IMG/VR virus record: IMGVR_UViG_3300045988_041986
Coordinates: 1 to 39,096 of that record
Direction: 5' to 3' (one strand)
Origin: a virus
Length of the DNA stretch: 39,096 nt
Below the pieces are notes generated by a model that saw nothing but the letters and a program-made list of their open reading frames with translations, had not been told where the DNA came from and did not search any database. This document shows positions 1 through 39,096 of this stretch, piece after piece (the stretch's first letter is position 1; the number at the start of each line of letters is the position of its first letter). Position numbers and translations under genes: made by a program.

Positions 1-99
1 ATGTTTTATTAGAAAATACCATTTTTTGCCCTCCTTTTCTAACATTTTTTTACCCTCTTTCACAAGAGTAATTATACCCTAATTATGCCAAAAAAAAAG
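1..99. repeat. Exact 99-bp terminal direct repeat, copy 1 (circular-assembly overlap or true DTR)
   Basis: Bases 1-99 (atgttttattagaaaatacc...ccaaaaaaaaag) are identical to 38998-39096. The holin ORF start lies inside the repeat. Confidence 0.95.
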
Positions 100-120
100 G
101 GTTTTTATACCCTTTTTCAC
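51..120 (-). promoter_or_regulatory. Candidate late (lysis/packaging operon) promoter region with flanking 13-mer direct repeats
   Basis: Minus-strand TATAAT at 71-76 has no good -35. TACCCTCTTTCAC (51-63) and TACCCTTTTTCAC (108-120) match 12/13 and flank it, and a third TACCCT sits at 75-80. The region lies upstream of the holin RBS GGAGGG. Confidence 0.3.
90..117 (-). terminator. Rho-independent terminator ending the early operon (hairpin is symmetric, possibly bidirectional)
   Basis: AAAAAGGG / CCCTTTTT stem with an 8-nt loop. On the minus strand it is followed by a run of 9 T. It sits between the stop of the 200-517 gene and the holin promoter region. Confidence 0.6.
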
Positions 121-199
121 TCGTGATTTTTTTCGACCGAACCAGTTTCTGCTGTCTGCCTTTTGCATCCTTCTTTGGTGCATATCATAAGTGTTTCGA

Positions 200-517
200 T
201 CATTCATTCAACGCCTTTTTCACACCCTGATATACAGCACCATAAATGCATTTGTAAAGTTCATCATAGTCAACTGCTTTAGGCCCTTCTGTTACACTTT
301 CTGAGCCTTTAGAACCGTCAACCGGCTTTGCCTCTATATCTTCACTGCTGATGCCGTAATATTTCTCTAAGGCTTCAAGAAACCCTTTGTCGATCATTCC
401 ATTGCTTAAATAGCCATGTGATCTACCAAGAGCAATGCTCATTTTCGCCTGAGTAAGTCCTTTACTTTTGATAATGTCTTTTAATTTTTCCCTGCTGAAT
501 GTGTATATTTTTTTCAT
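200..517 (-). CDS. Helix-turn-helix DNA-binding protein, last gene of the early operon
   Basis: 105 aa. The N-terminal segment KGLTQAKMSIALGRSHGYLSNG looks like an HTH. It is followed by the terminator at 90-117. Confidence 0.55.
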   Translation of the reverse strand: MKKIYTFSREKLKDIIKSKGLTQAKMSIALGRSHGYLSNGMIDKGFLEALEKYYGISSEDIEAKPVDGSKGSESVTEGPKAVDYDELYKCIYGAVYQGVKKALNE

Positions 518-534
518 GTTTTTTTGCCTTTCTT

Positions 535-705
535 TTATCTTTTTTGCTCGATAATGATTTTTCCTTTTTCTGCCTTCACTGTGATTTCTTTTTCAGGATC
601 AAGCCCAGATTCCATTACAATCTTTTTTGATATTGTCGCATTATACGTGTTGATTTTTACATCGCCACCCATAGTTTTGTACTTCATTTTCGCAAGTTTT
701 GCCAT
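535..705 (-). CDS. AbrB/SpoVT (MazE-like) fold DNA-binding protein, putative regulator
   Basis: The track ORF is 535-720. The MAKLAKM start at 705 has AGAGGT upstream. The segment TISKKIVMESGLDPEKEITVKAEKGKIIIEQ resembles a SpoVT-AbrB swapped-hairpin domain. Confidence 0.4.
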   Translation of the reverse strand: MAKLAKMKYKTMGGDVKINTYNATISKKIVMESGLDPEKEITVKAEKGKIIIEQKR

Positions 706-732
706 TTTTTTACCTCTCATTTATCTTTAAAC

Positions 733-874
733 GCTCATGAAGTCGTTTGAGAATGCCAACACTTTATTAGTAAAAGTATTAGGAGAAACGATTTTCAGTA
801 AATGAATTGGAGAATTATAAGTCATATTATAAGTATTGCGTTTTGTGCTGACACCCTCGAACGACTTCACGAGC
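733..874. repeat. 19-bp imperfect inverted repeat pair flanking a 104-nt spacer
   Basis: GCTCATGAAGTCGTTTGAG (733-751) pairs with CTCGAACGACTTCACGAGC (856-874): 17 Watson-Crick pairs, 1 wobble and 1 mismatch. Confidence 0.7.
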
Positions 875-973
875 CATTTTTTTATATTTATTTAGTTATC
901 TTTCCAAAAGCATCCAATCGCTATCAGAACTATTGATACTGCCATGAGTAAGATTCCAATAAAATCCATATAA

Positions 974-1228
974 TTAAGCACTCTCTTTTCTTTTGTTCTC
1001 GTCCATCACATTAATTGATATGACTTTTTCTAGATTAATATGAGCCTCGTCCACGTGCTCCCAATTTCCATTCGAATCATAGAATGTGATTATTTTGTAA
1101 CCTGCAAAGTCAAAATGTGCATATCTTTCTCTATATGTTTCATCTCTTAGTAAGCTGTAAGCACCAGCACCCACGCCACCAATCACATATTTAGAACCGT
1201 CGCACATGTAAAGCGTTATACAATACAT
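974..1228 (-). CDS. Hypothetical protein
   Basis: The track ORF is 974-1237. ATG at 1228 is preceded by AAAGAGGAG. No recognisable domain. Confidence 0.5.
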   Translation of the reverse strand: MYCITLYMCDGSKYVIGGVGAGAYSLLRDETYRERYAHFDFAGYKIITFYDSNGNWEHVDEAHINLEKVISINVMDENKRKESA

Positions 1229-1233
1229 GATGA

Positions 1234-1428
1234 TCACTCCTCTTTAAGCCATTCTTTTATTGACTTACTATTTTTAAATTTACAATTTTTACATTCTTTA
1301 GGCTCATTATTAATAATTCCATGACAGCAGTATCTTTTATAAACTTCTTGAAACAAATAATCGCAGTTATGACCAAATGCATTTAAAAGCTTGTCAAGTT
1401 TTTCTTCTGCAACTTTAATAGGTTTCAT
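1234..1428 (-). CDS. Small Cys-rich hypothetical protein
   Basis: The MKPIKVAEEKL start at 1428 is preceded by AGGAGG. The protein has Cys clusters (CCHG..C..C). Confidence 0.5.
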   Translation of the reverse strand: MKPIKVAEEKLDKLLNAFGHNCDYLFQEVYKRYCCHGIINNEPKECKNCKFKNSKSIKEWLKEE

Positions 1429-1430
1429 TG

Positions 1431-1616
1431 CTATCTGCCTCCTGTAACAAGAAAATACTGCACGAAAAGAATATTCATAAATAATGAACTGCAACAGAAT
1501 ACTTTCACCTCTGTTGAGTTCCAGTTATTTCCAGTGAGAACCATGGAAATTAGAATAATTAATATACATATGTCTGATAAAAGGCATAATGCCCTGTTTT
1601 TATTCAATTTTTTCAT
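1431..1616 (-). CDS. Small membrane protein (hypothetical)
   Basis: 61 aa. The start is preceded by AAGGAG. There is a hydrophobic segment LCLLSDICILIILISMVL. Confidence 0.45.
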   Translation of the reverse strand: MKKLNKNRALCLLSDICILIILISMVLTGNNWNSTEVKVFCCSSLFMNILFVQYFLVTGGR

Positions 1617-1638
1617 TTGTGATCACTCCTTATTAAGA

Positions 1639-1770
1639 ATCCCTATATTGAAAATGAGATTAAAGAAACAAAATCTAAAAGGTATTTAATAGAATTTTCT
1701 TATGAGCCCTGTTTTGATTAGACCAGGTAACTAATGTTTTTTTTAAAAATTGGTGTATCAATATAGGGAT
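1639..1770. repeat. 13-bp perfect inverted repeat pair flanking a 106-nt spacer
   Basis: ATCCCTATATTGA (1639-1651) and TCAATATAGGGAT (1758-1770) are exact reverse complements. They fill the intergenic gap between the 1775 and 1616 genes. Confidence 0.8.
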
Positions 1771-1774
1771 ATAC

Positions 1775-2122
1775 TTATATCTTTTCTGCTTCTTCAAAAC
1801 TTTCAGTTTCTTCTAGTTCATTTTCTAAATCTTTTATTAAATCTTTAAAATAAAATAGCATTACATACAATAGTATCATTTTTTTGTCGTTTTCTTTCTC
1901 TTCTGTGCTTTTAACCCATTGCATTGCACTTTCTTTTGTATAGAATGGGCAACAATAACAGTAATTATCGGGACACTCAAGTTTACATGGCGCATCTATT
2001 TCTTTTTGAAGTTTTTCTGGTAGTGATTTAAGCAAGAATCTACATGCATACTCTCCTCCAACATGACAGTTGCCAATGAATTCACATATTGCTTCTATTT
2101 TTTTATCATCCACAAGTTCCAT
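1775..2122 (-). CDS. Cys-rich hypothetical protein
   Basis: 115-aa ORF with multiple Cys pairs (CKLECPDNYCYCC). No recognised family. Confidence 0.5.
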   Translation of the reverse strand: MELVDDKKIEAICEFIGNCHVGGEYACRFLLKSLPEKLQKEIDAPCKLECPDNYCYCCPFYTKESAMQWVKSTEEKENDKKMILLYVMLFYFKDLIKDLENELEETESFEEAEKI

Positions 2123-2141
2123 ATTTTCAACCTCTTTTCGT

Positions 2142-2303
2142 CTATTTTTCGACTAACTGAACATCTGCAGTATTTTCTTGTGACTTGACAGTGTATCCAA
2201 TGACATAATATTTCTTTTTTAATTCTGCCAGTTCGTTCAAAAACTGTTGATAAGTGAAGTAGTCTACTTTTTTCGTTAAATAGTTATTCATTTCTGATCT
2301 CAT
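2142..2303 (-). CDS. Hypothetical protein
   Basis: ATG at 2303 overlaps the upstream stop (ATGA) and is preceded by AAGGCGGTGA. Confidence 0.45.
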   Translation of the reverse strand: MRSEMNNYLTKKVDYFTYQQFLNELAELKKKYYVIGYTVKSQENTADVQLVEK

Positions 2304-2503
2304 GCTTTCACCGCCTTTATCCATAAAACACTGTTATCACTGCTAATATTTGTAACAACCATATCACCGATTCTATATAGTCTGTATTCTGTTAAAGAAA
2401 CGATATCGTGTACAGTACCTACAAAAGATTTGTCAGAAAATCTGATAATAATTAATTGGTCTGTTCTACATCTGCTTACTATTTCATTCACCCTCATCAT
2501 CAC
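2300..2503 (-). CDS. Hypothetical protein
   Basis: 67-aa ORF in operon context. Confidence 0.45.
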   Translation of the reverse strand: MMMRVNEIVSRCRTDQLIIIRFSDKSFVGTVHDIVSLTEYRLYRIGDMVVTNISSDNSVLWIKAVKA

Positions 2504-2510
2504 TCACCCC

Positions 2511-2843
2511 TTATCTGATAAATAAGTAAATCATCAACATCAGTGTAGCAGAATAGGCTACTGCGAGAATAAAGAAATCTCTGTTAGCTTCTTTATTGCT
2601 TTTAACAAGCTTATTGTTTAATTTCTGAAGTTCTTCCATCTTTTTTGAGTCTTCATCATAGATGCACAATATAGTTTTGTTTGCTTTTTCATAACTTTTG
2701 CATCTATCTTTTAAATCTTCATAATAGGCCTTTAAATCTTCAAATTCTTCTTTTAAATATGAATACTCCTCTTCTAGTTTCTTGTATTCAGCTTCCTTTT
2801 CTTCTACAATTTCCTGTACTTTTTCAGCGCTAAAAACTGCCAT
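2511..2843 (-). CDS. Coiled-coil protein with C-terminal membrane anchor
   Basis: E/K-rich heptad-like N-terminal part and a hydrophobic C-terminal stretch FFILAVAYSATLMLMIYLFI. RBS GAGGAGG. Confidence 0.5.
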   Translation of the reverse strand: MAVFSAEKVQEIVEEKEAEYKKLEEEYSYLKEEFEDLKAYYEDLKDRCKSYEKANKTILCIYDEDSKKMEELQKLNNKLVKSNKEANRDFFILAVAYSATLMLMIYLFIR

Positions 2844-3192
2844 CGCATCTAGCCTCCTCCTCTAATTTCTTTACATAGTCCTGAGTTCTTTGCATGGATC
2901 TTTCTATTTTTCTTTCTATGATTCTAGTAATTTCACGTACCTCTAGGTAGTCCATCACAAATAACTCACATATGCATATCAATACATCCGCAGTCTCTTC
3001 ATCTAAATGTGAAGCGTTGATAGGATCAAATCCATTACGTTTAACTTTAGATATTGCCTGTATCAATTCTGCATTTTCTTCCATTGCGATAGTGAGCATG
3101 TGCTGATCGCCCCATGTTTCGCATACTTCTTTAAGTTTAGGGCAATTCGATACAAGCGTATCGAATACCTTATTTAATTCCTGTGAATCCAT
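2830..3192 (-). CDS. MazG-like all-alpha nucleoside triphosphate pyrophosphohydrolase
   Basis: The ExxE (MEENAELIQA) and EExxD (LDEETADVLI) metal-binding helix motifs are spaced as in the MazG/dimeric dUTPase-like family. Confidence 0.5.
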   Translation of the reverse strand: MDSQELNKVFDTLVSNCPKLKEVCETWGDQHMLTIAMEENAELIQAISKVKRNGFDPINASHLDEETADVLICICELFVMDYLEVREITRIIERKIERSMQRTQDYVKKLEEEARCDGSF

Positions 3193-3198
3193 CTATTT

Positions 3199-3654
3199 TT
3201 ATCCTCCCATGTCTGGACAGATGCATTCCCAGACGTAATCCTGAAACCCGAAATAGGAGTCCTTCGTAATCTTCCCATTAATGATTTCAATTTCCAGATT
3301 AAACTCCATCCCTTTCTCAAAAGCGTAGATTCGCATATCAACATGATACTTCTGGCATACTTTCAGTAATTCTTCAGAACTGATAGCCCATGCGAATTCC
3401 GCATCGAGGGCAATGGTCTGAATAAAATCATCATCTTCTTTTTCAAAGCATACATCTAGATCATAAACGAATCCTCTTCTTGTGCCTTCAATCCAACATT
3501 TTTCATTACAGCCCACATATCCAAACTCGTCTAGTTCGAGTTTAGCATGTTCCTTTTTTAAAGGATCACAAGGCTTCAATCCATTTAAAACAAAATTCTG
3601 TAAATCCTTCTGTTTTCCACGTACTCTTAAAGTTCCAACGCACCAATTTGGCAT
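3199..3654 (-). CDS. DUF1281/Api92-like ferredoxin-like domain protein
   Basis: The start MPNWCVGTLRVRGK (hallmark MPNWC N-terminus) is preceded by AAGGAGG. The track ORF extends to 3681. Confidence 0.45.
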   Translation of the reverse strand: MPNWCVGTLRVRGKQKDLQNFVLNGLKPCDPLKKEHAKLELDEFGYVGCNEKCWIEGTRRGFVYDLDVCFEKEDDDFIQTIALDAEFAWAISSEELLKVCQKYHVDMRIYAFEKGMEFNLEIEIINGKITKDSYFGFQDYVWECICPDMGG

Positions 3655-3655
3655 A

Positions 3656-4132
3656 TTATTGTTCCTCCTTAATATTTTCAACAGCGCAATTTTTTAAAAC
3701 CTCTTGAATTGATGTAGGTTCTTCATCTTCCCATTTAACGAATTGAAATAAATTACTTAATAAATCTAAATCATAATAAGGTTTGTTTGTTTTCCAATAA
3801 CTTTCGTCTTTGACAGGTTTATCGTAATATACATTTAACTGCCCGTCAGAGTCTCTTGATATACACTTGTAATTTTTTTCAATCATCCATTTCAGCAATT
3901 CATACTCTAATCTAGTCAACTTAACTGGCTCTTTGTATTCAGCTAAGAGCCAGTTCATTCTGTTTTTTGTACATCTTATCTTTCCATCTTCCAGTTTTGA
4001 GAACATACAATCAGTACAAGGAAAACTGCCACATTTAGAAACTCCATTTGGATTATTTTTATTTACGGAAATATAAAAATCATCATTTACAATATTAAGT
4101 ATTTCTTCTTTAAATCTTTCTGCATTAATCAT
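3656..4132 (-). CDS. Hypothetical protein
   Basis: 158-aa ORF with RBS GGAGGA. No recognised domain. Confidence 0.5.
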   Translation of the reverse strand: MINAERFKEEILNIVNDDFYISVNKNNPNGVSKCGSFPCTDCMFSKLEDGKIRCTKNRMNWLLAEYKEPVKLTRLEYELLKWMIEKNYKCISRDSDGQLNVYYDKPVKDESYWKTNKPYYDLDLLSNLFQFVKWEDEEPTSIQEVLKNCAVENIKEEQ

Positions 4133-4147
4133 TTTCTTCGTCCTCCA

Positions 4148-4354
4148 CTAATCTAGAAAGCAGAATTTAAGTTCCATAGCATGATTGAGAAAATATGTTC
4201 TTCCTACTACGTAACTAGACATTTCATTCGCTTCTGTGATCAATACAGTGAATCCTAAATCATCAACATTTTTAATGATTCCTTTTTTCATGTATGTATC
4301 ATTTGGAAAAAGTATGATTTTTCTTCCTTTGTAATTCTCTTTGTTATATTCCAT
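4148..4354 (-). CDS. Hypothetical protein
   Basis: The MEYNKENYK start at 4354 is preceded by AAAGGAG. The track ORF extends to 4402. Confidence 0.45.
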   Translation of the reverse strand: MEYNKENYKGRKIILFPNDTYMKKGIIKNVDDLGFTVLITEANEMSSYVVGRTYFLNHAMELKFCFLD

Positions 4355-4377
4355 GTTTTTTCTCCTTTTGTTATAAA

Positions 4378-4626
4378 CTAACAACAATGTTTTTCTTCCC
4401 ATTCTGCAATTTCATCCGCATCATCAATGATTTCGCCATCTTCACAAACTAGCATTGTTTCTCTTGACCCATAATCGACAATCTGATAATTGTTAGGCAA
4501 TTCATCTGCCCATAAGTCAACGCCAAATAATTCAACGTTAAAATCATCCTCACATAACACGTTCGCAACTTCTTCCGCGATTCCTGAATTTGTAAAACTG
4601 TGATAGCCAATATGTACTTGTTTCAT
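4378..4626 (-). CDS. Small acidic hypothetical protein
   Basis: 82 aa and D/E-rich. It is preceded by the conserved 37-bp leader repeat. Confidence 0.5.
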   Translation of the reverse strand: MKQVHIGYHSFTNSGIAEEVANVLCEDDFNVELFGVDLWADELPNNYQIVDYGSRETMLVCEDGEIIDDADEIAEWEEKHCC

Positions 4627-4642
4627 GTTTTTTTCTCCTTTT

Positions 4643-4679
4643 TTCTTAAAGTCAGTGTTTTGTGTGTTATCGCTTCACT
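4643..4679 (-). repeat. 37-bp conserved leader element, copy 1
   Basis: TTCTTAAAGTCAGTGTTTTGTGTGTTATCGCTTCACT matches 7397-7433 at 34/37. Both copies lie between an upstream stop and the next RBS. Confidence 0.8.
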
Positions 4680-4686
4680 CTGTTAT

Positions 4687-4944
4687 TTACTTTGTTAATG
4701 CTCCAGTATGATGAATATAACCTGTATTCATATCAACGCTGTAATACTTAATGCTATCTTTTTCTAACTGAGTTCCGTTAACTTTGACGAATGTAATACC
4801 TCTTTTAGAAGTCCATTCTTTTTCAATTAGATCTAAGTGATTTGCTAGTGGCTCTAGCTTGCCTTCAAACTTGGTATTAAGGATTTTTCCTAATTCCTTT
4901 AAACCATTCTTTTGCGCTCTTGTAAGATTATTAGTGTTTAACAT
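4687..4944 (-). CDS. Hypothetical protein
   Basis: 85-aa ORF with RBS AAGGAG. Confidence 0.5.
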   Translation of the reverse strand: MLNTNNLTRAQKNGLKELGKILNTKFEGKLEPLANHLDLIEKEWTSKRGITFVKVNGTQLEKDSIKYYSVDMNTGYIHHTGALTK

Positions 4945-4959
4945 GTTTCCGTTTTCTCC

Positions 4960-5154
4960 TTATAAATATCTCTTTGCGTATGTCTTTGAAACAAGTGATC
5001 TAGTTCTAAAATCATATTCTTCAGTGTTTAGCCACTGTTCTGCTTCTTCCATACTATCAAATTTTTTAGCGTAGCCTTTCCATTCTCCGAACTCAAATTT
5101 TTCTGATACTCCATAAATAAAACCGTTTTTCTTAAAATAATTAATTGCTTTCAT
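4960..5154 (-). CDS. Hypothetical protein
   Basis: 64-aa ORF with RBS AAAGGAG, directly downstream of promoter cassette A. Confidence 0.5.
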   Translation of the reverse strand: MKAINYFKKNGFIYGVSEKFEFGEWKGYAKKFDSMEEAEQWLNTEEYDFRTRSLVSKTYAKRYL

Positions 5155-5185
5155 GTTTTTTTTATCTCCTTTTCTTTACAGGTAT

Positions 5186-5247
5186 ATATTACCATATTAT
5201 TACATTATAATCAATACTTTTTGTTAATTTTTGTTTCTATTTGAAAC
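5186..5247 (-). promoter_or_regulatory. Promoter cassette A: palindrome GTTTCTATTTGAAAC, A-tract spacer, -35 TTGATT, 17 bp, TGn-TAATAT
   Basis: Positions are -10 at 5186-5191, -35 at 5209-5214 and palindrome at 5233-5247. The palindrome ends exactly 18 nt upstream of the -35, as in cassettes B and C. Confidence 0.55.
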
Positions 5248-5270
5248 ATTAAATTCAGCGCTTTTTTATG

Positions 5271-5294
5271 AAAAACAGGACTTTTTAGTCCTGT
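5271..5294 (-). terminator. Rho-independent terminator after the 5285-5596 gene
   Basis: ACAGGACT / AGTCCTGT 8-bp stem with a 4-nt loop, followed on the minus strand by a short T run. The stop codon lies in the loop. Confidence 0.5.
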
Positions 5295-5596
5295 AGTTCT
5301 TCAATATATTTTGAGATCAATGCCATGTATGCTTCTCTGTCTGGCTTTTCTTCATAGTTTACAGTGATCTGCATCGCATTCAGCTTTTCCGCAATCTTGC
5401 AGGCCTTGTTGATTTTCTCTGCAAATTTCTTTGCATCTTCGATGTTCTGTGTTCCACAAGCTGACCAGTTCACACCGAATGTTTTTAATTCTGCACCCCA
5501 GCTTGGATTTTCACAAATCGAAACTGTTCTACCTTCCATAATTTTGTCTACCGCACTCATAAGTGCTGTATATTCCATGTAGTTCATGTTTGTCAT
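5285..5596 (-). CDS. Hypothetical protein (stand-alone cassette)
   Basis: 103-aa ORF with its own consensus promoter and terminator. Confidence 0.55.
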   Translation of the reverse strand: MTNMNYMEYTALMSAVDKIMEGRTVSICENPSWGAELKTFGVNWSACGTQNIEDAKKFAEKINKACKIAEKLNAMQITVNYEEKPDREAYMALISKYIEELQD

Positions 5597-5629
5597 TTTC
5601 TTTGTTCCTCTCTTTCTTTCTACAGTTAT

Positions 5630-5658
5630 ATTATAATACTATAATATAGAAAAGTCAA
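5630..5658 (-). promoter_or_regulatory. Near-consensus sigma-A-type promoter TTGACT-17-TATAAT
   Basis: On the minus strand the -35 TTGACT is at 5653-5658 and the -10 TATAAT at 5630-5635, with a 17-nt spacer. It lies upstream of the 5596 start. Confidence 0.65.
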
Positions 5659-5692
5659 ACGTTTTCATGACATTTTTTGGCAATTTTTTCAA

Positions 5693-5718
5693 TAAAAAAA
5701 GACTAGGTTTTCCTAGTC
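5693..5718 (-). terminator. Rho-independent terminator after the 5713-6036 gene
   Basis: GACTAGG / CCTAGTC stem with a TTTT loop, followed on the minus strand by 7 T. Confidence 0.65.
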
Positions 5719-6036
5719 TGTTGTTCTCAAGAAATACTGTAAGTCCTCACCATCGAAATGGTCAAGAACCCATTCATCAGCCTTTCGCCAAAGTTCATCA
5801 TACATCTCAGCAAGCATGAAGTTCCTGCTGTGATCATGTTCAAAGATTTTCCAGTTCAGAACCATAACAAGCTCTGTCATGTATTCAATGTTGTTCTGCC
5901 ATGCATTGAACGCTCTGCAATAAGTATCACGGACTGCAGGAGTACCGAAATGGTCTGCAATGCTGAAATCCTCATAGAATGTTGTGCGTGGCTTATATCC
6001 TGTCATTTCTTCAATGTTCCATGTCTTAATTCTCAT
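5713..6036 (-). CDS. Hypothetical protein, translationally coupled to the upstream acidic protein
   Basis: The MRIKTWNIEEM start at 6036 overlaps the end of the 6026-6463 gene. The track ORF extends to 6084. Confidence 0.5.
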   Translation of the reverse strand: MRIKTWNIEEMTGYKPRTTFYEDFSIADHFGTPAVRDTYCRAFNAWQNNIEYMTELVMVLNWKIFEHDHSRNFMLAEMYDELWRKADEWVLDHFDGEDLQYFLRTTD

Positions 6037-6463
6037 CGTTGTCACCATCCTCATCATAGTTGTCAATGATTTCCTGTGCGCCATCGCTCAAATCAAGATG
6101 GCATTCATTGTCGATAATGTCCTCCACGAAATTCTCATCAAGGAAGTCGCTGTAGTCACATTGATCAGTGCTAACAAGATTTCCATATCCGTTAAAGTAG
6201 AAATAATCACGGTTCGGATTGAACTCTCCATAGACTCTCTCGCCATTTTCCTCGTGCCAGGTATCATCGTCATGTCCGAAATACGCACGTCTCAGAATCT
6301 CGGTAACCTCTTTGCCTTGGTAAATCTCATCGAGCATATCCATCTGCTCGACACGGCTGTCTCCAAGGATTCCGTTCCAACTGTCTAGTTCCTCGATGTC
6401 ACGATTGAAGTCGTCCTCGTGTTCCTGATAATAGTTCAATAATGTTTCTGCTAATGTTTTCAT
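6026..6463 (-). CDS. Highly acidic protein (candidate DNA-mimic / anti-restriction-type protein)
   Basis: 145 aa, roughly one third D/E by eye, with the tail DNYDEDGDNDEN. It is driven by promoter cassette B. Confidence 0.55.
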   Translation of the reverse strand: MKTLAETLLNYYQEHEDDFNRDIEELDSWNGILGDSRVEQMDMLDEIYQGKEVTEILRRAYFGHDDDTWHEENGERVYGEFNPNRDYFYFNGYGNLVSTDQCDYSDFLDENFVEDIIDNECHLDLSDGAQEIIDNYDEDGDNDEN

Positions 6464-6488
6464 GTTCTTTCTTCCTTTCTCTTTACGC

Positions 6489-6555
6489 TTATTATAATAT
6501 CATAATATGTAAGCGATTGCAATACATTTTTCCGCATTTTGTTTCTTTTTGAAAC
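6489..6555 (-). promoter_or_regulatory. Promoter cassette B: palindrome GTTTCTTTTTGAAAC, A-tract spacer, -35 TTGCAA, 17 bp, TGn-TATTAT
   Basis: Positions are -10 at 6494-6499, -35 at 6517-6522 and palindrome at 6541-6555. The 67-bp cassette matches 8008-8074 at about 60/67. Confidence 0.6.
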
Positions 6556-6557
6556 AT

Positions 6558-7382
6558 TTAACCGTTTAATATATCCATAAGTCTTGAGTCCTGCATCTTG
6601 TTTTTTCTTCTATCCTCACCACTAACAAGTACAGGAAGACACATTTCAATAATACGGCTGTAGATTCTGGCTTTGCTTGTATCTTCTGTATGGTACAAAT
6701 CTGTATATTTAAGATTCGTTGTAATGATCATCGGCTTTCCGCTTCTGTATCTTGCATCAATGATGTTATACACAAGCTCGTTTACGTACTCAGTGTTTCG
6801 CTCAATCCCGAGATCATCAATCACAATAAGATCAAACTCGTTCAGGCTGTCCAGATACTTTTGCTTGCCTTCATACATGCCCTGAATCGTATTGATGATT
6901 CGCGCAAAGTTTGTTACCAGACACGGAACACCGTTGTCAATCAATTCATTTGCAATACATGATGCAAGAAACGTCTTTCCTGTTCCAACACCGCCGAACA
7001 AGATAAGTCCTTTTCCTGCTTTCTTGAAGTCCTCAAAGCTTCTGGCATAATTCCTGCACATGTCGCTAGCCTTCTTTGATTTCTTATCGTCGTGATCAAA
7101 TCGACATTTCTGAAGTCCTCTGTCAGGAAAGCCTGTGTTTCTGTAATCTTCTATTCGTGCCAGTCTGTCCTGTTTCTTTTTTTCAGCAACCAAGCATGAA
7201 CACATTGCAGGAAAATAGTTACCGACCGTCGGAAGCCATTTTCTTCGTGGCTCATTGCATTTCTTGCAAAATATCATGTTTCCTTCGATATACTCAGATG
7301 TATCATCACAAGTGGCAAGCATACGCTTTATTGCTTCCGCCGTCGGTTCTTCATTCTTAAATATACCGTATACGTTTTTCAT
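6558..7382 (-). CDS. DnaC/IstB-like AAA+ helicase loader
   Basis: Walker A GGVGTGKT, Walker B DLIVIDDLG, and an N-terminal Cys cluster CKKCNEP...CSC. Confidence 0.8.
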   Translation of the reverse strand: MKNVYGIFKNEEPTAEAIKRMLATCDDTSEYIEGNMIFCKKCNEPRRKWLPTVGNYFPAMCSCLVAEKKKQDRLARIEDYRNTGFPDRGLQKCRFDHDDKKSKKASDMCRNYARSFEDFKKAGKGLILFGGVGTGKTFLASCIANELIDNGVPCLVTNFARIINTIQGMYEGKQKYLDSLNEFDLIVIDDLGIERNTEYVNELVYNIIDARYRSGKPMIITTNLKYTDLYHTEDTSKARIYSRIIEMCLPVLVSGEDRRKNKMQDSRLMDILNG

Positions 7383-7396
7383 GTTTACGTCCTTCT

Positions 7397-7433
7397 TTCT
7401 TAAAGCTAGTGTTTTGAGTGTTATCGCTTCACT
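7397..7433 (-). repeat. 37-bp conserved leader element, copy 2
   Basis: TTCTTAAAGCTAGTGTTTTGAGTGTTATCGCTTCACT matches 4643-4679 at 34/37. Confidence 0.8.
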
Positions 7434-7439
7434 TATTTG

Positions 7440-7976
7440 CTATTCAATTCCTACTTTACTTAGTACTTCTAATGCATTGCCTACCTTGTGACATTTACGA
7501 ACAGTTGCCATGCTTCTAAAAACATTATGATATTCGTTATAGTACTTTTCTAATGTTTCTAGTGTTCTTCTCTTTAAAGTCTTGAAACATCTTACAGCAT
7601 TTAATACTGTCTGCACATCTTCGTTACTTTCTAACTTGATACATTTAAGAGTATCAACGTTTACGCTTTTATCTTTTCTTACTTCACATAAAGGTAGGTA
7701 TTCACTAGTTGTATTAATATCCCATACAATGTAATCCTTAGGGAATGTATCAACAACTTCAAACTTTAAGCCGTCAATGTCTGCAATGCTTACCTTTTCA
7801 GTTGTTTCTTCTTCAATATCGAACCACCATAAGCGTAAATCTTCTGCATATGGGTATTCTGTTTCTAATGTTTTTGAACGATTGTCAAACTTAACAGTAT
7901 AGCCATCAATCTCAAACATCCCACCGTTATTAAATTCTCTATAATTCTTAATCATTGTTTCGTTAAATTCTTTCAT
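7440..7976 (-). CDS. Hypothetical protein inserted between the DnaD-like and DnaC-like genes
   Basis: 178-aa ORF driven by promoter cassette C. No recognised domain. Confidence 0.55.
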   Translation of the reverse strand: MKEFNETMIKNYREFNNGGMFEIDGYTVKFDNRSKTLETEYPYAEDLRLWWFDIEEETTEKVSIADIDGLKFEVVDTFPKDYIVWDINTTSEYLPLCEVRKDKSVNVDTLKCIKLESNEDVQTVLNAVRCFKTLKRRTLETLEKYYNEYHNVFRSMATVRKCHKVGNALEVLSKVGIE

Positions 7977-8007
7977 TTTCTTTTACCTTTTACCTTTCTT
8001 CTTTTCG

Positions 8008-8074
8008 TTATTATAATATCATAATATGAAAGCGATTGCAATACTTTTTGGCGTATTTTGTTTCTATTTGAAAC
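8008..8074 (-). promoter_or_regulatory. Promoter cassette C: palindrome GTTTCTATTTGAAAC, A-tract spacer, -35 TTGCAA, 17 bp, TGn-TATTAT
   Basis: Positions are -10 at 8013-8018, -35 at 8036-8041 and palindrome at 8060-8074. It is a paralog of cassette B. Confidence 0.6.
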
Positions 8075-8902
8075 TTATTTGCCGTAGAACATTTTCATGA
8101 GATCCTCTTCGGATTCGTATCCATTCTGGTCGTATTTCTTTTCTGGCTGTTTCTCCTGCTTTGTATATTCATCCTTTAATGGGAAGATTCCTTGCCAGTT
8201 ATGCGTTATTGACTGATTAATGATAGCGATCTTTGTCGTGTCGTTATTTCCCAATTCATCAAGTTTCTTCAGCATGAGTTTGAGAGCATACTCTGTCATA
8301 GGTTTCTTAATGAATGATCTCATCTGAACAAATGCTTTCAGTGCATTCTGAAGTTCTTCATTTTCTGTGTATTCAGTAATCTGTTCATCATACGACTTGG
8401 TTTGCTTCTTTGGCTTTCTTTCTTTCTTATTATCTTTAAGCACTTCTATTTCTTTTTCTAAGCATTTAATTTTTTCTTTTAAAGCATTTGTTTCTTCATT
8501 GCCACTTGTACAATTTTCTACTTGTTGATTTTGGGTATTGTTGATATTTTGCACTTTTATCTTGATTTCATCAGCTTTTCTTTCATTCACAAGGTACGAA
8601 ACCTTTATGAACCAGCCTTCGATTTTTCCATCTTTTCTACGCTGAACAATATCAATCAGACCGTGTTCCTTCAACGCCTGCTTTGTTTTCTGAATCTTTG
8701 AAATGCCCCATTTAAGTGACTTCTTCACATACTGATCATTTGCCTTTACAGTGTTCGTTTTCTGCCACTTTGCTGTTTTGTAATAAAACACATACAGTGC
8801 AATGCAATCAGCACAATTTTCAAGCTGAAATAACCTATCAACAGTTATTTTGTTAAGGATCAACAGATTATCTGCAATGTCATTTAATTTAATATCATTC
8901 AT
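8075..8902 (-). CDS. DnaD-domain replication protein (replisome organizer / initiator)
   Basis: The MNDIKLNDI start at 8902 is preceded by AGGAGGG. The N-terminal part is winged-helix-like. The C-terminal part NALKAFVQMRSFIKKPMTEYALKLMLKKL...IINQSITHNWQGIF resembles a DnaD/DnaB_2 domain. Confidence 0.6.
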   Translation of the reverse strand: MNDIKLNDIADNLLILNKITVDRLFQLENCADCIALYVFYYKTAKWQKTNTVKANDQYVKKSLKWGISKIQKTKQALKEHGLIDIVQRRKDGKIEGWFIKVSYLVNERKADEIKIKVQNINNTQNQQVENCTSGNEETNALKEKIKCLEKEIEVLKDNKKERKPKKQTKSYDEQITEYTENEELQNALKAFVQMRSFIKKPMTEYALKLMLKKLDELGNNDTTKIAIINQSITHNWQGIFPLKDEYTKQEKQPEKKYDQNGYESEEDLMKMFYGK

Positions 8903-8923
8903 GGTTAGTAACCCTCCTATTTC

Positions 8924-8974
8924 AAAAAACAAAAAACCGCATCACATTAAGTCCGCCAACCTAATGCAATACGG
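8924..8974 (-). terminator. Terminator-like hairpin plus T6-G-T6 immediately upstream of the DnaD-like RBS
   Basis: On the minus strand CCGTATTGCATTA pairs with TAATGTGATGCGG (10 Watson-Crick and 3 G-U pairs, 12-nt loop), followed by TTTTTTGTTTTTT. Confidence 0.45.
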
Positions 8975-8981
8975 TTCATGT

Positions 8982-9033
8982 ACCTATTCAGTTTCATTCA
9001 CTGCTATTCAGCAATGGCGGTTACTGAATAGGT
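8982..9033 (-). promoter_or_regulatory. 10-bp perfect stem upstream of the terminator-like hairpin (structured leader or origin element)
   Basis: ACCTATTCAG (8982-8991) and CTGAATAGGT (9024-9033) are exact reverse complements. Confidence 0.4.
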
Positions 9034-9082
9034 GGTGTAGATTTCTACTACTTTTTAATTTTATCATCGCATCGTGATTAAG

Positions 9083-9481
9083 TCAACACATTTTGCCGAC
9101 TTTCGTTTCTTTTTGAAACTTCTTGATGTCTTTACTTGTAACGATGCTGATTGTGTAATCTGGATTTTTGTATTCAAACAGTTTTTGCTTTAAACGGAAA
9201 ACGTCCGTAATTACCGCTGTAGAGCCTTTTACGTCCTCGATGATATAACTATCATCTTCACACAAGATGTATCTGAAATCGGCTTTATACACGGTTCTAC
9301 GCCATGTCTTGCCATTCTTCTTGAATGATGGTATAAGCTCAAAAGAAGGCTGTAATTCCAACTCTCTTATAACTCCTGCACGTTCCAGAATCTTCAGTTG
9401 TGCATACCGTTCAGCTTCAAGTTTCGAATCGAACTTGATGCCATCAACAACCGTCTTTGTATTGTGATATTTTCTATACAA
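9083..9481 (-). CDS. DUF1064 family endonuclease (putative Holliday-junction resolvase-like)
   Basis: YHNTKTVVDGIKFDSKLEAERYAQLKILERAGVIRELELQPSF...YKADF...EDVKG matches the DUF1064 pattern. TTG start with GAGGTGA RBS. Confidence 0.65.
   Translation of the reverse strand: MYRKYHNTKTVVDGIKFDSKLEAERYAQLKILERAGVIRELELQPSFELIPSFKKNGKTWRRTVYKADFRYILCEDDSYIIEDVKGSTAVITDVFRLKQKLFEYKNPDYTISIVTSKDIKKFQKETKVGKMC
9105..9119. promoter_or_regulatory. Perfect copy of the GTTTC-N5-GAAAC palindrome inside the 3' end of the DUF1064 gene
   Basis: GTTTCTTTTTGAAAC read directly from the sequence. Confidence 0.5.
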
Positions 9482-9491
9482 TCAAATCACC

Positions 9492-9809
9492 TCACAGATA
9501 AGATTTTCCGAAAATGTCGATAAATTCATCTGTTGTCCATGAATACTCGTCCATGGCTCTTTCCTGCCCCAATTTTTTTAGATACATATCAAATTCATGC
9601 CCTTTTCGGTTATGCACGCCATACTCAGACATGTTGTGATCTTCAGGTCTGATGAATACGACAAGACCATACTTGATTGATTTTTTCCTGTTGGCAGTGC
9701 CGAAAAAAACCTCATGCCTTACAGTTCCATATAACCGTTCTGAATAATATCGATAACAGTGGTCCTTCGTAAAGAACATGCCATCATGCATTATACTATA
9801 CTCAGTCAT
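9492..9809 (-). CDS. Hypothetical protein
   Basis: 105-aa ORF overlapping its neighbours in operon fashion. Confidence 0.5.
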   Translation of the reverse strand: MTEYSIMHDGMFFTKDHCYRYYSERLYGTVRHEVFFGTANRKKSIKYGLVVFIRPEDHNMSEYGVHNRKGHEFDMYLKKLGQERAMDEYSWTTDEFIDIFGKSYL

Positions 9810-10261
9810 TTTTCCCTCATTTCTATGTACTTCAGTTTTGCAACCTCATCAGGTGTCAGTGTTGGTATTCCGACTCCTTCACACTCGCTGATTAACCCAT
9901 CCAGAAGCACTGAAAATTCTTTGCTGTCCATCTGTGATGAGCCTTTATAAATCTTGTAATGCGTGAACTCCTTACCGTTTACCGTACCTTTGCCTATCTC
10001 CTCATAATACTTGAAATATCCATGTAGGATCACGTCTGAACGAATGCTCACAACTTCATACTGTCCATATCGTTTCAGCATAAGAAAGTGGCATTCTTGG
10101 TTATCCATTCTCATAATGCTCGCCAGCTGGTTGAGTAAAGACCAGTAGTACGCATTGGCTGTCAATGATCTTTTCGATTTCTTCTCTTTGATCTCATACA
10201 GCTTTTCTGCATCCTGCTGGTCGAACAACCACTGGATGATAGCTTTTGCATTTCCTATCAT
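9806..10261 (-). CDS. NinB/Orf-like recombination mediator (tentative)
   Basis: KRSLTANAYYWSLLNQLA and SSQMDSKEFSVLLDGLISECEGVGI resemble the lambda NinB pattern (RSLDQN..W ... S.M...EF..LL). Confidence 0.4.
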   Translation of the reverse strand: MIGNAKAIIQWLFDQQDAEKLYEIKEKKSKRSLTANAYYWSLLNQLASIMRMDNQECHFLMLKRYGQYEVVSIRSDVILHGYFKYYEEIGKGTVNGKEFTHYKIYKGSSQMDSKEFSVLLDGLISECEGVGIPTLTPDEVAKLKYIEMREK

Positions 10262-10272
10262 GCCATTACCAC

Positions 10273-10698
10273 CTAGAATGGCAAATCAGACGAATCTATG
10301 TCATATCCGTATCCTGGATTCCCCAAGCCATTATAAGGATCACTCTTATTTTGATTGCTAGGGCTATCAGATGGCATTTCACGGTTCTTAGTTTCTAAAA
10401 ACTCAACATGATTAACTAATACTTCTGTAACATACACTGTTCTCCCATGACTATCTTCATAATTCCTTGTTCTGATAGAGCCATTAACTGCAATTCTGTC
10501 TCCTTTATGAACGTACTGCTCTAAAAGTTCAGCCGTCTTTTTCCATGCCACGCACTGAATGAAATCTGCTTCCTGCCCGTCATTTGTCTTGAAATCCCTG
10601 TTGACGGCAATAGTGAAACTTGCAACAGCCGTGCCATTTCCTGTCCTTCTTAGGTCAATGTCCCTTGTAGTACGTCCAATTAATACAACTGTATTCAC
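10273..10698 (-). CDS. ssb: Single-stranded DNA-binding protein
   Basis: OB-fold N-terminus VNTVVLIGRTTRDIDLRRTGNGTAVASFTIAVNR and acidic tail DSSDLPF. GTG start overlaps the upstream stop (GTGA), with a GGAGGAA RBS. Confidence 0.85.
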   Translation of the reverse strand: MNTVVLIGRTTRDIDLRRTGNGTAVASFTIAVNRDFKTNDGQEADFIQCVAWKKTAELLEQYVHKGDRIAVNGSIRTRNYEDSHGRTVYVTEVLVNHVEFLETKNREMPSDSPSNQNKSDPYNGLGNPGYGYDIDSSDLPF

Positions 10699-11291
10699 TT
10701 TTCGTGTTCCTCCAAAAATTTTTCGATTAATTCCCATGCCATGCCCTCGTTTACAGGGCTGTCAATAACTTTCCTGATGCCATCTCTGAGATGTATGATC
10801 TTCAGAAATTTTGCATCAACTCCGTAGCTTTGCATCAATCCAATTCTGTATAAATTCAGCTGATATGCGATTTTTTCTTTGTTTAAAGAACTGACGGTTT
10901 TAATATCCGCAACGCCAGTTTTACCATCCATCAACATTGTCATGTCTAACCGTCCACACGCAATCGGCATATCATCCTTGAAAATCACAATCGGCAACTC
11001 GCTGTCTAGAACCTCGAACCCATATTGTTTCTGCAGAAACTTAAAATTTCGCACTGCTTCGCTTCCATCATCATAACCAGAAACATTAAAGTTTTCGATT
11101 GCCTTATGTACTGCCGTGCCTCGTTTAGATGCATTATCCAACACGGCAGGTGGTACACTTGCATAATCGTTTCTATACTTCACGCCAAGAATCTGTGTGA
11201 CACTTGGCAACATAAGCCCATCATACAGATATGTATGAGTATCATCGAAATATTCAAGCGTACCGCCTTTAATGCTGAATGTTTCCATCAT
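10695..11291 (-). CDS. PD-(D/E)XK (RecB/Cas4-like) exonuclease
   Basis: Motifs HTY...PSVTQIL, GTAVHKAIE, GRLD, VADIKT (D/ExK) and QLNLY. Confidence 0.7.
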   Translation of the reverse strand: MMETFSIKGGTLEYFDDTHTYLYDGLMLPSVTQILGVKYRNDYASVPPAVLDNASKRGTAVHKAIENFNVSGYDDGSEAVRNFKFLQKQYGFEVLDSELPIVIFKDDMPIACGRLDMTMLMDGKTGVADIKTVSSLNKEKIAYQLNLYRIGLMQSYGVDAKFLKIIHLRDGIRKVIDSPVNEGMAWELIEKFLEEHEK

Positions 11292-11602
11292 TTCACCGTG
11301 ATGCGGATGGATGGTTTTACTTTTGATATTTTGGCGTACAAGTCGTATACATCAGGATTTTCTTCTTTAAAAGTCTTGGTGTTAAACTTTTCTGTGTCAT
11401 GCTCTGGAATGAATGCGATTTTCAGAAACTCATTGTCAATCTTTAATACGCCGTACTTCTGCATAGCATCAAGAATATCTTTCTTCATGCTGTCCTGCTG
11501 TTTCTTAATCTCTTTCGCCTGCTTCTCAAGGCTTACAATCTTCTCGCATACTTCTTCAGAAAAAGTAACGTCTGATCCTGTTCTTTCAATAATATTAACC
11601 AT
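11288..11602 (-). CDS. Siphovirus Gp157-like protein
   Basis: Coiled-coil segment followed by KIDNEFLKIAFIPEHDTEKFNTK...SIRITVK, resembling the Gp157 C-terminal half. ATG at 11602 overlaps the upstream stop. Confidence 0.4.
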   Translation of the reverse strand: MVNIIERTGSDVTFSEEVCEKIVSLEKQAKEIKKQQDSMKKDILDAMQKYGVLKIDNEFLKIAFIPEHDTEKFNTKTFKEENPDVYDLYAKISKVKPSIRITVK

Positions 11603-11885
11603 TGTTTTCATCATCCTCATAGTCAAATTTGATAAAATTATACTTTCCGATAACTCTTTTAATTGTCTTTTTGTTTGCTCCTGTAAGCATCAACAATGTT
11701 TTTTCAACATCTGAACCAATGCCAACATCACAAGTTTCAAGCACAGTTGCTCTTTTCTCTCCGAACTGCGTATCAACTAACACTTCGTCACCACTATTGA
11801 TGTTTGAAAAAAACGGTGCATAGAACAGATATGTCTTGCCATTATCAGTGTGTTTACACGCTACATACTTAACGTAATTATTCAT
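11595..11885 (-). CDS. Hypothetical protein
   Basis: 96-aa ORF with an acidic tail. The start overlaps the stop of the ERF gene. Confidence 0.5.
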   Translation of the reverse strand: MNNYVKYVACKHTDNGKTYLFYAPFFSNINSGDEVLVDTQFGEKRATVLETCDVGIGSDVEKTLLMLTGANKKTIKRVIGKYNFIKFDYEDDENNG

Positions 11886-12495
11886 GATTTTCCGCCTTTC
11901 TCTGCTTCATGTTCTTTCCGATCAACTCACTTGCCTTCGACATCGGCATATCTTCCAGCTTTTCGATATTGTTCATCTTTAACAGCTTTATAAGATTCTC
12001 GCCTGTATAAATCTTGCTCAATAATACGATTTGTCTTGGCGATGCCTTGCGTTCCGTGCTGTTCGTTGCTTCATCATCATTGCCATCCGTATCTTCCTCT
12101 GTTGCCATGCCAAGGAATGCACCTAATGAGTAACGCTTGCGGTATGTGATCTCTGCACCTTCATCCTGTATCTTCGCACCTTCCTTTACTGTAAACGGAT
12201 AAGTACTTGTTTCAAATACGTGACCGCTCTTGTGTACAAGAATGCACTTAACGCCACACACCCCGTTTTCATCAATGCCGATAGGCTGAAGTAATGCAAA
12301 GTTCTTATTTTCTTTGATTTTGTTTAAAATATTGTCTAGTGGCACATAATCAAATGCCTTTCGCATCCATTCCCCTGTGTTCCTGTTCTTCACTGAATAG
12401 TTGACCTGTGCGGACTTTTCAAGTCCTTTCAATTGGTTGACTAATTCAATCAAATCTGTTGCGATTTCTGGTGTAATGTTTTCAAATCCTTTCAT
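11878..12495 (-). CDS. ERF-family single-strand annealing protein
   Basis: FDYVPLDNILNKI...LLQP...CILVHKSGH...EITYRKRYSLGAFLGMATEEDTDGNDDE matches the ERF pattern. The MKGFEN start is at 12495. Confidence 0.75.
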   Translation of the reverse strand: MKGFENITPEIATDLIELVNQLKGLEKSAQVNYSVKNRNTGEWMRKAFDYVPLDNILNKIKENKNFALLQPIGIDENGVCGVKCILVHKSGHVFETSTYPFTVKEGAKIQDEGAEITYRKRYSLGAFLGMATEEDTDGNDDEATNSTERKASPRQIVLLSKIYTGENLIKLLKMNNIEKLEDMPMSKASELIGKNMKQRKAENHE

Positions 12496-12604
12496 TTTTC
12501 TTGTTTTCCTTTCTTTTTGAAACATCAATTTCGTACTGTTTAATAATTTTTCTTAATTCTTCTGCTTGCCCTCTTTTTACGATTTCTGCTACGATATCTA
12601 ACAT
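12482..12604 (-). CDS. Small K/E-rich ORF (40 aa), uncertain
   Basis: MLDIVAEIVKRGQAEELRKIIKQYEIDVSKRKENKKNERI. GGGAG lies 10 nt upstream of the ATG. It overlaps the ERF start. Confidence 0.3.
   Translation of the reverse strand: MLDIVAEIVKRGQAEELRKIIKQYEIDVSKRKENKKNERI
12509..12523. promoter_or_regulatory. One-mismatch copy of the palindrome (CTTTCTTTTTGAAAC)
   Basis: Read directly. It lies within the small ORF just upstream of the ERF start. Confidence 0.3.
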
Positions 12605-12609
12605 TTTTT

Positions 12610-12804
12610 TCAGCTCCCAATAATCAAATTCGCATATTCATATCCAAACACTTTGCAAAAAACTTTGACAAGCTCTGTAGAAGGATTATGCGTTCCTTGC
12701 TCAATACAAGCATAATGGCTCGTTGATATTCCAAGCATTTCTGCAACGTCCTTCTGAGTAAAACCCTTTGAAATTCTGAATGCTTTCAATTCTGCTCTTT
12801 TCAT
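12610..12804 (-). CDS. Cro-like XRE-family HTH regulator
   Basis: MKRAELKAFRISKGFTQKDVAEMLGISTSHYACIEQG. The ATG at 12804 is preceded by AAAGGGGG. It is divergent from the CI-like gene. Confidence 0.75.
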   Translation of the reverse strand: MKRAELKAFRISKGFTQKDVAEMLGISTSHYACIEQGTHNPSTELVKVFCKVFGYEYANLIIGS

Positions 12805-12828
12805 TTCGTGCCCCCTTTCATGCATTAC

Positions 12829-12856
12829 ATTATAAACCCTTGTAATCAAATTGCAA
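12829..12856 (-). promoter_or_regulatory. Early lytic promoter: -35 TTGCAA, 16 bp, -10 TATAAT
   Basis: The -10 is at 12829-12834 and the -35 at 12851-12856 on the minus strand, upstream of the cro-like gene. Confidence 0.55.
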
Positions 12857-12863
12857 CTACTTT

Positions 12864-12877
12864 TCATCAAATGATGA
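12864..12877. promoter_or_regulatory. 14-bp perfect palindrome TCATCAAATGATGA, candidate operator
   Basis: It lies between the divergent promoters, and an ATCATC half-site recurs at 12914-12919. Confidence 0.4.
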
Positions 12878-12887
12878 TTATTTTTTA

Positions 12888-12917
12888 TTGTTTCAAATAG
12901 CAACCATATGTTATCAT
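12888..12917 (+). promoter_or_regulatory. Candidate repressor-gene promoter (TTGTTT, 18 bp, TGn-TATCAT) overlapping a one-mismatch palindrome copy
   Basis: GTTTCAAATAGCAAC at 12890-12904 overlaps the -35. The -10 TATCAT is at 12912-12917, preceded by TG. Confidence 0.35.
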
Positions 12918-12951
12918 CGAAATATAAACTTTTTAGGTGGTGTAAAGAATA

Positions 12952-13293
12952 ATGATCAACAATAAATCAATCGGAAGGAAACTCAAAGAACTACGCATCT
13001 CCCGTGACCTTAAACAGTCTGAGCTTGCTGAACTTGTCGGGCTTTCTCGCCCTGCCATATCAAATATTGAGTCTGGAAAGCGGTCTTTAACCCTTTCAAC
13101 TCTGAAACGTTTTTGCGAGGTTTACGGTATAGACATTTCATATTTTGGCATTGATACGTCAAGCTATGATGAAGCAACAGACCTCACACTGCGCATCGAG
13201 TCTCTGTTTCACGATCTTCCTGAACCTGAGAAGGATGAACTGTATCTGAAGATAATGAAACTGTACCTCGACAGCAAGAATGTTTCTGATTGA
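12952..13293 (+). CDS. CI-like XRE-family repressor
   Basis: IGRKLKELRISRDLKQSELAELVGLSRPAISNIESGKRS is a canonical XRE HTH. The gene is on the plus strand, divergent from the cro-like gene and upstream of the integrase. Confidence 0.8.
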   Translation: MINNKSIGRKLKELRISRDLKQSELAELVGLSRPAISNIESGKRSLTLSTLKRFCEVYGIDISYFGIDTSSYDEATDLTLRIESLFHDLPEPEKDELYLKIMKLYLDSKNVSD

Positions 13294-13468
13294 AACCATC
13301 TGTCGAAAAAAAAGAGTTGTCTAACTCATACTCAATTTTGAGATCTTCCTGTTCAGCATAAAGATTAAACAGCAAAGAATAGAAACTTTCAGCGTCCATA
13401 TGCTCACCGCCTTTCAATGGCTAGTATGGACTGCTTTTTTTATTTTCAATCAATCGGAGGTATTTTTT

Positions 13469-14803
13469 ATGAGAAAAAAACTGCGAGTGGCAGGATATGC
13501 TCGTGTTTCAACAGATGAACAAAAAAAATATGGCTACTCAATACAGGCACAGACTGAAGAAATAACGCAATGGTGCAACGACAACGATCATGCCCTGCAA
13601 CATATCTACATTGACGAAGGCTACTCAGCAAGCACCATGAAGCGCCCACAACTGCAAGCCATGCTGTCAAATCTGAAAAATCTTGACGCAATCGCTTTTA
13701 CACGCCTTGACCGTCTTTCACGTAACGTTCTTGAAGCTAATAAGATGCTTGAACTTCTTCAACAAAACAATGTCGCCATGATTTCCATATGTGAGGACGA
13801 TATAAACACGTCCACTGCGAACGGATTGTTCATGTTCAACCTAAAAGTCAACCTTGCAGAACATGAATTAAAAAAAGGCTCTGAACGCATCAAAGCCGTA
13901 TTTGAATACAAAGTCGCACAAGGTCAACCTATAACTGGGAACGTTCCTTTTGGTTACAGGATTGCCACAGAAAACGGCAATAAACGCATTGCAATTGATG
14001 AATCCAAAGCACCAATCGTAAAAGACATTTTCGAATCATTTCTCCTGCATCAATCAGTCCATTACACTGTCGAATACGTCAACCAGAAATACGGACTGTC
14101 TCGACCTTACATGTCCTACATGCACATATTAAAGAATGAATTTTATGCAGGATCATATCGTGGAAACTCCAACTACGCCGAGCCATACATCACGAAAGAC
14201 ACATACAATGCCGTTCAGACCGCATTACAAGCCAATATACGCACAGGAATACAACGCCATGTATATTTATTCACTGGACTGTTAAGATGCCCAGAATGCC
14301 GTTCTAAGCTTGTTGGAGTGAGCCATCCAAAAGGTGGCAAACGATATTATTACTATAGATGCAACAATGCCCACTCAGTGCATACCTGCACCCACAAAAA
14401 GCACTATGCGGAACTGGCAACAGAAAAATATCTGCTGTCTAATCTTGATGACCTGCTTAAAGATCATATAGCAACAATATCAAGCATCACATCTGAAACA
14501 AAAGACACAACCGAAAAGGAATTAAAAGAACTAAGAAAAGAACTTGATAATCTGAATTATATCTTCATCAAAAAGCGTATGCCTGTAAGTACCTATGAGC
14601 GCCTATATGCAGAAACGGAAGACAAAATAAAAAGGCTTGAATCTTTCAAGCCTCAAAGCACTGATCATCTTAACCAGTTTTTGAACAGCGGTTGGCGCTC
14701 AATATATGATAACCTCACACGTGAGAACAAGCGCACCCTGTGGCGAAATGTTCTTGATTCTGTCCATGTTTCACCTGATGGAATAGAAGTTTTCTTCAAG
14801 TAA
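13469..14803 (+). CDS. Large serine recombinase (integrase)
   Basis: MRKKLRVAGYARVSTDEQ resolvase catalytic N-terminus, a recombinase domain, a zinc ribbon CPECRSKL...YYYRCNN and a C-terminal coiled coil. GGAGG RBS. The track ORF starts at 13400. Confidence 0.9.
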   Translation: MRKKLRVAGYARVSTDEQKKYGYSIQAQTEEITQWCNDNDHALQHIYIDEGYSASTMKRPQLQAMLSNLKNLDAIAFTRLDRLSRNVLEANKMLELLQQNNVAMISICEDDINTSTANGLFMFNLKVNLAEHELKKGSERIKAVFEYKVAQGQPITGNVPFGYRIATENGNKRIAIDESKAPIVKDIFESFLLHQSVHYTVEYVNQKYGLSRPYMSYMHILKNEFYAGSYRGNSNYAEPYITKDTYNAVQTALQANIRTGIQRHVYLFTGLLRCPECRSKLVGVSHPKGGKRYYYYRCNNAHSVHTCTHKKHYAELATEKYLLSNLDDLLKDHIATISSITSETKDTTEKELKELRKELDNLNYIFIKKRMPVSTYERLYAETEDKIKRLESFKPQSTDHLNQFLNSGWRSIYDNLTRENKRTLWRNVLDSVHVSPDGIEVFFK

Positions 14804-14880
14804 AAAGCAGACATTTCTGCCTGCCCTTTACTAGGAGAATTTATGACCAATGTAAGCCACATCTATAATATACATCAATC

Positions 14881-14910
14881 AATCACCGAATGCAATCGGT
14901 GATTTTTTCT
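14881..14910 (+). terminator. Rho-independent terminator after the integrase gene
   Basis: AATCACCGA / TCGGTGATT 9-bp stem with a 6-nt loop, followed by a T6 run. Confidence 0.7.
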
Positions 14911-14911
14911 T

Positions 14912-14951
14912 TACTAAGATATGCTAACCTGTAGGCTATGACAAGTTAGTA
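14912..14951. other. Candidate attP core (imperfect 40-bp dyad between convergent terminators)
   Basis: TACTAAGATATGCTAACCTG|TAGGCTATGACAAGTTAGTA has 13 of 20 symmetric positions complementary, with perfect outer arms TACTAA/TTAGTA. It is adjacent to the serine integrase gene. Confidence 0.25.
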
Positions 14952-14963
14952 TAGAATTTTTCA

Positions 14964-15000
14964 AATAAAAAAACAGCCCGCCGAAAGCTTCGACAGGCTG
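14964..15000 (-). terminator. Rho-independent terminator ending the late operon
   Basis: On the minus strand CAGCCTGTCGAA pairs with TTCGGCGGGCTG (12 bp including 2 G-U, 3-nt loop), followed by TTTTTTTATTT. Confidence 0.65.
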
Positions 15001-15055
15001 AGAAAGGAATGCAGTGAACATGAAACACTGCACTCATAGTATATCATGATTTTGT

Positions 15056-16774
15056 TTAATATCCAACCACTCTCGTTATAAAAATCGCATTTTCTGCTGA
15101 ATATACTGAACCGTTGCTTTTCAGAGTGATCTGGTAATTCTGGCTAAACGTGATCATTGAACCCGAAACATTCACAAGAGCAAACTTTGCATAGTCATAA
15201 TCTGCAATATAATGTATCGTGCCTAAATGCACAAGTTTTCCGTTTGGACCGAATACCTTCACACTGCCACAAGCATTATCACCAGACGATCTGTAAAAGA
15301 TTTCAAGATATGTATAATTTTCCGCACTATCTGATAATGTGACAGTTCCTGCTGTTCCGCTTGCGCTGTTATAAAGCACATTACCACTAAAGCACACGCC
15401 ATTTACTTCAAAGCTGTTGTCATGCTTTGGAAAACAATTCACACCAAAGCTGTATTTCTTAATGTCAAAATAAGCAATAGGAATCCCCTTTGGAAGAATC
15501 AGATTGTATGTTGTTTTTCCTATCAGGTCGGAAACCTCAACTTGAACGTTCCATTCATACTCGTTATCAGCTGTAAAGTTCGTATCGGTGTTATCCTGAA
15601 TTGTCGTGTAAGTGCTGAATGTGCTGTTTGCAACCTTCTTCGTGCGGTACTTAATCGTTACCTCATTTTTTCCGCCTATTGATGAATAATTCGCATTGAC
15701 ATTCAAGATGGTTTCTGAATAATAATTGCTCTTTCGGTTCAGCTTGATGATTGCGCTTGGCAATATCCAGTCGTACACAAGCACCGTGATCTCACTGATG
15801 CCATCGTTTCCCCTTGAATCCGTCAATTTAACGGTCGCTTTTGCATCGGATGATATATTTACCACACCAACGTTTACAACGCCTGTAGTGCCGTTTAAAC
15901 TGCCTGTATAAGCATTTCCATTTATTACGGCAGTGATTGTTTTCAACGTGGCACTGTTTAATGCCTGTGCATTGTTTACGCTGATTTCCAATGTCGAGTT
16001 ATTCCTGATAATGTACTGATTGTCACCAGTGATTGCAACCGTTTTAGAATTTGAATCCTCATATTCAACATTAAATGTAGGATTAGAATTCACAACGTGC
16101 GCAATGATTGTACAGCTTGACGTACCTATAACCGCACTGCCACTATAAGTCGTGACCACAATTTCGCCTGTCATTTCGTTACTGTTTGGCATTTGTGCAT
16201 ACAAACTCGATGCGATCTTGTCCGTATCCAACGAAATATTATCCGTTACACCAGTGCCGATAGTATAACTGTATGAACCCAACTTCAGCACCACTGTATG
16301 TGTAAATACTGATGATTTTCGGTTCATATGCACAACAATAGTATCGCCGATATTAAAGTTTGGAGAATTGTTCGGCCATGTGTTAAGACTCGGCTGTGAT
16401 GCTCTGCCAATATCGGGAAGGCTCCAACTTCCAGAACCTTTGCAGTTTACGCTCGTAACATAAATTGCACACTCTGCATATGCACTGAATGACTTTGAAC
16501 CATTGGTATCATGACCGATTGCAAGCTCTCCAGATGCCACAACCGTACCAGTGTATAACTTAATTCTTGTGTTTGACTGATAAACTGTAGTCCCATTTAT
16601 AACGCACTTGAAAGGGCCCGCCATGTACCAATATCCAGATTTTATTCCTGCACCCTTTAATGTCCATGTGATAACAGACTGATTGTTGACGATGTTTTGG
16701 TTTTTCAACATCCAGTCGAACTGTAGGCACGCGCCATCATATGCTGATGTTTTGAATGTTCCTGATGTAGCCAT
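15056..16774 (-). CDS. DUF859-like tail structural protein, candidate receptor-binding protein
   Basis: 572 aa. The N-terminus MATSGTFKTSAYDGACLQFDWMLKNQNIVNNQSVITWTLKG resembles the siphovirus DUF859 family. It is the last gene of the tail module. Confidence 0.5.
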   Translation of the reverse strand: MATSGTFKTSAYDGACLQFDWMLKNQNIVNNQSVITWTLKGAGIKSGYWYMAGPFKCVINGTTVYQSNTRIKLYTGTVVASGELAIGHDTNGSKSFSAYAECAIYVTSVNCKGSGSWSLPDIGRASQPSLNTWPNNSPNFNIGDTIVVHMNRKSSVFTHTVVLKLGSYSYTIGTGVTDNISLDTDKIASSLYAQMPNSNEMTGEIVVTTYSGSAVIGTSSCTIIAHVVNSNPTFNVEYEDSNSKTVAITGDNQYIIRNNSTLEISVNNAQALNSATLKTITAVINGNAYTGSLNGTTGVVNVGVVNISSDAKATVKLTDSRGNDGISEITVLVYDWILPSAIIKLNRKSNYYSETILNVNANYSSIGGKNEVTIKYRTKKVANSTFSTYTTIQDNTDTNFTADNEYEWNVQVEVSDLIGKTTYNLILPKGIPIAYFDIKKYSFGVNCFPKHDNSFEVNGVCFSGNVLYNSASGTAGTVTLSDSAENYTYLEIFYRSSGDNACGSVKVFGPNGKLVHLGTIHYIADYDYAKFALVNVSGSMITFSQNYQITLKSNGSVYSAENAIFITRVVGY

Positions 16775-16775
16775 A

Positions 16776-18437
16776 TTATACTCCTACTATCCCGATGCCG
16801 TCATTTGTAACAGTATCGCCATCTTTTACTGTAATCGGAATAAACCTTGCCTTGTTGCATAACGTGATCTCTTCCTCAATAACAGATTTTTTCTGATGAA
16901 ACTCATCACCTGAAACCCAGAATGTTTTAGCCCCTGTGCGATCATATCCTGCGAAACCAACTGAATTATTGACGACCAGATATGAGCCATCAAGGCCATA
17001 CATGATTAGTCCGTTTTTATCAAGTTTTGCAATCAGATTGTTTGCTTCATCATAGACTTCAACCTGTCCGTTCTGATTAAGGTTAGAACCAAGTTTTAAA
17101 GTTCCACCTTTTATCATGTCTGCAACAAGATTAATCACATTTATATGTTGCATATTCAACACATTATCAATTGTCCATGCACTCTCGAATGTTCCATTGA
17201 TTCCAGTACTTGAAAATGCAATACCACCGCTATTTATCATAATAACGTGGTGAGCTTCTTCTTTTGGTAATGCATCAACAACCAGAATCTTGTCTCCTTC
17301 ATAAACTACATACGAACTGTCAAGCATACCAAGTATTGATTCCTGTGCCTGCTGAATTGCATCTGAGAATACAACCTGTAAGTTCGCATTGTTTTGTTCC
17401 ACACTCTGCTGAATTGTTGAGCTTACTGTTCCCATAAGACCAGATACTTTCTGCTTAAAATTTCCAAATTCAAGCTCCGTATACTTGCCTAAAATGCAAT
17501 CATAGTCATACGAAATAACATGCGTTGTAATATCCACGCCCATTGGTTCGTCAATGACTTCGATTGTATCGCCTATATCAGTCAGCTTTTCAACGTTTGC
17601 TTTTAAGGTGTAATTCACTTTTGGCGTGCAATTTTCATCAACATATGCCTGTCCCTGCGTTCTCAAATCCTCAACCAGTGCGTTATTGTATGCCACTTCA
17701 TCAAGATTGCCGTCAGCATCTTTGTAAAGGTCTTGGTCAATATTTTGGTTGAAAGACACGACTTTTGTAAATGGAATATCATACTGCGTCTTGCTGTAAA
17801 TATATACCTCATCCAACATCAATCCGTCTTTTCCGACTGGCATAAGTTTTGTCACAACATTATCCCAGTTTGCCGTGCATGTCATTTCCTTCAGATTCTT
17901 TTTGTATCGTACAGTCACACCGTTATCACGCCCGATAGTACTCATGATTCCGAACTTGTAATTGTCACGCACAAAGTGCCCGCCCCAACGCTCTAGAACC
18001 GTGCTAAAAGCGTCATACAGCGATGTTCTTACACACCTATATGAATCTACCATGGCAATGTCAGATACCACTTGAAACGGACTAGGATTGTCCGTGGCTC
18101 TGTTCAGATGATCCATCGCATCATTGCAATTCTTATCGACAACATAACTGTCTGCAATCACATAATTTTCTGCATCATATGAGATATGCGGTGCTTTGAT
18201 TGTGATCTTGTGTTTTGTTTTTTCTGGATTCTTAATGCGAAATGCCTGTGCGCCTTGTGGCGTATCTGCAACGATGATTCTATTTGCTGTCAGAATGTCA
18301 ACATATGATATGTCTGCCTCAATATTCAGATAGAATTTTCCGTTGTCCTCTTTATGTACTTTTGCCTTGAATGGTCGGATAACCGCATCACCATTTGATG
18401 TAAATGTTCTATCGTTAGGAGAAAATACTCTGATCAT
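16776..18437 (-). CDS. Tail-associated lysin-type (Tal / prophage tail endopeptidase family) baseplate protein
   Basis: The N-terminus MIRVFSPNDRTFTSNGDAVIRPFKAKVHKEDNGKFYLNIEA is typical of the phage minor structural protein N-terminal region (Tal). Confidence 0.65.
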   Translation of the reverse strand: MIRVFSPNDRTFTSNGDAVIRPFKAKVHKEDNGKFYLNIEADISYVDILTANRIIVADTPQGAQAFRIKNPEKTKHKITIKAPHISYDAENYVIADSYVVDKNCNDAMDHLNRATDNPSPFQVVSDIAMVDSYRCVRTSLYDAFSTVLERWGGHFVRDNYKFGIMSTIGRDNGVTVRYKKNLKEMTCTANWDNVVTKLMPVGKDGLMLDEVYIYSKTQYDIPFTKVVSFNQNIDQDLYKDADGNLDEVAYNNALVEDLRTQGQAYVDENCTPKVNYTLKANVEKLTDIGDTIEVIDEPMGVDITTHVISYDYDCILGKYTELEFGNFKQKVSGLMGTVSSTIQQSVEQNNANLQVVFSDAIQQAQESILGMLDSSYVVYEGDKILVVDALPKEEAHHVIMINSGGIAFSSTGINGTFESAWTIDNVLNMQHINVINLVADMIKGGTLKLGSNLNQNGQVEVYDEANNLIAKLDKNGLIMYGLDGSYLVVNNSVGFAGYDRTGAKTFWVSGDEFHQKKSVIEEEITLCNKARFIPITVKDGDTVTNDGIGIVGV

Positions 18438-18460
18438 TTAGCTCCTCCTTTCTTAGCATG

Positions 18461-19225
18461 TTATGCCGTTCTCTTCCACATGTATACGGCAAGATATGGT
18501 GGCATATTGTTATGTTTTTGCCCTCTTCCTGCATCTCCAGTTGCGTTGCCATCTTCGTTTTTAGTTGCCTTTATGTTAGGTATGATATTAGTATATTCCT
18601 CATTAATTACAGGCTTAGCACCCATATTGCTTTTTATCTGAACAGCGTTTTTGTTAACAACCAAAGTATAGTCGTTTGTATCATGATGATGCTCAGGCAT
18701 TTCGTCAATGGTTAATTGATGATAGTATTGACCACCTGTTTCACCGCCTGCAAAATTTGGGTCTCCACGCCCAAGATCGCCATATGCTCCATTAGTGTTT
18801 GCCTCCGTATTTGTTCCTGCACCAATTAAGAAACGTCCTTTCAGCCTTTCCCACGTTCCGCCAAACAGTGTTGATGGTTCAGTGCTGTTTACGCTCATAT
18901 AAATAGAGCCAATTGGATACGTCCTGTCAAGTAAGTTTTCAATGCTTCCAGTTTTACCATTCTTTACAGAAAATGTTGATTTTGTCCCATCATTATATGT
19001 AATCGTGTATGTATCTAATAATCCAATTGTTGATGTCTTTGCAATTGATATAATGCCTTTGCCGTTGCTTACTGTAAATGATTTTTTAGTTCCATCTGTA
19101 AGTGTGATTTCATAAGTATCAGTCAGCCCACTTGTGCTAGTTTTTTTGATTCCCTCGATGCTCTGCCCTTTCTGACCTTTAAGCATCAATGTTTTTACGA
19201 TTGGCTTTATAAAATATCCGCTCAT
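18461..19225 (-). CDS. Tail fibre protein with C-terminal phage tail-collar domain
   Basis: Short collagen-like KGQKGQ, then two tandem repeats of about 34 aa (TSGLTDTYEITLTDGTKKSFTVSNGKG / TIGLLDTYTITYNDGTKSTFSVKNGKTG). The collar-like C-terminus is YPIGSIYMS...LFGGTWERLKGRFLIGAG. Confidence 0.65.
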   Translation of the reverse strand: MSGYFIKPIVKTLMLKGQKGQSIEGIKKTSTSGLTDTYEITLTDGTKKSFTVSNGKGIISIAKTSTIGLLDTYTITYNDGTKSTFSVKNGKTGSIENLLDRTYPIGSIYMSVNSTEPSTLFGGTWERLKGRFLIGAGTNTEANTNGAYGDLGRGDPNFAGGETGGQYYHQLTIDEMPEHHHDTNDYTLVVNKNAVQIKSNMGAKPVINEEYTNIIPNIKATKNEDGNATGDAGRGQKHNNMPPYLAVYMWKRTA

Positions 19226-19249
19226 CTTATCACATCGCTTTCTGTTTAT

Positions 19250-19387
19250 TTAATTTGCTAATCGCATTAATTCTTCGTACTGTGATTGTGTAATCCTTTT
19301 GCCTAAAAGGTATACATCTAGTAAGTTCTTATTTTCTTCTGTCAAACCTTCGCGTTTAATCTTATTTTTCATCAATCTGTAAATCAT
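19250..19387 (-). CDS. XkdX-family small tail-associated protein (45 aa)
   Basis: MIYRLMKNKIKREGLTEENKNLLDVYLLGKRITQSQYEELMRLAN. The LGKRIT..YEEL C-terminus is typical of XkdX. GGAGGA RBS. Not in the ORF track because it is under 60 aa. Confidence 0.55.
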   Translation of the reverse strand: MIYRLMKNKIKREGLTEENKNLLDVYLLGKRITQSQYEELMRLAN

Positions 19388-19389
19388 GT

Positions 19390-19536
19390 TTATTCCTCCA
19401 TTAATTGTTCAATAAGAATCGAATTATATTCACATTTTAAATATGCATCTTCAAGCAATTCCTCTTTGTTGATGGGATCAAAGTCCTCTTTTGATAAGCC
19501 TAGCTTTTCAATCATCTTATTTTGTAAGTCTGTCAT
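19390..19536 (-). CDS. XkdW-position small protein (48 aa), hypothetical
   Basis: MTDLQNKMIEKLGLSKEDFDPINKEELLEDAYLKCEYNSILIEQLMEE. The ATG overlaps the fibre stop (TAATG). Confidence 0.45.
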   Translation of the reverse strand: MTDLQNKMIEKLGLSKEDFDPINKEELLEDAYLKCEYNSILIEQLMEE

Positions 19537-21917
19537 TATGATGTCACCTCTTTCAGTGATACAACGTACTGAATATTGCTTGGAACTGCAAGTTGGTAGC
19601 CGTCTCCGTTTGTGTTCTTGAAAGTTAGAGAACCACCGCTCTCGACCTCGAACGGTTCTTGGAACGTGTCTCCGATAATATCCGAGATGTCTGTTACAAT
19701 TGGCGTTGCGAGTTCATAATATAAGTATTCGCCTTTTAAAGAATTTTTAAATGCTTCTGCGTCCGTAAATGATGAATCAGTGATGTTAATGTTGTTACTA
19801 GTTTGCGTTATTGCTTTATCTGCACCATTTGACCATAAGTTATTCCATGGTGTATCAGTATATCTACTACATAGCAAGTTATTAGTATGTAGGTATGCAT
19901 TTTCATCTTTTTTTATGTCACTTGGTAGTAGTGTTCTAAAAACGTGGTACTCATTATCATTCCCATAAGTTCCATAAGAAAAATTTAATGTCCCTAAATC
20001 AACCCTACCAACACGCTTGACAAACTTCTTGTTCTCATAATCGACATAATTGTATACATTGTTAACACCCCAGCCATAGCCCTCTAAGTTCTGAATTGCC
20101 TGTGGGATTGGATATGTGCTTTCGTGATATGGTGAGTAGGCTGTAGCAGTGCTTGCTCTTTCAACCTGTATATTAGACATTACATTTTCGTTGTCGGAAC
20201 TAGCATTGTTATAAAATACAACATCACAATTTAAATCTGCATTTGTTAATTTAACAGGCTTGTTTAGTTTAACTTGTCCGACACCACCGAGTAAATGTAT
20301 ATAATCTACGCTTTCAGTGTTTGACCTATTAATAGAAAATATATAAGTGCCTGGCGTGATATTAGGGCATAGTTTGCGTAAACTTCTTTGTAGGTTTGCA
20401 TAATATGTTTTAGACGGAATAGTGATTGTCTTCTTATCATGGTCTACGGCAACCTTATCGCCATCTGTACCCATTATGCTTCCTTGTGGTACTTTTGAAA
20501 AGTCAAAATAGTTTTTGCCCTGTTCTGCCACGTTGTTAACGCTCATACTCATAAGCGTTCCTTCATTGTAAGGGTAATAATCATTTGGAAACATTGCTTC
20601 AAATTCTGCCGTTGTTGTTGGCTCGTTGCCACTGCCAAACATCTGAGTTAAATTAACCATTATAATTTTAATTTTAACGTCATTGAATTTTGCACCACTG
20701 CCAAAGTTTGCTATTCCTGTGTTGCTTGCTTTTTCCAGTTCTTTTGTAGTCTGACTATATATTATAGATTCACTTCCGCTTGATATTTCTGACATTCTTG
20801 TGAGCCTGTTCAGCCAACCATAATAGAAATTTAAATGGTTGTCATTTTTAATAATAGTCATTTTAATATAAAATTTACCAATAACATTTAACTTTTCATT
20901 TAATTGTGAAAAGTCAACCCAATTTTGCGTAGCAGTACCATTTAATGTTATAACACCGTCTGCGTATGTGACTTTTACGCCATTACTCTCTAGATTTTTT
21001 TCAGTAAAGTATTGATTATATACAATCGTTCTTCCGCCTATTAATTTTACTGCGCCTAACTTAGCACCGCTTGGAATCTGTTTCTTGTAGGCTTTTTCTG
21101 AATCAGTTTCAAATCTATAAGAGATCCCATTATTTAAATCCCATAATGCCGACAAACTGCGTTTAGTTTTAGCATCTTCTTTTGTATTTGCTACTAAATC
21201 TTCCTTTAGTTGATTAATGGCTTCAGTTGAATTTTGTAGATTGTTGGCATATTCCTCGGCTTTAGTTTCAGATGCTTTAGCATTTACTGCACTTGCTTCA
21301 GCTTCTTTCGCACTGTTAGATGCATTTGTTTCTGATAATTTTGCATTCATCTCATATTCTTTTGCTTTTGTGGCTGATGCACTTGCTTCTGTAGCCTTAG
21401 ATGTTGCGGTATCTGCACTTGTACTTGCACTAGTTGCACTCTCTTGTGCATTTGTAGCACTCTGACTTGCATTTGTTGCTGACTGTGCTGATGCGCTTGC
21501 ACTTGTACTTGCATTACTTGCACTTTCGCTTGCTGAAATTGATGCTTCGCTTGCACTCTGTGCTGATGCACTTGCACTTGTACTAGCACTAGTTGCGATC
21601 TTACTTGCACTGGTTGCAGACGCTTCTAATGTGCGAATATTTTCAAACTCTTTGCCGAGAATTGCTGTAGTCTCAAGTGTTTCGCCATTATCAAGAGTAA
21701 ACAGTAGTGAGTAGTCGTCACGCAGTTCGACAGACCTAATGCCAGTTCCTTGTTCGCCTTTTTCGCCACGGATTGGCGGTGTATTGAATTGCATTCCGTT
21801 TTCTATTGTTATAGTCAAAGTATAATCATCATTCATCTGAATATTTGAAATACTGTACCCTGTTTCGCCTTTTTCGCCTTTCAGCATCAATATTTTCGCT
21901 CTATAATATCTGCTCAT
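19536..21917 (-). CDS. Long tail fibre protein with collagen-like triplets and a Ser/Ala/Thr-rich rod
   Basis: 793 aa with GEKGETG and GEKGEQGTG triplets. Residues about 98-225 are low-complexity S/A/T. It is followed by XkdW/XkdX-like genes, as downstream of PBSX XkdV-type fibres. Confidence 0.7.
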   Translation of the reverse strand: MSRYYRAKILMLKGEKGETGYSISNIQMNDDYTLTITIENGMQFNTPPIRGEKGEQGTGIRSVELRDDYSLLFTLDNGETLETTAILGKEFENIRTLEASATSASKIATSASTSASASAQSASEASISASESASNASTSASASAQSATNASQSATNAQESATSASTSADTATSKATEASASATKAKEYEMNAKLSETNASNSAKEAEASAVNAKASETKAEEYANNLQNSTEAINQLKEDLVANTKEDAKTKRSLSALWDLNNGISYRFETDSEKAYKKQIPSGAKLGAVKLIGGRTIVYNQYFTEKNLESNGVKVTYADGVITLNGTATQNWVDFSQLNEKLNVIGKFYIKMTIIKNDNHLNFYYGWLNRLTRMSEISSGSESIIYSQTTKELEKASNTGIANFGSGAKFNDVKIKIIMVNLTQMFGSGNEPTTTAEFEAMFPNDYYPYNEGTLMSMSVNNVAEQGKNYFDFSKVPQGSIMGTDGDKVAVDHDKKTITIPSKTYYANLQRSLRKLCPNITPGTYIFSINRSNTESVDYIHLLGGVGQVKLNKPVKLTNADLNCDVVFYNNASSDNENVMSNIQVERASTATAYSPYHESTYPIPQAIQNLEGYGWGVNNVYNYVDYENKKFVKRVGRVDLGTLNFSYGTYGNDNEYHVFRTLLPSDIKKDENAYLHTNNLLCSRYTDTPWNNLWSNGADKAITQTSNNINITDSSFTDAEAFKNSLKGEYLYYELATPIVTDISDIIGDTFQEPFEVESGGSLTFKNTNGDGYQLAVPSNIQYVVSLKEVTS
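21243..21626 (-). repeat. Low-complexity imperfect tandem repeat region encoding the S/A/T-rich fibre segment
   Basis: Near-identical units such as CTGTGCTGATGC(G/A)CTTGCACTTGTACT(T/A)GCA occur twice, about 75 bp apart. All three frames on both strands are open here. Confidence 0.7.
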
Positions 21918-22249
21918 CTTGTCACGTCACTTTCTATCTTTAAAGCTCCATTAAGGATGGTAAATACATCACCATTAAGTTCGATTTGCAAGTCATAATA
22001 ATACATTCCTGTCTCAAGATTTTTCGTGTCCTCTGGCGCAATACGAACAATGTAATACAGCTTTGTGCCGTCCTGTTTTGAAAAGTTGATTCCCTTTTCT
22101 AGTTCCTTATGGATCACTACATCATCATCGTCAAAATTCGTTTTGCAAGTAAAATCCACCTTTTCTAGTTTCTGTGGTGCTTCGTCAAACTCAACTTCGA
22201 ACGCAAAGCTCAACGTATCGCCCCTAATCAATTCAAAATTTGCCTTCAT
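21914..22249 (-). CDS. Small baseplate/tail-associated protein (hypothetical)
   Basis: 111 aa. The ATG overlaps the Dit stop. The sequence is predicted beta-rich (RGDTLSFAFEV...YYYDLQIE). Confidence 0.45.
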   Translation of the reverse strand: MKANFELIRGDTLSFAFEVEFDEAPQKLEKVDFTCKTNFDDDDVVIHKELEKGINFSKQDGTKLYYIVRIAPEDTKNLETGMYYYDLQIELNGDVFTILNGALKIESDVTR

Positions 22250-22950
22250 TATATCCACCTCGAATAATTTTCAAACGCTATATATGTCAATGCTCCATCC
22301 CATGACACGGAGTTTGGCCCAACATTAAGAACGAACTTGTCATAATTGCCGACAACGTATCTGTTCATCAATACATCATCATTGTACGCCTCAAGCCTTC
22401 CTGTGTCTATCGTGATGGAATTTGTCGTACTCAAATCAATACGGAACAACTGCACGCCATTCAACGACAGATTGATAATCCCTGTTCCTTTGACATGAAT
22501 AACTGGCTTTGATACATAATTGCCGTTATTTCTAACTGTGATAGCACTTGTCGGATTGCTGAACGCCTTCAGTTTCTCGATATTGCTGTATTTGAATGGT
22601 TGTACATGGTACGTGATTTCAGCCGTTCTGAACCTCATAAGTCGTTCATAATCAATCGCATCAAGAATGTCGTATAAGTAGTATTTTTCTGGTTCATTTG
22701 AAAACGTTACTGTTCCGCTTGAATTGAAATACGTAATAATATCATCAATGTCATAATCTCCAAACAGACCGATTTTCATTTTTTTGTCATAGGCTGAATA
22801 TCCAAGCCTTGTGATAACATCACCGTCACGACCGTCTATCTGCTCAATACTCGTGCGCATCAAAGGCTTTGTAATCGGTGGCAATTCCTGTATCAGCAAT
22901 CCTTTTAAATATCGGCTGTCTTTTCCATTTTGAATAACGTAATTTCTCAT
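22249..22950 (-). CDS. Distal tail protein (Dit, siphovirus tail component family)
   Basis: It lies immediately after the tape measure gene. The IEQIDGRDGDVITRLGYSAYDKKMKIGL pattern is typical of Dit. Confidence 0.7.
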   Translation of the reverse strand: MRNYVIQNGKDSRYLKGLLIQELPPITKPLMRTSIEQIDGRDGDVITRLGYSAYDKKMKIGLFGDYDIDDIITYFNSSGTVTFSNEPEKYYLYDILDAIDYERLMRFRTAEITYHVQPFKYSNIEKLKAFSNPTSAITVRNNGNYVSKPVIHVKGTGIINLSLNGVQLFRIDLSTTNSITIDTGRLEAYNDDVLMNRYVVGNYDKFVLNVGPNSVSWDGALTYIAFENYSRWI

Positions 22951-22962
22951 ATTTCCACCGCC

Positions 22963-25392
22963 TTAAGTATAAATCAGTTTTGTCACCGTTTTATCAACGA
23001 AATGGCCCATTTCTTCATCGTCCATTTCAATTTTGACCTGTGACAAAGCATCCTTGAATGCTTCAACCATAGAATCGTAGCTTCTTCCACCACTTGCTGA
23101 AACACTGCCATTCACATTGAATGCGTCAGACATTCCACTCGCCAATGCTTCTGTCTGGCTGATTAGCTCAGGGCTTGCTTTTCTTAATGAATCGCTCAAT
23201 CCATCGACCATGTCAGGCATCCAGCTTTCATACTCAGCCAATGGGCCTTCATCAGGTCTTGAGAAATGAAGGAAAGACTTGATTTTGTTTGCAAGATCGC
23301 TGACTGCACTTGTGACTTTATGGATCGCACTCCTGATACCGTTTGCGATACCCTGAACCATATCAACACCCCAGTTATACAACTGACCAGGAAGACTTCT
23401 GATTTTCCCGATGATGTTATTTACAAGCCCAGATGCGGCATTTGCACCCGCTTGTGCCAACTGTCTCGCAAAGTTCCATGCGTTATTCAATGTACTTGAC
23501 AGCCAATTCCATACAGCAGATGGAAGACCACGGATGAATGATACAACCCTGCTAACAAAATTAGAACCTGCTTCAGAAGCCCTAGAAACCATGTTAGAAG
23601 CCCAATTCTGTACGTTACTTATAACTCCACCAAGGAATGCTCCAATACGTCCAGGAAGAGCCTGAAACCACGATATGAGGTTGCCTATGAATCCACCTAC
23701 CGATTTAATTGCATTTCCGACCGTGTCCTTGAATGCATTCCACACGTTTATAACAGCATTTCGGAATCCCTCGTTTGTATTCCATAATGTGATGATTGTT
23801 GCTATTAGTCCTGCAAGCAACGATACAACAAGCATAATCGGATTTCCGTTCATTACACCATTAAGCAATGCCTGTGCAACAGTTGCACCTTCATTTGCCT
23901 CCTGATATCTCTTAACCGCTGTAACAACGCCATTAATCATTGACGCAACATTCCATGTCACCATTGCCGTTCCGATTCCTGCAACAAGTGAAATAATCAT
24001 ACTGCCATTGTCCATGATGAATCCGAATAAATCACCAACACAGGAAATAATATCATCAATGACAGAAACGACAGAATCCATATCCATGTTGTCTATTGCA
24101 TTTGTTATGTTTGGTATCCACTCGTCAGCGGCCTTTTGAAGAATCGGCTGTAATGCTTCACCAAGCTTTGAATTAATCGTATCACTCAATGTCGAAAGTC
24201 TGCCATCCAAATTCTGAGACTGTGCATCCATTGACTTGAAGTATTTGCCACCTTCAGATGTTGAGCGCTTCATAGACTCCGTGATCTCGTCAACTGACAT
24301 TTTGCCTTTTGATATTCTGTCATACAAGCTTTGCATACTTTCTCCTGTATGTTCAGATATTTCCTGTAACGGGTTGAATCCTGCATCAATCATCATGTTT
24401 ATGTCTTCAAGCGATACTTTCTGCGCTGAACTCATTTTCCCATAGGCTCTCGAAATGCTGTCCAGCTTGTCCGCATTTCCCTGTGAGATATCGCCAAGCA
24501 TCATCATACTATCGACAGCATCATCAGCACTAAAACCATAGTTCATCAGCAAAGATGTTGCATCTGCCAACTGTGGCATATCAAATGGAGTTTTTGCTCC
24601 AATATCAGCAAGCTTTTTGACTGTCTCGCTCGCCTTGTCTGCTGAACCTGTCATGACCGTAAACGATGTCATGTAATACTCCATTGACTTCTGATAGTCA
24701 ACTGCACCACCTACAAGCGACTTGAATCCATCCACAACCTTGCTGATAGCCTGTGATGCAAGATTAGCCATCGTACCTTTTAATACTGTAAAACCATCAT
24801 TAAGGTTTTTCGATGCACCATCAGCATCACCCATCTTTTTCGACAGATCATCAACCTGTTTTGCACTTCCATCAGATTCTTTGCCGAGATTGTCAATCTC
24901 TTTTGTTGTCTTGATAACGTCAGCTTTGGTATTATTCATCTGCACTGCAAGCTGTGATAGTGATTTCTTGTTATTGTCCTGCGCCGTTGTACTTTCATCA
25001 TACTGTTTTTGAAGATCATCAACAGCCTTTTTCTGTTCTTCGTACTCTTTGCTGTTTTTGCCACACTGGGCTTCGATGCTTGCAAGTTTTCCTTTTGCAT
25101 CTTCAAGTTTTTCACCGAGTTGAATATGCTCATTTGCTGACTCCTTAACAGCTTCATAATACTGCTTGTACTGGTCAGAAACTAACTTCAGCTTTGATTT
25201 CTGCTCTTCAAGTCGCTTGTTCAGCACGTCACTCTTAGCTGTCAATGCATCTGTGCTTGTATCATTTTTGTCGTATGTACTTGTGACAATCTTCATTTCG
25301 GAAGATACTTCACGCAAGTTCTGTGTGATCTGTCTCAATGCACGCCTGTATTCACTCTCGCCCTGAAGTTTAATTGTTCCACCTAATGCCAT
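22963..25392 (-). CDS. Tail tape measure protein
   Basis: 809 aa with an N-terminal coiled coil, the TP901-type core GAKTPFDMPQLADATSLLMNYGF...INMMIDAGFNPLQEI, and hydrophobic segments. Confidence 0.9.
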   Translation of the reverse strand: MALGGTIKLQGESEYRRALRQITQNLREVSSEMKIVTSTYDKNDTSTDALTAKSDVLNKRLEEQKSKLKLVSDQYKQYYEAVKESANEHIQLGEKLEDAKGKLASIEAQCGKNSKEYEEQKKAVDDLQKQYDESTTAQDNNKKSLSQLAVQMNNTKADVIKTTKEIDNLGKESDGSAKQVDDLSKKMGDADGASKNLNDGFTVLKGTMANLASQAISKVVDGFKSLVGGAVDYQKSMEYYMTSFTVMTGSADKASETVKKLADIGAKTPFDMPQLADATSLLMNYGFSADDAVDSMMMLGDISQGNADKLDSISRAYGKMSSAQKVSLEDINMMIDAGFNPLQEISEHTGESMQSLYDRISKGKMSVDEITESMKRSTSEGGKYFKSMDAQSQNLDGRLSTLSDTINSKLGEALQPILQKAADEWIPNITNAIDNMDMDSVVSVIDDIISCVGDLFGFIMDNGSMIISLVAGIGTAMVTWNVASMINGVVTAVKRYQEANEGATVAQALLNGVMNGNPIMLVVSLLAGLIATIITLWNTNEGFRNAVINVWNAFKDTVGNAIKSVGGFIGNLISWFQALPGRIGAFLGGVISNVQNWASNMVSRASEAGSNFVSRVVSFIRGLPSAVWNWLSSTLNNAWNFARQLAQAGANAASGLVNNIIGKIRSLPGQLYNWGVDMVQGIANGIRSAIHKVTSAVSDLANKIKSFLHFSRPDEGPLAEYESWMPDMVDGLSDSLRKASPELISQTEALASGMSDAFNVNGSVSASGGRSYDSMVEAFKDALSQVKIEMDDEEMGHFVDKTVTKLIYT

Positions 25393-25404
25393 GCACTCAC
25401 CTCC

Positions 25405-25988
25405 TTAAAACCAATCATCTTCATGTTGTGATTTTTCATATGCCTTCGCATAGGTTGTTCCTGTCTTTTCAAGCATCAGCTCAAAGTCAAAATCGTTCTT
25501 GTAATGTTTGTATAACAGGTTGAAAGTTGTCAGTGTCAATCTTCCAACTTCATGAAATGTAAAACCGAGTTTGTTACGCCCGATAAAGTAGAACCATGTA
25601 AAGTCTATCGGCTCTGGTTCATCTTCATCGGGTATTATGCGTTTTTTTCGGCACTCTTAGTGCTGTCAACGACAACACCATTCATTAACTGTGCAGATGA
25701 TTTCAAGCCAATTTCTGTGATCATTCTGCCGACCTGCTTTTTAGTAAGCATCTTTTCTTCTGTACCATTTTCTTCGTTATCTATGTCAATTCCTTCATTC
25801 AGCATTGCCGTGATTCCAAAGATAACAGCCTTTGCGTTTGGCTCACCATTGTTTTTTGCACCATCTGTGAGTTTGCCCCAGTATTCAAGTGTTCTGTACT
25901 TATCTTGAATAACTTGCATCACGTTCAGATTAAAAACTAGCTTGTATTTCTTCCCTTTGTATTCAAGTGTCTTTGAGATTTCCTTCAT
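25405..25988 (-). CDS. Tail assembly chaperone G-T fusion made by programmed -1 frameshift
   Basis: The zero frame ends at 25635. The slippery heptamer A_AAA_AAC is at 25641-25647. The -1 frame stays open for about 80 codons (KKRIIPDEDEPEPIDFTWFYF...HEDDWF) and stops at 25405-25407, just before the TMP RBS. Confidence 0.7.
25635..25988 (-). CDS. Tail assembly chaperone (gpG-like)
   Basis: 117 aa, located between the major tail and tape measure genes. Confidence 0.75.
   Translation of the reverse strand: MKEISKTLEYKGKKYKLVFNLNVMQVIQDKYRTLEYWGKLTDGAKNNGEPNAKAVIFGITAMLNEGIDIDNEENGTEEKMLTKKQVGRMITEIGLKSSAQLMNGVVVDSTKSAEKNA
25641..25647 (-). other. -1 ribosomal frameshift slippery site A_AAA_AAC
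   Basis: On the minus strand GCC GAA AAA AAC GCA TAA gives an X_XXY_YYZ heptamer two codons before the gpG stop. Confidence 0.7.
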
Positions 25989-26000
25989 GTTTTATCCTCC

Positions 26001-26032
26001 AAATAAAATAAGACAGGGACTAACCCTGTCTT
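26001..26032 (-). terminator. Intra-operon hairpin/attenuator after the major tail protein gene
   Basis: AAGACAGGG / CCCTGTCTT 9-bp stem with a 5-nt loop, followed on the minus strand by ATTTTATTT. Confidence 0.5.
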
Positions 26033-26042
26033 GAATATTCTT

Positions 26043-26603
26043 TTAGGCTGTCTTTGCCATAAGTCCTTCAAGATATGTGACAGCTTCAGTCTTTGTATCA
26101 AACGTTTTAGATTTCGACCATGTTCCATCTGCCAATGTCGCCACCGTTCCTGCAAGTTCAGATGTGCTGAATGATACGCTTTCACCTTTTGTAGAATCAT
26201 CCTGTGACGGTTCTGAAAATTTAACCTTGCATAGGAATTCTACTGTGTACTTGTAAGCACCATTCACCATTTTTGTGACGATTCTTCCGAAACCAACATA
26301 TGGTGCAACATCGTTTGCATTTCTGACAAGCTCTGAGCCTTCTTCTGAAACCGTATGTCCTAGAAGATCTGCCATAGTTTGCACATCTTCATTGTCGATT
26401 CCTACTGTAACAGAGCCCTTTTGGAAAGATGTATCGCTCTCAGCCAATACATCATCTGCATACAAAGATGCATCATTATTACTGATATCCACCTTACAGG
26501 AAATAGCCTTGGCTGGCTTTTTCGCGCCATCATAACTTGCTTTACCTGCTTCCGATTCTGTAAGTTTTGAATATCGAAAGTTGTTTAAACCTATTTTAGC
26601 CAT
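26043..26603 (-). CDS. Major tail protein (phi13-like family)
   Basis: The N-terminus MAKIGLNNFRYSKLTESEAGKASYDGAKKPAKAISCKVDISNNDASLYADD and the gene position support the call. Confidence 0.75.
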   Translation of the reverse strand: MAKIGLNNFRYSKLTESEAGKASYDGAKKPAKAISCKVDISNNDASLYADDVLAESDTSFQKGSVTVGIDNEDVQTMADLLGHTVSEEGSELVRNANDVAPYVGFGRIVTKMVNGAYKYTVEFLCKVKFSEPSQDDSTKGESVSFSTSELAGTVATLADGTWSKSKTFDTKTEAVTYLEGLMAKTA

Positions 26604-26951
26604 TTATTCGCTCCTTTCAATTGAGAAACATAATGTCTTGTGGTAATACTTCGTATCATCCTCATACATATCTTCGGATGAACGGTCAGGTTCCCACATA
26701 AACCCGACAGCTTTAAGCAATACTTTTAACGCCTTGATAATCGGCTTGTAATTGCCCTTTGAGTAAATATCAAAATCATAATATTCAACGTAGTTCAGCA
26801 GTTCATCATCACCATGCAACGTGCTGTCCGCATCTGTCATTGTGTAAGTGATGTATGTTTCCGAACTTCCATTATATCGTAAGAACTTTACTGGAATTTT
26901 TTTGCCGTTGACCGTAAAATCACTCAATGTTTTTTCAATGAGATTATTCAT
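26604..26951 (-). CDS. Tail terminator / tail completion protein (by position)
   Basis: 115 aa, located between the gp10-like and major tail genes. Confidence 0.4.
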   Translation of the reverse strand: MNNLIEKTLSDFTVNGKKIPVKFLRYNGSSETYITYTMTDADSTLHGDDELLNYVEYYDFDIYSKGNYKPIIKALKVLLKAVGFMWEPDRSSEDMYEDDTKYYHKTLCFSIERSE

Positions 26952-27372
26952 CTAACAGTCCCCCGCTCAACTTCTTCTGCGCTTCTTCCATTGCTTTCAT
27001 GATTTGTGACTTTTTGAAAGACTTTCGGAAAAAAGGATGCTTTGGATATTTCCTTTTGTCACTGCCATACTCGAACATATTAGCAACAAGTGGTGCAGGA
27101 GTCTTCTTGCCTTTCTTGTTTTTAAAATATCCAGTGATCATGACTTTCGTGTTGATACCATCATCTGACGGTGTTTTATACACTCGTGACAGCTTCACGT
27201 TTTTTGTGAAGCCTGAACTTTTCAGCGCTTCTGGAAGTGCCGAAATAGCATTCTTATAAACAACCTCTGCACCTGCTTGTGTCATACCACCAAAGATGTG
27301 ATCAAACTGCTTGTCGATGTAAGATATATCCTTCAGCACGCTATCATCAATATCAACCGTGAATTTTGCCAT
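26944..27372 (-). CDS. HK97 gp10-like neck/tail-completion protein
   Basis: The segments GGMTQAGAEVVYKNAISALPE...FEYG...PKHPFFRKSF resemble the HK97-gp10-like family. Confidence 0.6.
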   Translation of the reverse strand: MAKFTVDIDDSVLKDISYIDKQFDHIFGGMTQAGAEVVYKNAISALPEALKSSGFTKNVKLSRVYKTPSDDGINTKVMITGYFKNKKGKKTPAPLVANMFEYGSDKRKYPKHPFFRKSFKKSQIMKAMEEAQKKLSGGLLDE

Positions 27373-27698
27373 CAGTGAGTCACTTCCTTTGCCTGAATTT
27401 CTAATTCTACGCTGTTTTCATCAACGTTGTTGAGATATTCAATGGAATAAGTTTTTTCGTGAAAATCAATCAGCATATCTCTTGTGATTTTTGTTTTCGG
27501 ATAACGAATCGTGAAGTTGGTGTATGCTTTTTCAAAATCAGAATTGTTTGCAATCAGCGTAAATCCTTTTGTTGTTCTCACATATGCATATGGTGTAAGA
27601 ATCACCTTCTTCTGTTCTGTCTGAAAGCCATCATCATCAGTAACAATGACGGTCTTATATATCGTGATACGCTTTGAATACTTCCCTGCATTTAACAT
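27372..27698 (-). CDS. Head closure / head-tail adaptor protein (SPP1 gp16-like)
   Basis: KRITIYK...DDDGF...YAYVRT...NFTIRYPKTKITRDMLI...YSIEYLNNVDE...LEIQAKEV is the typical head-tail joining pattern. Confidence 0.75.
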   Translation of the reverse strand: MLNAGKYSKRITIYKTVIVTDDDGFQTEQKKVILTPYAYVRTTKGFTLIANNSDFEKAYTNFTIRYPKTKITRDMLIDFHEKTYSIEYLNNVDENSVELEIQAKEVTH

Positions 27699-27708
27699 GG
27701 TTCACACC

Positions 27709-28008
27709 TCACAAAAGATTGACACTGTGCATTGCGAGAATGCTCTGCACCGTGTTATTCAGGTCTTTACTATCAACATACATTGTTCGGTTATCCCACA
27801 TGTCCTGACAAAGAATAAGCACCACGATCACAAATTCAGGATATTTGTCAACACTAGCATCGTCAAGCCCTGTATAGCTCTTTATGTATGAGGTTGCAAT
27901 AGAAATAAGCGTGGTCAATGTATTTATTTCGCTGTCATTTACTTCATCCAGTCTCAAATAATCTGCGATGTTTTCTTCTGTAATATCACTAACCTTGCTT
28001 ATCTCCAT
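27709..28008 (-). CDS. gp6-like head-tail connector protein
   Basis: NIADYLRLDEVNDSEINTLTTLISIATSYIKSYTG is typical of the Phage_connect_1 family. Confidence 0.7.
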   Translation of the reverse strand: MEISKVSDITEENIADYLRLDEVNDSEINTLTTLISIATSYIKSYTGLDDASVDKYPEFVIVVLILCQDMWDNRTMYVDSKDLNNTVQSILAMHSVNLL

Positions 28009-28031
28009 ATCGCTCGCCCCTTTCTAATGAT

Positions 28032-29168
28032 TTATTTGCTATTCATGACAAGTTTTGCAAGTTTCTGAGTATCTGCGACTTTTGCATCCCACTCAACGAA
28101 AGCTAGAATTCCAAGTAAATGTTCTTCTGCATATCTTTCCTGCAACACCTGCATGTTAGCATCTTCTGAAACCTTCACTGCAAGACCTGAGAAGTCACCA
28201 TAATAAATGGTTGTTTTTCCTGCAAGAATCTTGTCCATCGCATCAGAGCAATAAACGTCTTTGCCTAGAAGTGTATATCCCCACTTTGCTGTAAAGTCAC
28301 GATTCAATAAATAATCGCCGTCATTATCTTTTAACTTTCTGATTGCATTTCGTGTTTCACGGTTCATAATCCATACAGAATTACCCTGATAGTTGTCGAT
28401 TACTTTGTCCTGCACATCCATTAGCTCGTCAGATGTAATCTTTGTGGCTGTGGCAGTTGTAACAGTCATATCTGCTGTAATTCCTTTTAAACCTTCAACC
28501 TTTCCTTCTGTGCCGAACAGAATTTCATGTTCGAAATAAAGTGCGATTGCCTGTGCCATTTTTGCTTCAACAAAGCCAACAATATCGAAGTTGGAATTGT
28601 TGATAAGACTCTTTGAAATTTTAGCAAGGCAACGTGCAAGGAATCCACCAAGAGTGATCTGGCTGATTACAACTTTACCAGACTCTGCTGTTGTTCCTTC
28701 ATCTGCATACTGCATCACGATTGAACTGTTCTGTGCATCATACTTTGGTAATACTAGATTGCCAGTGATGTTATAGCGATCTGCCATAGAGAACACAGGT
28801 GAGATTTCAATTACTTGAGAAATGATTTCATTCCAGACTGTTGTTGGAATAAGTGTCTTTGCATCGGCAGGCATTGTTGGTGTGTCCGTATTCACAATGC
28901 CACGAATTGCATTTTCAAACATCTTGTGATCTTTTTCTGCATTTGTCATTTCAACAGGTGCGCTTGGCACCTTCTGCATACCAAGCCCAGCCATCTGGTC
29001 ATACATGGCAACAGTTGCATCAATGTCCTTTACCTCTTTTTCAAGGTTTGCAAACTGTTTTTTTTCGTCTTCAGATGGCAATCTGTTTTCTGCCTTTGCA
29101 GTTGTTAGCAGATTTTCCATCTGAGCGACTTTTGAATTTCGATTTTCAATGAGTTCTTTTACGTTCAT
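28032..29168 (-). CDS. Major capsid protein, HK97 fold
   Basis: 378 aa with an N-terminal coiled-coil delta-like domain. It follows the ClpP-like prohead protease. Confidence 0.85.
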   Translation of the reverse strand: MNVKELIENRNSKVAQMENLLTTAKAENRLPSEDEKKQFANLEKEVKDIDATVAMYDQMAGLGMQKVPSAPVEMTNAEKDHKMFENAIRGIVNTDTPTMPADAKTLIPTTVWNEIISQVIEISPVFSMADRYNITGNLVLPKYDAQNSSIVMQYADEGTTAESGKVVISQITLGGFLARCLAKISKSLINNSNFDIVGFVEAKMAQAIALYFEHEILFGTEGKVEGLKGITADMTVTTATATKITSDELMDVQDKVIDNYQGNSVWIMNRETRNAIRKLKDNDGDYLLNRDFTAKWGYTLLGKDVYCSDAMDKILAGKTTIYYGDFSGLAVKVSEDANMQVLQERYAEEHLLGILAFVEWDAKVADTQKLAKLVMNSK

Positions 29169-29183
29169 TTCTTCACCCCTCCG

Positions 29184-29936
29184 TCATTTTTTTAATGAAC
29201 TAATAATATTTTCGTATGCCGAATAATCAAGCACACGATCCTCGACAGGCTTTTTAACCTGTTTTGGTTTTCTCAATGCATCTGGAACATGCTTATAATT
29301 TTTAAACAAGTCCGTTGCACATGCCTGTACATCCTTCACACTGTCCAATGCGTTCACATTGAAATAATTTCCGATGTACATATCATCATCTGCATTGCCA
29401 CTGAACCACGTTTCGTTGTCCACCAGCTCTGCAATCTTTTCTGCTGTGATTCCTTCTTTTGCCTTTGCTTCATACATTGGCAACATCATTCCGCTTTCAA
29501 TCAGATTTAATGTATCAATGTCATGTTGTAACTCGTTAGCATTTCCGTACGAACACGTCATTGGCTTATGAATCATCATTACCGAATTTTTGTAAATGTT
29601 GATATCATCTGCGACCATAGCAAGATATGTAGCGGAACTTGCACACATTCCATCAATATATGCATGAATCTTCGCTCCTGTGTTCTGTCTGAATCTCTTC
29701 AGCATGCTGACCATTGTCGAGCTTGCAAACACTGAGCCACCGCCACTATTGATGTAAATATTAAAATCTGTCACTCCTGTCAGACTGTCAAGCTCTGCCT
29801 TGAATGTGTTTGTGTCAATTGCTGTTTCTGATTTATCACCAAACCAGTCAGGCACGTTTTCATCAACTATATCGCCATAAATATAAAAATCAGCGCTTGT
29901 TTTTGCCAGATTCTTCAAGTACTTGTAATTCATCAT
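29184..29936 (-). CDS. ClpP-family prohead maturation protease
   Basis: INSGGGSVFASSTMVSMLKRF...IDGMCASSATYLAMVADDINIYKNSVMMIHKP. The likely start is MMNYKYL at 29936. The track ORF extends to 29990. Confidence 0.85.
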   Translation of the reverse strand: MMNYKYLKNLAKTSADFYIYGDIVDENVPDWFGDKSETAIDTNTFKAELDSLTGVTDFNIYINSGGGSVFASSTMVSMLKRFRQNTGAKIHAYIDGMCASSATYLAMVADDINIYKNSVMMIHKPMTCSYGNANELQHDIDTLNLIESGMMLPMYEAKAKEGITAEKIAELVDNETWFSGNADDDMYIGNYFNVNALDSVKDVQACATDLFKNYKHVPDALRKPKQVKKPVEDRVLDYSAYENIISSLKK

Positions 29937-31152
29937 CTGCCCCCTTTTCAGTTTCTTCAACTTTCTCAGCCGTTTCTTCTTCATTTCCACCTGTCACTTG
30001 TCCAGTGTTTGGCGTGTAATAAATTCCTGTGTTGGTGTCATACAATACTGCGCCAAGTCCAACATTGATCACGTCCATGCCCTCAATGTAATTGAGATTT
30101 TCCATTCGGCGCAACTCATTGATAGTCATAAGTCCTGTTTCTTTTGCAACCTTGTAAGCGTCGAATCTTTCCTTGATGCTTGCTTTCACAATTTCTTTCG
30201 TATCAAATTCAAAGAAGAAGTTTCGTTTTTCTTTTTCTAACAGCAGTGTGCTGTTTATAGCTGTCTCAAATGCTTTAATAATCGGATATATCGCTTCCTT
30301 GAATGTCAGGTTGAAGTCACTGTGAATATGGAATACTCCATTTATTTCATCCTGTAAAGTCTTCTTGCTCTCATTCAACTGCATTTCAACTGAACTATTT
30401 GACGACTCCTGAAACTTGATGCCGTTGTTTAGAACCATGACGGATTCGGTGTTGTTGGCGTATAACCTCTTCCATGCTTCTTTGAGCTTGTCCACTTCTT
30501 CTTGTCCAAGCCTACGCTCTGCCTGTAAGAATCCTTTTTTATTACCACCTGTCAGAACCAGTCCAAGCTGATATTTCAACGTACTGTATGCCGTTTCAAG
30601 GGCCTTTGAGATTTCTTCAGTCAATCCCTTTCCGCTTGCTCCATCTTTGGTGTTCCTCAACAACTTGACCATGTTCCATGGATATATTTTATTTGTCCCA
30701 ACATAGAACTGTACGAAACGGTTCATTGGGTCGGAATTTGACCACACAGTGACGTTCATATCTGGAATATATTTCAGCGCCGTTACGTTGTTCTGTCTGT
30801 CTCTTTGGATAAAACAATATCCACCCTTGCCAAGTAAGTAATCCTCGACCATGGCTTTTTTTGTCTGAAACCCGTCAAGCGTGTTTCCAGTGTCGCCATT
30901 AAGCATTCGTACACGGCTGTCTCTCTGCACTTCTTCAACTTTGCCGTTCTTGTACTTGTAAAGCTTCACAGGCATGGATGCAATCGAACCGCTGATAAAG
31001 TCAACGGCACCTGATACGGCAGGAAGTGTCAGAGCCTTATCTCTTGTGATGGTCTCATTATTAAGCAATGCCGACAACAGCGCATCGTCAAGCTGAACAC
31101 TTTGATCGTTAAGATTTATTTTGTTCTTGATTCTTTTCTTAAATAGTGCCAC
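29890..31152 (-). CDS. Portal protein (HK97 family)
   Basis: 420 aa between TerL and the protease. GTG start with a GAGGGGCGG RBS. The C-terminal tail is acidic. Confidence 0.85.
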   Translation of the reverse strand: MALFKKRIKNKINLNDQSVQLDDALLSALLNNETITRDKALTLPAVSGAVDFISGSIASMPVKLYKYKNGKVEEVQRDSRVRMLNGDTGNTLDGFQTKKAMVEDYLLGKGGYCFIQRDRQNNVTALKYIPDMNVTVWSNSDPMNRFVQFYVGTNKIYPWNMVKLLRNTKDGASGKGLTEEISKALETAYSTLKYQLGLVLTGGNKKGFLQAERRLGQEEVDKLKEAWKRLYANNTESVMVLNNGIKFQESSNSSVEMQLNESKKTLQDEINGVFHIHSDFNLTFKEAIYPIIKAFETAINSTLLLEKEKRNFFFEFDTKEIVKASIKERFDAYKVAKETGLMTINELRRMENLNYIEGMDVINVGLGAVLYDTNTGIYYTPNTGQVTGGNEEETAEKVEETEKGADDELQVLEESGKNKR

Positions 31153-31176
31153 TCTCGTTACCGCCCCTCGTTAGTA

Positions 31177-31234
31177 TTTTCTATTTGAAACATTTTTACA
31201 CACACATATTAGCATAAATGCACGTTTTTAGCAA
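31177..31234 (-). promoter_or_regulatory. Candidate internal promoter (TTGCTA, 17 bp, TAATAT) followed by a one-mismatch palindrome copy
   Basis: The -35 is at 31229-31234 and the -10 at 31206-31211. TTTTCTATTTGAAAC at 31177-31191 lies in the predicted 5' UTR of the portal gene. Confidence 0.35.
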
Positions 31235-32938
31235 TTAAATCATCTGGAATGTGAAGTCACCTTCATTCAAGAAATAATCCTGTTCTAGAAGGTAAATCGC
31301 ATTGATAAGTGATACAACCATATCAACCTTGCCGTTGCTCTTTTTCTTGCTGACATACATATTTTTGTTTGTGTCATATGCACATTTAGCATTCTGAAAG
31401 TTAATCTCTAGCAATTTATTTTCTGTATACTTGAATTTCTGTTTAAGTATTGCTTCTTTCATCCTCTTTGTCGGAGAATGCAAGACACTTGAATACTGTT
31501 TTATCTGAACCGTGTTATAGCCTTCATTAGCCAATTTCTGTGCAGTTGATAATGCATTCCATCTATCATATCCAATCGCCTGAATTTGCACGTTATAACG
31601 GCTCTCAATACTCAATATGAACTGCTCGACAAACGCATATGAGATAACTCTGTCACCACATGCAAACACCTTATCACTCTTCAATAGTTCTTGATAGTTC
31701 ACACGCTCTGAGATTGTTTTCTCTGTGATCCTGTCTGCTGGAATGAACGCAAAACTTTCTGCAAGAATGTTATCATCATCATCTACAGAAACCATGGCAA
31801 CAGATGTATTATCATTCGATTCTGAAAGGTCAACGCCTAAATATACAACCCTTCCGTTCCAATCAATATCTGCAACCTTGCACGCCTGAACATCCTTAAC
31901 ATCAATGAACGTTTCAGTTCCTTGCCCTTGATAGATAATATTGCAATGCTTTGTTACAAAGTTCTCTCGCTCGTTCTCAATGGCAATGGCTCTCGCACGT
32001 TTCTTGATAAGATCATCCCAAATTTCAGGGATTTCCAATGATGCAGGATTCGCCTGCTTCAAAACAAGATCGTCTGTTTCCCAGTCTGATGTTTTGTCAG
32101 GTTCATATAAAAGTGCAAAAACAGTATCGTCTTTCTCGATACCGTCCAGAACCTTCTTGGCATACGCAACTTCATCTTCAAACGGATTGTCGATTGTCGG
32201 GTATTTTGTACTGATAACGAACCCTAGTTTGTTGACAACGTTTAGCTGTCCTGATCTCATGGCTTCGACAGGATAACCGTTCGGCAATGCTCCAACTTCA
32301 TCTGCAATAAATGCGTTCGGCATACGTCCATCCATACGGTTGTTACTGTATGCTAACGGGATCAACGTGTTTTCATTCGGTTTGAATTTGATGTAGTCTC
32401 TTAACAACTTAAAACGCTTCGTTCCTTTATATTCATAAATAAGTGGACTGCTTTTGATTGTATCTGAGATTGCTTCTTTGATTTCTCTTGATAACGCACC
32501 ATCTGGCGCAACTGAAAAGAACTTTGAGAACTTTGGCTCTGTCAAAAACAAGATAATAAAGATTGTTCCGATTGTATATGTCTTGAAATTCTTTCTGCAA
32601 ATTTCCAAAAGCCCTGTCTCATATCTGCGCTTTTTCGGCTTGTCACGATATACCGTGCATAGCATGGCTGTATAAATTAGCCATTGATACCCCGTGGCGC
32701 ACTTATACATTGACTGTCCTGCTTTCAATCCCTTCGGCATGATAAGCAGTTTCAGAATATTTTCAATCTGCTGTACTTTCTTTTCTGATACGAAATACTT
32801 TCTGTCTTTTCCTTCTGCAATCTTCATCCAGTCTCGCATCTGTTTTTTGACGTATCTCGGTGTGGTTTTCTTTCTGACAGAGTTTTTGCAATATTCATAA
32901 GCCTTACTGCTCGTCACTGCCATCATCGTCACCGCCAT
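31235..32938 (-). CDS. terL: Terminase large subunit (Terminase_1 family)
   Basis: 567 aa with ATPase N-terminus (LEICRKNFKT, IADEVGA) and a nuclease C-terminal half. An alternative start at 32923 overlaps the terS stop. Confidence 0.9.
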   Translation of the reverse strand: MAVTMMAVTSSKAYEYCKNSVRKKTTPRYVKKQMRDWMKIAEGKDRKYFVSEKKVQQIENILKLLIMPKGLKAGQSMYKCATGYQWLIYTAMLCTVYRDKPKKRRYETGLLEICRKNFKTYTIGTIFIILFLTEPKFSKFFSVAPDGALSREIKEAISDTIKSSPLIYEYKGTKRFKLLRDYIKFKPNENTLIPLAYSNNRMDGRMPNAFIADEVGALPNGYPVEAMRSGQLNVVNKLGFVISTKYPTIDNPFEDEVAYAKKVLDGIEKDDTVFALLYEPDKTSDWETDDLVLKQANPASLEIPEIWDDLIKKRARAIAIENERENFVTKHCNIIYQGQGTETFIDVKDVQACKVADIDWNGRVVYLGVDLSESNDNTSVAMVSVDDDDNILAESFAFIPADRITEKTISERVNYQELLKSDKVFACGDRVISYAFVEQFILSIESRYNVQIQAIGYDRWNALSTAQKLANEGYNTVQIKQYSSVLHSPTKRMKEAILKQKFKYTENKLLEINFQNAKCAYDTNKNMYVSKKKSNGKVDMVVSLINAIYLLEQDYFLNEGDFTFQMI

Positions 32939-33278
32939 TTATAAGCTGAAGCAACGGGTCAGTGTCACCCTCGGAATTATCATCACTGGAAAATCTCGAA
33001 ATGATCTTCATTAACGTGCTGACTGTCTTATTTGCACTGTCAGTTGTTCGGTTATAATCCTGAATGGCTGGATGTGAATATACGTTTTTTCTTCCTTTTA
33101 CATATTCTTTTGTAACCAACACGCCGTCATTTTTGATTGACGATTCAAGCTCGTTTAATATTTTCAACTGTACCATGTATCGCCTGAATGTCGTAATGAA
33201 GAAGAAGTTTTTATCAACCCCAAACGCTTCTGCTTTCTGTAATATTTCTTCAGCCTGTTCATTTACTGTTTTTCGCAT
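32904..33278 (-). CDS. terS: Terminase small subunit (P27 family)
   Basis: 124 aa. FFITTFRRYMVQLKILNELESSIKNDGVLVTKEY..GRKNVYSHPAIQDYNRT is typical of P27-family TerS. It lies immediately upstream of terL. Confidence 0.75.
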   Translation of the reverse strand: MRKTVNEQAEEILQKAEAFGVDKNFFFITTFRRYMVQLKILNELESSIKNDGVLVTKEYVKGRKNVYSHPAIQDYNRTTDSANKTVSTLMKIISRFSSDDNSEGDTDPLLQLINGGDDDGSDEQ

Positions 33279-34363
33279 AATTCTCTCACCGCCTTTAATG
33301 CACTTTTGATTGTATCTTCCATATCGTAATATTTATACTCTGCAAGCCTTCCAACTGTGATCAATCCGTCACGGTCTGCAAGCTCTTTGTACTTCTGATA
33401 CAGTGCTTTGTTCTTTTCATCCTCAATCGGATAGTATCGCTCTTTCCCGATATCCCATTTCTGCGGATATTCCTTCGTGATAATGGTTGTCGGTGTCTTA
33501 ACTCCTGTGAAATGCTTGTGTTCAATAACTCTGGTATACGGCACTCTAGCATCGGTATAATTCACGACAGCATTGCCTTGATGATTTTCTTCCTTCAATT
33601 CCTCAGTTTCAAATTTCAGACTACGATATTCCAATGTTCCAAAGCAATAACCGTACCATTCATCAATAGCACCTGTCAGAACCACGTTTTTTGCCCTTTT
33701 TAGCCACTTTGTGCTTGAGCATGAACATTTATACCCTGTTACCACTTCAACGCCTTCTAGGAGTCTTTCTACGGTCTTAGAATAACCATCTACTGGAATG
33801 CCTTGGTACTTTGCATTGAAATAATTATTGTTGTATGTGAATCGCAACGGAATACGCCTGATAATACTTTTGTCAAGTTCCTTGCATGGCTTGCCCCACT
33901 GCTTTTCTGTATATCCTTTTATCAACTTATCATAAATATCCATGCCTACAAGATTTAGAACATATTCTTCAAGATTCTTCGGATTTTTACACGGTATCCG
34001 TTGTTCTTCAATCTTCTTTTTAGCTTCTTCAGGTGTTACAACGCCCCACAATTTAGAAAATGTGTTCATGTTGAACGGAAGGTTATATATTTCGCCTTTG
34101 TAATTTGCAATAGGTTCATTGATGAAATTGTTAAAACTAGCGAAACGGTTAACATAATCCCATATATCAATATCATTAGTTCTAAATATATGAGGGCCGT
34201 ATAGATGCACATTTATTCCGCTGATTTCTCTGTCTCTAATATTTCCACCTACAGCATCACGTTTTTCAAGAATAACGCATTTATAACCCTTGTCCGTCAA
34301 TTCTCTGGCAATCACTGAACCACTCAGCCCCGCACCTACAATCAGATAGTCAATGTCTTTCAT
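33263..34363 (-). CDS. glf: UDP-galactopyranose mutase (FAD-dependent)
   Basis: MKDIDYLIVGAGLSGSVIARELTDKGYKCVILEKRDAVGGN...VHLYGPHIFRTNDIDIWDYVNRF..FNNF...NYKGEIYNLPFNMNTF closely follows the bacterial Glf sequence pattern (E. coli Glf YDYIIVGSGLFG...HKYGAHIFHTNDKYIWDYVN...NLPFNMNTF). Confidence 0.9.
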   Translation of the reverse strand: MKDIDYLIVGAGLSGSVIARELTDKGYKCVILEKRDAVGGNIRDREISGINVHLYGPHIFRTNDIDIWDYVNRFASFNNFINEPIANYKGEIYNLPFNMNTFSKLWGVVTPEEAKKKIEEQRIPCKNPKNLEEYVLNLVGMDIYDKLIKGYTEKQWGKPCKELDKSIIRRIPLRFTYNNNYFNAKYQGIPVDGYSKTVERLLEGVEVVTGYKCSCSSTKWLKRAKNVVLTGAIDEWYGYCFGTLEYRSLKFETEELKEENHQGNAVVNYTDARVPYTRVIEHKHFTGVKTPTTIITKEYPQKWDIGKERYYPIEDEKNKALYQKYKELADRDGLITVGRLAEYKYYDMEDTIKSALKAVRELCEKQ

Positions 34364-35213
34364 TCTTACACCACCTTTCAGACAGAAGTTTCGGCACGGC
34401 ATTATTCCAACTAATTTCGTGATGAATCCTGAAGTCCGTAATTCCCATTGCCGAAACTTTTACAAATGAAGGGCAACACATGACACTGTAGAACGATTTT
34501 CTATATGTACCATTCTTTTTATAGATATCAGTCATTCCACCAGCATCACGCTGAGTCGCAGGAGTAATCACCTGCAAGCTCGAAATGCTATAGAACAGCT
34601 TTCCTCGTGATCCATACAAAACGCATGATGTTATATCATCATTCATACGCATGACAAATTTCACTTTGTCTTTTGCTTTTAAGAAAAACGATCCCATTGT
34701 TTTCCTGAACATTCCTTTTTGGAACCTGTCACTAGCAACTCCGCCAATGTAATCACTTGATAATGCGAATGATAAAGCAGTCAACGGCGTTGATAAAAAT
34801 AAATCAAGGCACGCATCGAATATAGCATCAAGGTCAGTGACCATCATGCTTTGTAATTTTTCATCATCTGCATATCTGATTGAGATTTCAGAAAAATCAT
34901 CATCAAGCTGTAGGTGACATTCATAGCCAAGACGTTCTGCTTCATCTTGAATAAAGTTTCTCGCAAACACGCCAACCCTTCTATCTGTGTCCATATCGCC
35001 AAGGTCGATTTTGCTTACATAGTCTCGCTTATCAAATTGAATGATGTGATTTCCAAACTCATTTCTGTACAGTTCTTCTTGATCATCCTCATTGTCTATA
35101 ACAACATACCAATCGCCTGTATAATGGAAACGTTTCAACATATTAACTGTCTTGATGTTGTTCGCTCTGCCATGCGAAAGAATAAATACAGCAAAGTTTT
35201 TATTCTGCATCAT
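34350..35213 (-). CDS. Putative GT-A-fold nucleotide-sugar transferase, paralog 2 (uncharacterised family)
   Basis: FAVFILSHGR...YTGDWYVVIDNED...GVFARN...CHLQLDDDF...DYIGGV. A hydrophobic strand followed by DDD is DXD-like. It is clearly paralogous to 35982-36827. No TM segment. Confidence 0.4.
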   Translation of the reverse strand: MMQNKNFAVFILSHGRANNIKTVNMLKRFHYTGDWYVVIDNEDDQEELYRNEFGNHIIQFDKRDYVSKIDLGDMDTDRRVGVFARNFIQDEAERLGYECHLQLDDDFSEISIRYADDEKLQSMMVTDLDAIFDACLDLFLSTPLTALSFALSSDYIGGVASDRFQKGMFRKTMGSFFLKAKDKVKFVMRMNDDITSCVLYGSRGKLFYSISSLQVITPATQRDAGGMTDIYKKNGTYRKSFYSVMCCPSFVKVSAMGITDFRIHHEISWNNAVPKLLSERWCKNERH

Positions 35214-35979
35214 CTTCACCGCCCCCACCTTCAGCGATTAAGTCCTGTACTACCTTTGTAAGCTTCACATATCCATTTGCAATTGCATCATCAATGTCAA
35301 TAATGACAAGTGCTGATTTCTCCATAAGAATCTGCATTTCTTCAGAAGCATTGGAATAATAGTCAGCAATCTTTGAATAATTGAATTTAAGATGTCTGTA
35401 AGCCCCCTTGATAAGAAAATTCTTCTGATCTTCAGAAACATTAGATGCCTTGATTTCCTTGATTAACTCGTTTGTTTTCTCATCGTCAATCAAATCCATA
35501 ATATCGACAAAATCGCCTGTCGGTTCGTACTGTGGAATGTGTTTCTTCTGGCTGTAAGGATTTTCTTCGTCTGGAAGCTCAACGTCCATAGTATCATCAT
35601 CCTTGAAAAGATCATCACCGAACTGAGTCATATCCATCATGATGTCGCTCAGTTCTTCAGCAAGTTTAGTGTTATCCCATGTACTATACTCAGACACCTT
35701 ATTATCTGCAATCCTGAATGCCTTTATCTGGTCTTCTGTAAGGTCGTCAGCCACAATACAAGGGACCTCGTCAATGCCTAGCTTCTTACATGCTTTAAGT
35801 CTTGTATGACCTGTGATCAATACGCCGTCACCACTCACAACGCACGGAACTTTGAAGCCGAACTCCTCAATGCTTTTTGCTACATAGTCAACAGCTTCAT
35901 CATTGTTTCTCGGATTGTTCTCATACGGAATCAAGTCCTTAACTTTCTTGTAAACGATATTCATTTTTTTGCTTTCCAT
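35200..35979 (-). CDS. ParB/Srx-fold N-terminal domain protein with a non-methyltransferase C-terminal domain
   Basis: VKDLIPYENNPRNNDEAVDYVAKSIEEFGFKVPCVV...LITGHTRLKACKKLGIDEVPCIV...IKAFRIADNK matches the ParB-like nuclease domain seen at the N-terminus of phage ParB-methylase fusions. The C-terminal 140 aa are unrecognised. Confidence 0.7.
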   Translation of the reverse strand: MESKKMNIVYKKVKDLIPYENNPRNNDEAVDYVAKSIEEFGFKVPCVVSGDGVLITGHTRLKACKKLGIDEVPCIVADDLTEDQIKAFRIADNKVSEYSTWDNTKLAEELSDIMMDMTQFGDDLFKDDDTMDVELPDEENPYSQKKHIPQYEPTGDFVDIMDLIDDEKTNELIKEIKASNVSEDQKNFLIKGAYRHLKFNYSKIADYYSNASEEMQILMEKSALVIIDIDDAIANGYVKLTKVVQDLIAEGGGGEDDAE

Positions 35980-35981
35980 TT

Positions 35982-36827
35982 TTACGCCCTGCCTTTCTTA
36001 TATTGCCCGCTTAATATTTTAGGATATGCGTTCTCAGATACTACAGTCCAGTCGTATCCATCTCCTGACTCTTTCAGCTTTATGCAATCAGGGTGGAACA
36101 TAACGACGTAATACCTCAACCTGTAAGAGCCTATCTTGTCGTAGTCCTCAATACTACCGCCACTGCTTTTTGATTTTCGCTTTGGGATCCATACATCATA
36201 TGTGCTCATAACAGGAATGAATTTGAATCCTGCATGACCTTTTTGTGCTTCATCGACAACCGTAATTATGTCGTCTGAAAATCTGCTTCGCCATTTGATT
36301 TTGTTTGACGTTCTGAGAAAAAAACTGTTCATTACAGCCCTGTTTGCTTTTCCACTTTCAAACGTTGGCACACCGCCGATATAATCAACGGCATTTCCGA
36401 ATCCTAAACACTGCACAGGTGCTTCATCAAAGTATTGGCATATTCCATCAAACAGCCTGTCAAGTTCTCTAGCCTTGATTCCTCTTAAATGCCCATCATC
36501 ATTATATCTGTACGAAAGATTTTCAAGATCATCGTCAAGCTCTAGGTAGTAAGTCAGCCTGTTTTTCTCTGCAACCTTCAAACATTGGTTGCGTGCAAAC
36601 ACTCCACATGCCTTACTGCCACCCAAGTCTCCAGTATCGAAGTCTTCTTCTTTGTGGAATACATAAACATCAGCCCCGTACCTTTCAAGATAATCTGGTA
36701 GCGTTTTGTCTTCATCATCAACAACGATATAGATTTTTCCTGTATATCCACACTCACGAAGCACCTTTACCGTACTGCACTCAGGTCTGCCATGTGAGAT
36801 TACGATACACGCAAAGTCTTTTCGCAT
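35982..36827 (-). CDS. Putative GT-A-fold nucleotide-sugar transferase, paralog 1 (uncharacterised family)
   Basis: FACIVISHGR...YTGKIYIVVDDED...GVFARN...YYLELDDDL...DYIGGV. RBS GAGGAAGGGAG. No TM segment. Confidence 0.4.
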   Translation of the reverse strand: MRKDFACIVISHGRPECSTVKVLRECGYTGKIYIVVDDEDKTLPDYLERYGADVYVFHKEEDFDTGDLGGSKACGVFARNQCLKVAEKNRLTYYLELDDDLENLSYRYNDDGHLRGIKARELDRLFDGICQYFDEAPVQCLGFGNAVDYIGGVPTFESGKANRAVMNSFFLRTSNKIKWRSRFSDDIITVVDEAQKGHAGFKFIPVMSTYDVWIPKRKSKSSGGSIEDYDKIGSYRLRYYVVMFHPDCIKLKESGDGYDWTVVSENAYPKILSGQYKKGRA

Positions 36828-36845
36828 ATGCTCTCTCCCTTCCTC

Positions 36846-36865
36846 AATGTTCCACGTGGAACATT
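36846..36865. promoter_or_regulatory. 20-bp perfect palindrome AATGTTCCACGTGGAACATT abutting the RBS of the first module gene
   Basis: The reverse complement is identical to the forward sequence. It ends 4 nt from GAGGAAGGGAG. Confidence 0.6.
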
Positions 36866-36878
36866 TTTCGCTGTTTTT

Positions 36879-36893
36879 GTTTCTTTTTGAAAC
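36879..36893. promoter_or_regulatory. Perfect copy of the GTTTC-N5-GAAAC palindrome upstream of the sugar-transfer module
   Basis: GTTTCTTTTTGAAAC is followed on the minus strand by the same A-tract spacer architecture as cassettes A-C, but not by a recognisable -35/-10. Confidence 0.5.
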
Positions 36894-36913
36894 ATAAAAA
36901 CGGCCATATCCAC

Positions 36914-36943
36914 ATTATAGCGTGAAATTTGCCGTTTTTCCAA
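36914..36943 (-). promoter_or_regulatory. Candidate promoter (TTGGAA, 18 bp, TATAAT) for the sugar-transfer module / packaging operon
   Basis: The -35 is at 36938-36943 and the -10 at 36914-36919 on the minus strand, in the 207-bp HNH-to-module gap. Confidence 0.4.
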
Positions 36944-37034
36944 AAAACCATAAGATTTTTTAAATTTTGTGTTCATTCCTTTGGGCGTTTCATCTCACTG
37001 TCTCACCAGAAAATGCCCGTTACCATGGGGGGGA

Positions 37035-37412
37035 TTATTTCAGCCTGTCTATCCTCTGCCTTGCTAACTTCTTTAAATACTTTTTGTCAATCATTCCTGC
37101 ATCAGCTAACCTGTGACAGTCTTTGCATAAACAGATAAGGTTATCATCATCCAACCATAGGTCTGGATTGTCTTTCAGCTTCTCTATGTGATGTACCTCA
37201 ACATTTCTGTAATTGTAGATACCTTTATCCTTACATACTTCACACAGATAGTTTGCATCTTCTCTAATCTGTTTGCTTTTATCTGTCCATGCGCTCTTGC
37301 TTCTCAGCCTTGACTCTTTGTAACTGTACTTGTAGTGCTTCTTTTCTACCTTGCACACATACCCTTTCGGATGTATCCTTCCACATCTGCTACAAGCATA
37401 ATAGCCTTGCAT
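37035..37412 (-). CDS. HNH endonuclease (packaging-associated type)
   Basis: CSRCG...C, then CEVCKDKGIYNYRNVEVHHIEKLKDNP...DDNLICLCKDCH, gives an HNH core with flanking zinc-binding Cys pairs. Confidence 0.85.
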   Translation of the reverse strand: MQGYYACSRCGRIHPKGYVCKVEKKHYKYSYKESRLRSKSAWTDKSKQIREDANYLCEVCKDKGIYNYRNVEVHHIEKLKDNPDLWLDDDNLICLCKDCHRLADAGMIDKKYLKKLARQRIDRLK

Positions 37413-37413
37413 C

Positions 37414-38454
37414 TTACTTCACTCTTATACGCTGTCCAACATGAATCTTGTTCGGATTAGCAATACCGTTGATCTGTGCTAAATGCTGATATGTTGTTCC
37501 GTATTTAGAAGCAATACCACTTAATGTATCGCCACGTTTAACAGTATAATATACTGCTTTACTTGCTTTATTAGCATTCATCAATTTACTAACAATTGCT
37601 TGTATTGCATTGTAGTTATATCCTGCACTTGTTAAACGCTGTTTGCGATCATTACCATTGCCCCACTTTCCAGCAATGACTTCCTGTGCAATCTCTTCAT
37701 TAGATTTCTTTGTCAGCTTTGCATTCACTGCATTCTGAACAGCATTGTAATCATATCCTGCGTCGGTTAAGCGTTTATTTCTGTCAGCTCCATTGCCCCA
37801 CTGACCCGCAATTACTTCATCAGCAATCTGATCAATTGGTTTTGGCTGAGGTTTAACTGGTGTTGTGTTACCTCTTGAATATCTTGAAAGGTCTGCATAC
37901 ATTACATTCTTGTCTAATGGCTTAGAAGTGTACTGTTGTAATGTGCCATTTTGTGAAGTGTTTGTGTGCTGTGTTCCGTCATTCTTGCCCCAATTAGCAA
38001 CCCATTTATCAAATCTGTCATTTAAGCCTTTTACATAGTCAAGCCATGAGCTAGATGTGTAAATACCTGAATAATATCCTGCATCCTCAATGATCTTACA
38101 GAATTTATAGCAGATTGGTGCAATTGTTGAATTAGAGAACTTGAAACCGTGCTTTTTCTTATATCCGTCTGCGTCCTCCATATCAAACCAAACCCCAACT
38201 TTAATGTCATTCTTATATTTTGCAATTGCGTTAAGCACTCCTTTAGCCTCTGCTTCTGCCTCTGCTTCATTTAGTGCATATGAATAATGATAAACGCCAA
38301 ATGGAATACCTAAACGTTTGCACTCGTTAACGTTTCTTTCAAATTTTTCGTCTAAATGGAAATGTCCATATCCAACTCTAATAATTACAAACTGTCCTTT
38401 ATATGGCTCTAAATTAATATTGCCGTTGTGTTTTGAAATATCAATACCGTACAT
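37414..38454 (-). CDS. Endolysin: GH25 muramidase + 2x CW_7 repeats + LysM
   Basis: GH25 N-terminus [30 protein letters not shown]. Two CW_7 repeats: [34 protein letters not shown] and [34 protein letters not shown]-terminal Lys[45 protein letters not shown]. Confidence 0.9.
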
Positions 38455-38467
38455 TTTTTATCCCTCC

Positions 38468-38815
38468 TTATTTGACCTTGTCTTCAAGTTCTTTGATTCT
38501 TGCTTCGTGATCATCTTTGTACTTAAACAACGTATTTACGCGTTCCTTAACAAGTACGATTTGCTCTGATACATTTTTCAACTGCTCAGCCTTTTCACTG
38601 TTCTCTGCCATCATCTTTTTTGTGGTGTCACAAAAATCGTCAAGTTTTAAGTTTATCTTTACAAAATTTTTTTCGATATCCATCTGCCTATTCTTTTCTC
38701 GCTCTGCCTGTTCTTCCTGACGTTTTTTGCCACCTGCAAAAGTGTTGATCAACGTACATGCAAGCGATGTCAAAGAAATAAGTAATGCGATGCTTACGCT
38801 TGTTTCAGGAGTCAT
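38468..38815 (-). CDS. Lysis-cassette membrane protein (N-terminal TM + coiled coil; XhlA-like role possible)
   Basis: The TM segment is VSIALLISLTSLACTLINTFAG, followed by an E/K-rich coiled coil. The gene lies between the holin and the endolysin. Confidence 0.4.
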   Translation of the reverse strand: MTPETSVSIALLISLTSLACTLINTFAGGKKRQEEQAEREKNRQMDIEKNFVKINLKLDDFCDTTKKMMAENSEKAEQLKNVSEQIVLVKERVNTLFKYKDDHEARIKELEDKVK

Positions 38816-39019
38816 TTATTCACCCCTTTTATAATTTGCTGAACTAATCTGTAAACATGCACCAATGCAAGTGCCAATTGCCGAAATAGTTCCTGCAATT
38901 GCTTCTGCATAACTCCATCCCCAGATTTTTCCGAGCGTGATAATTAACACCGAAAATGCGTTTGTTCCAACAAGTGCTACCCACTTTAAAATGTCATATG
39001 TTTTATTAGAAAATACCAT
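38816..39019 (-). CDS. Holin (Phage_holin_1 / Dp-1-like small two-TM type)
   Basis: 67 aa. TYDILKWVALVGTNAFSVLIITLGKIWGWSY...IAGTISAIGTCIGACLQISSANY resembles Gram-positive phage holins. GGAGGG RBS. It is the first gene of the lysis cassette. Confidence 0.65.
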   Translation of the reverse strand: MVFSNKTYDILKWVALVGTNAFSVLIITLGKIWGWSYAEAIAGTISAIGTCIGACLQISSANYKRGE

Positions 39020-39096
39020 TTTTTGCCCTCCTTTTCTAACATTTTTTTACCCTCTTTCACAAGAGTAATTATACCCTAATTATGCCAAAAAAAAAG
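38998..39096. repeat. Exact 99-bp terminal direct repeat, copy 2
   Basis: Identical to 1-99 by direct comparison. Confidence 0.95.

What the first reader, a model, noticed from the sequence alone, without database searches (positions are those of the whole stretch)
33263..36827. Four-gene sugar-transfer cargo (GT-like / ParB-like / GT-like paralog / Glf) wedged between HNH and terS: candidate undescribed phage glycosylation system
Seen directly: four tightly packed minus-strand genes lie between the HNH endonuclease and the P27-type small terminase. There is a 2-nt gap at 35979-35982. Start/stop overlaps occur at about 35200-35213, 34350-34363 and 33263-33278. The last gene (glf) overlaps the terS start, so the block is translationally coupled to the packaging operon. 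Established: in HNH-dependent packaging phages the HNH gene normally sits next to terS, so this looks like a 3.6-kb cargo insertion at a conserved junction. Established: Glf makes UDP-galactofuranose, a donor used only for glycoconjugate synthesis. Two paralogous soluble proteins with a hydrophobic strand followed by DDD look like GT-A transferases. A ParB/Srx-fold DNA-binding or NTPase domain protein sits between them. Inference, three competing targets. (a) Phage DNA could be decorated with galactofuranose as an anti-restriction hypermodification, which would fit the ParB-like partner and late co-expression with packaging. (b) Virion proteins could be O-glycosylated, since the 793-aa fibre has a 130-aa Ser/Thr/Ala rod. 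(c) Host wall teichoic acid or cell-wall polysaccharide could be modified, as with prophage TarP-type enzymes. Against (a): I found no dCMP/dUMP hydroxymethylase, TET/JBP oxygenase or DNA methyltransferase anywhere in the genome. Against (c): there are no membrane segments or flippase genes, and the module is in the late operon. To my knowledge no phage system combining Glf with these partners has been described.
Basis: partly seen in the sequence, partly recalled or inferred. Interest (0 to 1): 0.85.

Follow-up and report, generated by a model that had tools for sequence, protein, structure and literature searches.

The report
ParB-coupled phage glycosyltransferase module with Glf
A temperate Lactobacillus-type phage carries, just upstream of its DNA-packaging genes, two glycosyltransferases of the family that sugar-coats phage DNA, a ParB-like partner protein and a galactofuranose-donor enzyme; the likely target is the phage's own DNA, yet the phage has no known way to make the hydroxylated bases such enzymes normally need.

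Summary
In detail: four tightly packed, co-oriented genes lie between the HNH gene and terS.

- **Identities.** Both GT-like proteins belong to Pfam TAGT. This is the GT-A family of the base-J glucosyltransferase, the T6 second-glucose DNA glucosyltransferase and GREB1. Glf passes the curated UDP-galactopyranose mutase cut-off.
- **ParB-like protein.** It has a ParB/Srx N-terminal domain, an acidic linker and a previously unmodelled C-terminal domain (CTD).
- **Not a simple insertion.** ParB-like + GT2 is a widespread two-gene phage module, usually just upstream of the terminase genes. It occurs in bacterial and archaeal viruses and in 889 of 5,426 complete E. coli genomes. GT1 and Glf are lineage-specific add-ons.
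- **New here.** In 79 of 80 related viral loci the GT is accompanied by the CTD. Where the ParB domain is missing, a beta sliding-clamp-like gene is often directly adjacent. ParB-GT fusion proteins also exist.

Together with the ParB domain's closest relatives, which are phage DNA methyltransferase fusions, this favours DNA as the substrate (about 0.5). No TET/JBP, thymidylate-synthase homologue or methyltransferase is present, so the acceptor is unknown. Protein glycosylation is the main rival. I rate it a new variant of a known kind.

The parts
37035..37412 (-). HNH endonuclease, the upstream neighbour. It is part of the packaging context, not of the glycosylation module.
   Evidence: Pfam HNH E 1e-7; phrog_144 E 1.2e-21.
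36930..36995 (-). cos-like region, homologous to the left (cos) end of Lactobacillus phage c5.
   Evidence: By-eye comparison with c5 positions 1-60. The string 'atggttttttggaaaaa' is identical and 'aaacgcccaaagg' matches c5 'aaacacccgaacc'. The c5 cos is annotated at positions 1-11.
36914..36943 (-). Promoter-like site (TTGGAA-18-TATAAT) ahead of GT1.
   Evidence: Consensus scan, 10 of 12 matches. This is weak evidence on its own.
35982..36827 (-). GT1: an accessory TAGT-family GT-A glycosyltransferase of the class that lacks the C-terminal RIHH motif. Catalytic motifs: HGR 36786-36794, DDD 36528-36536, SDDI 36267-36278.
   Evidence: - Pfam PF20691 TAGT, 75.4 bits against a cut-off of 27.5.
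- phrog_842, E 3.4e-37.
- About 33-35% identical to GT2.
- Motifs and coordinates.
- Absent from c5 and from variant L019.
35644..35979 (-). ParB-like protein, N-terminal ParB/Srx (CTPase-fold) domain, residues 1-112. It carries the conserved motifs PYENNPR and GHTR.
   Evidence: - Pfam ParB_N, 24.9 bits, just under the 26.3 cut-off.
- phrog_620, E 1.7e-67.
- Profile against PDB: Noc/Spo0J/ParB, E 6e-8.
- PADLOC MTase_II, N-terminal part of the model, E 9.6e-31.
- Closest phage relatives outside the GT context are N-termini of DNA methyltransferase fusions, about 60% identical.
35506..35643 (-). ParB-like protein, acidic low-confidence linker, residues 113-158. It ends in the conserved Y-[ST]-x-K-x-x-I-P-Q-Y motif (PQY at 35527-35535).
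   Evidence: AF2 pLDDT is below 50 for residues 114-146. The linker's net charge is about -8. Y151 is invariant in alignments A3 and A5.
35203..35505 (-). ParB-like protein, helical C-terminal domain (CTD), residues 159-259. It is the near-constant partner of this GT clade and matched no Pfam model.
   Evidence: - Present with the GT in 79 of 80 IMG/VR loci, either fused to the ParB domain or standing alone.
- 1,177 cluster representatives at E <= 1e-3.
- Conserved residues R195, H196, E220 and D228.
- Net charge about -13.
- Pfam reported only ParB_N for the whole protein.
34350..35213 (-). GT2: the core TAGT-family GT-A glycosyltransferase of the RIHH class. Catalytic motifs: HGR 35166-35174, DDD 34896-34904, NDDI 34632-34643, RIHH 34419-34430.
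   Evidence: - Pfam TAGT, 124.9 bits.
- phrog_842, E 2.6e-63.
- AF2 pLDDT 86.2.
- Foldseek against PDB: all top hits are GT-A glycosyltransferases, E about 4e-6.
- Foldseek against BFVD: TM 0.86-0.87 to TAGT-domain phage proteins.
- Orthologue of c5 ORF2, 61% identical.
33263..34363 (-). Glf, UDP-galactopyranose mutase, which makes UDP-galactofuranose.
   Evidence: NCBIfam TIGR00031 equivalog, 380.8 bits against a cut-off of 303.75. Pfam GLF E 2.8e-74 and NAD_binding_8. It follows the GT in 12 of 80 IMG/VR loci and in a Clostridia MAG prophage.
32904..33278 (-). Small terminase candidate. Its start overlaps the end of Glf.
   Evidence: phrog_13845 E 3e-77. Weak Terminase_4 and terS PHROG hits. 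It is 92% identical to c5 ORF4, which sits directly upstream of terL.

Best explanation
The block is a late-expressed, DNA-directed glycosylation module.

**Core pair**
- The core is the ParB-like protein plus GT2, a TAGT-family GT-A glycosyltransferase.
- The ParB-like protein acts as an adaptor and activator. Its C-terminal domain holds the GT. Its N-terminal ParB (CTP-switch, DNA-clamp-type) domain keeps the complex on double-stranded DNA.
- Newly replicated phage DNA would thus be glycosylated before the adjacent terminase packages it.

**Add-ons in this lineage**
- GT1, a second TAGT of a different subclass, most likely adds a second sugar to the first.
- Glf converts host UDP-galactopyranose to UDP-galactofuranose, so one of the sugars is probably galactofuranose.
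- The expected benefit is protection of injected DNA from host nucleases. Variable add-on enzymes would diversify the glycan.

**Shown versus inferred**
- Shown: family memberships, GT-A fold and catalytic motifs, gene order and its conservation, the CTD-GT coupling, the fusion proteins and the clamp association.
- Inferred: that DNA is the acceptor, the order in which the two GTs act, that Galf is the transferred sugar, and the biological role.
- Unknown: which atom of DNA is glycosylated. The phage encodes no recognisable route to 5-hydroxymethyl or 5-hydroxy pyrimidines.
For: 1. **GT family.** GT1 and GT2 score 75 and 125 bits on Pfam TAGT.
   - They keep the R...DDD...(E/D)D motifs of the phage GT-A DNA glycosyltransferases (Pyle et al.).
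   - Known members include the base-J glucosyltransferase, 5hmC glycosyltransferases and the T2/T6 enzyme that adds a second glucose to glucosyl-hmC.
2. **ParB domain.** Its nearest relatives outside this context are N-terminal domains of phage DNA methyltransferase fusions (phrog_498 E 5e-42; about 60% identity; PADLOC MTase_II).
   - A ParB homologue with the same build (nucleotide-binding domain, disordered linker, C-terminal domain, no DNA-binding domain) is an experimentally required activator of phage thymine dioxygenases on dsDNA (PMC13229309).
   - The AF2 model here has that architecture.
3. **CTD-GT coupling.** The CTD accompanies the GT in 79 of 80 IMG/VR loci. Single-chain ParB-CTD-GT fusions exist, for example P0210 at 529 aa.
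4. **Clamp association.** Where the ParB domain is missing, a beta-clamp-like gene lies in the locus in 11 of 25 cases, against 0 of 80 for loci with the ParB domain (Fisher p = 1.8e-8; the loci are not independent).
   - The clamp gene is directly adjacent to the CTD/GT genes in L026, L028, L051, L064, L067/68 and L076/78.
   - These short CTD proteins mostly start with x-L-F-[DENK].
   - So the CTD is paired either with a ParB-type clamp domain or with a replicative sliding-clamp gene.
5. **Genomic context.** The module sits next to terminase/portal genes or next to polymerase/helicase/clamp genes, in viruses of hosts with unrelated envelopes: E. coli, Lactobacillus, Nocardia, Porphyromonas and Haloarcula.
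6. **Glf precedents.** Glf sits beside DNA-glycosylation genes in other phages: Pootjesviridae and Lactobacillus brevis phage ATCCB, with a thymidylate-synthase homologue, a T4 beta-GT-family gene and Glf in a row.
7. **Variable add-ons.** Other lineages carry different sugar-donor enzymes at the same spot: NDP-sugar epimerase/dehydratase, a histidine-phosphatase + cytidylyltransferase fusion, extra GTs (up to five) and a radical SAM enzyme.
   - This resembles the sequential-GT and GT-plus-epimerase DNA hypermodification clusters of Pyle et al..
8. **Two GT classes.** In multi-GT loci one GT usually keeps the RIHH motif and an extra one lacks it, as GT2 and GT1 do.
Against: 1. **No known acceptor route.** Every characterised DNA-acting TAGT uses a hydroxyl on a modified base or on a sugar already attached to DNA.
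   - This window has no TET/JBP, thymidylate-synthase homologue or methyltransferase among ORFs of 145 aa or more.
   - Neither family appeared among the 25 families listed per batch in the two neighbour surveys. Weak single hits could be hidden by the output limit.
   - Pyle et al. themselves judged GT contigs without 5mYOX or ThyS 'less likely' to be DNA hypermodifiers.
2. **Protein-acting relative.** The family has a protein-glycosylating member, GREB1.
3. **Acidic proteins.** The ParB-like protein is very acidic (pI 4.4, net -26) and has no recognisable DNA-binding domain. GT1 and GT2 are mildly acidic (pI about 6.2).
4. **Dispensable.** The module decays in several relatives: L011, L012, and the dairy phages phiLdb, LL-Ku, Ld17 and Ld25A.
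5. **No experimental data** exist for any member of this clade. The clamp-binding reading of the N-terminal LF motif is my inference.
Confidence: 0.5

Rival explanations
1. Protein glycosylation. The TAGT enzymes O-glycosylate a protein rather than DNA. The most specific version is that the always-adjacent CTD protein is itself the acceptor, at the invariant Tyr (Y151) or the nearby Ser/Thr of the Y-[ST]-x-K-x-x-I-P-Q-Y motif in its disordered linker. GT1, Glf and the other add-on enzymes would then extend a glycan on it, in a glycogenin-like priming arrangement. Alternatively the target is another phage protein or a host protein, such as a defence or replication factor.
For: - GREB1, a TAGT-related GT domain, O-GlcNAcylates the protein ER-alpha (PMC7968844).
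- PGAP names the E. coli homologue 'GREB1-related protein'.
- No hydroxylated-base pathway is present in the window.
- The CTD protein is the near-constant neighbour of the GT. It carries an invariant Tyr in a low-confidence linker, also in the CTD-only versions.
- Peptide-glycosylating GT-A enzymes (SunS, ThuS) are among the structural matches.
Against: - It does not explain why the partner carries a ParB domain shared with DNA methyltransferase fusions.
- It does not explain why that domain is replaced, in effect, by an adjacent sliding-clamp gene.
- It does not explain the placement among packaging or replication genes.
- Covalent enzyme-substrate fusions such as P0210 are unusual.
- The Thr of the motif is not conserved.
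- The structural matches to peptide GTs are generic GT-A similarity, with TM about 0.45.
Confidence: 0.22
2. Virion protein glycosylation. The GTs decorate capsid, tail or fibre proteins, for example the Ser/Thr/Ala-rich region of the 793-aa fibre.
For: - The module is expressed with the late/structural operon.
- The 793-aa protein has a region of up to 82% Ser/Thr/Ala, roughly residues 80-220.
- The GT-A fold is compatible with protein O-glycosylation.
Against: - The ParB-GT pair is conserved across phages with unrelated structural modules: lambdoid E. coli prophages, HHTV-2 and Nocardia NTR1. In some phages it lies among replication genes, far from structural genes.
- c5-like relatives with and without GT1/Glf share the same type of packaging and head module, so the add-ons do not track a structural change that I could see.
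- Nothing links ParB or clamp proteins to virion assembly.
Confidence: 0.08
3. Host envelope modification (lysogenic conversion). The GTs and Glf add galactofuranose to wall teichoic acid or cell-wall polysaccharide, as TarP-type prophage enzymes do.
For: - Glf normally serves glycoconjugate synthesis.
- Pyle et al. report TarP as the top PDB structural match of related phage GT-A enzymes.
- The phage is temperate, with a serine integrase and an HTH repressor.
Against: - None of the four proteins has a membrane segment or signal peptide-like hydrophobic stretch (maximum Kyte-Doolittle 19-residue window 1.44). No flippase or polyprenol-linked enzyme is present.
- The genes sit in the late lytic operon, not in a lysogeny-expressed moron.
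- The same pair at about 38-40% identity occurs in viruses of Gram-negative, Gram-positive, actinobacterial, Bacteroidota and haloarchaeal hosts with unrelated envelopes.
- TarP was not among the top 50 PDB matches here.
Confidence: 0.05
4. Another nucleophile: RNA 2'-OH or a tRNA base, a nucleotide or second messenger, or DNA ends or the backbone rather than a base.
For: - The lack of a hydroxylated base leaves the acceptor open.
- The ParB fold binds CTP, ATP or GTP in different members (PMC12704722).
- The module sits right next to cos.
Against: No member of the family is known to use such acceptors. There is no RNA-related neighbour. The clamp/ParB linkage points to scanning along duplex DNA rather than to a soluble substrate.
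Confidence: 0.07

Closest known systems
TAGT / JGT-like GT-A DNA glycosyltransferases: Pfam PF20691, the phage 5hmC glycosyltransferases of Pyle et al. 2024, trypanosome base-J glucosyltransferase, and T2/T6 beta-glucosyl-HMC-alpha-glucosyltransferase
   Same: - Sequence family membership: 75 and 125 bits against a cut-off of 27.5.
- GT-A fold.
- R...DDD...(E/D)D motifs.
- Two sequential GTs, as in T2/T6 and the 'subclass I' clusters.
- A neighbouring sugar-nucleotide tailoring enzyme, as in the 'subclass II' clusters.
   Different: - No TET/JBP dioxygenase, C5-methyltransferase or thymidylate-synthase homologue to create the acceptor.
- Coupling to a ParB-like/CTD partner in 79 of 80 loci.
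- A distinct C-terminal region carrying the RIHH motif in the core enzyme.
- 'Solitary TAGTs' have been counted (288 of 753 phage genomes, PMC13216743) but not characterised.
ParB-dependent phage thymine dioxygenases (5mYOX clade C1 + ParB; O'Toole et al., PNAS 2026)
   Same: A phage ParB homologue with a nucleotide-binding domain, a disordered linker and a C-terminal domain but no DNA-binding domain. It is encoded next to a post-replicative DNA-modifying enzyme and often near terminase genes.
   Different: The partner enzyme here is a glycosyltransferase, not a dioxygenase. I could not test whether the C-terminal domains are homologous, because no sequences were available. An activation requirement has not been tested for this pair.
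Phage ParB-DNA methyltransferase fusions (phrog_498; ParB-CTPase fold + N6_N4_Mtase, Kaljevic et al. 2025)
   Same: - The ParB domain is closely related: E 5e-42 to phrog_498, and about 60% identity to the N-termini of Staphylococcus and Streptococcus phage methylases.
- Prophage-borne, as those fusions are reported to be.
   Different: The catalytic partner is a separate GT polypeptide bridged by the CTD (sometimes fused, as in P0210). The chemistry is glycosyl transfer rather than methyl transfer.
Glf-containing DNA hypermodification clusters: Pootjesviridae (RL38J1, galactose-proximal glycosylated 5-hydroxycytosine) and Lactobacillus brevis phage ATCCB (thymidylate-synthase homologue, T4 beta-GT family, Glf)
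   Same: A phage-encoded UDP-galactopyranose mutase directly beside, or within the same cluster as, DNA glycosyltransferase genes.
   Different: Those clusters are pre-replicative: a thymidylate-synthase-family enzyme makes the hydroxylated nucleotide. ATCCB uses a T4 beta-GT-family enzyme, and the RL38J1 candidates match other GT types. Here there is no such synthase, and the GTs are ParB-coupled GT-A enzymes.
GREB1 (animal TAGT-related protein O-GlcNAc transferase)
   Same: A homologous GT domain with the same conserved catalytic residues, according to Shin et al. 2021. PGAP calls the E. coli prophage homologue 'GREB1-related protein'.
   Different: GREB1 is a large cytoplasmic animal protein acting on ER-alpha. 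It has no ParB or clamp partner and no phage context.

Membership tests
Pfam PF20691 TAGT (JGT / T6 TAGT / GREB1-type GT-A glycosyltransferase) | Score above the curated gathering threshold of the family model | tested here: met
   GT1 scores 75.4 bits and GT2 124.9 bits against a cut-off of 27.5. All listed homologues carry precomputed PF20691.
Pfam PF20691 TAGT (JGT / T6 TAGT / GREB1-type GT-A glycosyltransferase) | GT-A (nucleotide-diphospho-sugar transferase) fold | tested here: met
   - GT2 AF2 model: pLDDT 86.2, pTM 0.86.
- Foldseek against PDB: 42 hits at E <= 1e-3, and all top hits are GT-A enzymes.
- TM 0.86-0.87 to TAGT-domain phage proteins, and 0.62 to a beta-glucosyl-HMC-alpha-glucosyltransferase.
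- GT1 was not modelled. Its fold is inferred from about 33-35% identity to GT2 and the alignment.
Pfam PF20691 TAGT (JGT / T6 TAGT / GREB1-type GT-A glycosyltransferase) | Conserved R ... DDD ... (E/D)D active-site motifs described for phage GT-A DNA glycosyltransferases | tested here: met
   R16, D104-D106 and D193 (GT2 numbering) are invariant in 12 diverse sequences that include GT1 and GT2. The motif definition comes from Pyle et al..
Pfam PF20691 TAGT (JGT / T6 TAGT / GREB1-type GT-A glycosyltransferase) | Genomic association with a TET/JBP dioxygenase or another source of 5-hydroxymethyl or 5-hydroxy pyrimidine (the 'TET-associated' context) | tested here: not met
   - No Tet_JBP, Thymidylat_synt or DNA methylase hit among window ORFs of 145 aa or more.
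- None appeared among the families listed for 259 neighbour-gene clusters from 76 related loci.
- Only the first 25 families per batch are shown, so weak single hits cannot be excluded.
Pfam PF20691 TAGT (JGT / T6 TAGT / GREB1-type GT-A glycosyltransferase) | Sugar transfer to DNA | not testable with these tools
   This needs nucleoside LC-MS or an in vitro assay. The support here is indirect only (ParB, clamp and context evidence).
ParB/Srx (ParB-CTPase fold) N-terminal domain | Sequence match to the ParB N-terminal domain, including the GxxR phosphate-binding motif | tested here: met
   - Pfam ParB_N E 2.2e-5, but 24.9 bits falls just under the 26.3 cut-off.
- Profile against PDB: Noc/Spo0J/ParB, E 6e-8.
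- TIGR00180, E 1.1e-7.
- phrog_620, E 1.7e-67.
- G57-H-T-R60 is invariant.
Chromosome/plasmid partition ParB | HTH DNA-binding domain, a ParA partner and the ParA-binding motif | tested here: not met
   - No HTH family was detected in the protein.
- The C-terminal half is a very acidic helical domain.
- TIGR00180 scores 31.7 bits against a cut-off of 58.45.
- No ParA-like gene was seen among the scanned window ORFs.
ParB-dependent DNA-modifying enzyme pair (O'Toole et al. 2026) | A ParB homologue with a nucleotide-binding domain, linker and C-terminal domain, lacking a DNA-binding domain, encoded beside a DNA-modifying enzyme | tested here: met
   The AF2 architecture is NTD 1-112, low-confidence linker 114-146 and helical CTD. 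The pair is adjacent with overlapping stop and start codons, and the coupling holds in 79 of 80 loci.
ParB-dependent DNA-modifying enzyme pair (O'Toole et al. 2026) | The partner enzyme is a clade C1 5-methylpyrimidine dioxygenase whose activity on dsDNA requires the ParB | tested here: not met
   The partner is a TAGT glycosyltransferase. Dependence of its activity on the ParB-like protein cannot be tested with these tools.
UDP-galactopyranose mutase (Glf) | Score above the equivalog cut-off, plus the FAD-binding Rossmann motif | tested here: met
   TIGR00031 scores 380.8 bits against a cut-off of 303.75 over residues 5-362. Pfam GLF E 2.8e-74 and NAD_binding_8 E 1.8e-17. The N-terminus reads VGAGLSG.
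Pootjesviridae / ATCCB-type Glf-assisted DNA hypermodification | A thymidylate-synthase-family enzyme making the hydroxylated pyrimidine nucleotide | tested here: not met
   There is no Thymidylat_synt hit in the window. In ATCCB the homologue scores 96 bits.
TarP/TarS-type prophage wall-teichoic-acid glycosyltransferase | An envelope-polymer acceptor, host-envelope-specific distribution and expression from the prophage | tested here: inconclusive
   Fold similarity is generic GT-A only. The distribution across hosts with unrelated envelopes and the late-operon position argue against membership.

The most novel reading that the evidence does not exclude
ParB- or sliding-clamp-tethered TAGT enzymes glycosylate canonical DNA directly, with no hydroxymethyl or hydroxy-pyrimidine precursor. 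In this phage they would build a galactofuranose-containing di-glycan. That would be a precursor-free DNA glycosylation chemistry. It would be carried by a compact two-gene cassette present in many temperate phages and archaeal viruses, including prophages in about one in six complete E. coli genomes.
Probability: 0.25. Interest if true: 0.92.

Novelty: new variant of a known kind. Interest (0 to 1): 0.68.

Why it matters
**An unexplained cassette.** All experimentally described phage DNA glycosylation starts from a hydroxylated pyrimidine made by a thymidylate-synthase homologue or a TET/JBP dioxygenase. This module has the transferases, a DNA-tracking partner and a donor-making enzyme, but no such step. 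Either it reveals a new acceptor in DNA, or it shows that a large branch of the 'DNA glycosyltransferase' family does something else.

**Widespread but untested.**
- 889 of 5,426 complete E. coli genomes carry the pair intact.
- The CTD partner family has about 1,200 clusters at 50% identity.
- The pair occurs in bacterial and archaeal viruses.
- Two recent surveys noted 'solitary' GTs without explaining them.

**Why the answer would be useful.**
- The CTD-to-clamp link suggests a general way of tethering DNA-modifying enzymes to sliding platforms.
- It gives directly testable predictions in E. coli and in easily grown Lactobacillus phages.
- It bears on phage resistance to restriction and CRISPR, on phage therapy and dairy-starter phage control, and on possible enzymatic DNA-labelling tools.

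Tried and rejected
1. **Hidden base-hydroxylating or methylating enzyme in the window.**
   - Pfam and PHROGs scans covered all ORFs of 145 aa or more plus several smaller ones. NCBIfam and PADLOC were run on the four unannotated ones. None was found.
   - Four ORFs remain without annotation: 7440-7976, 3199-3681, 3656-4132 and 6026-6463.
2. **Neighbour survey for Tet_JBP or thymidylate synthase.**
   - 259 neighbour-gene clusters from 76 related viral loci were scanned. Neither family was listed.
   - The tool shows only the first 25 families per batch, so weak single hits could be missed.
3. **Sequence search of the GT profile against PDB.** No relative was found, so fold search was needed.
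4. **Defence-system reading.** PADLOC returned only the ParB-methyltransferase N-terminal similarity.
5. **Host identification.** The genome-contig scan with the ParB-like protein gave only relatives of 48-59% identity in Lachnospiraceae, Clostridia, Fimenecus and Bacteroidaceae MAGs. The host stays inferred as a Lactobacillus-type bacterium from the 77-92% terS/terL identity to L. delbrueckii phage c5.
6. **Glf hits in 'Bacteriophage sp.' human-faecal contigs.** The two checked (L110, L111) have no TAGT or CTD and look like bacterial polysaccharide loci. They were dropped as evidence.
7. **Literature gaps.**
   - Iyer et al. 2013, the paper that defined TAGT, is not held.
   - O'Toole et al. 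supplements contain no sequences, so the 5mYOX-associated ParBs could not be compared with this one.
   - The 'ynaK' literature search found no paper on this function among the titles and abstracts returned.
   - The Nat Commun 2025 anti-restriction paper was irrelevant.
8. **The 'foreign cargo' idea.** Rejected on composition and on synteny with c5.

Full report
**1. What is in the sequence.**

Four minus-strand ORFs fill 33263-36827:
- GT1, 35982-36827, 281 aa.
- A ParB-like protein, 35200-35979, 259 aa.
- GT2, 34350-35213 from the ATG (287 aa), or from a GTG at 35228.
- Glf, 33263-34363 from the ATG at MKDIDY (366 aa).

There is a 2-nt gap between GT1 and ParB, and there are 14-16-nt overlaps at ParB/GT2, GT2/Glf and Glf/terS. 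The scan found no terminator-like site inside the block, and a promoter-like site lies at 36943-36914. The base composition of the block (39.3% GC) matches the window (37.9%).

The window is a temperate siphovirus genome. It has a serine integrase and an HTH repressor on the plus strand. Its early genes include ERF, an exonuclease, SSB, NinB, a resolvase, a replication initiator, a DnaC-like loader and a MazG-like protein. The late order is lysis genes, HNH, this block, terS, terL and portal.

**2. Identities.**

*The two glycosyltransferases.*
- Both match Pfam PF20691 'TET-associated glycosyltransferase' (TAGT) well above the curated cut-off: 75.4 and 124.9 bits against 27.5.
- Both match PHROG 842, 'beta-glucosyl-HMC-alpha-glucosyltransferase'.
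- An AlphaFold2 model of GT2 (pLDDT 86.2) is a GT-A fold. Every top PDB match is a GT-A glycosyltransferase, with E down to 4e-6.
- Against predicted viral structures the model aligns at TM 0.86-0.87 with other TAGT-domain proteins, and at 0.62 with a T-even-type beta-glucosyl-HMC-alpha-glucosyltransferase.
- An alignment of 12 diverse family members, including GT1 and GT2, has invariant R16, D104-D105-D106 and D193. This is the R...DDD...(E/D)D signature reported for phage GT-A DNA glycosyltransferases and the trypanosome base-J glucosyltransferase (Pyle et al.).

*Glf.* It passes the NCBIfam equivalog cut-off for UDP-galactopyranose mutase, at 380.8 against 303.75 bits.

*The ParB-like protein.*
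- The N-terminal domain (residues 1-112) is a ParB/Srx domain: profile against PDB gives Noc/Spo0J/ParB at E 6e-8, phrog_620 gives E 1.7e-67, and the GHTR motif is invariant.
- Residues 114-146 form a low-confidence acidic linker.
- The rest is a helical C-terminal domain, the CTD.
- The protein has pI 4.4. It has no recognisable DNA-binding domain and no Pfam hit beyond ParB_N.
- None of the four proteins has a membrane segment.

**3. The block is an elaborated version of a widespread two-gene module, not a simple insertion.**

tblastn with GT2 finds the pair 'ParB-like then TAGT', with overlapping stop and start codons, in many phages. It occurs in:
- Lactobacillus delbrueckii phages c5 and phiLdb. 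The relatives PMBT4, LL-Ku and Ld17 also have the GT, truncated or split in LL-Ku and Ld17.
- L. gasseri phage phi jlb1. JNU_P11 matches both GT2 and the ParB domain at neighbouring positions.
- E. coli lambdoid phages. Salmonella phage SPF_0923 matches both GT2 and the ParB domain at neighbouring positions.
- Nocardia phage NTR1.
- Porphyromonas phages.
- The haloarchaeal virus HHTV-2.

In most of these it lies immediately upstream of the terminase genes. In HHTV-2 the terminase is about 3 kb downstream. In c5 the order is holin, endolysin, HNH, cos, ParB, GT, orf3, terS and terL. Window 36930-36995 is homologous to the c5 cos end. The window's terS and terL are 92% and 77% identical to those of c5. 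So ParB-like + GT2 is ancestral at this position, and GT1 and Glf are the additions.

The full four-gene arrangement recurs in IMG/VR contigs and in 37-40-kb human-gut assemblies. Variants exist:
- One lacks GT1 (L019).
- Some carry internal deletions (L011, L012).
- Two GT2 alleles are seen, at about 95% and about 63% identity.

Each add-on also recurs independently. ParB-GT-Glf at 53-60% identity is found in a Clostridia MAG prophage (L025), and GT - CTD - GT in a Bacteroidaceae MAG contig (L028). In E. coli the pair is intact in 889 of 5,426 complete genomes. PGAP names the genes 'ynaK: ParB/Srx family N-terminal domain-containing protein' and 'GREB1-related protein' or 'hypothetical protein'. 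K-12-type genomes retain only a ynaK/ydaY remnant.

**4. New structure in the data: the C-terminal domain is the near-constant partner, and it goes with DNA clamps.**

I built HMMs for the ParB N-terminal domain, the CTD and the GT, and applied them to 80 IMG/VR loci retrieved with a GT profile.
- In 79 of 80 loci a CTD-bearing protein is encoded with the GT. It is directly adjacent in most and separated by one inserted gene in a few. The one exception has the GT at the contig edge.
- About 60 loci have the ParB domain + CTD. About 18 have a short protein of 118-150 aa consisting of the CTD alone.
- The CTD family has 1,177 representatives at 50% clustering (E <= 1e-3). The CTD is at or near the C-terminus in nearly all of the 150 listed proteins.
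- Single polypeptides fusing ParB-CTD-GT (P0210, 529 aa) and GT-GT (P0121, 566 aa) exist.

The CTD-only proteins keep the linker motif Y-[ST]-x-K-x-x-I-P-Q-Y, with an invariant Tyr that is Y151 in the window. Most begin with x-L-F-[DENK].

Loci where my HMM found a CTD but no ParB domain contain a beta sliding-clamp-like gene in 11 of 25 cases. Loci with the ParB domain contain one in 0 of 80 cases (Fisher p = 1.8e-8; related loci are not independent). A few of the 25 are full-length proteins with divergent ParB domains, or are truncated ORFs. The clamp gene directly abuts the CTD/GT genes in L026, L028, L051, L064, L067/68 and L076/78.

My reading, which is an inference, is that the CTD couples the GT to a ring that travels on DNA. 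That ring is either its own ParB-type CTP-gated domain or the phage's replicative clamp. For comparison, T4 alpha-glucosyltransferase is reported to work in association with the replisome (PMC13216743).

**5. Further evidence on the substrate.**

*The ParB domain.* Its closest relatives outside this context are the N-termini of phage DNA methyltransferase fusions: phrog_498 at E 5e-42, about 60% identity to Staphylococcus and Streptococcus phage methylases, and PADLOC MTase_II. A phage ParB homologue of the same architecture has been shown experimentally to be required for a thymine dioxygenase to act on double-stranded DNA (PMC13229309).

*Neighbouring genes.* Neighbours of the pair are dominated by terminase, portal and replication genes.

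*A hotspot for sugar-donor enzymes.* The position next to the pair carries different sugar-donor and extension enzymes in different lineages:
- Glf here.
- NDP-sugar epimerase/dehydratase.
- A histidine-phosphatase + cytidylyltransferase fusion inserted between ParB and the GT.
- A radical SAM enzyme.
- GT2-family glycosyltransferases.
- Arrays of up to five TAGTs.

*Two GT classes.* In multi-GT loci one enzyme usually keeps a C-terminal RIHH motif, as GT2 does, while an extra one lacks it, as GT1 does. Single-GT loci are mostly of the RIHH class, 72 against 11. This fits a first-sugar enzyme plus extenders.

*Glf precedents.*
- Pootjesviridae DNA carries galactose-proximal glycosylated 5-hydroxycytosine, and a phage Glf is proposed to supply UDP-Galf (PMC13326640).
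- I found that Lactobacillus brevis phage ATCCB encodes a thymidylate-synthase homologue, a T4 beta-GT-family enzyme and Glf consecutively.

**6. What does not fit.**

Characterised DNA-acting TAGTs need a hydroxyl on a modified base or on an attached sugar.
- The window has no TET/JBP, thymidylate-synthase homologue or methyltransferase among ORFs of 145 aa or more.
- c5 (31.8 kb) has none annotated in the stretches I read, which cover positions 1-5707 and 19000-31841.
- Neither family appeared among the families listed for the neighbour genes. That output shows only 25 families per batch.

Two recent papers noticed this class without resolving it. Pyle et al. found about 65% of roughly 25,000 GT contigs lacking a 5mYOX or ThyS neighbour and called them less likely to be DNA hypermodifiers. 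PMC13216743 counted 'solitary TAGT' in 288 of 753 phage genomes. Neither mentions the ParB/CTD coupling, and the ParB-fold survey of Kaljevic et al. does not mention glycosyltransferases.

The family also contains a protein O-glycosyltransferase, GREB1. Protein glycosylation is therefore a real rival. Its most specific form is that the invariant Tyr or the neighbouring Ser/Thr of the partner's disordered linker is the acceptor.

The module is dispensable. It is decayed in L011, L012 and several dairy phages. This suits an accessory, counter-defence role better than an essential packaging role.

**7. Verdict.**

The best-supported mechanism, at about 0.5, is post-replicative, pre-packaging glycosylation of phage DNA by a ParB-coupled TAGT (GT2). 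GT1 would extend the glycan, and Glf would supply galactofuranose. The acceptor atom is unknown.

| Rival | Confidence |
|---|---|
| Protein glycosylation | about 0.22 |
| Virion protein glycosylation | about 0.08 |
| Another nucleophile (RNA, nucleotide, DNA ends) | about 0.07 |
| Host envelope modification | about 0.05 |

Relative to known systems this is a new variant of a known kind. The transferase family, ParB-assisted DNA modification and Glf-assisted DNA glycosylation are each known. The ParB/CTD-TAGT cassette without a precursor-making enzyme, and its Glf-bearing form, have not been described in the literature I could search.

The most novel reading the evidence does not exclude is direct glycosylation of canonical DNA (probability about 0.25).

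Noticed in passing
window 36930-36995 (minus strand): This region is homologous to the cos end of Lactobacillus phage c5. The cohesive-end site therefore probably lies between HNH and GT1, and the glycosylation genes are the first genes at the left end of the packaged genome.
   Followed up: partly
L008:6734-7869, L009:7256-8391, L010:4224-4855: In three close relatives the terL reading frame is interrupted. There is an insertion of about 1.1 kb after residue 119, or about 0.6 kb after residue 31. This may be an intron or a homing-endonuclease insertion. The window's terL is uninterrupted.
   Followed up: no
E. coli complete genomes (e.g. NZ_CP023820.1 1563311-1564985); K-12-type records (e.g. 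NZ_CP026353.1 1425419-1425630): The ParB-like + TAGT pair of Rac-like prophages is intact in 889 of 5,426 complete E. coli genomes. The K-12 genes ynaK and ydaY appear to be truncated remnants of it. PGAP calls the GT 'GREB1-related protein'.
   Followed up: partly
L026, L028, L051, L064, L067, L068, L076, L078: Short CTD-only partner proteins of 118-150 aa, mostly starting x-L-F-[DENK], sit with their GTs directly beside a beta sliding-clamp-like gene. In L028 a family A DNA polymerase gene is also adjacent.
   Followed up: partly
L064:4797-10221: One 115-kb viral contig has a clamp-like gene, a CTD-only gene and then five TAGT-family genes, four of them in tandem. This is the largest array seen.
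   Followed up: no
L091:2613-3599 (cluster found in 4 loci): A histidine-phosphatase + cytidylyltransferase-like fusion gene is inserted between the ParB-like gene and the GT. This suggests a different activated sugar donor in that lineage.
   Followed up: no
L070:6349-7338 (cluster found in 4 loci): A radical SAM enzyme lies immediately downstream of a ParB - GT - GT cluster. Its role is unknown.
   Followed up: no
L112 (Lactobacillus phage ATCCB, MK504445.1) 3031-6086: Three consecutive genes encode a thymidylate-synthase homologue, a T4 beta-glucosyltransferase-family protein and Glf. This looks like an uncharacterised pre-replicative DNA galactofuranosylation cluster.
   Followed up: partly
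L011:6851-7501, L012:856-1890; phages phiLdb, LL-Ku, Ld17, Ld25A: The module is often decayed. Deletions fuse ParB to Glf or to GT2 in L011 and L012. The GT is split or truncated in several dairy L. delbrueckii phages, and Ld25A retains only a ParB/GT C-terminal fusion remnant.
   Followed up: partly
window 2830-3192 (minus strand): A MazG-like nucleoside triphosphate pyrophosphohydrolase (phrog_4856/2245, E about 1e-15) is the only nucleotide-metabolism gene detected in the phage.
   Followed up: no
window 7440-7976, 3199-3681, 3656-4132, 6026-6463 (minus strand): Four early-region ORFs of 145-178 aa have no informative match in Pfam, NCBIfam or PADLOC. Three match only PHROGs of unknown function. 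They are the only places where an unrecognised base-modifying enzyme could hide.
   Followed up: partly
L110 and L111 (MT835647.1, MT835802.1): These 'UNVERIFIED Bacteriophage sp.' human-faecal contigs carry Glf but no TAGT or CTD genes. They resemble bacterial polysaccharide loci, so some Glf 'phage' hits in the phage collection are probably not phage.
   Followed up: partly

Follow-up and report, generated by a model that had tools for sequence, protein, structure and literature searches.

The window analysed here, the whole 39,096-nt stretch of viral DNA, begins with 99 nt (positions 1–99) that are repeated exactly at its end (38998–39096). Identical ends of this kind mark an assembly as a closed circle, and the window therefore represents the complete genome, about 39 kb long, of a siphovirus. 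A serine integrase at 13400–14803 indicates a temperate phage, and its hosts are of the Clostridia/Lachnospiraceae type. On the minus strand, the genes considered here are arranged in the order HNH, gap, GT1, ParB, GT2, Glf, TerS, and TerL. The HNH endonuclease (37035–37412; Pfam HNH E 1e-7, PHROG 144 E 1e-21) lies on the upstream side of the module, in a slot filled likewise in relatives. GT1 (281 aa; 35982–36827) and GT2 (287 aa from its ATG, or 292 aa if translation begins at the GTG further upstream, at 35228; 34350–35213) flank a 259-aa protein with a ParB/Srx-type N-terminal domain (35200–35979). These genes are followed by the UDP-galactopyranose mutase Glf/UGM (33263–34363, with an ORF extendable to 34402; Pfam GLF E 3e-74, 249.6 bits; NAD_binding_8 E 2e-17), the terminase small subunit TerS (32904–33278), assigned from its location and because it is homologous to TerS proteins of relatives, and the large subunit TerL (31235–32938), whose homologs in relatives carry the Pfam domains TerL_ATPase and TerL_nuclease.

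The minus-strand intergenic gap of 207 nt between HNH and GT1 (36828–37034) is a probable cos and/or late-promoter region, according to a motif and a comparison with phage c5. In this related cos phage, the mature genome end is located between the HNH and ParB genes, and the gap is probably the cos region here as well. A sigma-70-like site, TTGGAA-18-TATAAT, is found at 36943–36914, although promoter-like sites in the gap region showed no enrichment over shuffles. The GT1 stop precedes the ParB ATG by 2 nt, and the gene pairs ParB/GT2, GT2/Glf, and Glf/TerS overlap, the end of Glf lying over the start of TerS. No terminator-like sites were found among the module genes. Judged from this layout, the module and the terminase genes form one late, translationally coupled transcription unit.

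The preliminary description of this DNA reported two paralogs on either side of a ParB-like gene, and both minus-strand ORFs are present as described. BLASTP aligned GT1 and GT2 over their full length (287 columns) with 35% identity and 51% positives (E = 1e-47), slightly above the earlier estimate of about 30 percent and far beyond chance. All of the shared blocks noted earlier, FAxx(V/I)(I/L)SHGR, YTG..Y.V.D.ED, GVFARN, L.LDDD, DYIGGV, SFFL, DDI, and GG..(D/E).Y.K.G.YR, were found in both proteins. The proposal that they belong to an unrecognised family did not hold, since profile searches placed both far above the gathering threshold (27.5) of Pfam PF20691, the TET-Associated Glycosyltransferase (TAGT) family (GT1, E 8e-21, 75.4 bits; GT2, E 5e-36, 124.9 bits), and in PHROG 842, “beta-glucosyl-HMC-alpha-glucosyltransferase” (GT1, E 3e-37; GT2, E 3e-63). 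GT1 and GT2 thus belong to TAGT, a known family of sugar transferases acting on phage DNA.

In contrast to the family assignment, the proposed GT-A transferase fold and the acidic DxD-type motif were both borne out. The AlphaFold model of GT2 (pLDDT 91.7, pTM 0.90) matched only GT-A glycosyltransferases in a Foldseek search of the PDB, and its best structural matches in BFVD were annotated as TAGT proteins. The Foldseek matches of GT2 include ColGalT1, SunS, GalNAc-T2, RmlT, and a galactofuranosyltransferase. Residue conservation was scored on an alignment of 64 diverse homologs, in GT2 numbering. H14, G15, R16, Y31, G33, D40, D43, Y49, F60, K62, D70, D73, R85, D105, G158, D193, G204, G226, P248, and P274 were invariant, and GT1 retains every one of them. 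Conservation of the DDD motif had been named beforehand as a point on which the transferase reading could fail; the motif is conserved, because D105 is invariant and D104 and D106 are kept in at least 90% of the homologs, although one close homolog (P0002) has DDV in its place. Conservation across the alignment extends to the SHGR, DxED, DDD, and DD motifs, and the catalytic-type residues R16, D40/D43, D104–106, and D192/D193 occur in both paralogs. This acidic layout may resemble that of inverting SpsA-type GT2-family enzymes, which would imply a beta linkage.

The ParB-like protein (pI 4.4) consists of an N-domain, a disordered acidic linker, and a conserved helical C-domain, with an invariant Y-(S/T)-x-K-x-x-I-P-Q-Y-E motif after the linker. 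It matched Pfam ParB_N (E 2e-5) and PHROG 620 (E 2e-67), Noc and Spo0J among PDB sequences (about 2e-4 to 1e-3), and Noc, ParB-CDP, and KorB in Foldseek (about 1e-5), and shares 82% identity with ParB from Lactobacillus phage c5. A ParB homolog lies immediately upstream of the TAGT gene in nearly all of 91 related loci; the ParB-like gene is thus an obligatory partner of the transferase and no bystander. This partnership, like DNA as the likely class of acceptor, had been overlooked in the preliminary description.

Across the 91 loci, the gene order is ParB, one to five TAGTs, an optional Glf, epimerase, or radical SAM enzyme, and terminase. ParB and TAGT genes are adjacent in essentially all of 80 IMG/VR loci, which were retrieved with the TAGT profile and chosen for their resemblance to GT2, so that strict linkage to ParB is a property of this subfamily and not of all TAGTs. 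The two genes are also adjacent in cultured phages of Lactobacillus, Nocardia, E. coli, Porphyromonas, and Haloarcula, mostly directly upstream of the terminase. With TAGT identities of 35–45%, the pair is found in phages whose hosts are Gram-positive, Gram-negative, actinobacterial, or haloarchaeal. Its carriers include 30-kb siphoviruses at one extreme and 190-kb Vibrio phages at the other, and they differ in terminase family (416-aa and 567-aa TerL clusters) and virion type.

The neighbor-joining tree separated the lineages of GT1 and GT2. Glf homologs lie immediately downstream of the TAGT gene in 20 related loci, and they neighbor only TAGTs of the GT2 clade, whether or not GT1 is present; in other clades, the Glf slot is occupied by an NAD epimerase or a radical SAM enzyme. 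The link to the adjacent Glf suggested earlier is supported, because all Glf-linked homologs fall in the GT2 clade. The GT1 cassette (36843–36011 in the window) is cleanly missing from a close relative (L013), and GT1 is likewise absent from the related loci L009 and L016; the cassette is present or absent between phages otherwise 89–91% identical. GT1 therefore represents an older lineage and a cassette that is either present or cleanly absent, not a recent duplicate, and the earlier idea of a duplication within one operon has to be abandoned.

An oddity of this system is a TAGT pair without a recognisable maker of the hydroxylated base that such enzymes usually decorate. A profile scan of every ORF of the closed genome revealed no recognisable 5mYOX/TET-JBP enzyme, thymidylate-synthase homolog, or C5-methyltransferase, and a dCMP/dUMP hydroxymethylase is absent from the complete genome. 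The unannotated non-structural ORFs of at least 100 aa gave no dioxygenase or thymidylate-synthase profile match; the largest encodes 178 aa, not enough to accommodate a TET/JBP or thymidylate-synthase fold, and they contain 0–5 histidines. No dioxygenase or thymidylate-synthase homolog was found among annotated gene clusters present in at least 5 of the 91 loci, and no hydroxylase, thymidylate-synthase, or C5-methyltransferase candidate is annotated in phage c5 (31.8 kb). Thus, the sole known acceptor chemistry of DNA glycosyltransferases has no visible source here.

Comparison with known systems shows both kinship and differences. The family and GT-A fold are shared with the T2/T6 beta-glucosyl-HMC-alpha-glucosyltransferase (PF20691, PHROG 842) and the GT-A enzymes of C5-MT/5mYOX clusters, and the R...DDD...(E/D)D motifs of phage GT-A DNA glycosyltransferases (bioRxiv 10.1101/2023.12.21.572611) recur in the GT1/GT2 family. 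Like the present locus, known clusters of this family hold more than one transferase, and these act in succession (bioRxiv 10.1101/2023.12.21.572611; PMC13390438). Unlike those clusters, the present one lacks TET/5mYOX, C5-methyltransferase, and dCMP/dUMP hydroxymethylase genes, has ParB as an obligatory neighbor, lies directly before the terminase in small temperate/dairy siphoviruses, and probably uses UDP-Galf instead of UDP-glucose. In the 5mYOX176/ParB176 system (O'Toole et al., PNAS 2026, PMC13229309), a short ParB with an N-terminal nucleotide-binding and a C-terminal domain adjoins a DNA-modifying enzyme and is required specifically on dsDNA, and the clusters often hold glycosyltransferases and terminases. 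By description, our ParB/Srx N-domain protein is similarly fixed beside an enzyme; however, its partner is a glycosyltransferase, and no dioxygenase is present. The galactosyl-5-hydroxycytosine pathway of Rhizobium phage RL38J1 (Pootjesviridae; Lee et al., NAR 2026, PMC13326640) includes a phage UGM, proposed as the source of UDP-Galf for DNA galactosylation, and further transferases that extend the glycan. RL38J1 is a large myovirus whose thymidylate-synthase homolog makes the acceptor 5hodCMP before replication, whereas the siphovirus studied here (39 kb) lacks an enzyme of this kind and has ParB-linked TAGTs as its transferases. Distant GT-A relatives are the base J glucosyltransferase (JGT) of trypanosomes, which glucosylates 5hmU in DNA (bioRxiv 10.1101/2023.12.21.572611) and depends on JBP hydroxylases, and GREB1 of animals, which carries a TAGT domain and acts on a protein (PMC7968844); they share no more than about 9% identity with the phage enzymes (bioRxiv 10.1101/2023.12.21.572611), and neither is ParB-linked.

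The explanation that we favor, at about an even chance, is a ParB-assisted, post-replicative glycosylation of phage DNA in which GT2 adds galactofuranose and GT1 extends it. Late in infection, Glf would convert host UDP-Galp to UDP-Galf. By analogy with ParB-dependent thymine dioxygenases, a subclass of phage enzymes experimentally shown to need ParB homologs on dsDNA (PMC13229309), the ParB-like protein would load on or open replicated phage dsDNA and activate GT2, which would transfer galactofuranose to a primary acceptor. Where present, GT1 may place a second sugar on the first or at a second site, as the T6 TAGT does on glucosyl-hmC; two sequential transfer steps, as had been proposed, are a reasonable inference. 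The glycosylated DNA would then be packaged and resist host nucleases. UDP-Galf as the donor and the proposed order of action are suggested by the restriction of Glf to neighbors of the GT2 clade, with or without GT1, and the UGM proposed for RL38J1 offers a precedent for the mutase. DNA as the target is suggested by the breadth of carriers, since an acceptor available in Gram-positive bacteria, Gram-negative bacteria, and archaea alike points to nucleic acid, and by phage GT-A/TAGT enzymes that act on 5hmC or glucosyl-5hmC in DNA (bioRxiv 10.1101/2023.12.21.572611; PMC13390438). Phage c5, which carries the module in a late transcription unit and has no annotated integrase, suggests a role in the lytic cycle. 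Speaking against DNA are the lack of a visible source of the hydroxylated base, the non-basic character of GT1, GT2, and ParB, and the TAGT member GREB1, whose target is a protein (PMC7968844); in addition, our literature search found no experimental report of modified DNA for phages with ParB-TAGT alone.

A variant that differs solely in the source of the acceptor is that a divergent phage or host enzyme missed by the profiles supplies 5hmU, 5hmC, or 5hoC, whose hydroxyl GT2 and GT1 O-glycosylate. Divergent dioxygenases do exist, as a Pfam TET/JBP annotation is missing from thousands of contigs that phage 5mYOX profiles detected, and glycosyltransferases (31%) and ParBs (27%) were the commonest 5mYOX-associated domains in the same survey (PMC13229309); moreover, the acceptor group of every characterised phage TAGT/GT-A enzyme is a hydroxyl of a modified pyrimidine or sugar (bioRxiv 10.1101/2023.12.21.572611; PMC13390438). 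We nevertheless consider this route quite improbable in view of the scan of the closed genome with its small, matchless leftover ORFs, the annotated clusters of the related loci, and phage c5.

Acceptors other than DNA are possible. GT2 and GT1 may O-glycosylate a virion, packaging, or ParB-like protein, with ParB as scaffold or substrate. GREB1 O-GlcNAcylates ER-alpha, so the TAGT fold can use proteins (PMC7968844); the late operon adjoins packaging and head genes, the invariant motif that follows the disordered acidic linker of ParB may serve for docking or be modified, GT1 and GT2 (pI about 6.2) are, like ParB, not basic, and ColGalT1, SunS, and GalNAc-T2 modify proteins or peptides. Against this, the carriers vary in TerL family, virion type, and size, ParB alone and no structural protein is conserved with the module, the ParB N-domain family is elsewhere fused to DNA methyltransferases, and all characterised phage TAGT members act on DNA (bioRxiv 10.1101/2023.12.21.572611; PMC13390438), which makes a protein acceptor unlikely. 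Modification of wall teichoic acid, cell-wall polysaccharide, or LPS, comparable to prophage TarP and gtr seroconversion operons, would block superinfection or keep progeny from adsorbing to debris, and we hold it to be very improbable. Galf is a classic envelope sugar, frequent in Gram-positive wall polysaccharides; the phage is temperate with Clostridia/Lachnospiraceae-type hosts, RmlT and the galactofuranosyltransferase among the Foldseek matches are wall-polymer enzymes, and TarP, a GT-A enzyme, has the solved structure closest to the GT-A DNA glycosyltransferases of phages (bioRxiv 10.1101/2023.12.21.572611). However, the carriers' hosts have no common envelope polymer, the module is coupled to the terminase in a late operon instead of being an independently expressed moron, it is present in phage c5, and ParB has no place in envelope chemistry. 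Profile scans of the genome detected no flippase, GtrA/GtrB, or membrane component.

A module of ParB, transferase, and sugar mutase just ahead of the DNA-packaging genes is widespread in phages. The N-domain found here (residues 2–139) belongs to a family shared with the ParB-methyltransferase fusions of PHROG 498 (E 5e-42), in which the partner is a fused SAM methyltransferase; in the present genome, a glycosyltransferase encoded by its own, translationally coupled gene takes this place. The occurrence of one family in both settings suggests that the ParB N-domain serves more generally to target DNA, or to activate the modifying enzyme, when DNA is modified late and after replication.

We infer from sequence and modelled folds that, just ahead of the terminase genes, the window encodes a ParB-coupled TET-Associated Glycosyltransferase (TAGT) with a putative UDP-Galf supply of its own and an optional second TAGT, in a complete phage genome in which no hydroxylase is recognisable. 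The genes of 33263-37412 all lie on the minus strand. An HNH endonuclease gene (37035-37412) comes first and is followed, after a gap of 207 nt, by GT1 (35982-36827, 281 aa), the ParB-like gene (35200-35979, 259 aa), GT2 (34350-35213, 287 aa from ATG, or 292 aa from a GTG at 35228) and the UDP-galactopyranose mutase gene Glf (33263-34363). The terminase small- and large-subunit genes, TerS (32904-33278) and TerL (31235-32938), continue on the same strand; holin and endolysin genes lie upstream of the HNH gene, and portal, protease and capsid genes downstream of TerL. Since only 2 nt separate the GT1 stop codon from the ParB ATG, the pairs ParB/GT2, GT2/Glf and Glf/TerS share a few codons each, and no terminator-like sites were found between the module genes, the module and the packaging genes make up a single transcription unit. 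Glf contains the GLF domain (PF03275, 249.6 bits) and the N-terminal FAD-binding Rossmann motif (PF13450, 63.8 bits), with a GAGLSG motif in its N-terminal region.

As proteins, GT1 and GT2 are new, otherwise ordinary members of an already described family. The preliminary description had placed the pair in an unrecognised family, a claim that should be dropped, since both proteins match Pfam PF20691 (TAGT), with 75.4 bits for GT1 (E 8e-21) and 124.9 bits for GT2 (E 5e-36) against a gathering score of 27.5, over approximately 190-204 of the 205 profile positions. Both also match PHROG 842, “beta-glucosyl-HMC-alpha-glucosyltransferase” (E 3e-37 for GT1 and 3e-63 for GT2), and every listed homolog is likewise positive for PF20691. 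The paralogy itself and the shared motif blocks were described correctly: the two proteins align end to end with 35% identity (E 1e-47), and each of the listed blocks is present. The TAGT family, reportedly defined by Iyer et al. in 2013, is large: at E <= 1e-3, an exhaustive HMMER search returned 1524 cluster representatives (50% identity).

A PDB sequence search with the glycosyltransferase profile gave nothing meaningful, with one match to Rio2 kinase at E 0.5. Because no solved structure was detectable by sequence, GT2 was modelled with AlphaFold from a 64-sequence alignment (pLDDT 91.7, pTM 0.90) and compared by fold. All 33 Foldseek matches in the PDB at E <= 1e-3 were GT-A-type nucleotidyl-sugar enzymes, nearly all of them glycosyltransferases, which bears out the earlier guess of a GT-A fold with a DxD motif. 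The matches, at E of about 1e-5 and TM of about 0.45-0.5, include ColGalT1, LARGE1, chondroitin polymerase, GpgS, SunS, GnT-I, RmlT, hyaluronan synthase, the galactofuranosyltransferase GfsA and SpsA. In BFVD, the best matches are annotated as TAGT (E down to 9e-31), and a T-even-type beta-glucosyl-HMC-alpha-glucosyltransferase matches at E 1e-9. GT1 probably adopts the same GT-A fold, given its 35% identity to GT2.

In GT2 numbering, H14, G15, R16, D40, D43, D70, D73, R85, D105 and D193 are invariant in the 64 homologs. The DDD motif proposed earlier is indeed conserved, with D105 invariant and D104 and D106 at >=90% in these sequences. The spacing of D40, D104-106 and D193 presumably mirrors that of D39, D98-99 and D191 in SpsA, an inverting GT2 enzyme, which we take as a lead only. 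R16, D104-D105-D106 and D192-D193 are present in GT1 and GT2 alike; as both retain all family-conserved residues, neither looks degenerate. These motifs agree with the signature of phage GT-A DNA glycosyltransferases, “R...DDD...EDY/F”, also given as R...DDD...(E/D)D (bioRxiv 10.1101/2023.12.21.572611).

The ParB-like protein matches PHROG 620 (E 2e-67) and the Pfam ParB_N domain at 24.9 bits (E 2e-5), just below the cutoff of 26.3 bits. Its N-domain has the ParB/Srx nucleotide-binding fold: PDB sequence searches matched Noc and Spo0J at approximately 2e-4 to 1e-3, and Foldseek of the model found Noc, ParB-CDP, KorB and PadC at approximately 1e-5, with the well-superposing matches (rmsd of about 2-4 A) spanning about 90-120 columns of the N-terminal domain only. 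The model (overall pLDDT 66.5) comprises a confident N-domain, a disordered acidic linker (residues 114-151) and a conserved helical C-domain modelled with moderate confidence, and the protein is very acidic (pI 4.4). After the variable linker, residues ~140-155 carry an invariant Y-(S/T)-x-K-x-x-I-P-Q-Y-E-x-T-G motif, and residues 185-236 form a strongly conserved C-terminal helical domain (RH..FNY..IA.YY....MQ.LME.SALVIID) without a family match. Contact with the glycosyltransferase may be made through the motif and the C-domain. Phage ParB-DNA-methyltransferase fusions (PHROG 498, E 5e-42) have an N-terminal domain from the same family as this N-domain. In phage PMBT4 (L092, MG913376.1), a 257-aa “adenine-specific methyltransferase” (3238-4011) is 81% identical to this ParB and has a ParB_N domain only; the name was probably transferred to it in error from such fusions.

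A precedent for this pairing has been reported: a subclass of phage thymine dioxygenases (5-methylpyrimidine dioxygenases of the TET/JBP type, 5mYOX) requires an adjacent ParB homolog, specifically on dsDNA (PNAS 2026, PMC13229309), and glycosyltransferases, ParBs and terminases are the commonest 5mYOX neighbours (PMC13229309). As with the TAGT here, a protein with a ParB/Srx N-domain is encoded beside the modifying enzyme; however, the partner there is a dioxygenase, whereas here it is a glycosyltransferase and no dioxygenase was found. The ParB-dependent 5mYOX is the closest functional precedent for a ParB paired with a DNA-modifying enzyme.

The arrangement is widespread. An IMG/VR search with the TAGT profile returned 80 loci, and 91 related loci were analysed overall. 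Essentially all 80 IMG/VR loci have a homolog of the window ParB immediately upstream of the TAGT, frequently with overlap, and of the 91 loci, 84 contain the ParB cluster, the remainder being mostly contig edges; as the loci were picked by GT2 similarity, this strict linkage describes the subfamily and not every TAGT. The general syntax is (HNH) - ParB - 1-5 TAGTs - (sugar-nucleotide enzyme) - TerS - TerL, where bracketed genes are optional and the sugar-nucleotide enzyme usually occupies the slot after the TAGT. Across the 91 loci, this enzyme is Glf (20 loci), an NAD-dependent sugar epimerase/dehydratase (11) or a radical SAM enzyme (7). The last of these (PF04055, CxxxCxxC) adjoins the ParB-linked TAGT in place of Glf or the epimerase, for example in L089 (8855-9814), L062 (8854-9813), L083, L087, L039 and L077, and may either act on the sugar as a tailoring enzyme or produce the acceptor. 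Glf matches in Streptococcus suis “phages” were rejected as module members on account of their transposase and copper-resistance neighbours; in Streptococcus phage YS43 (L099, OP662531.1) and similar records, the Glf at the record ends appears to belong to flanking sequence of the host or an ICE.

Among cultured phages, the ParB-TAGT pair is found across widely differing hosts and usually adjoins the terminase: Lactobacillus delbrueckii phages c5, phiLdb, LL-Ku, Ld17 and PMBT4, L. gasseri phi jlb1, Nocardia NTR1, a phage of Porphyromonas gingivalis, lambdoid phages of E. coli and Salmonella, and the haloarchaeal virus HHTV-2. The E. coli version joins ynaK (ParB/Srx) with a neighbouring TAGT annotated as a “hypothetical protein”; of 5426 complete genomes, 1580 (~29%) have it, flanked by the terminase on one side and by a trkG-containing lysis cassette on the other (for example, NZ_CP023820.1 1563269-1564985 and L003 5208-6924). 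No functional literature on ynaK/ydaY was found. In phage c5, no integrase is annotated, the mature genome begins cos-ParB-TAGT, and an annotated late promoter precedes holin-lysin-HNH; this combination points to a function in the lytic cycle.

The c5 ParB is 82% identical to that of the window and the c5 TAGT 61% identical to GT2, so that ParB is the more conserved partner; the ParB-GT2 DNA is approximately 72% identical to that of the dairy L. delbrueckii phages. An exact-peptide scan of GTDB genomes for the host of the window phage gave no match, and a narrower alignment identified prophage loci in three MAGs, one each from Clostridia, Lachnospiraceae and Candidatus Fimenecus. The ParB is close to that of dairy phages, yet the nearest prophages are in Clostridia/Lachnospiraceae gut MAGs, which suggests that the module may have been exchanged between phages of distant Firmicutes.

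Several loci elaborate on the basic syntax. The 115-kb contig L047 (IMGVR_UViG_3300028048_000089) has one ParB followed by five TAGT paralogs at 5797-11221, four in tandem and the fifth about 660 nt further, an array that suggests assembly of a long or branched glycan. The order ParB-TAGT-ParB-TAGT occurs in L053 and L054. Among homologous proteins, TAGT domains are fused with a sulfotransferase (PF03567), SAM-methyltransferase domains or a second TAGT (P0296, P0330, P0334, P0283, P0275); such fusions would fit glycan tailoring and hint at sulfated or methylated glycans. Longer TAGTs were considered as ParB fusions and rejected, as the N-terminal extensions of P0242, P0257 and P0299 have no ParB_N Pfam match, and BLASTP of P0242 and P0257 against this ParB found no similarity. 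The TAGT+ParB_N proteins P0149 and P0444 are 93-95% identical to this ParB, P0149 being also 89% identical to GT1, and may be read-through or frameshift calls across abutting genes. No clean Rosetta-stone ParB-TAGT fusion was established.

The two glycosyltransferases differ in their standing within the module. In a neighbour-joining tree of 106 TAGTs, comprising the two window proteins and those in the fetched loci, the GT2 clade contains every Glf-linked homolog, and GT1 branches apart from it, more deeply, together with a small number of further “extra” TAGTs. The order GT1-ParB-GT2-Glf recurs in four relatives (L008, L010, L011, L012), and ParB-GT2-Glf without GT1 is found in others (L009, L013, L016, L004-L007). 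Compared with L013, where the junction is at 6864-6865, window positions 36843..36011 are absent as a clean cassette with flanks 89-91% identical; the last ~30 nt of GT1 are retained in L013 as the ParB leader. The tree and this cassette indel exclude a recent tandem duplication as the origin of the pair. The tree position and the presence or absence of GT1 therefore indicate that GT2 is the core enzyme and GT1 an optional add-on of an older paralogous lineage.

The window represents a complete phage genome of approximately 38,997 bp in a closed circular k-mer assembly, as positions 1-99 are identical to 38998-39096; the record starts in the early region, not at cos or att. All ORFs were scanned against Pfam and/or PHROGs. 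The annotated functions include a serine integrase, a cI-like repressor, Erf, an exonuclease, SSB, NinB, DUF1064, a replication initiator, a DnaC-like loader, head and tail genes, holin and endolysin, and a weak MazG match. The latter is a 120-aa ORF at 2830-3192 on the minus strand with similarity to MazG nucleotide pyrophosphohydrolases (E 5e-4, 20.8 bits; cutoff 22). In phages with modified DNA, manipulation of the nucleotide pool is sometimes accompanied by MazG-type enzymes, which are also common elsewhere.

No TET/JBP 5mYOX (PF12851), thymidylate-synthase homolog or C5-methyltransferase was found in any ORF of the closed genome. The TAGT family is named for its TET/JBP neighbour, a contextual and not a sequence-defining feature, and the window shows no such association. 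A dioxygenase or thymidylate-synthase homolog was likewise found neither among the annotated gene clusters common to at least five of the 91 loci nor in the annotation of phage c5. In a large survey of phage glycosyltransferases, ~65% of the contigs had no neighbouring 5mYOX or ThyS and were set aside by the authors; the window module belongs to this unexplained majority.

The family identification is solid, and all functional claims for the module are inference. In the scheme that we propose, Glf would make UDP-Galf, GT2 would use it on a primary acceptor with the assistance of ParB, and GT1 would add a further sugar. Glf tracks the GT2 clade with or without GT1. A phage UGM has been proposed to supply UDP-Galf for DNA galactosylation in Rhizobium phage RL38J1 (PMC13326640), beyond which we found no report of Galf on phage DNA. 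The proposed GT1 step has a parallel in phage T6, in which a TAGT adds a sugar to glucosyl-hmC (PMC13390438).

We consider the chances evenly balanced that the acceptor is DNA, counting a route through a cryptic hydroxylase as part of this reading. DNA is favoured because the module is common to phages of Gram-positive, Gram-negative, actinobacterial and archaeal hosts, because its sole constant partner is a ParB-type protein whose domain is elsewhere fused to DNA methyltransferases, because characterised phage TAGT/GT-A enzymes act on DNA, and because the module is predicted to be expressed late, beside the packaging genes. Counted against DNA are the missing visible source of a hydroxylated base, the non-basic character of the module proteins, and the fact that we found no report of modified DNA in any such phage. 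A further point against it is that GREB1, a TAGT-domain protein, glycosylates a protein (PMC7968844). A protein acceptor would follow this example, and we regard it as unlikely. An acceptor in the cell envelope, very unlikely in our judgement, would liken the module to prophage seroconversion or wall glycosyltransferases of the TarP or GtrABC type, which are characterised by independent expression in the lysogen, membrane or flippase partners and a host-specific envelope acceptor. Unlike in those systems, the window genes belong to a late operon in which they overlap one another and the terminase gene, the module is shared by bacterial and archaeal phages with unrelated envelopes, and it also occurs in c5, which lacks an annotated integrase; scans of the ORFs of the window genome found no Gtr or flippase genes.

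A DNA acceptor would imply that a hidden hydroxylase, or else a new acceptor chemistry, exists. A cryptic hydroxylase feeding the ordinary route of DNA glycosylation would supply the missing base, and we consider it quite unlikely: a hidden dioxygenase was rejected after all ORFs had been scanned, the unannotated ones being too short and too histidine-poor for an Fe/2OG dioxygenase (non-structural ORFs of at least 100 aa reach at most 178 aa, with 0-5 histidines). The other route, self-sufficient glycosylation of a canonical DNA base by ParB-TAGT with no pre-installed hydroxyl, is a speculative proposal of fairly low probability. ParB would expose a canonical base in dsDNA, GT2 would place galactofuranose on it, e.g. 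on an exocyclic amine or a ring N/O, and GT1 would extend the glycan.

What calls for explanation is not the proteins themselves but the arrangement, in which ParB, TAGT and a sugar-nucleotide enzyme directly precede the terminase. The module occurs in complete genomes of 30-40 kb without a recognisable route to 5hmC, 5hmU or 5hoC. The acceptor question is real and widespread. ParB has only recently been shown to activate a DNA dioxygenase (PMC13229309). Natural variants with and without GT1, such as the window genome and IMGVR_UViG_3300045988_045331 respectively, cultured Lactobacillus phages with the pair and the E. coli prophage ortholog, as in the ynaK-type prophage vB_EcoS-666R9, provide experimental handles. 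Should DNA prove to be the target, gut and dairy phages would commonly carry galactofuranosylated DNA, with a bearing on restriction evasion, Type IV restriction targeting, nanopore and enzymatic virome sequencing, and phage engineering. Direct base glycosylation from a UDP-sugar, if true, would be a new class of DNA modification and a substantial discovery, and it would extend to small temperate phages in their thousands, among them the ynaK-type prophages of E. coli.
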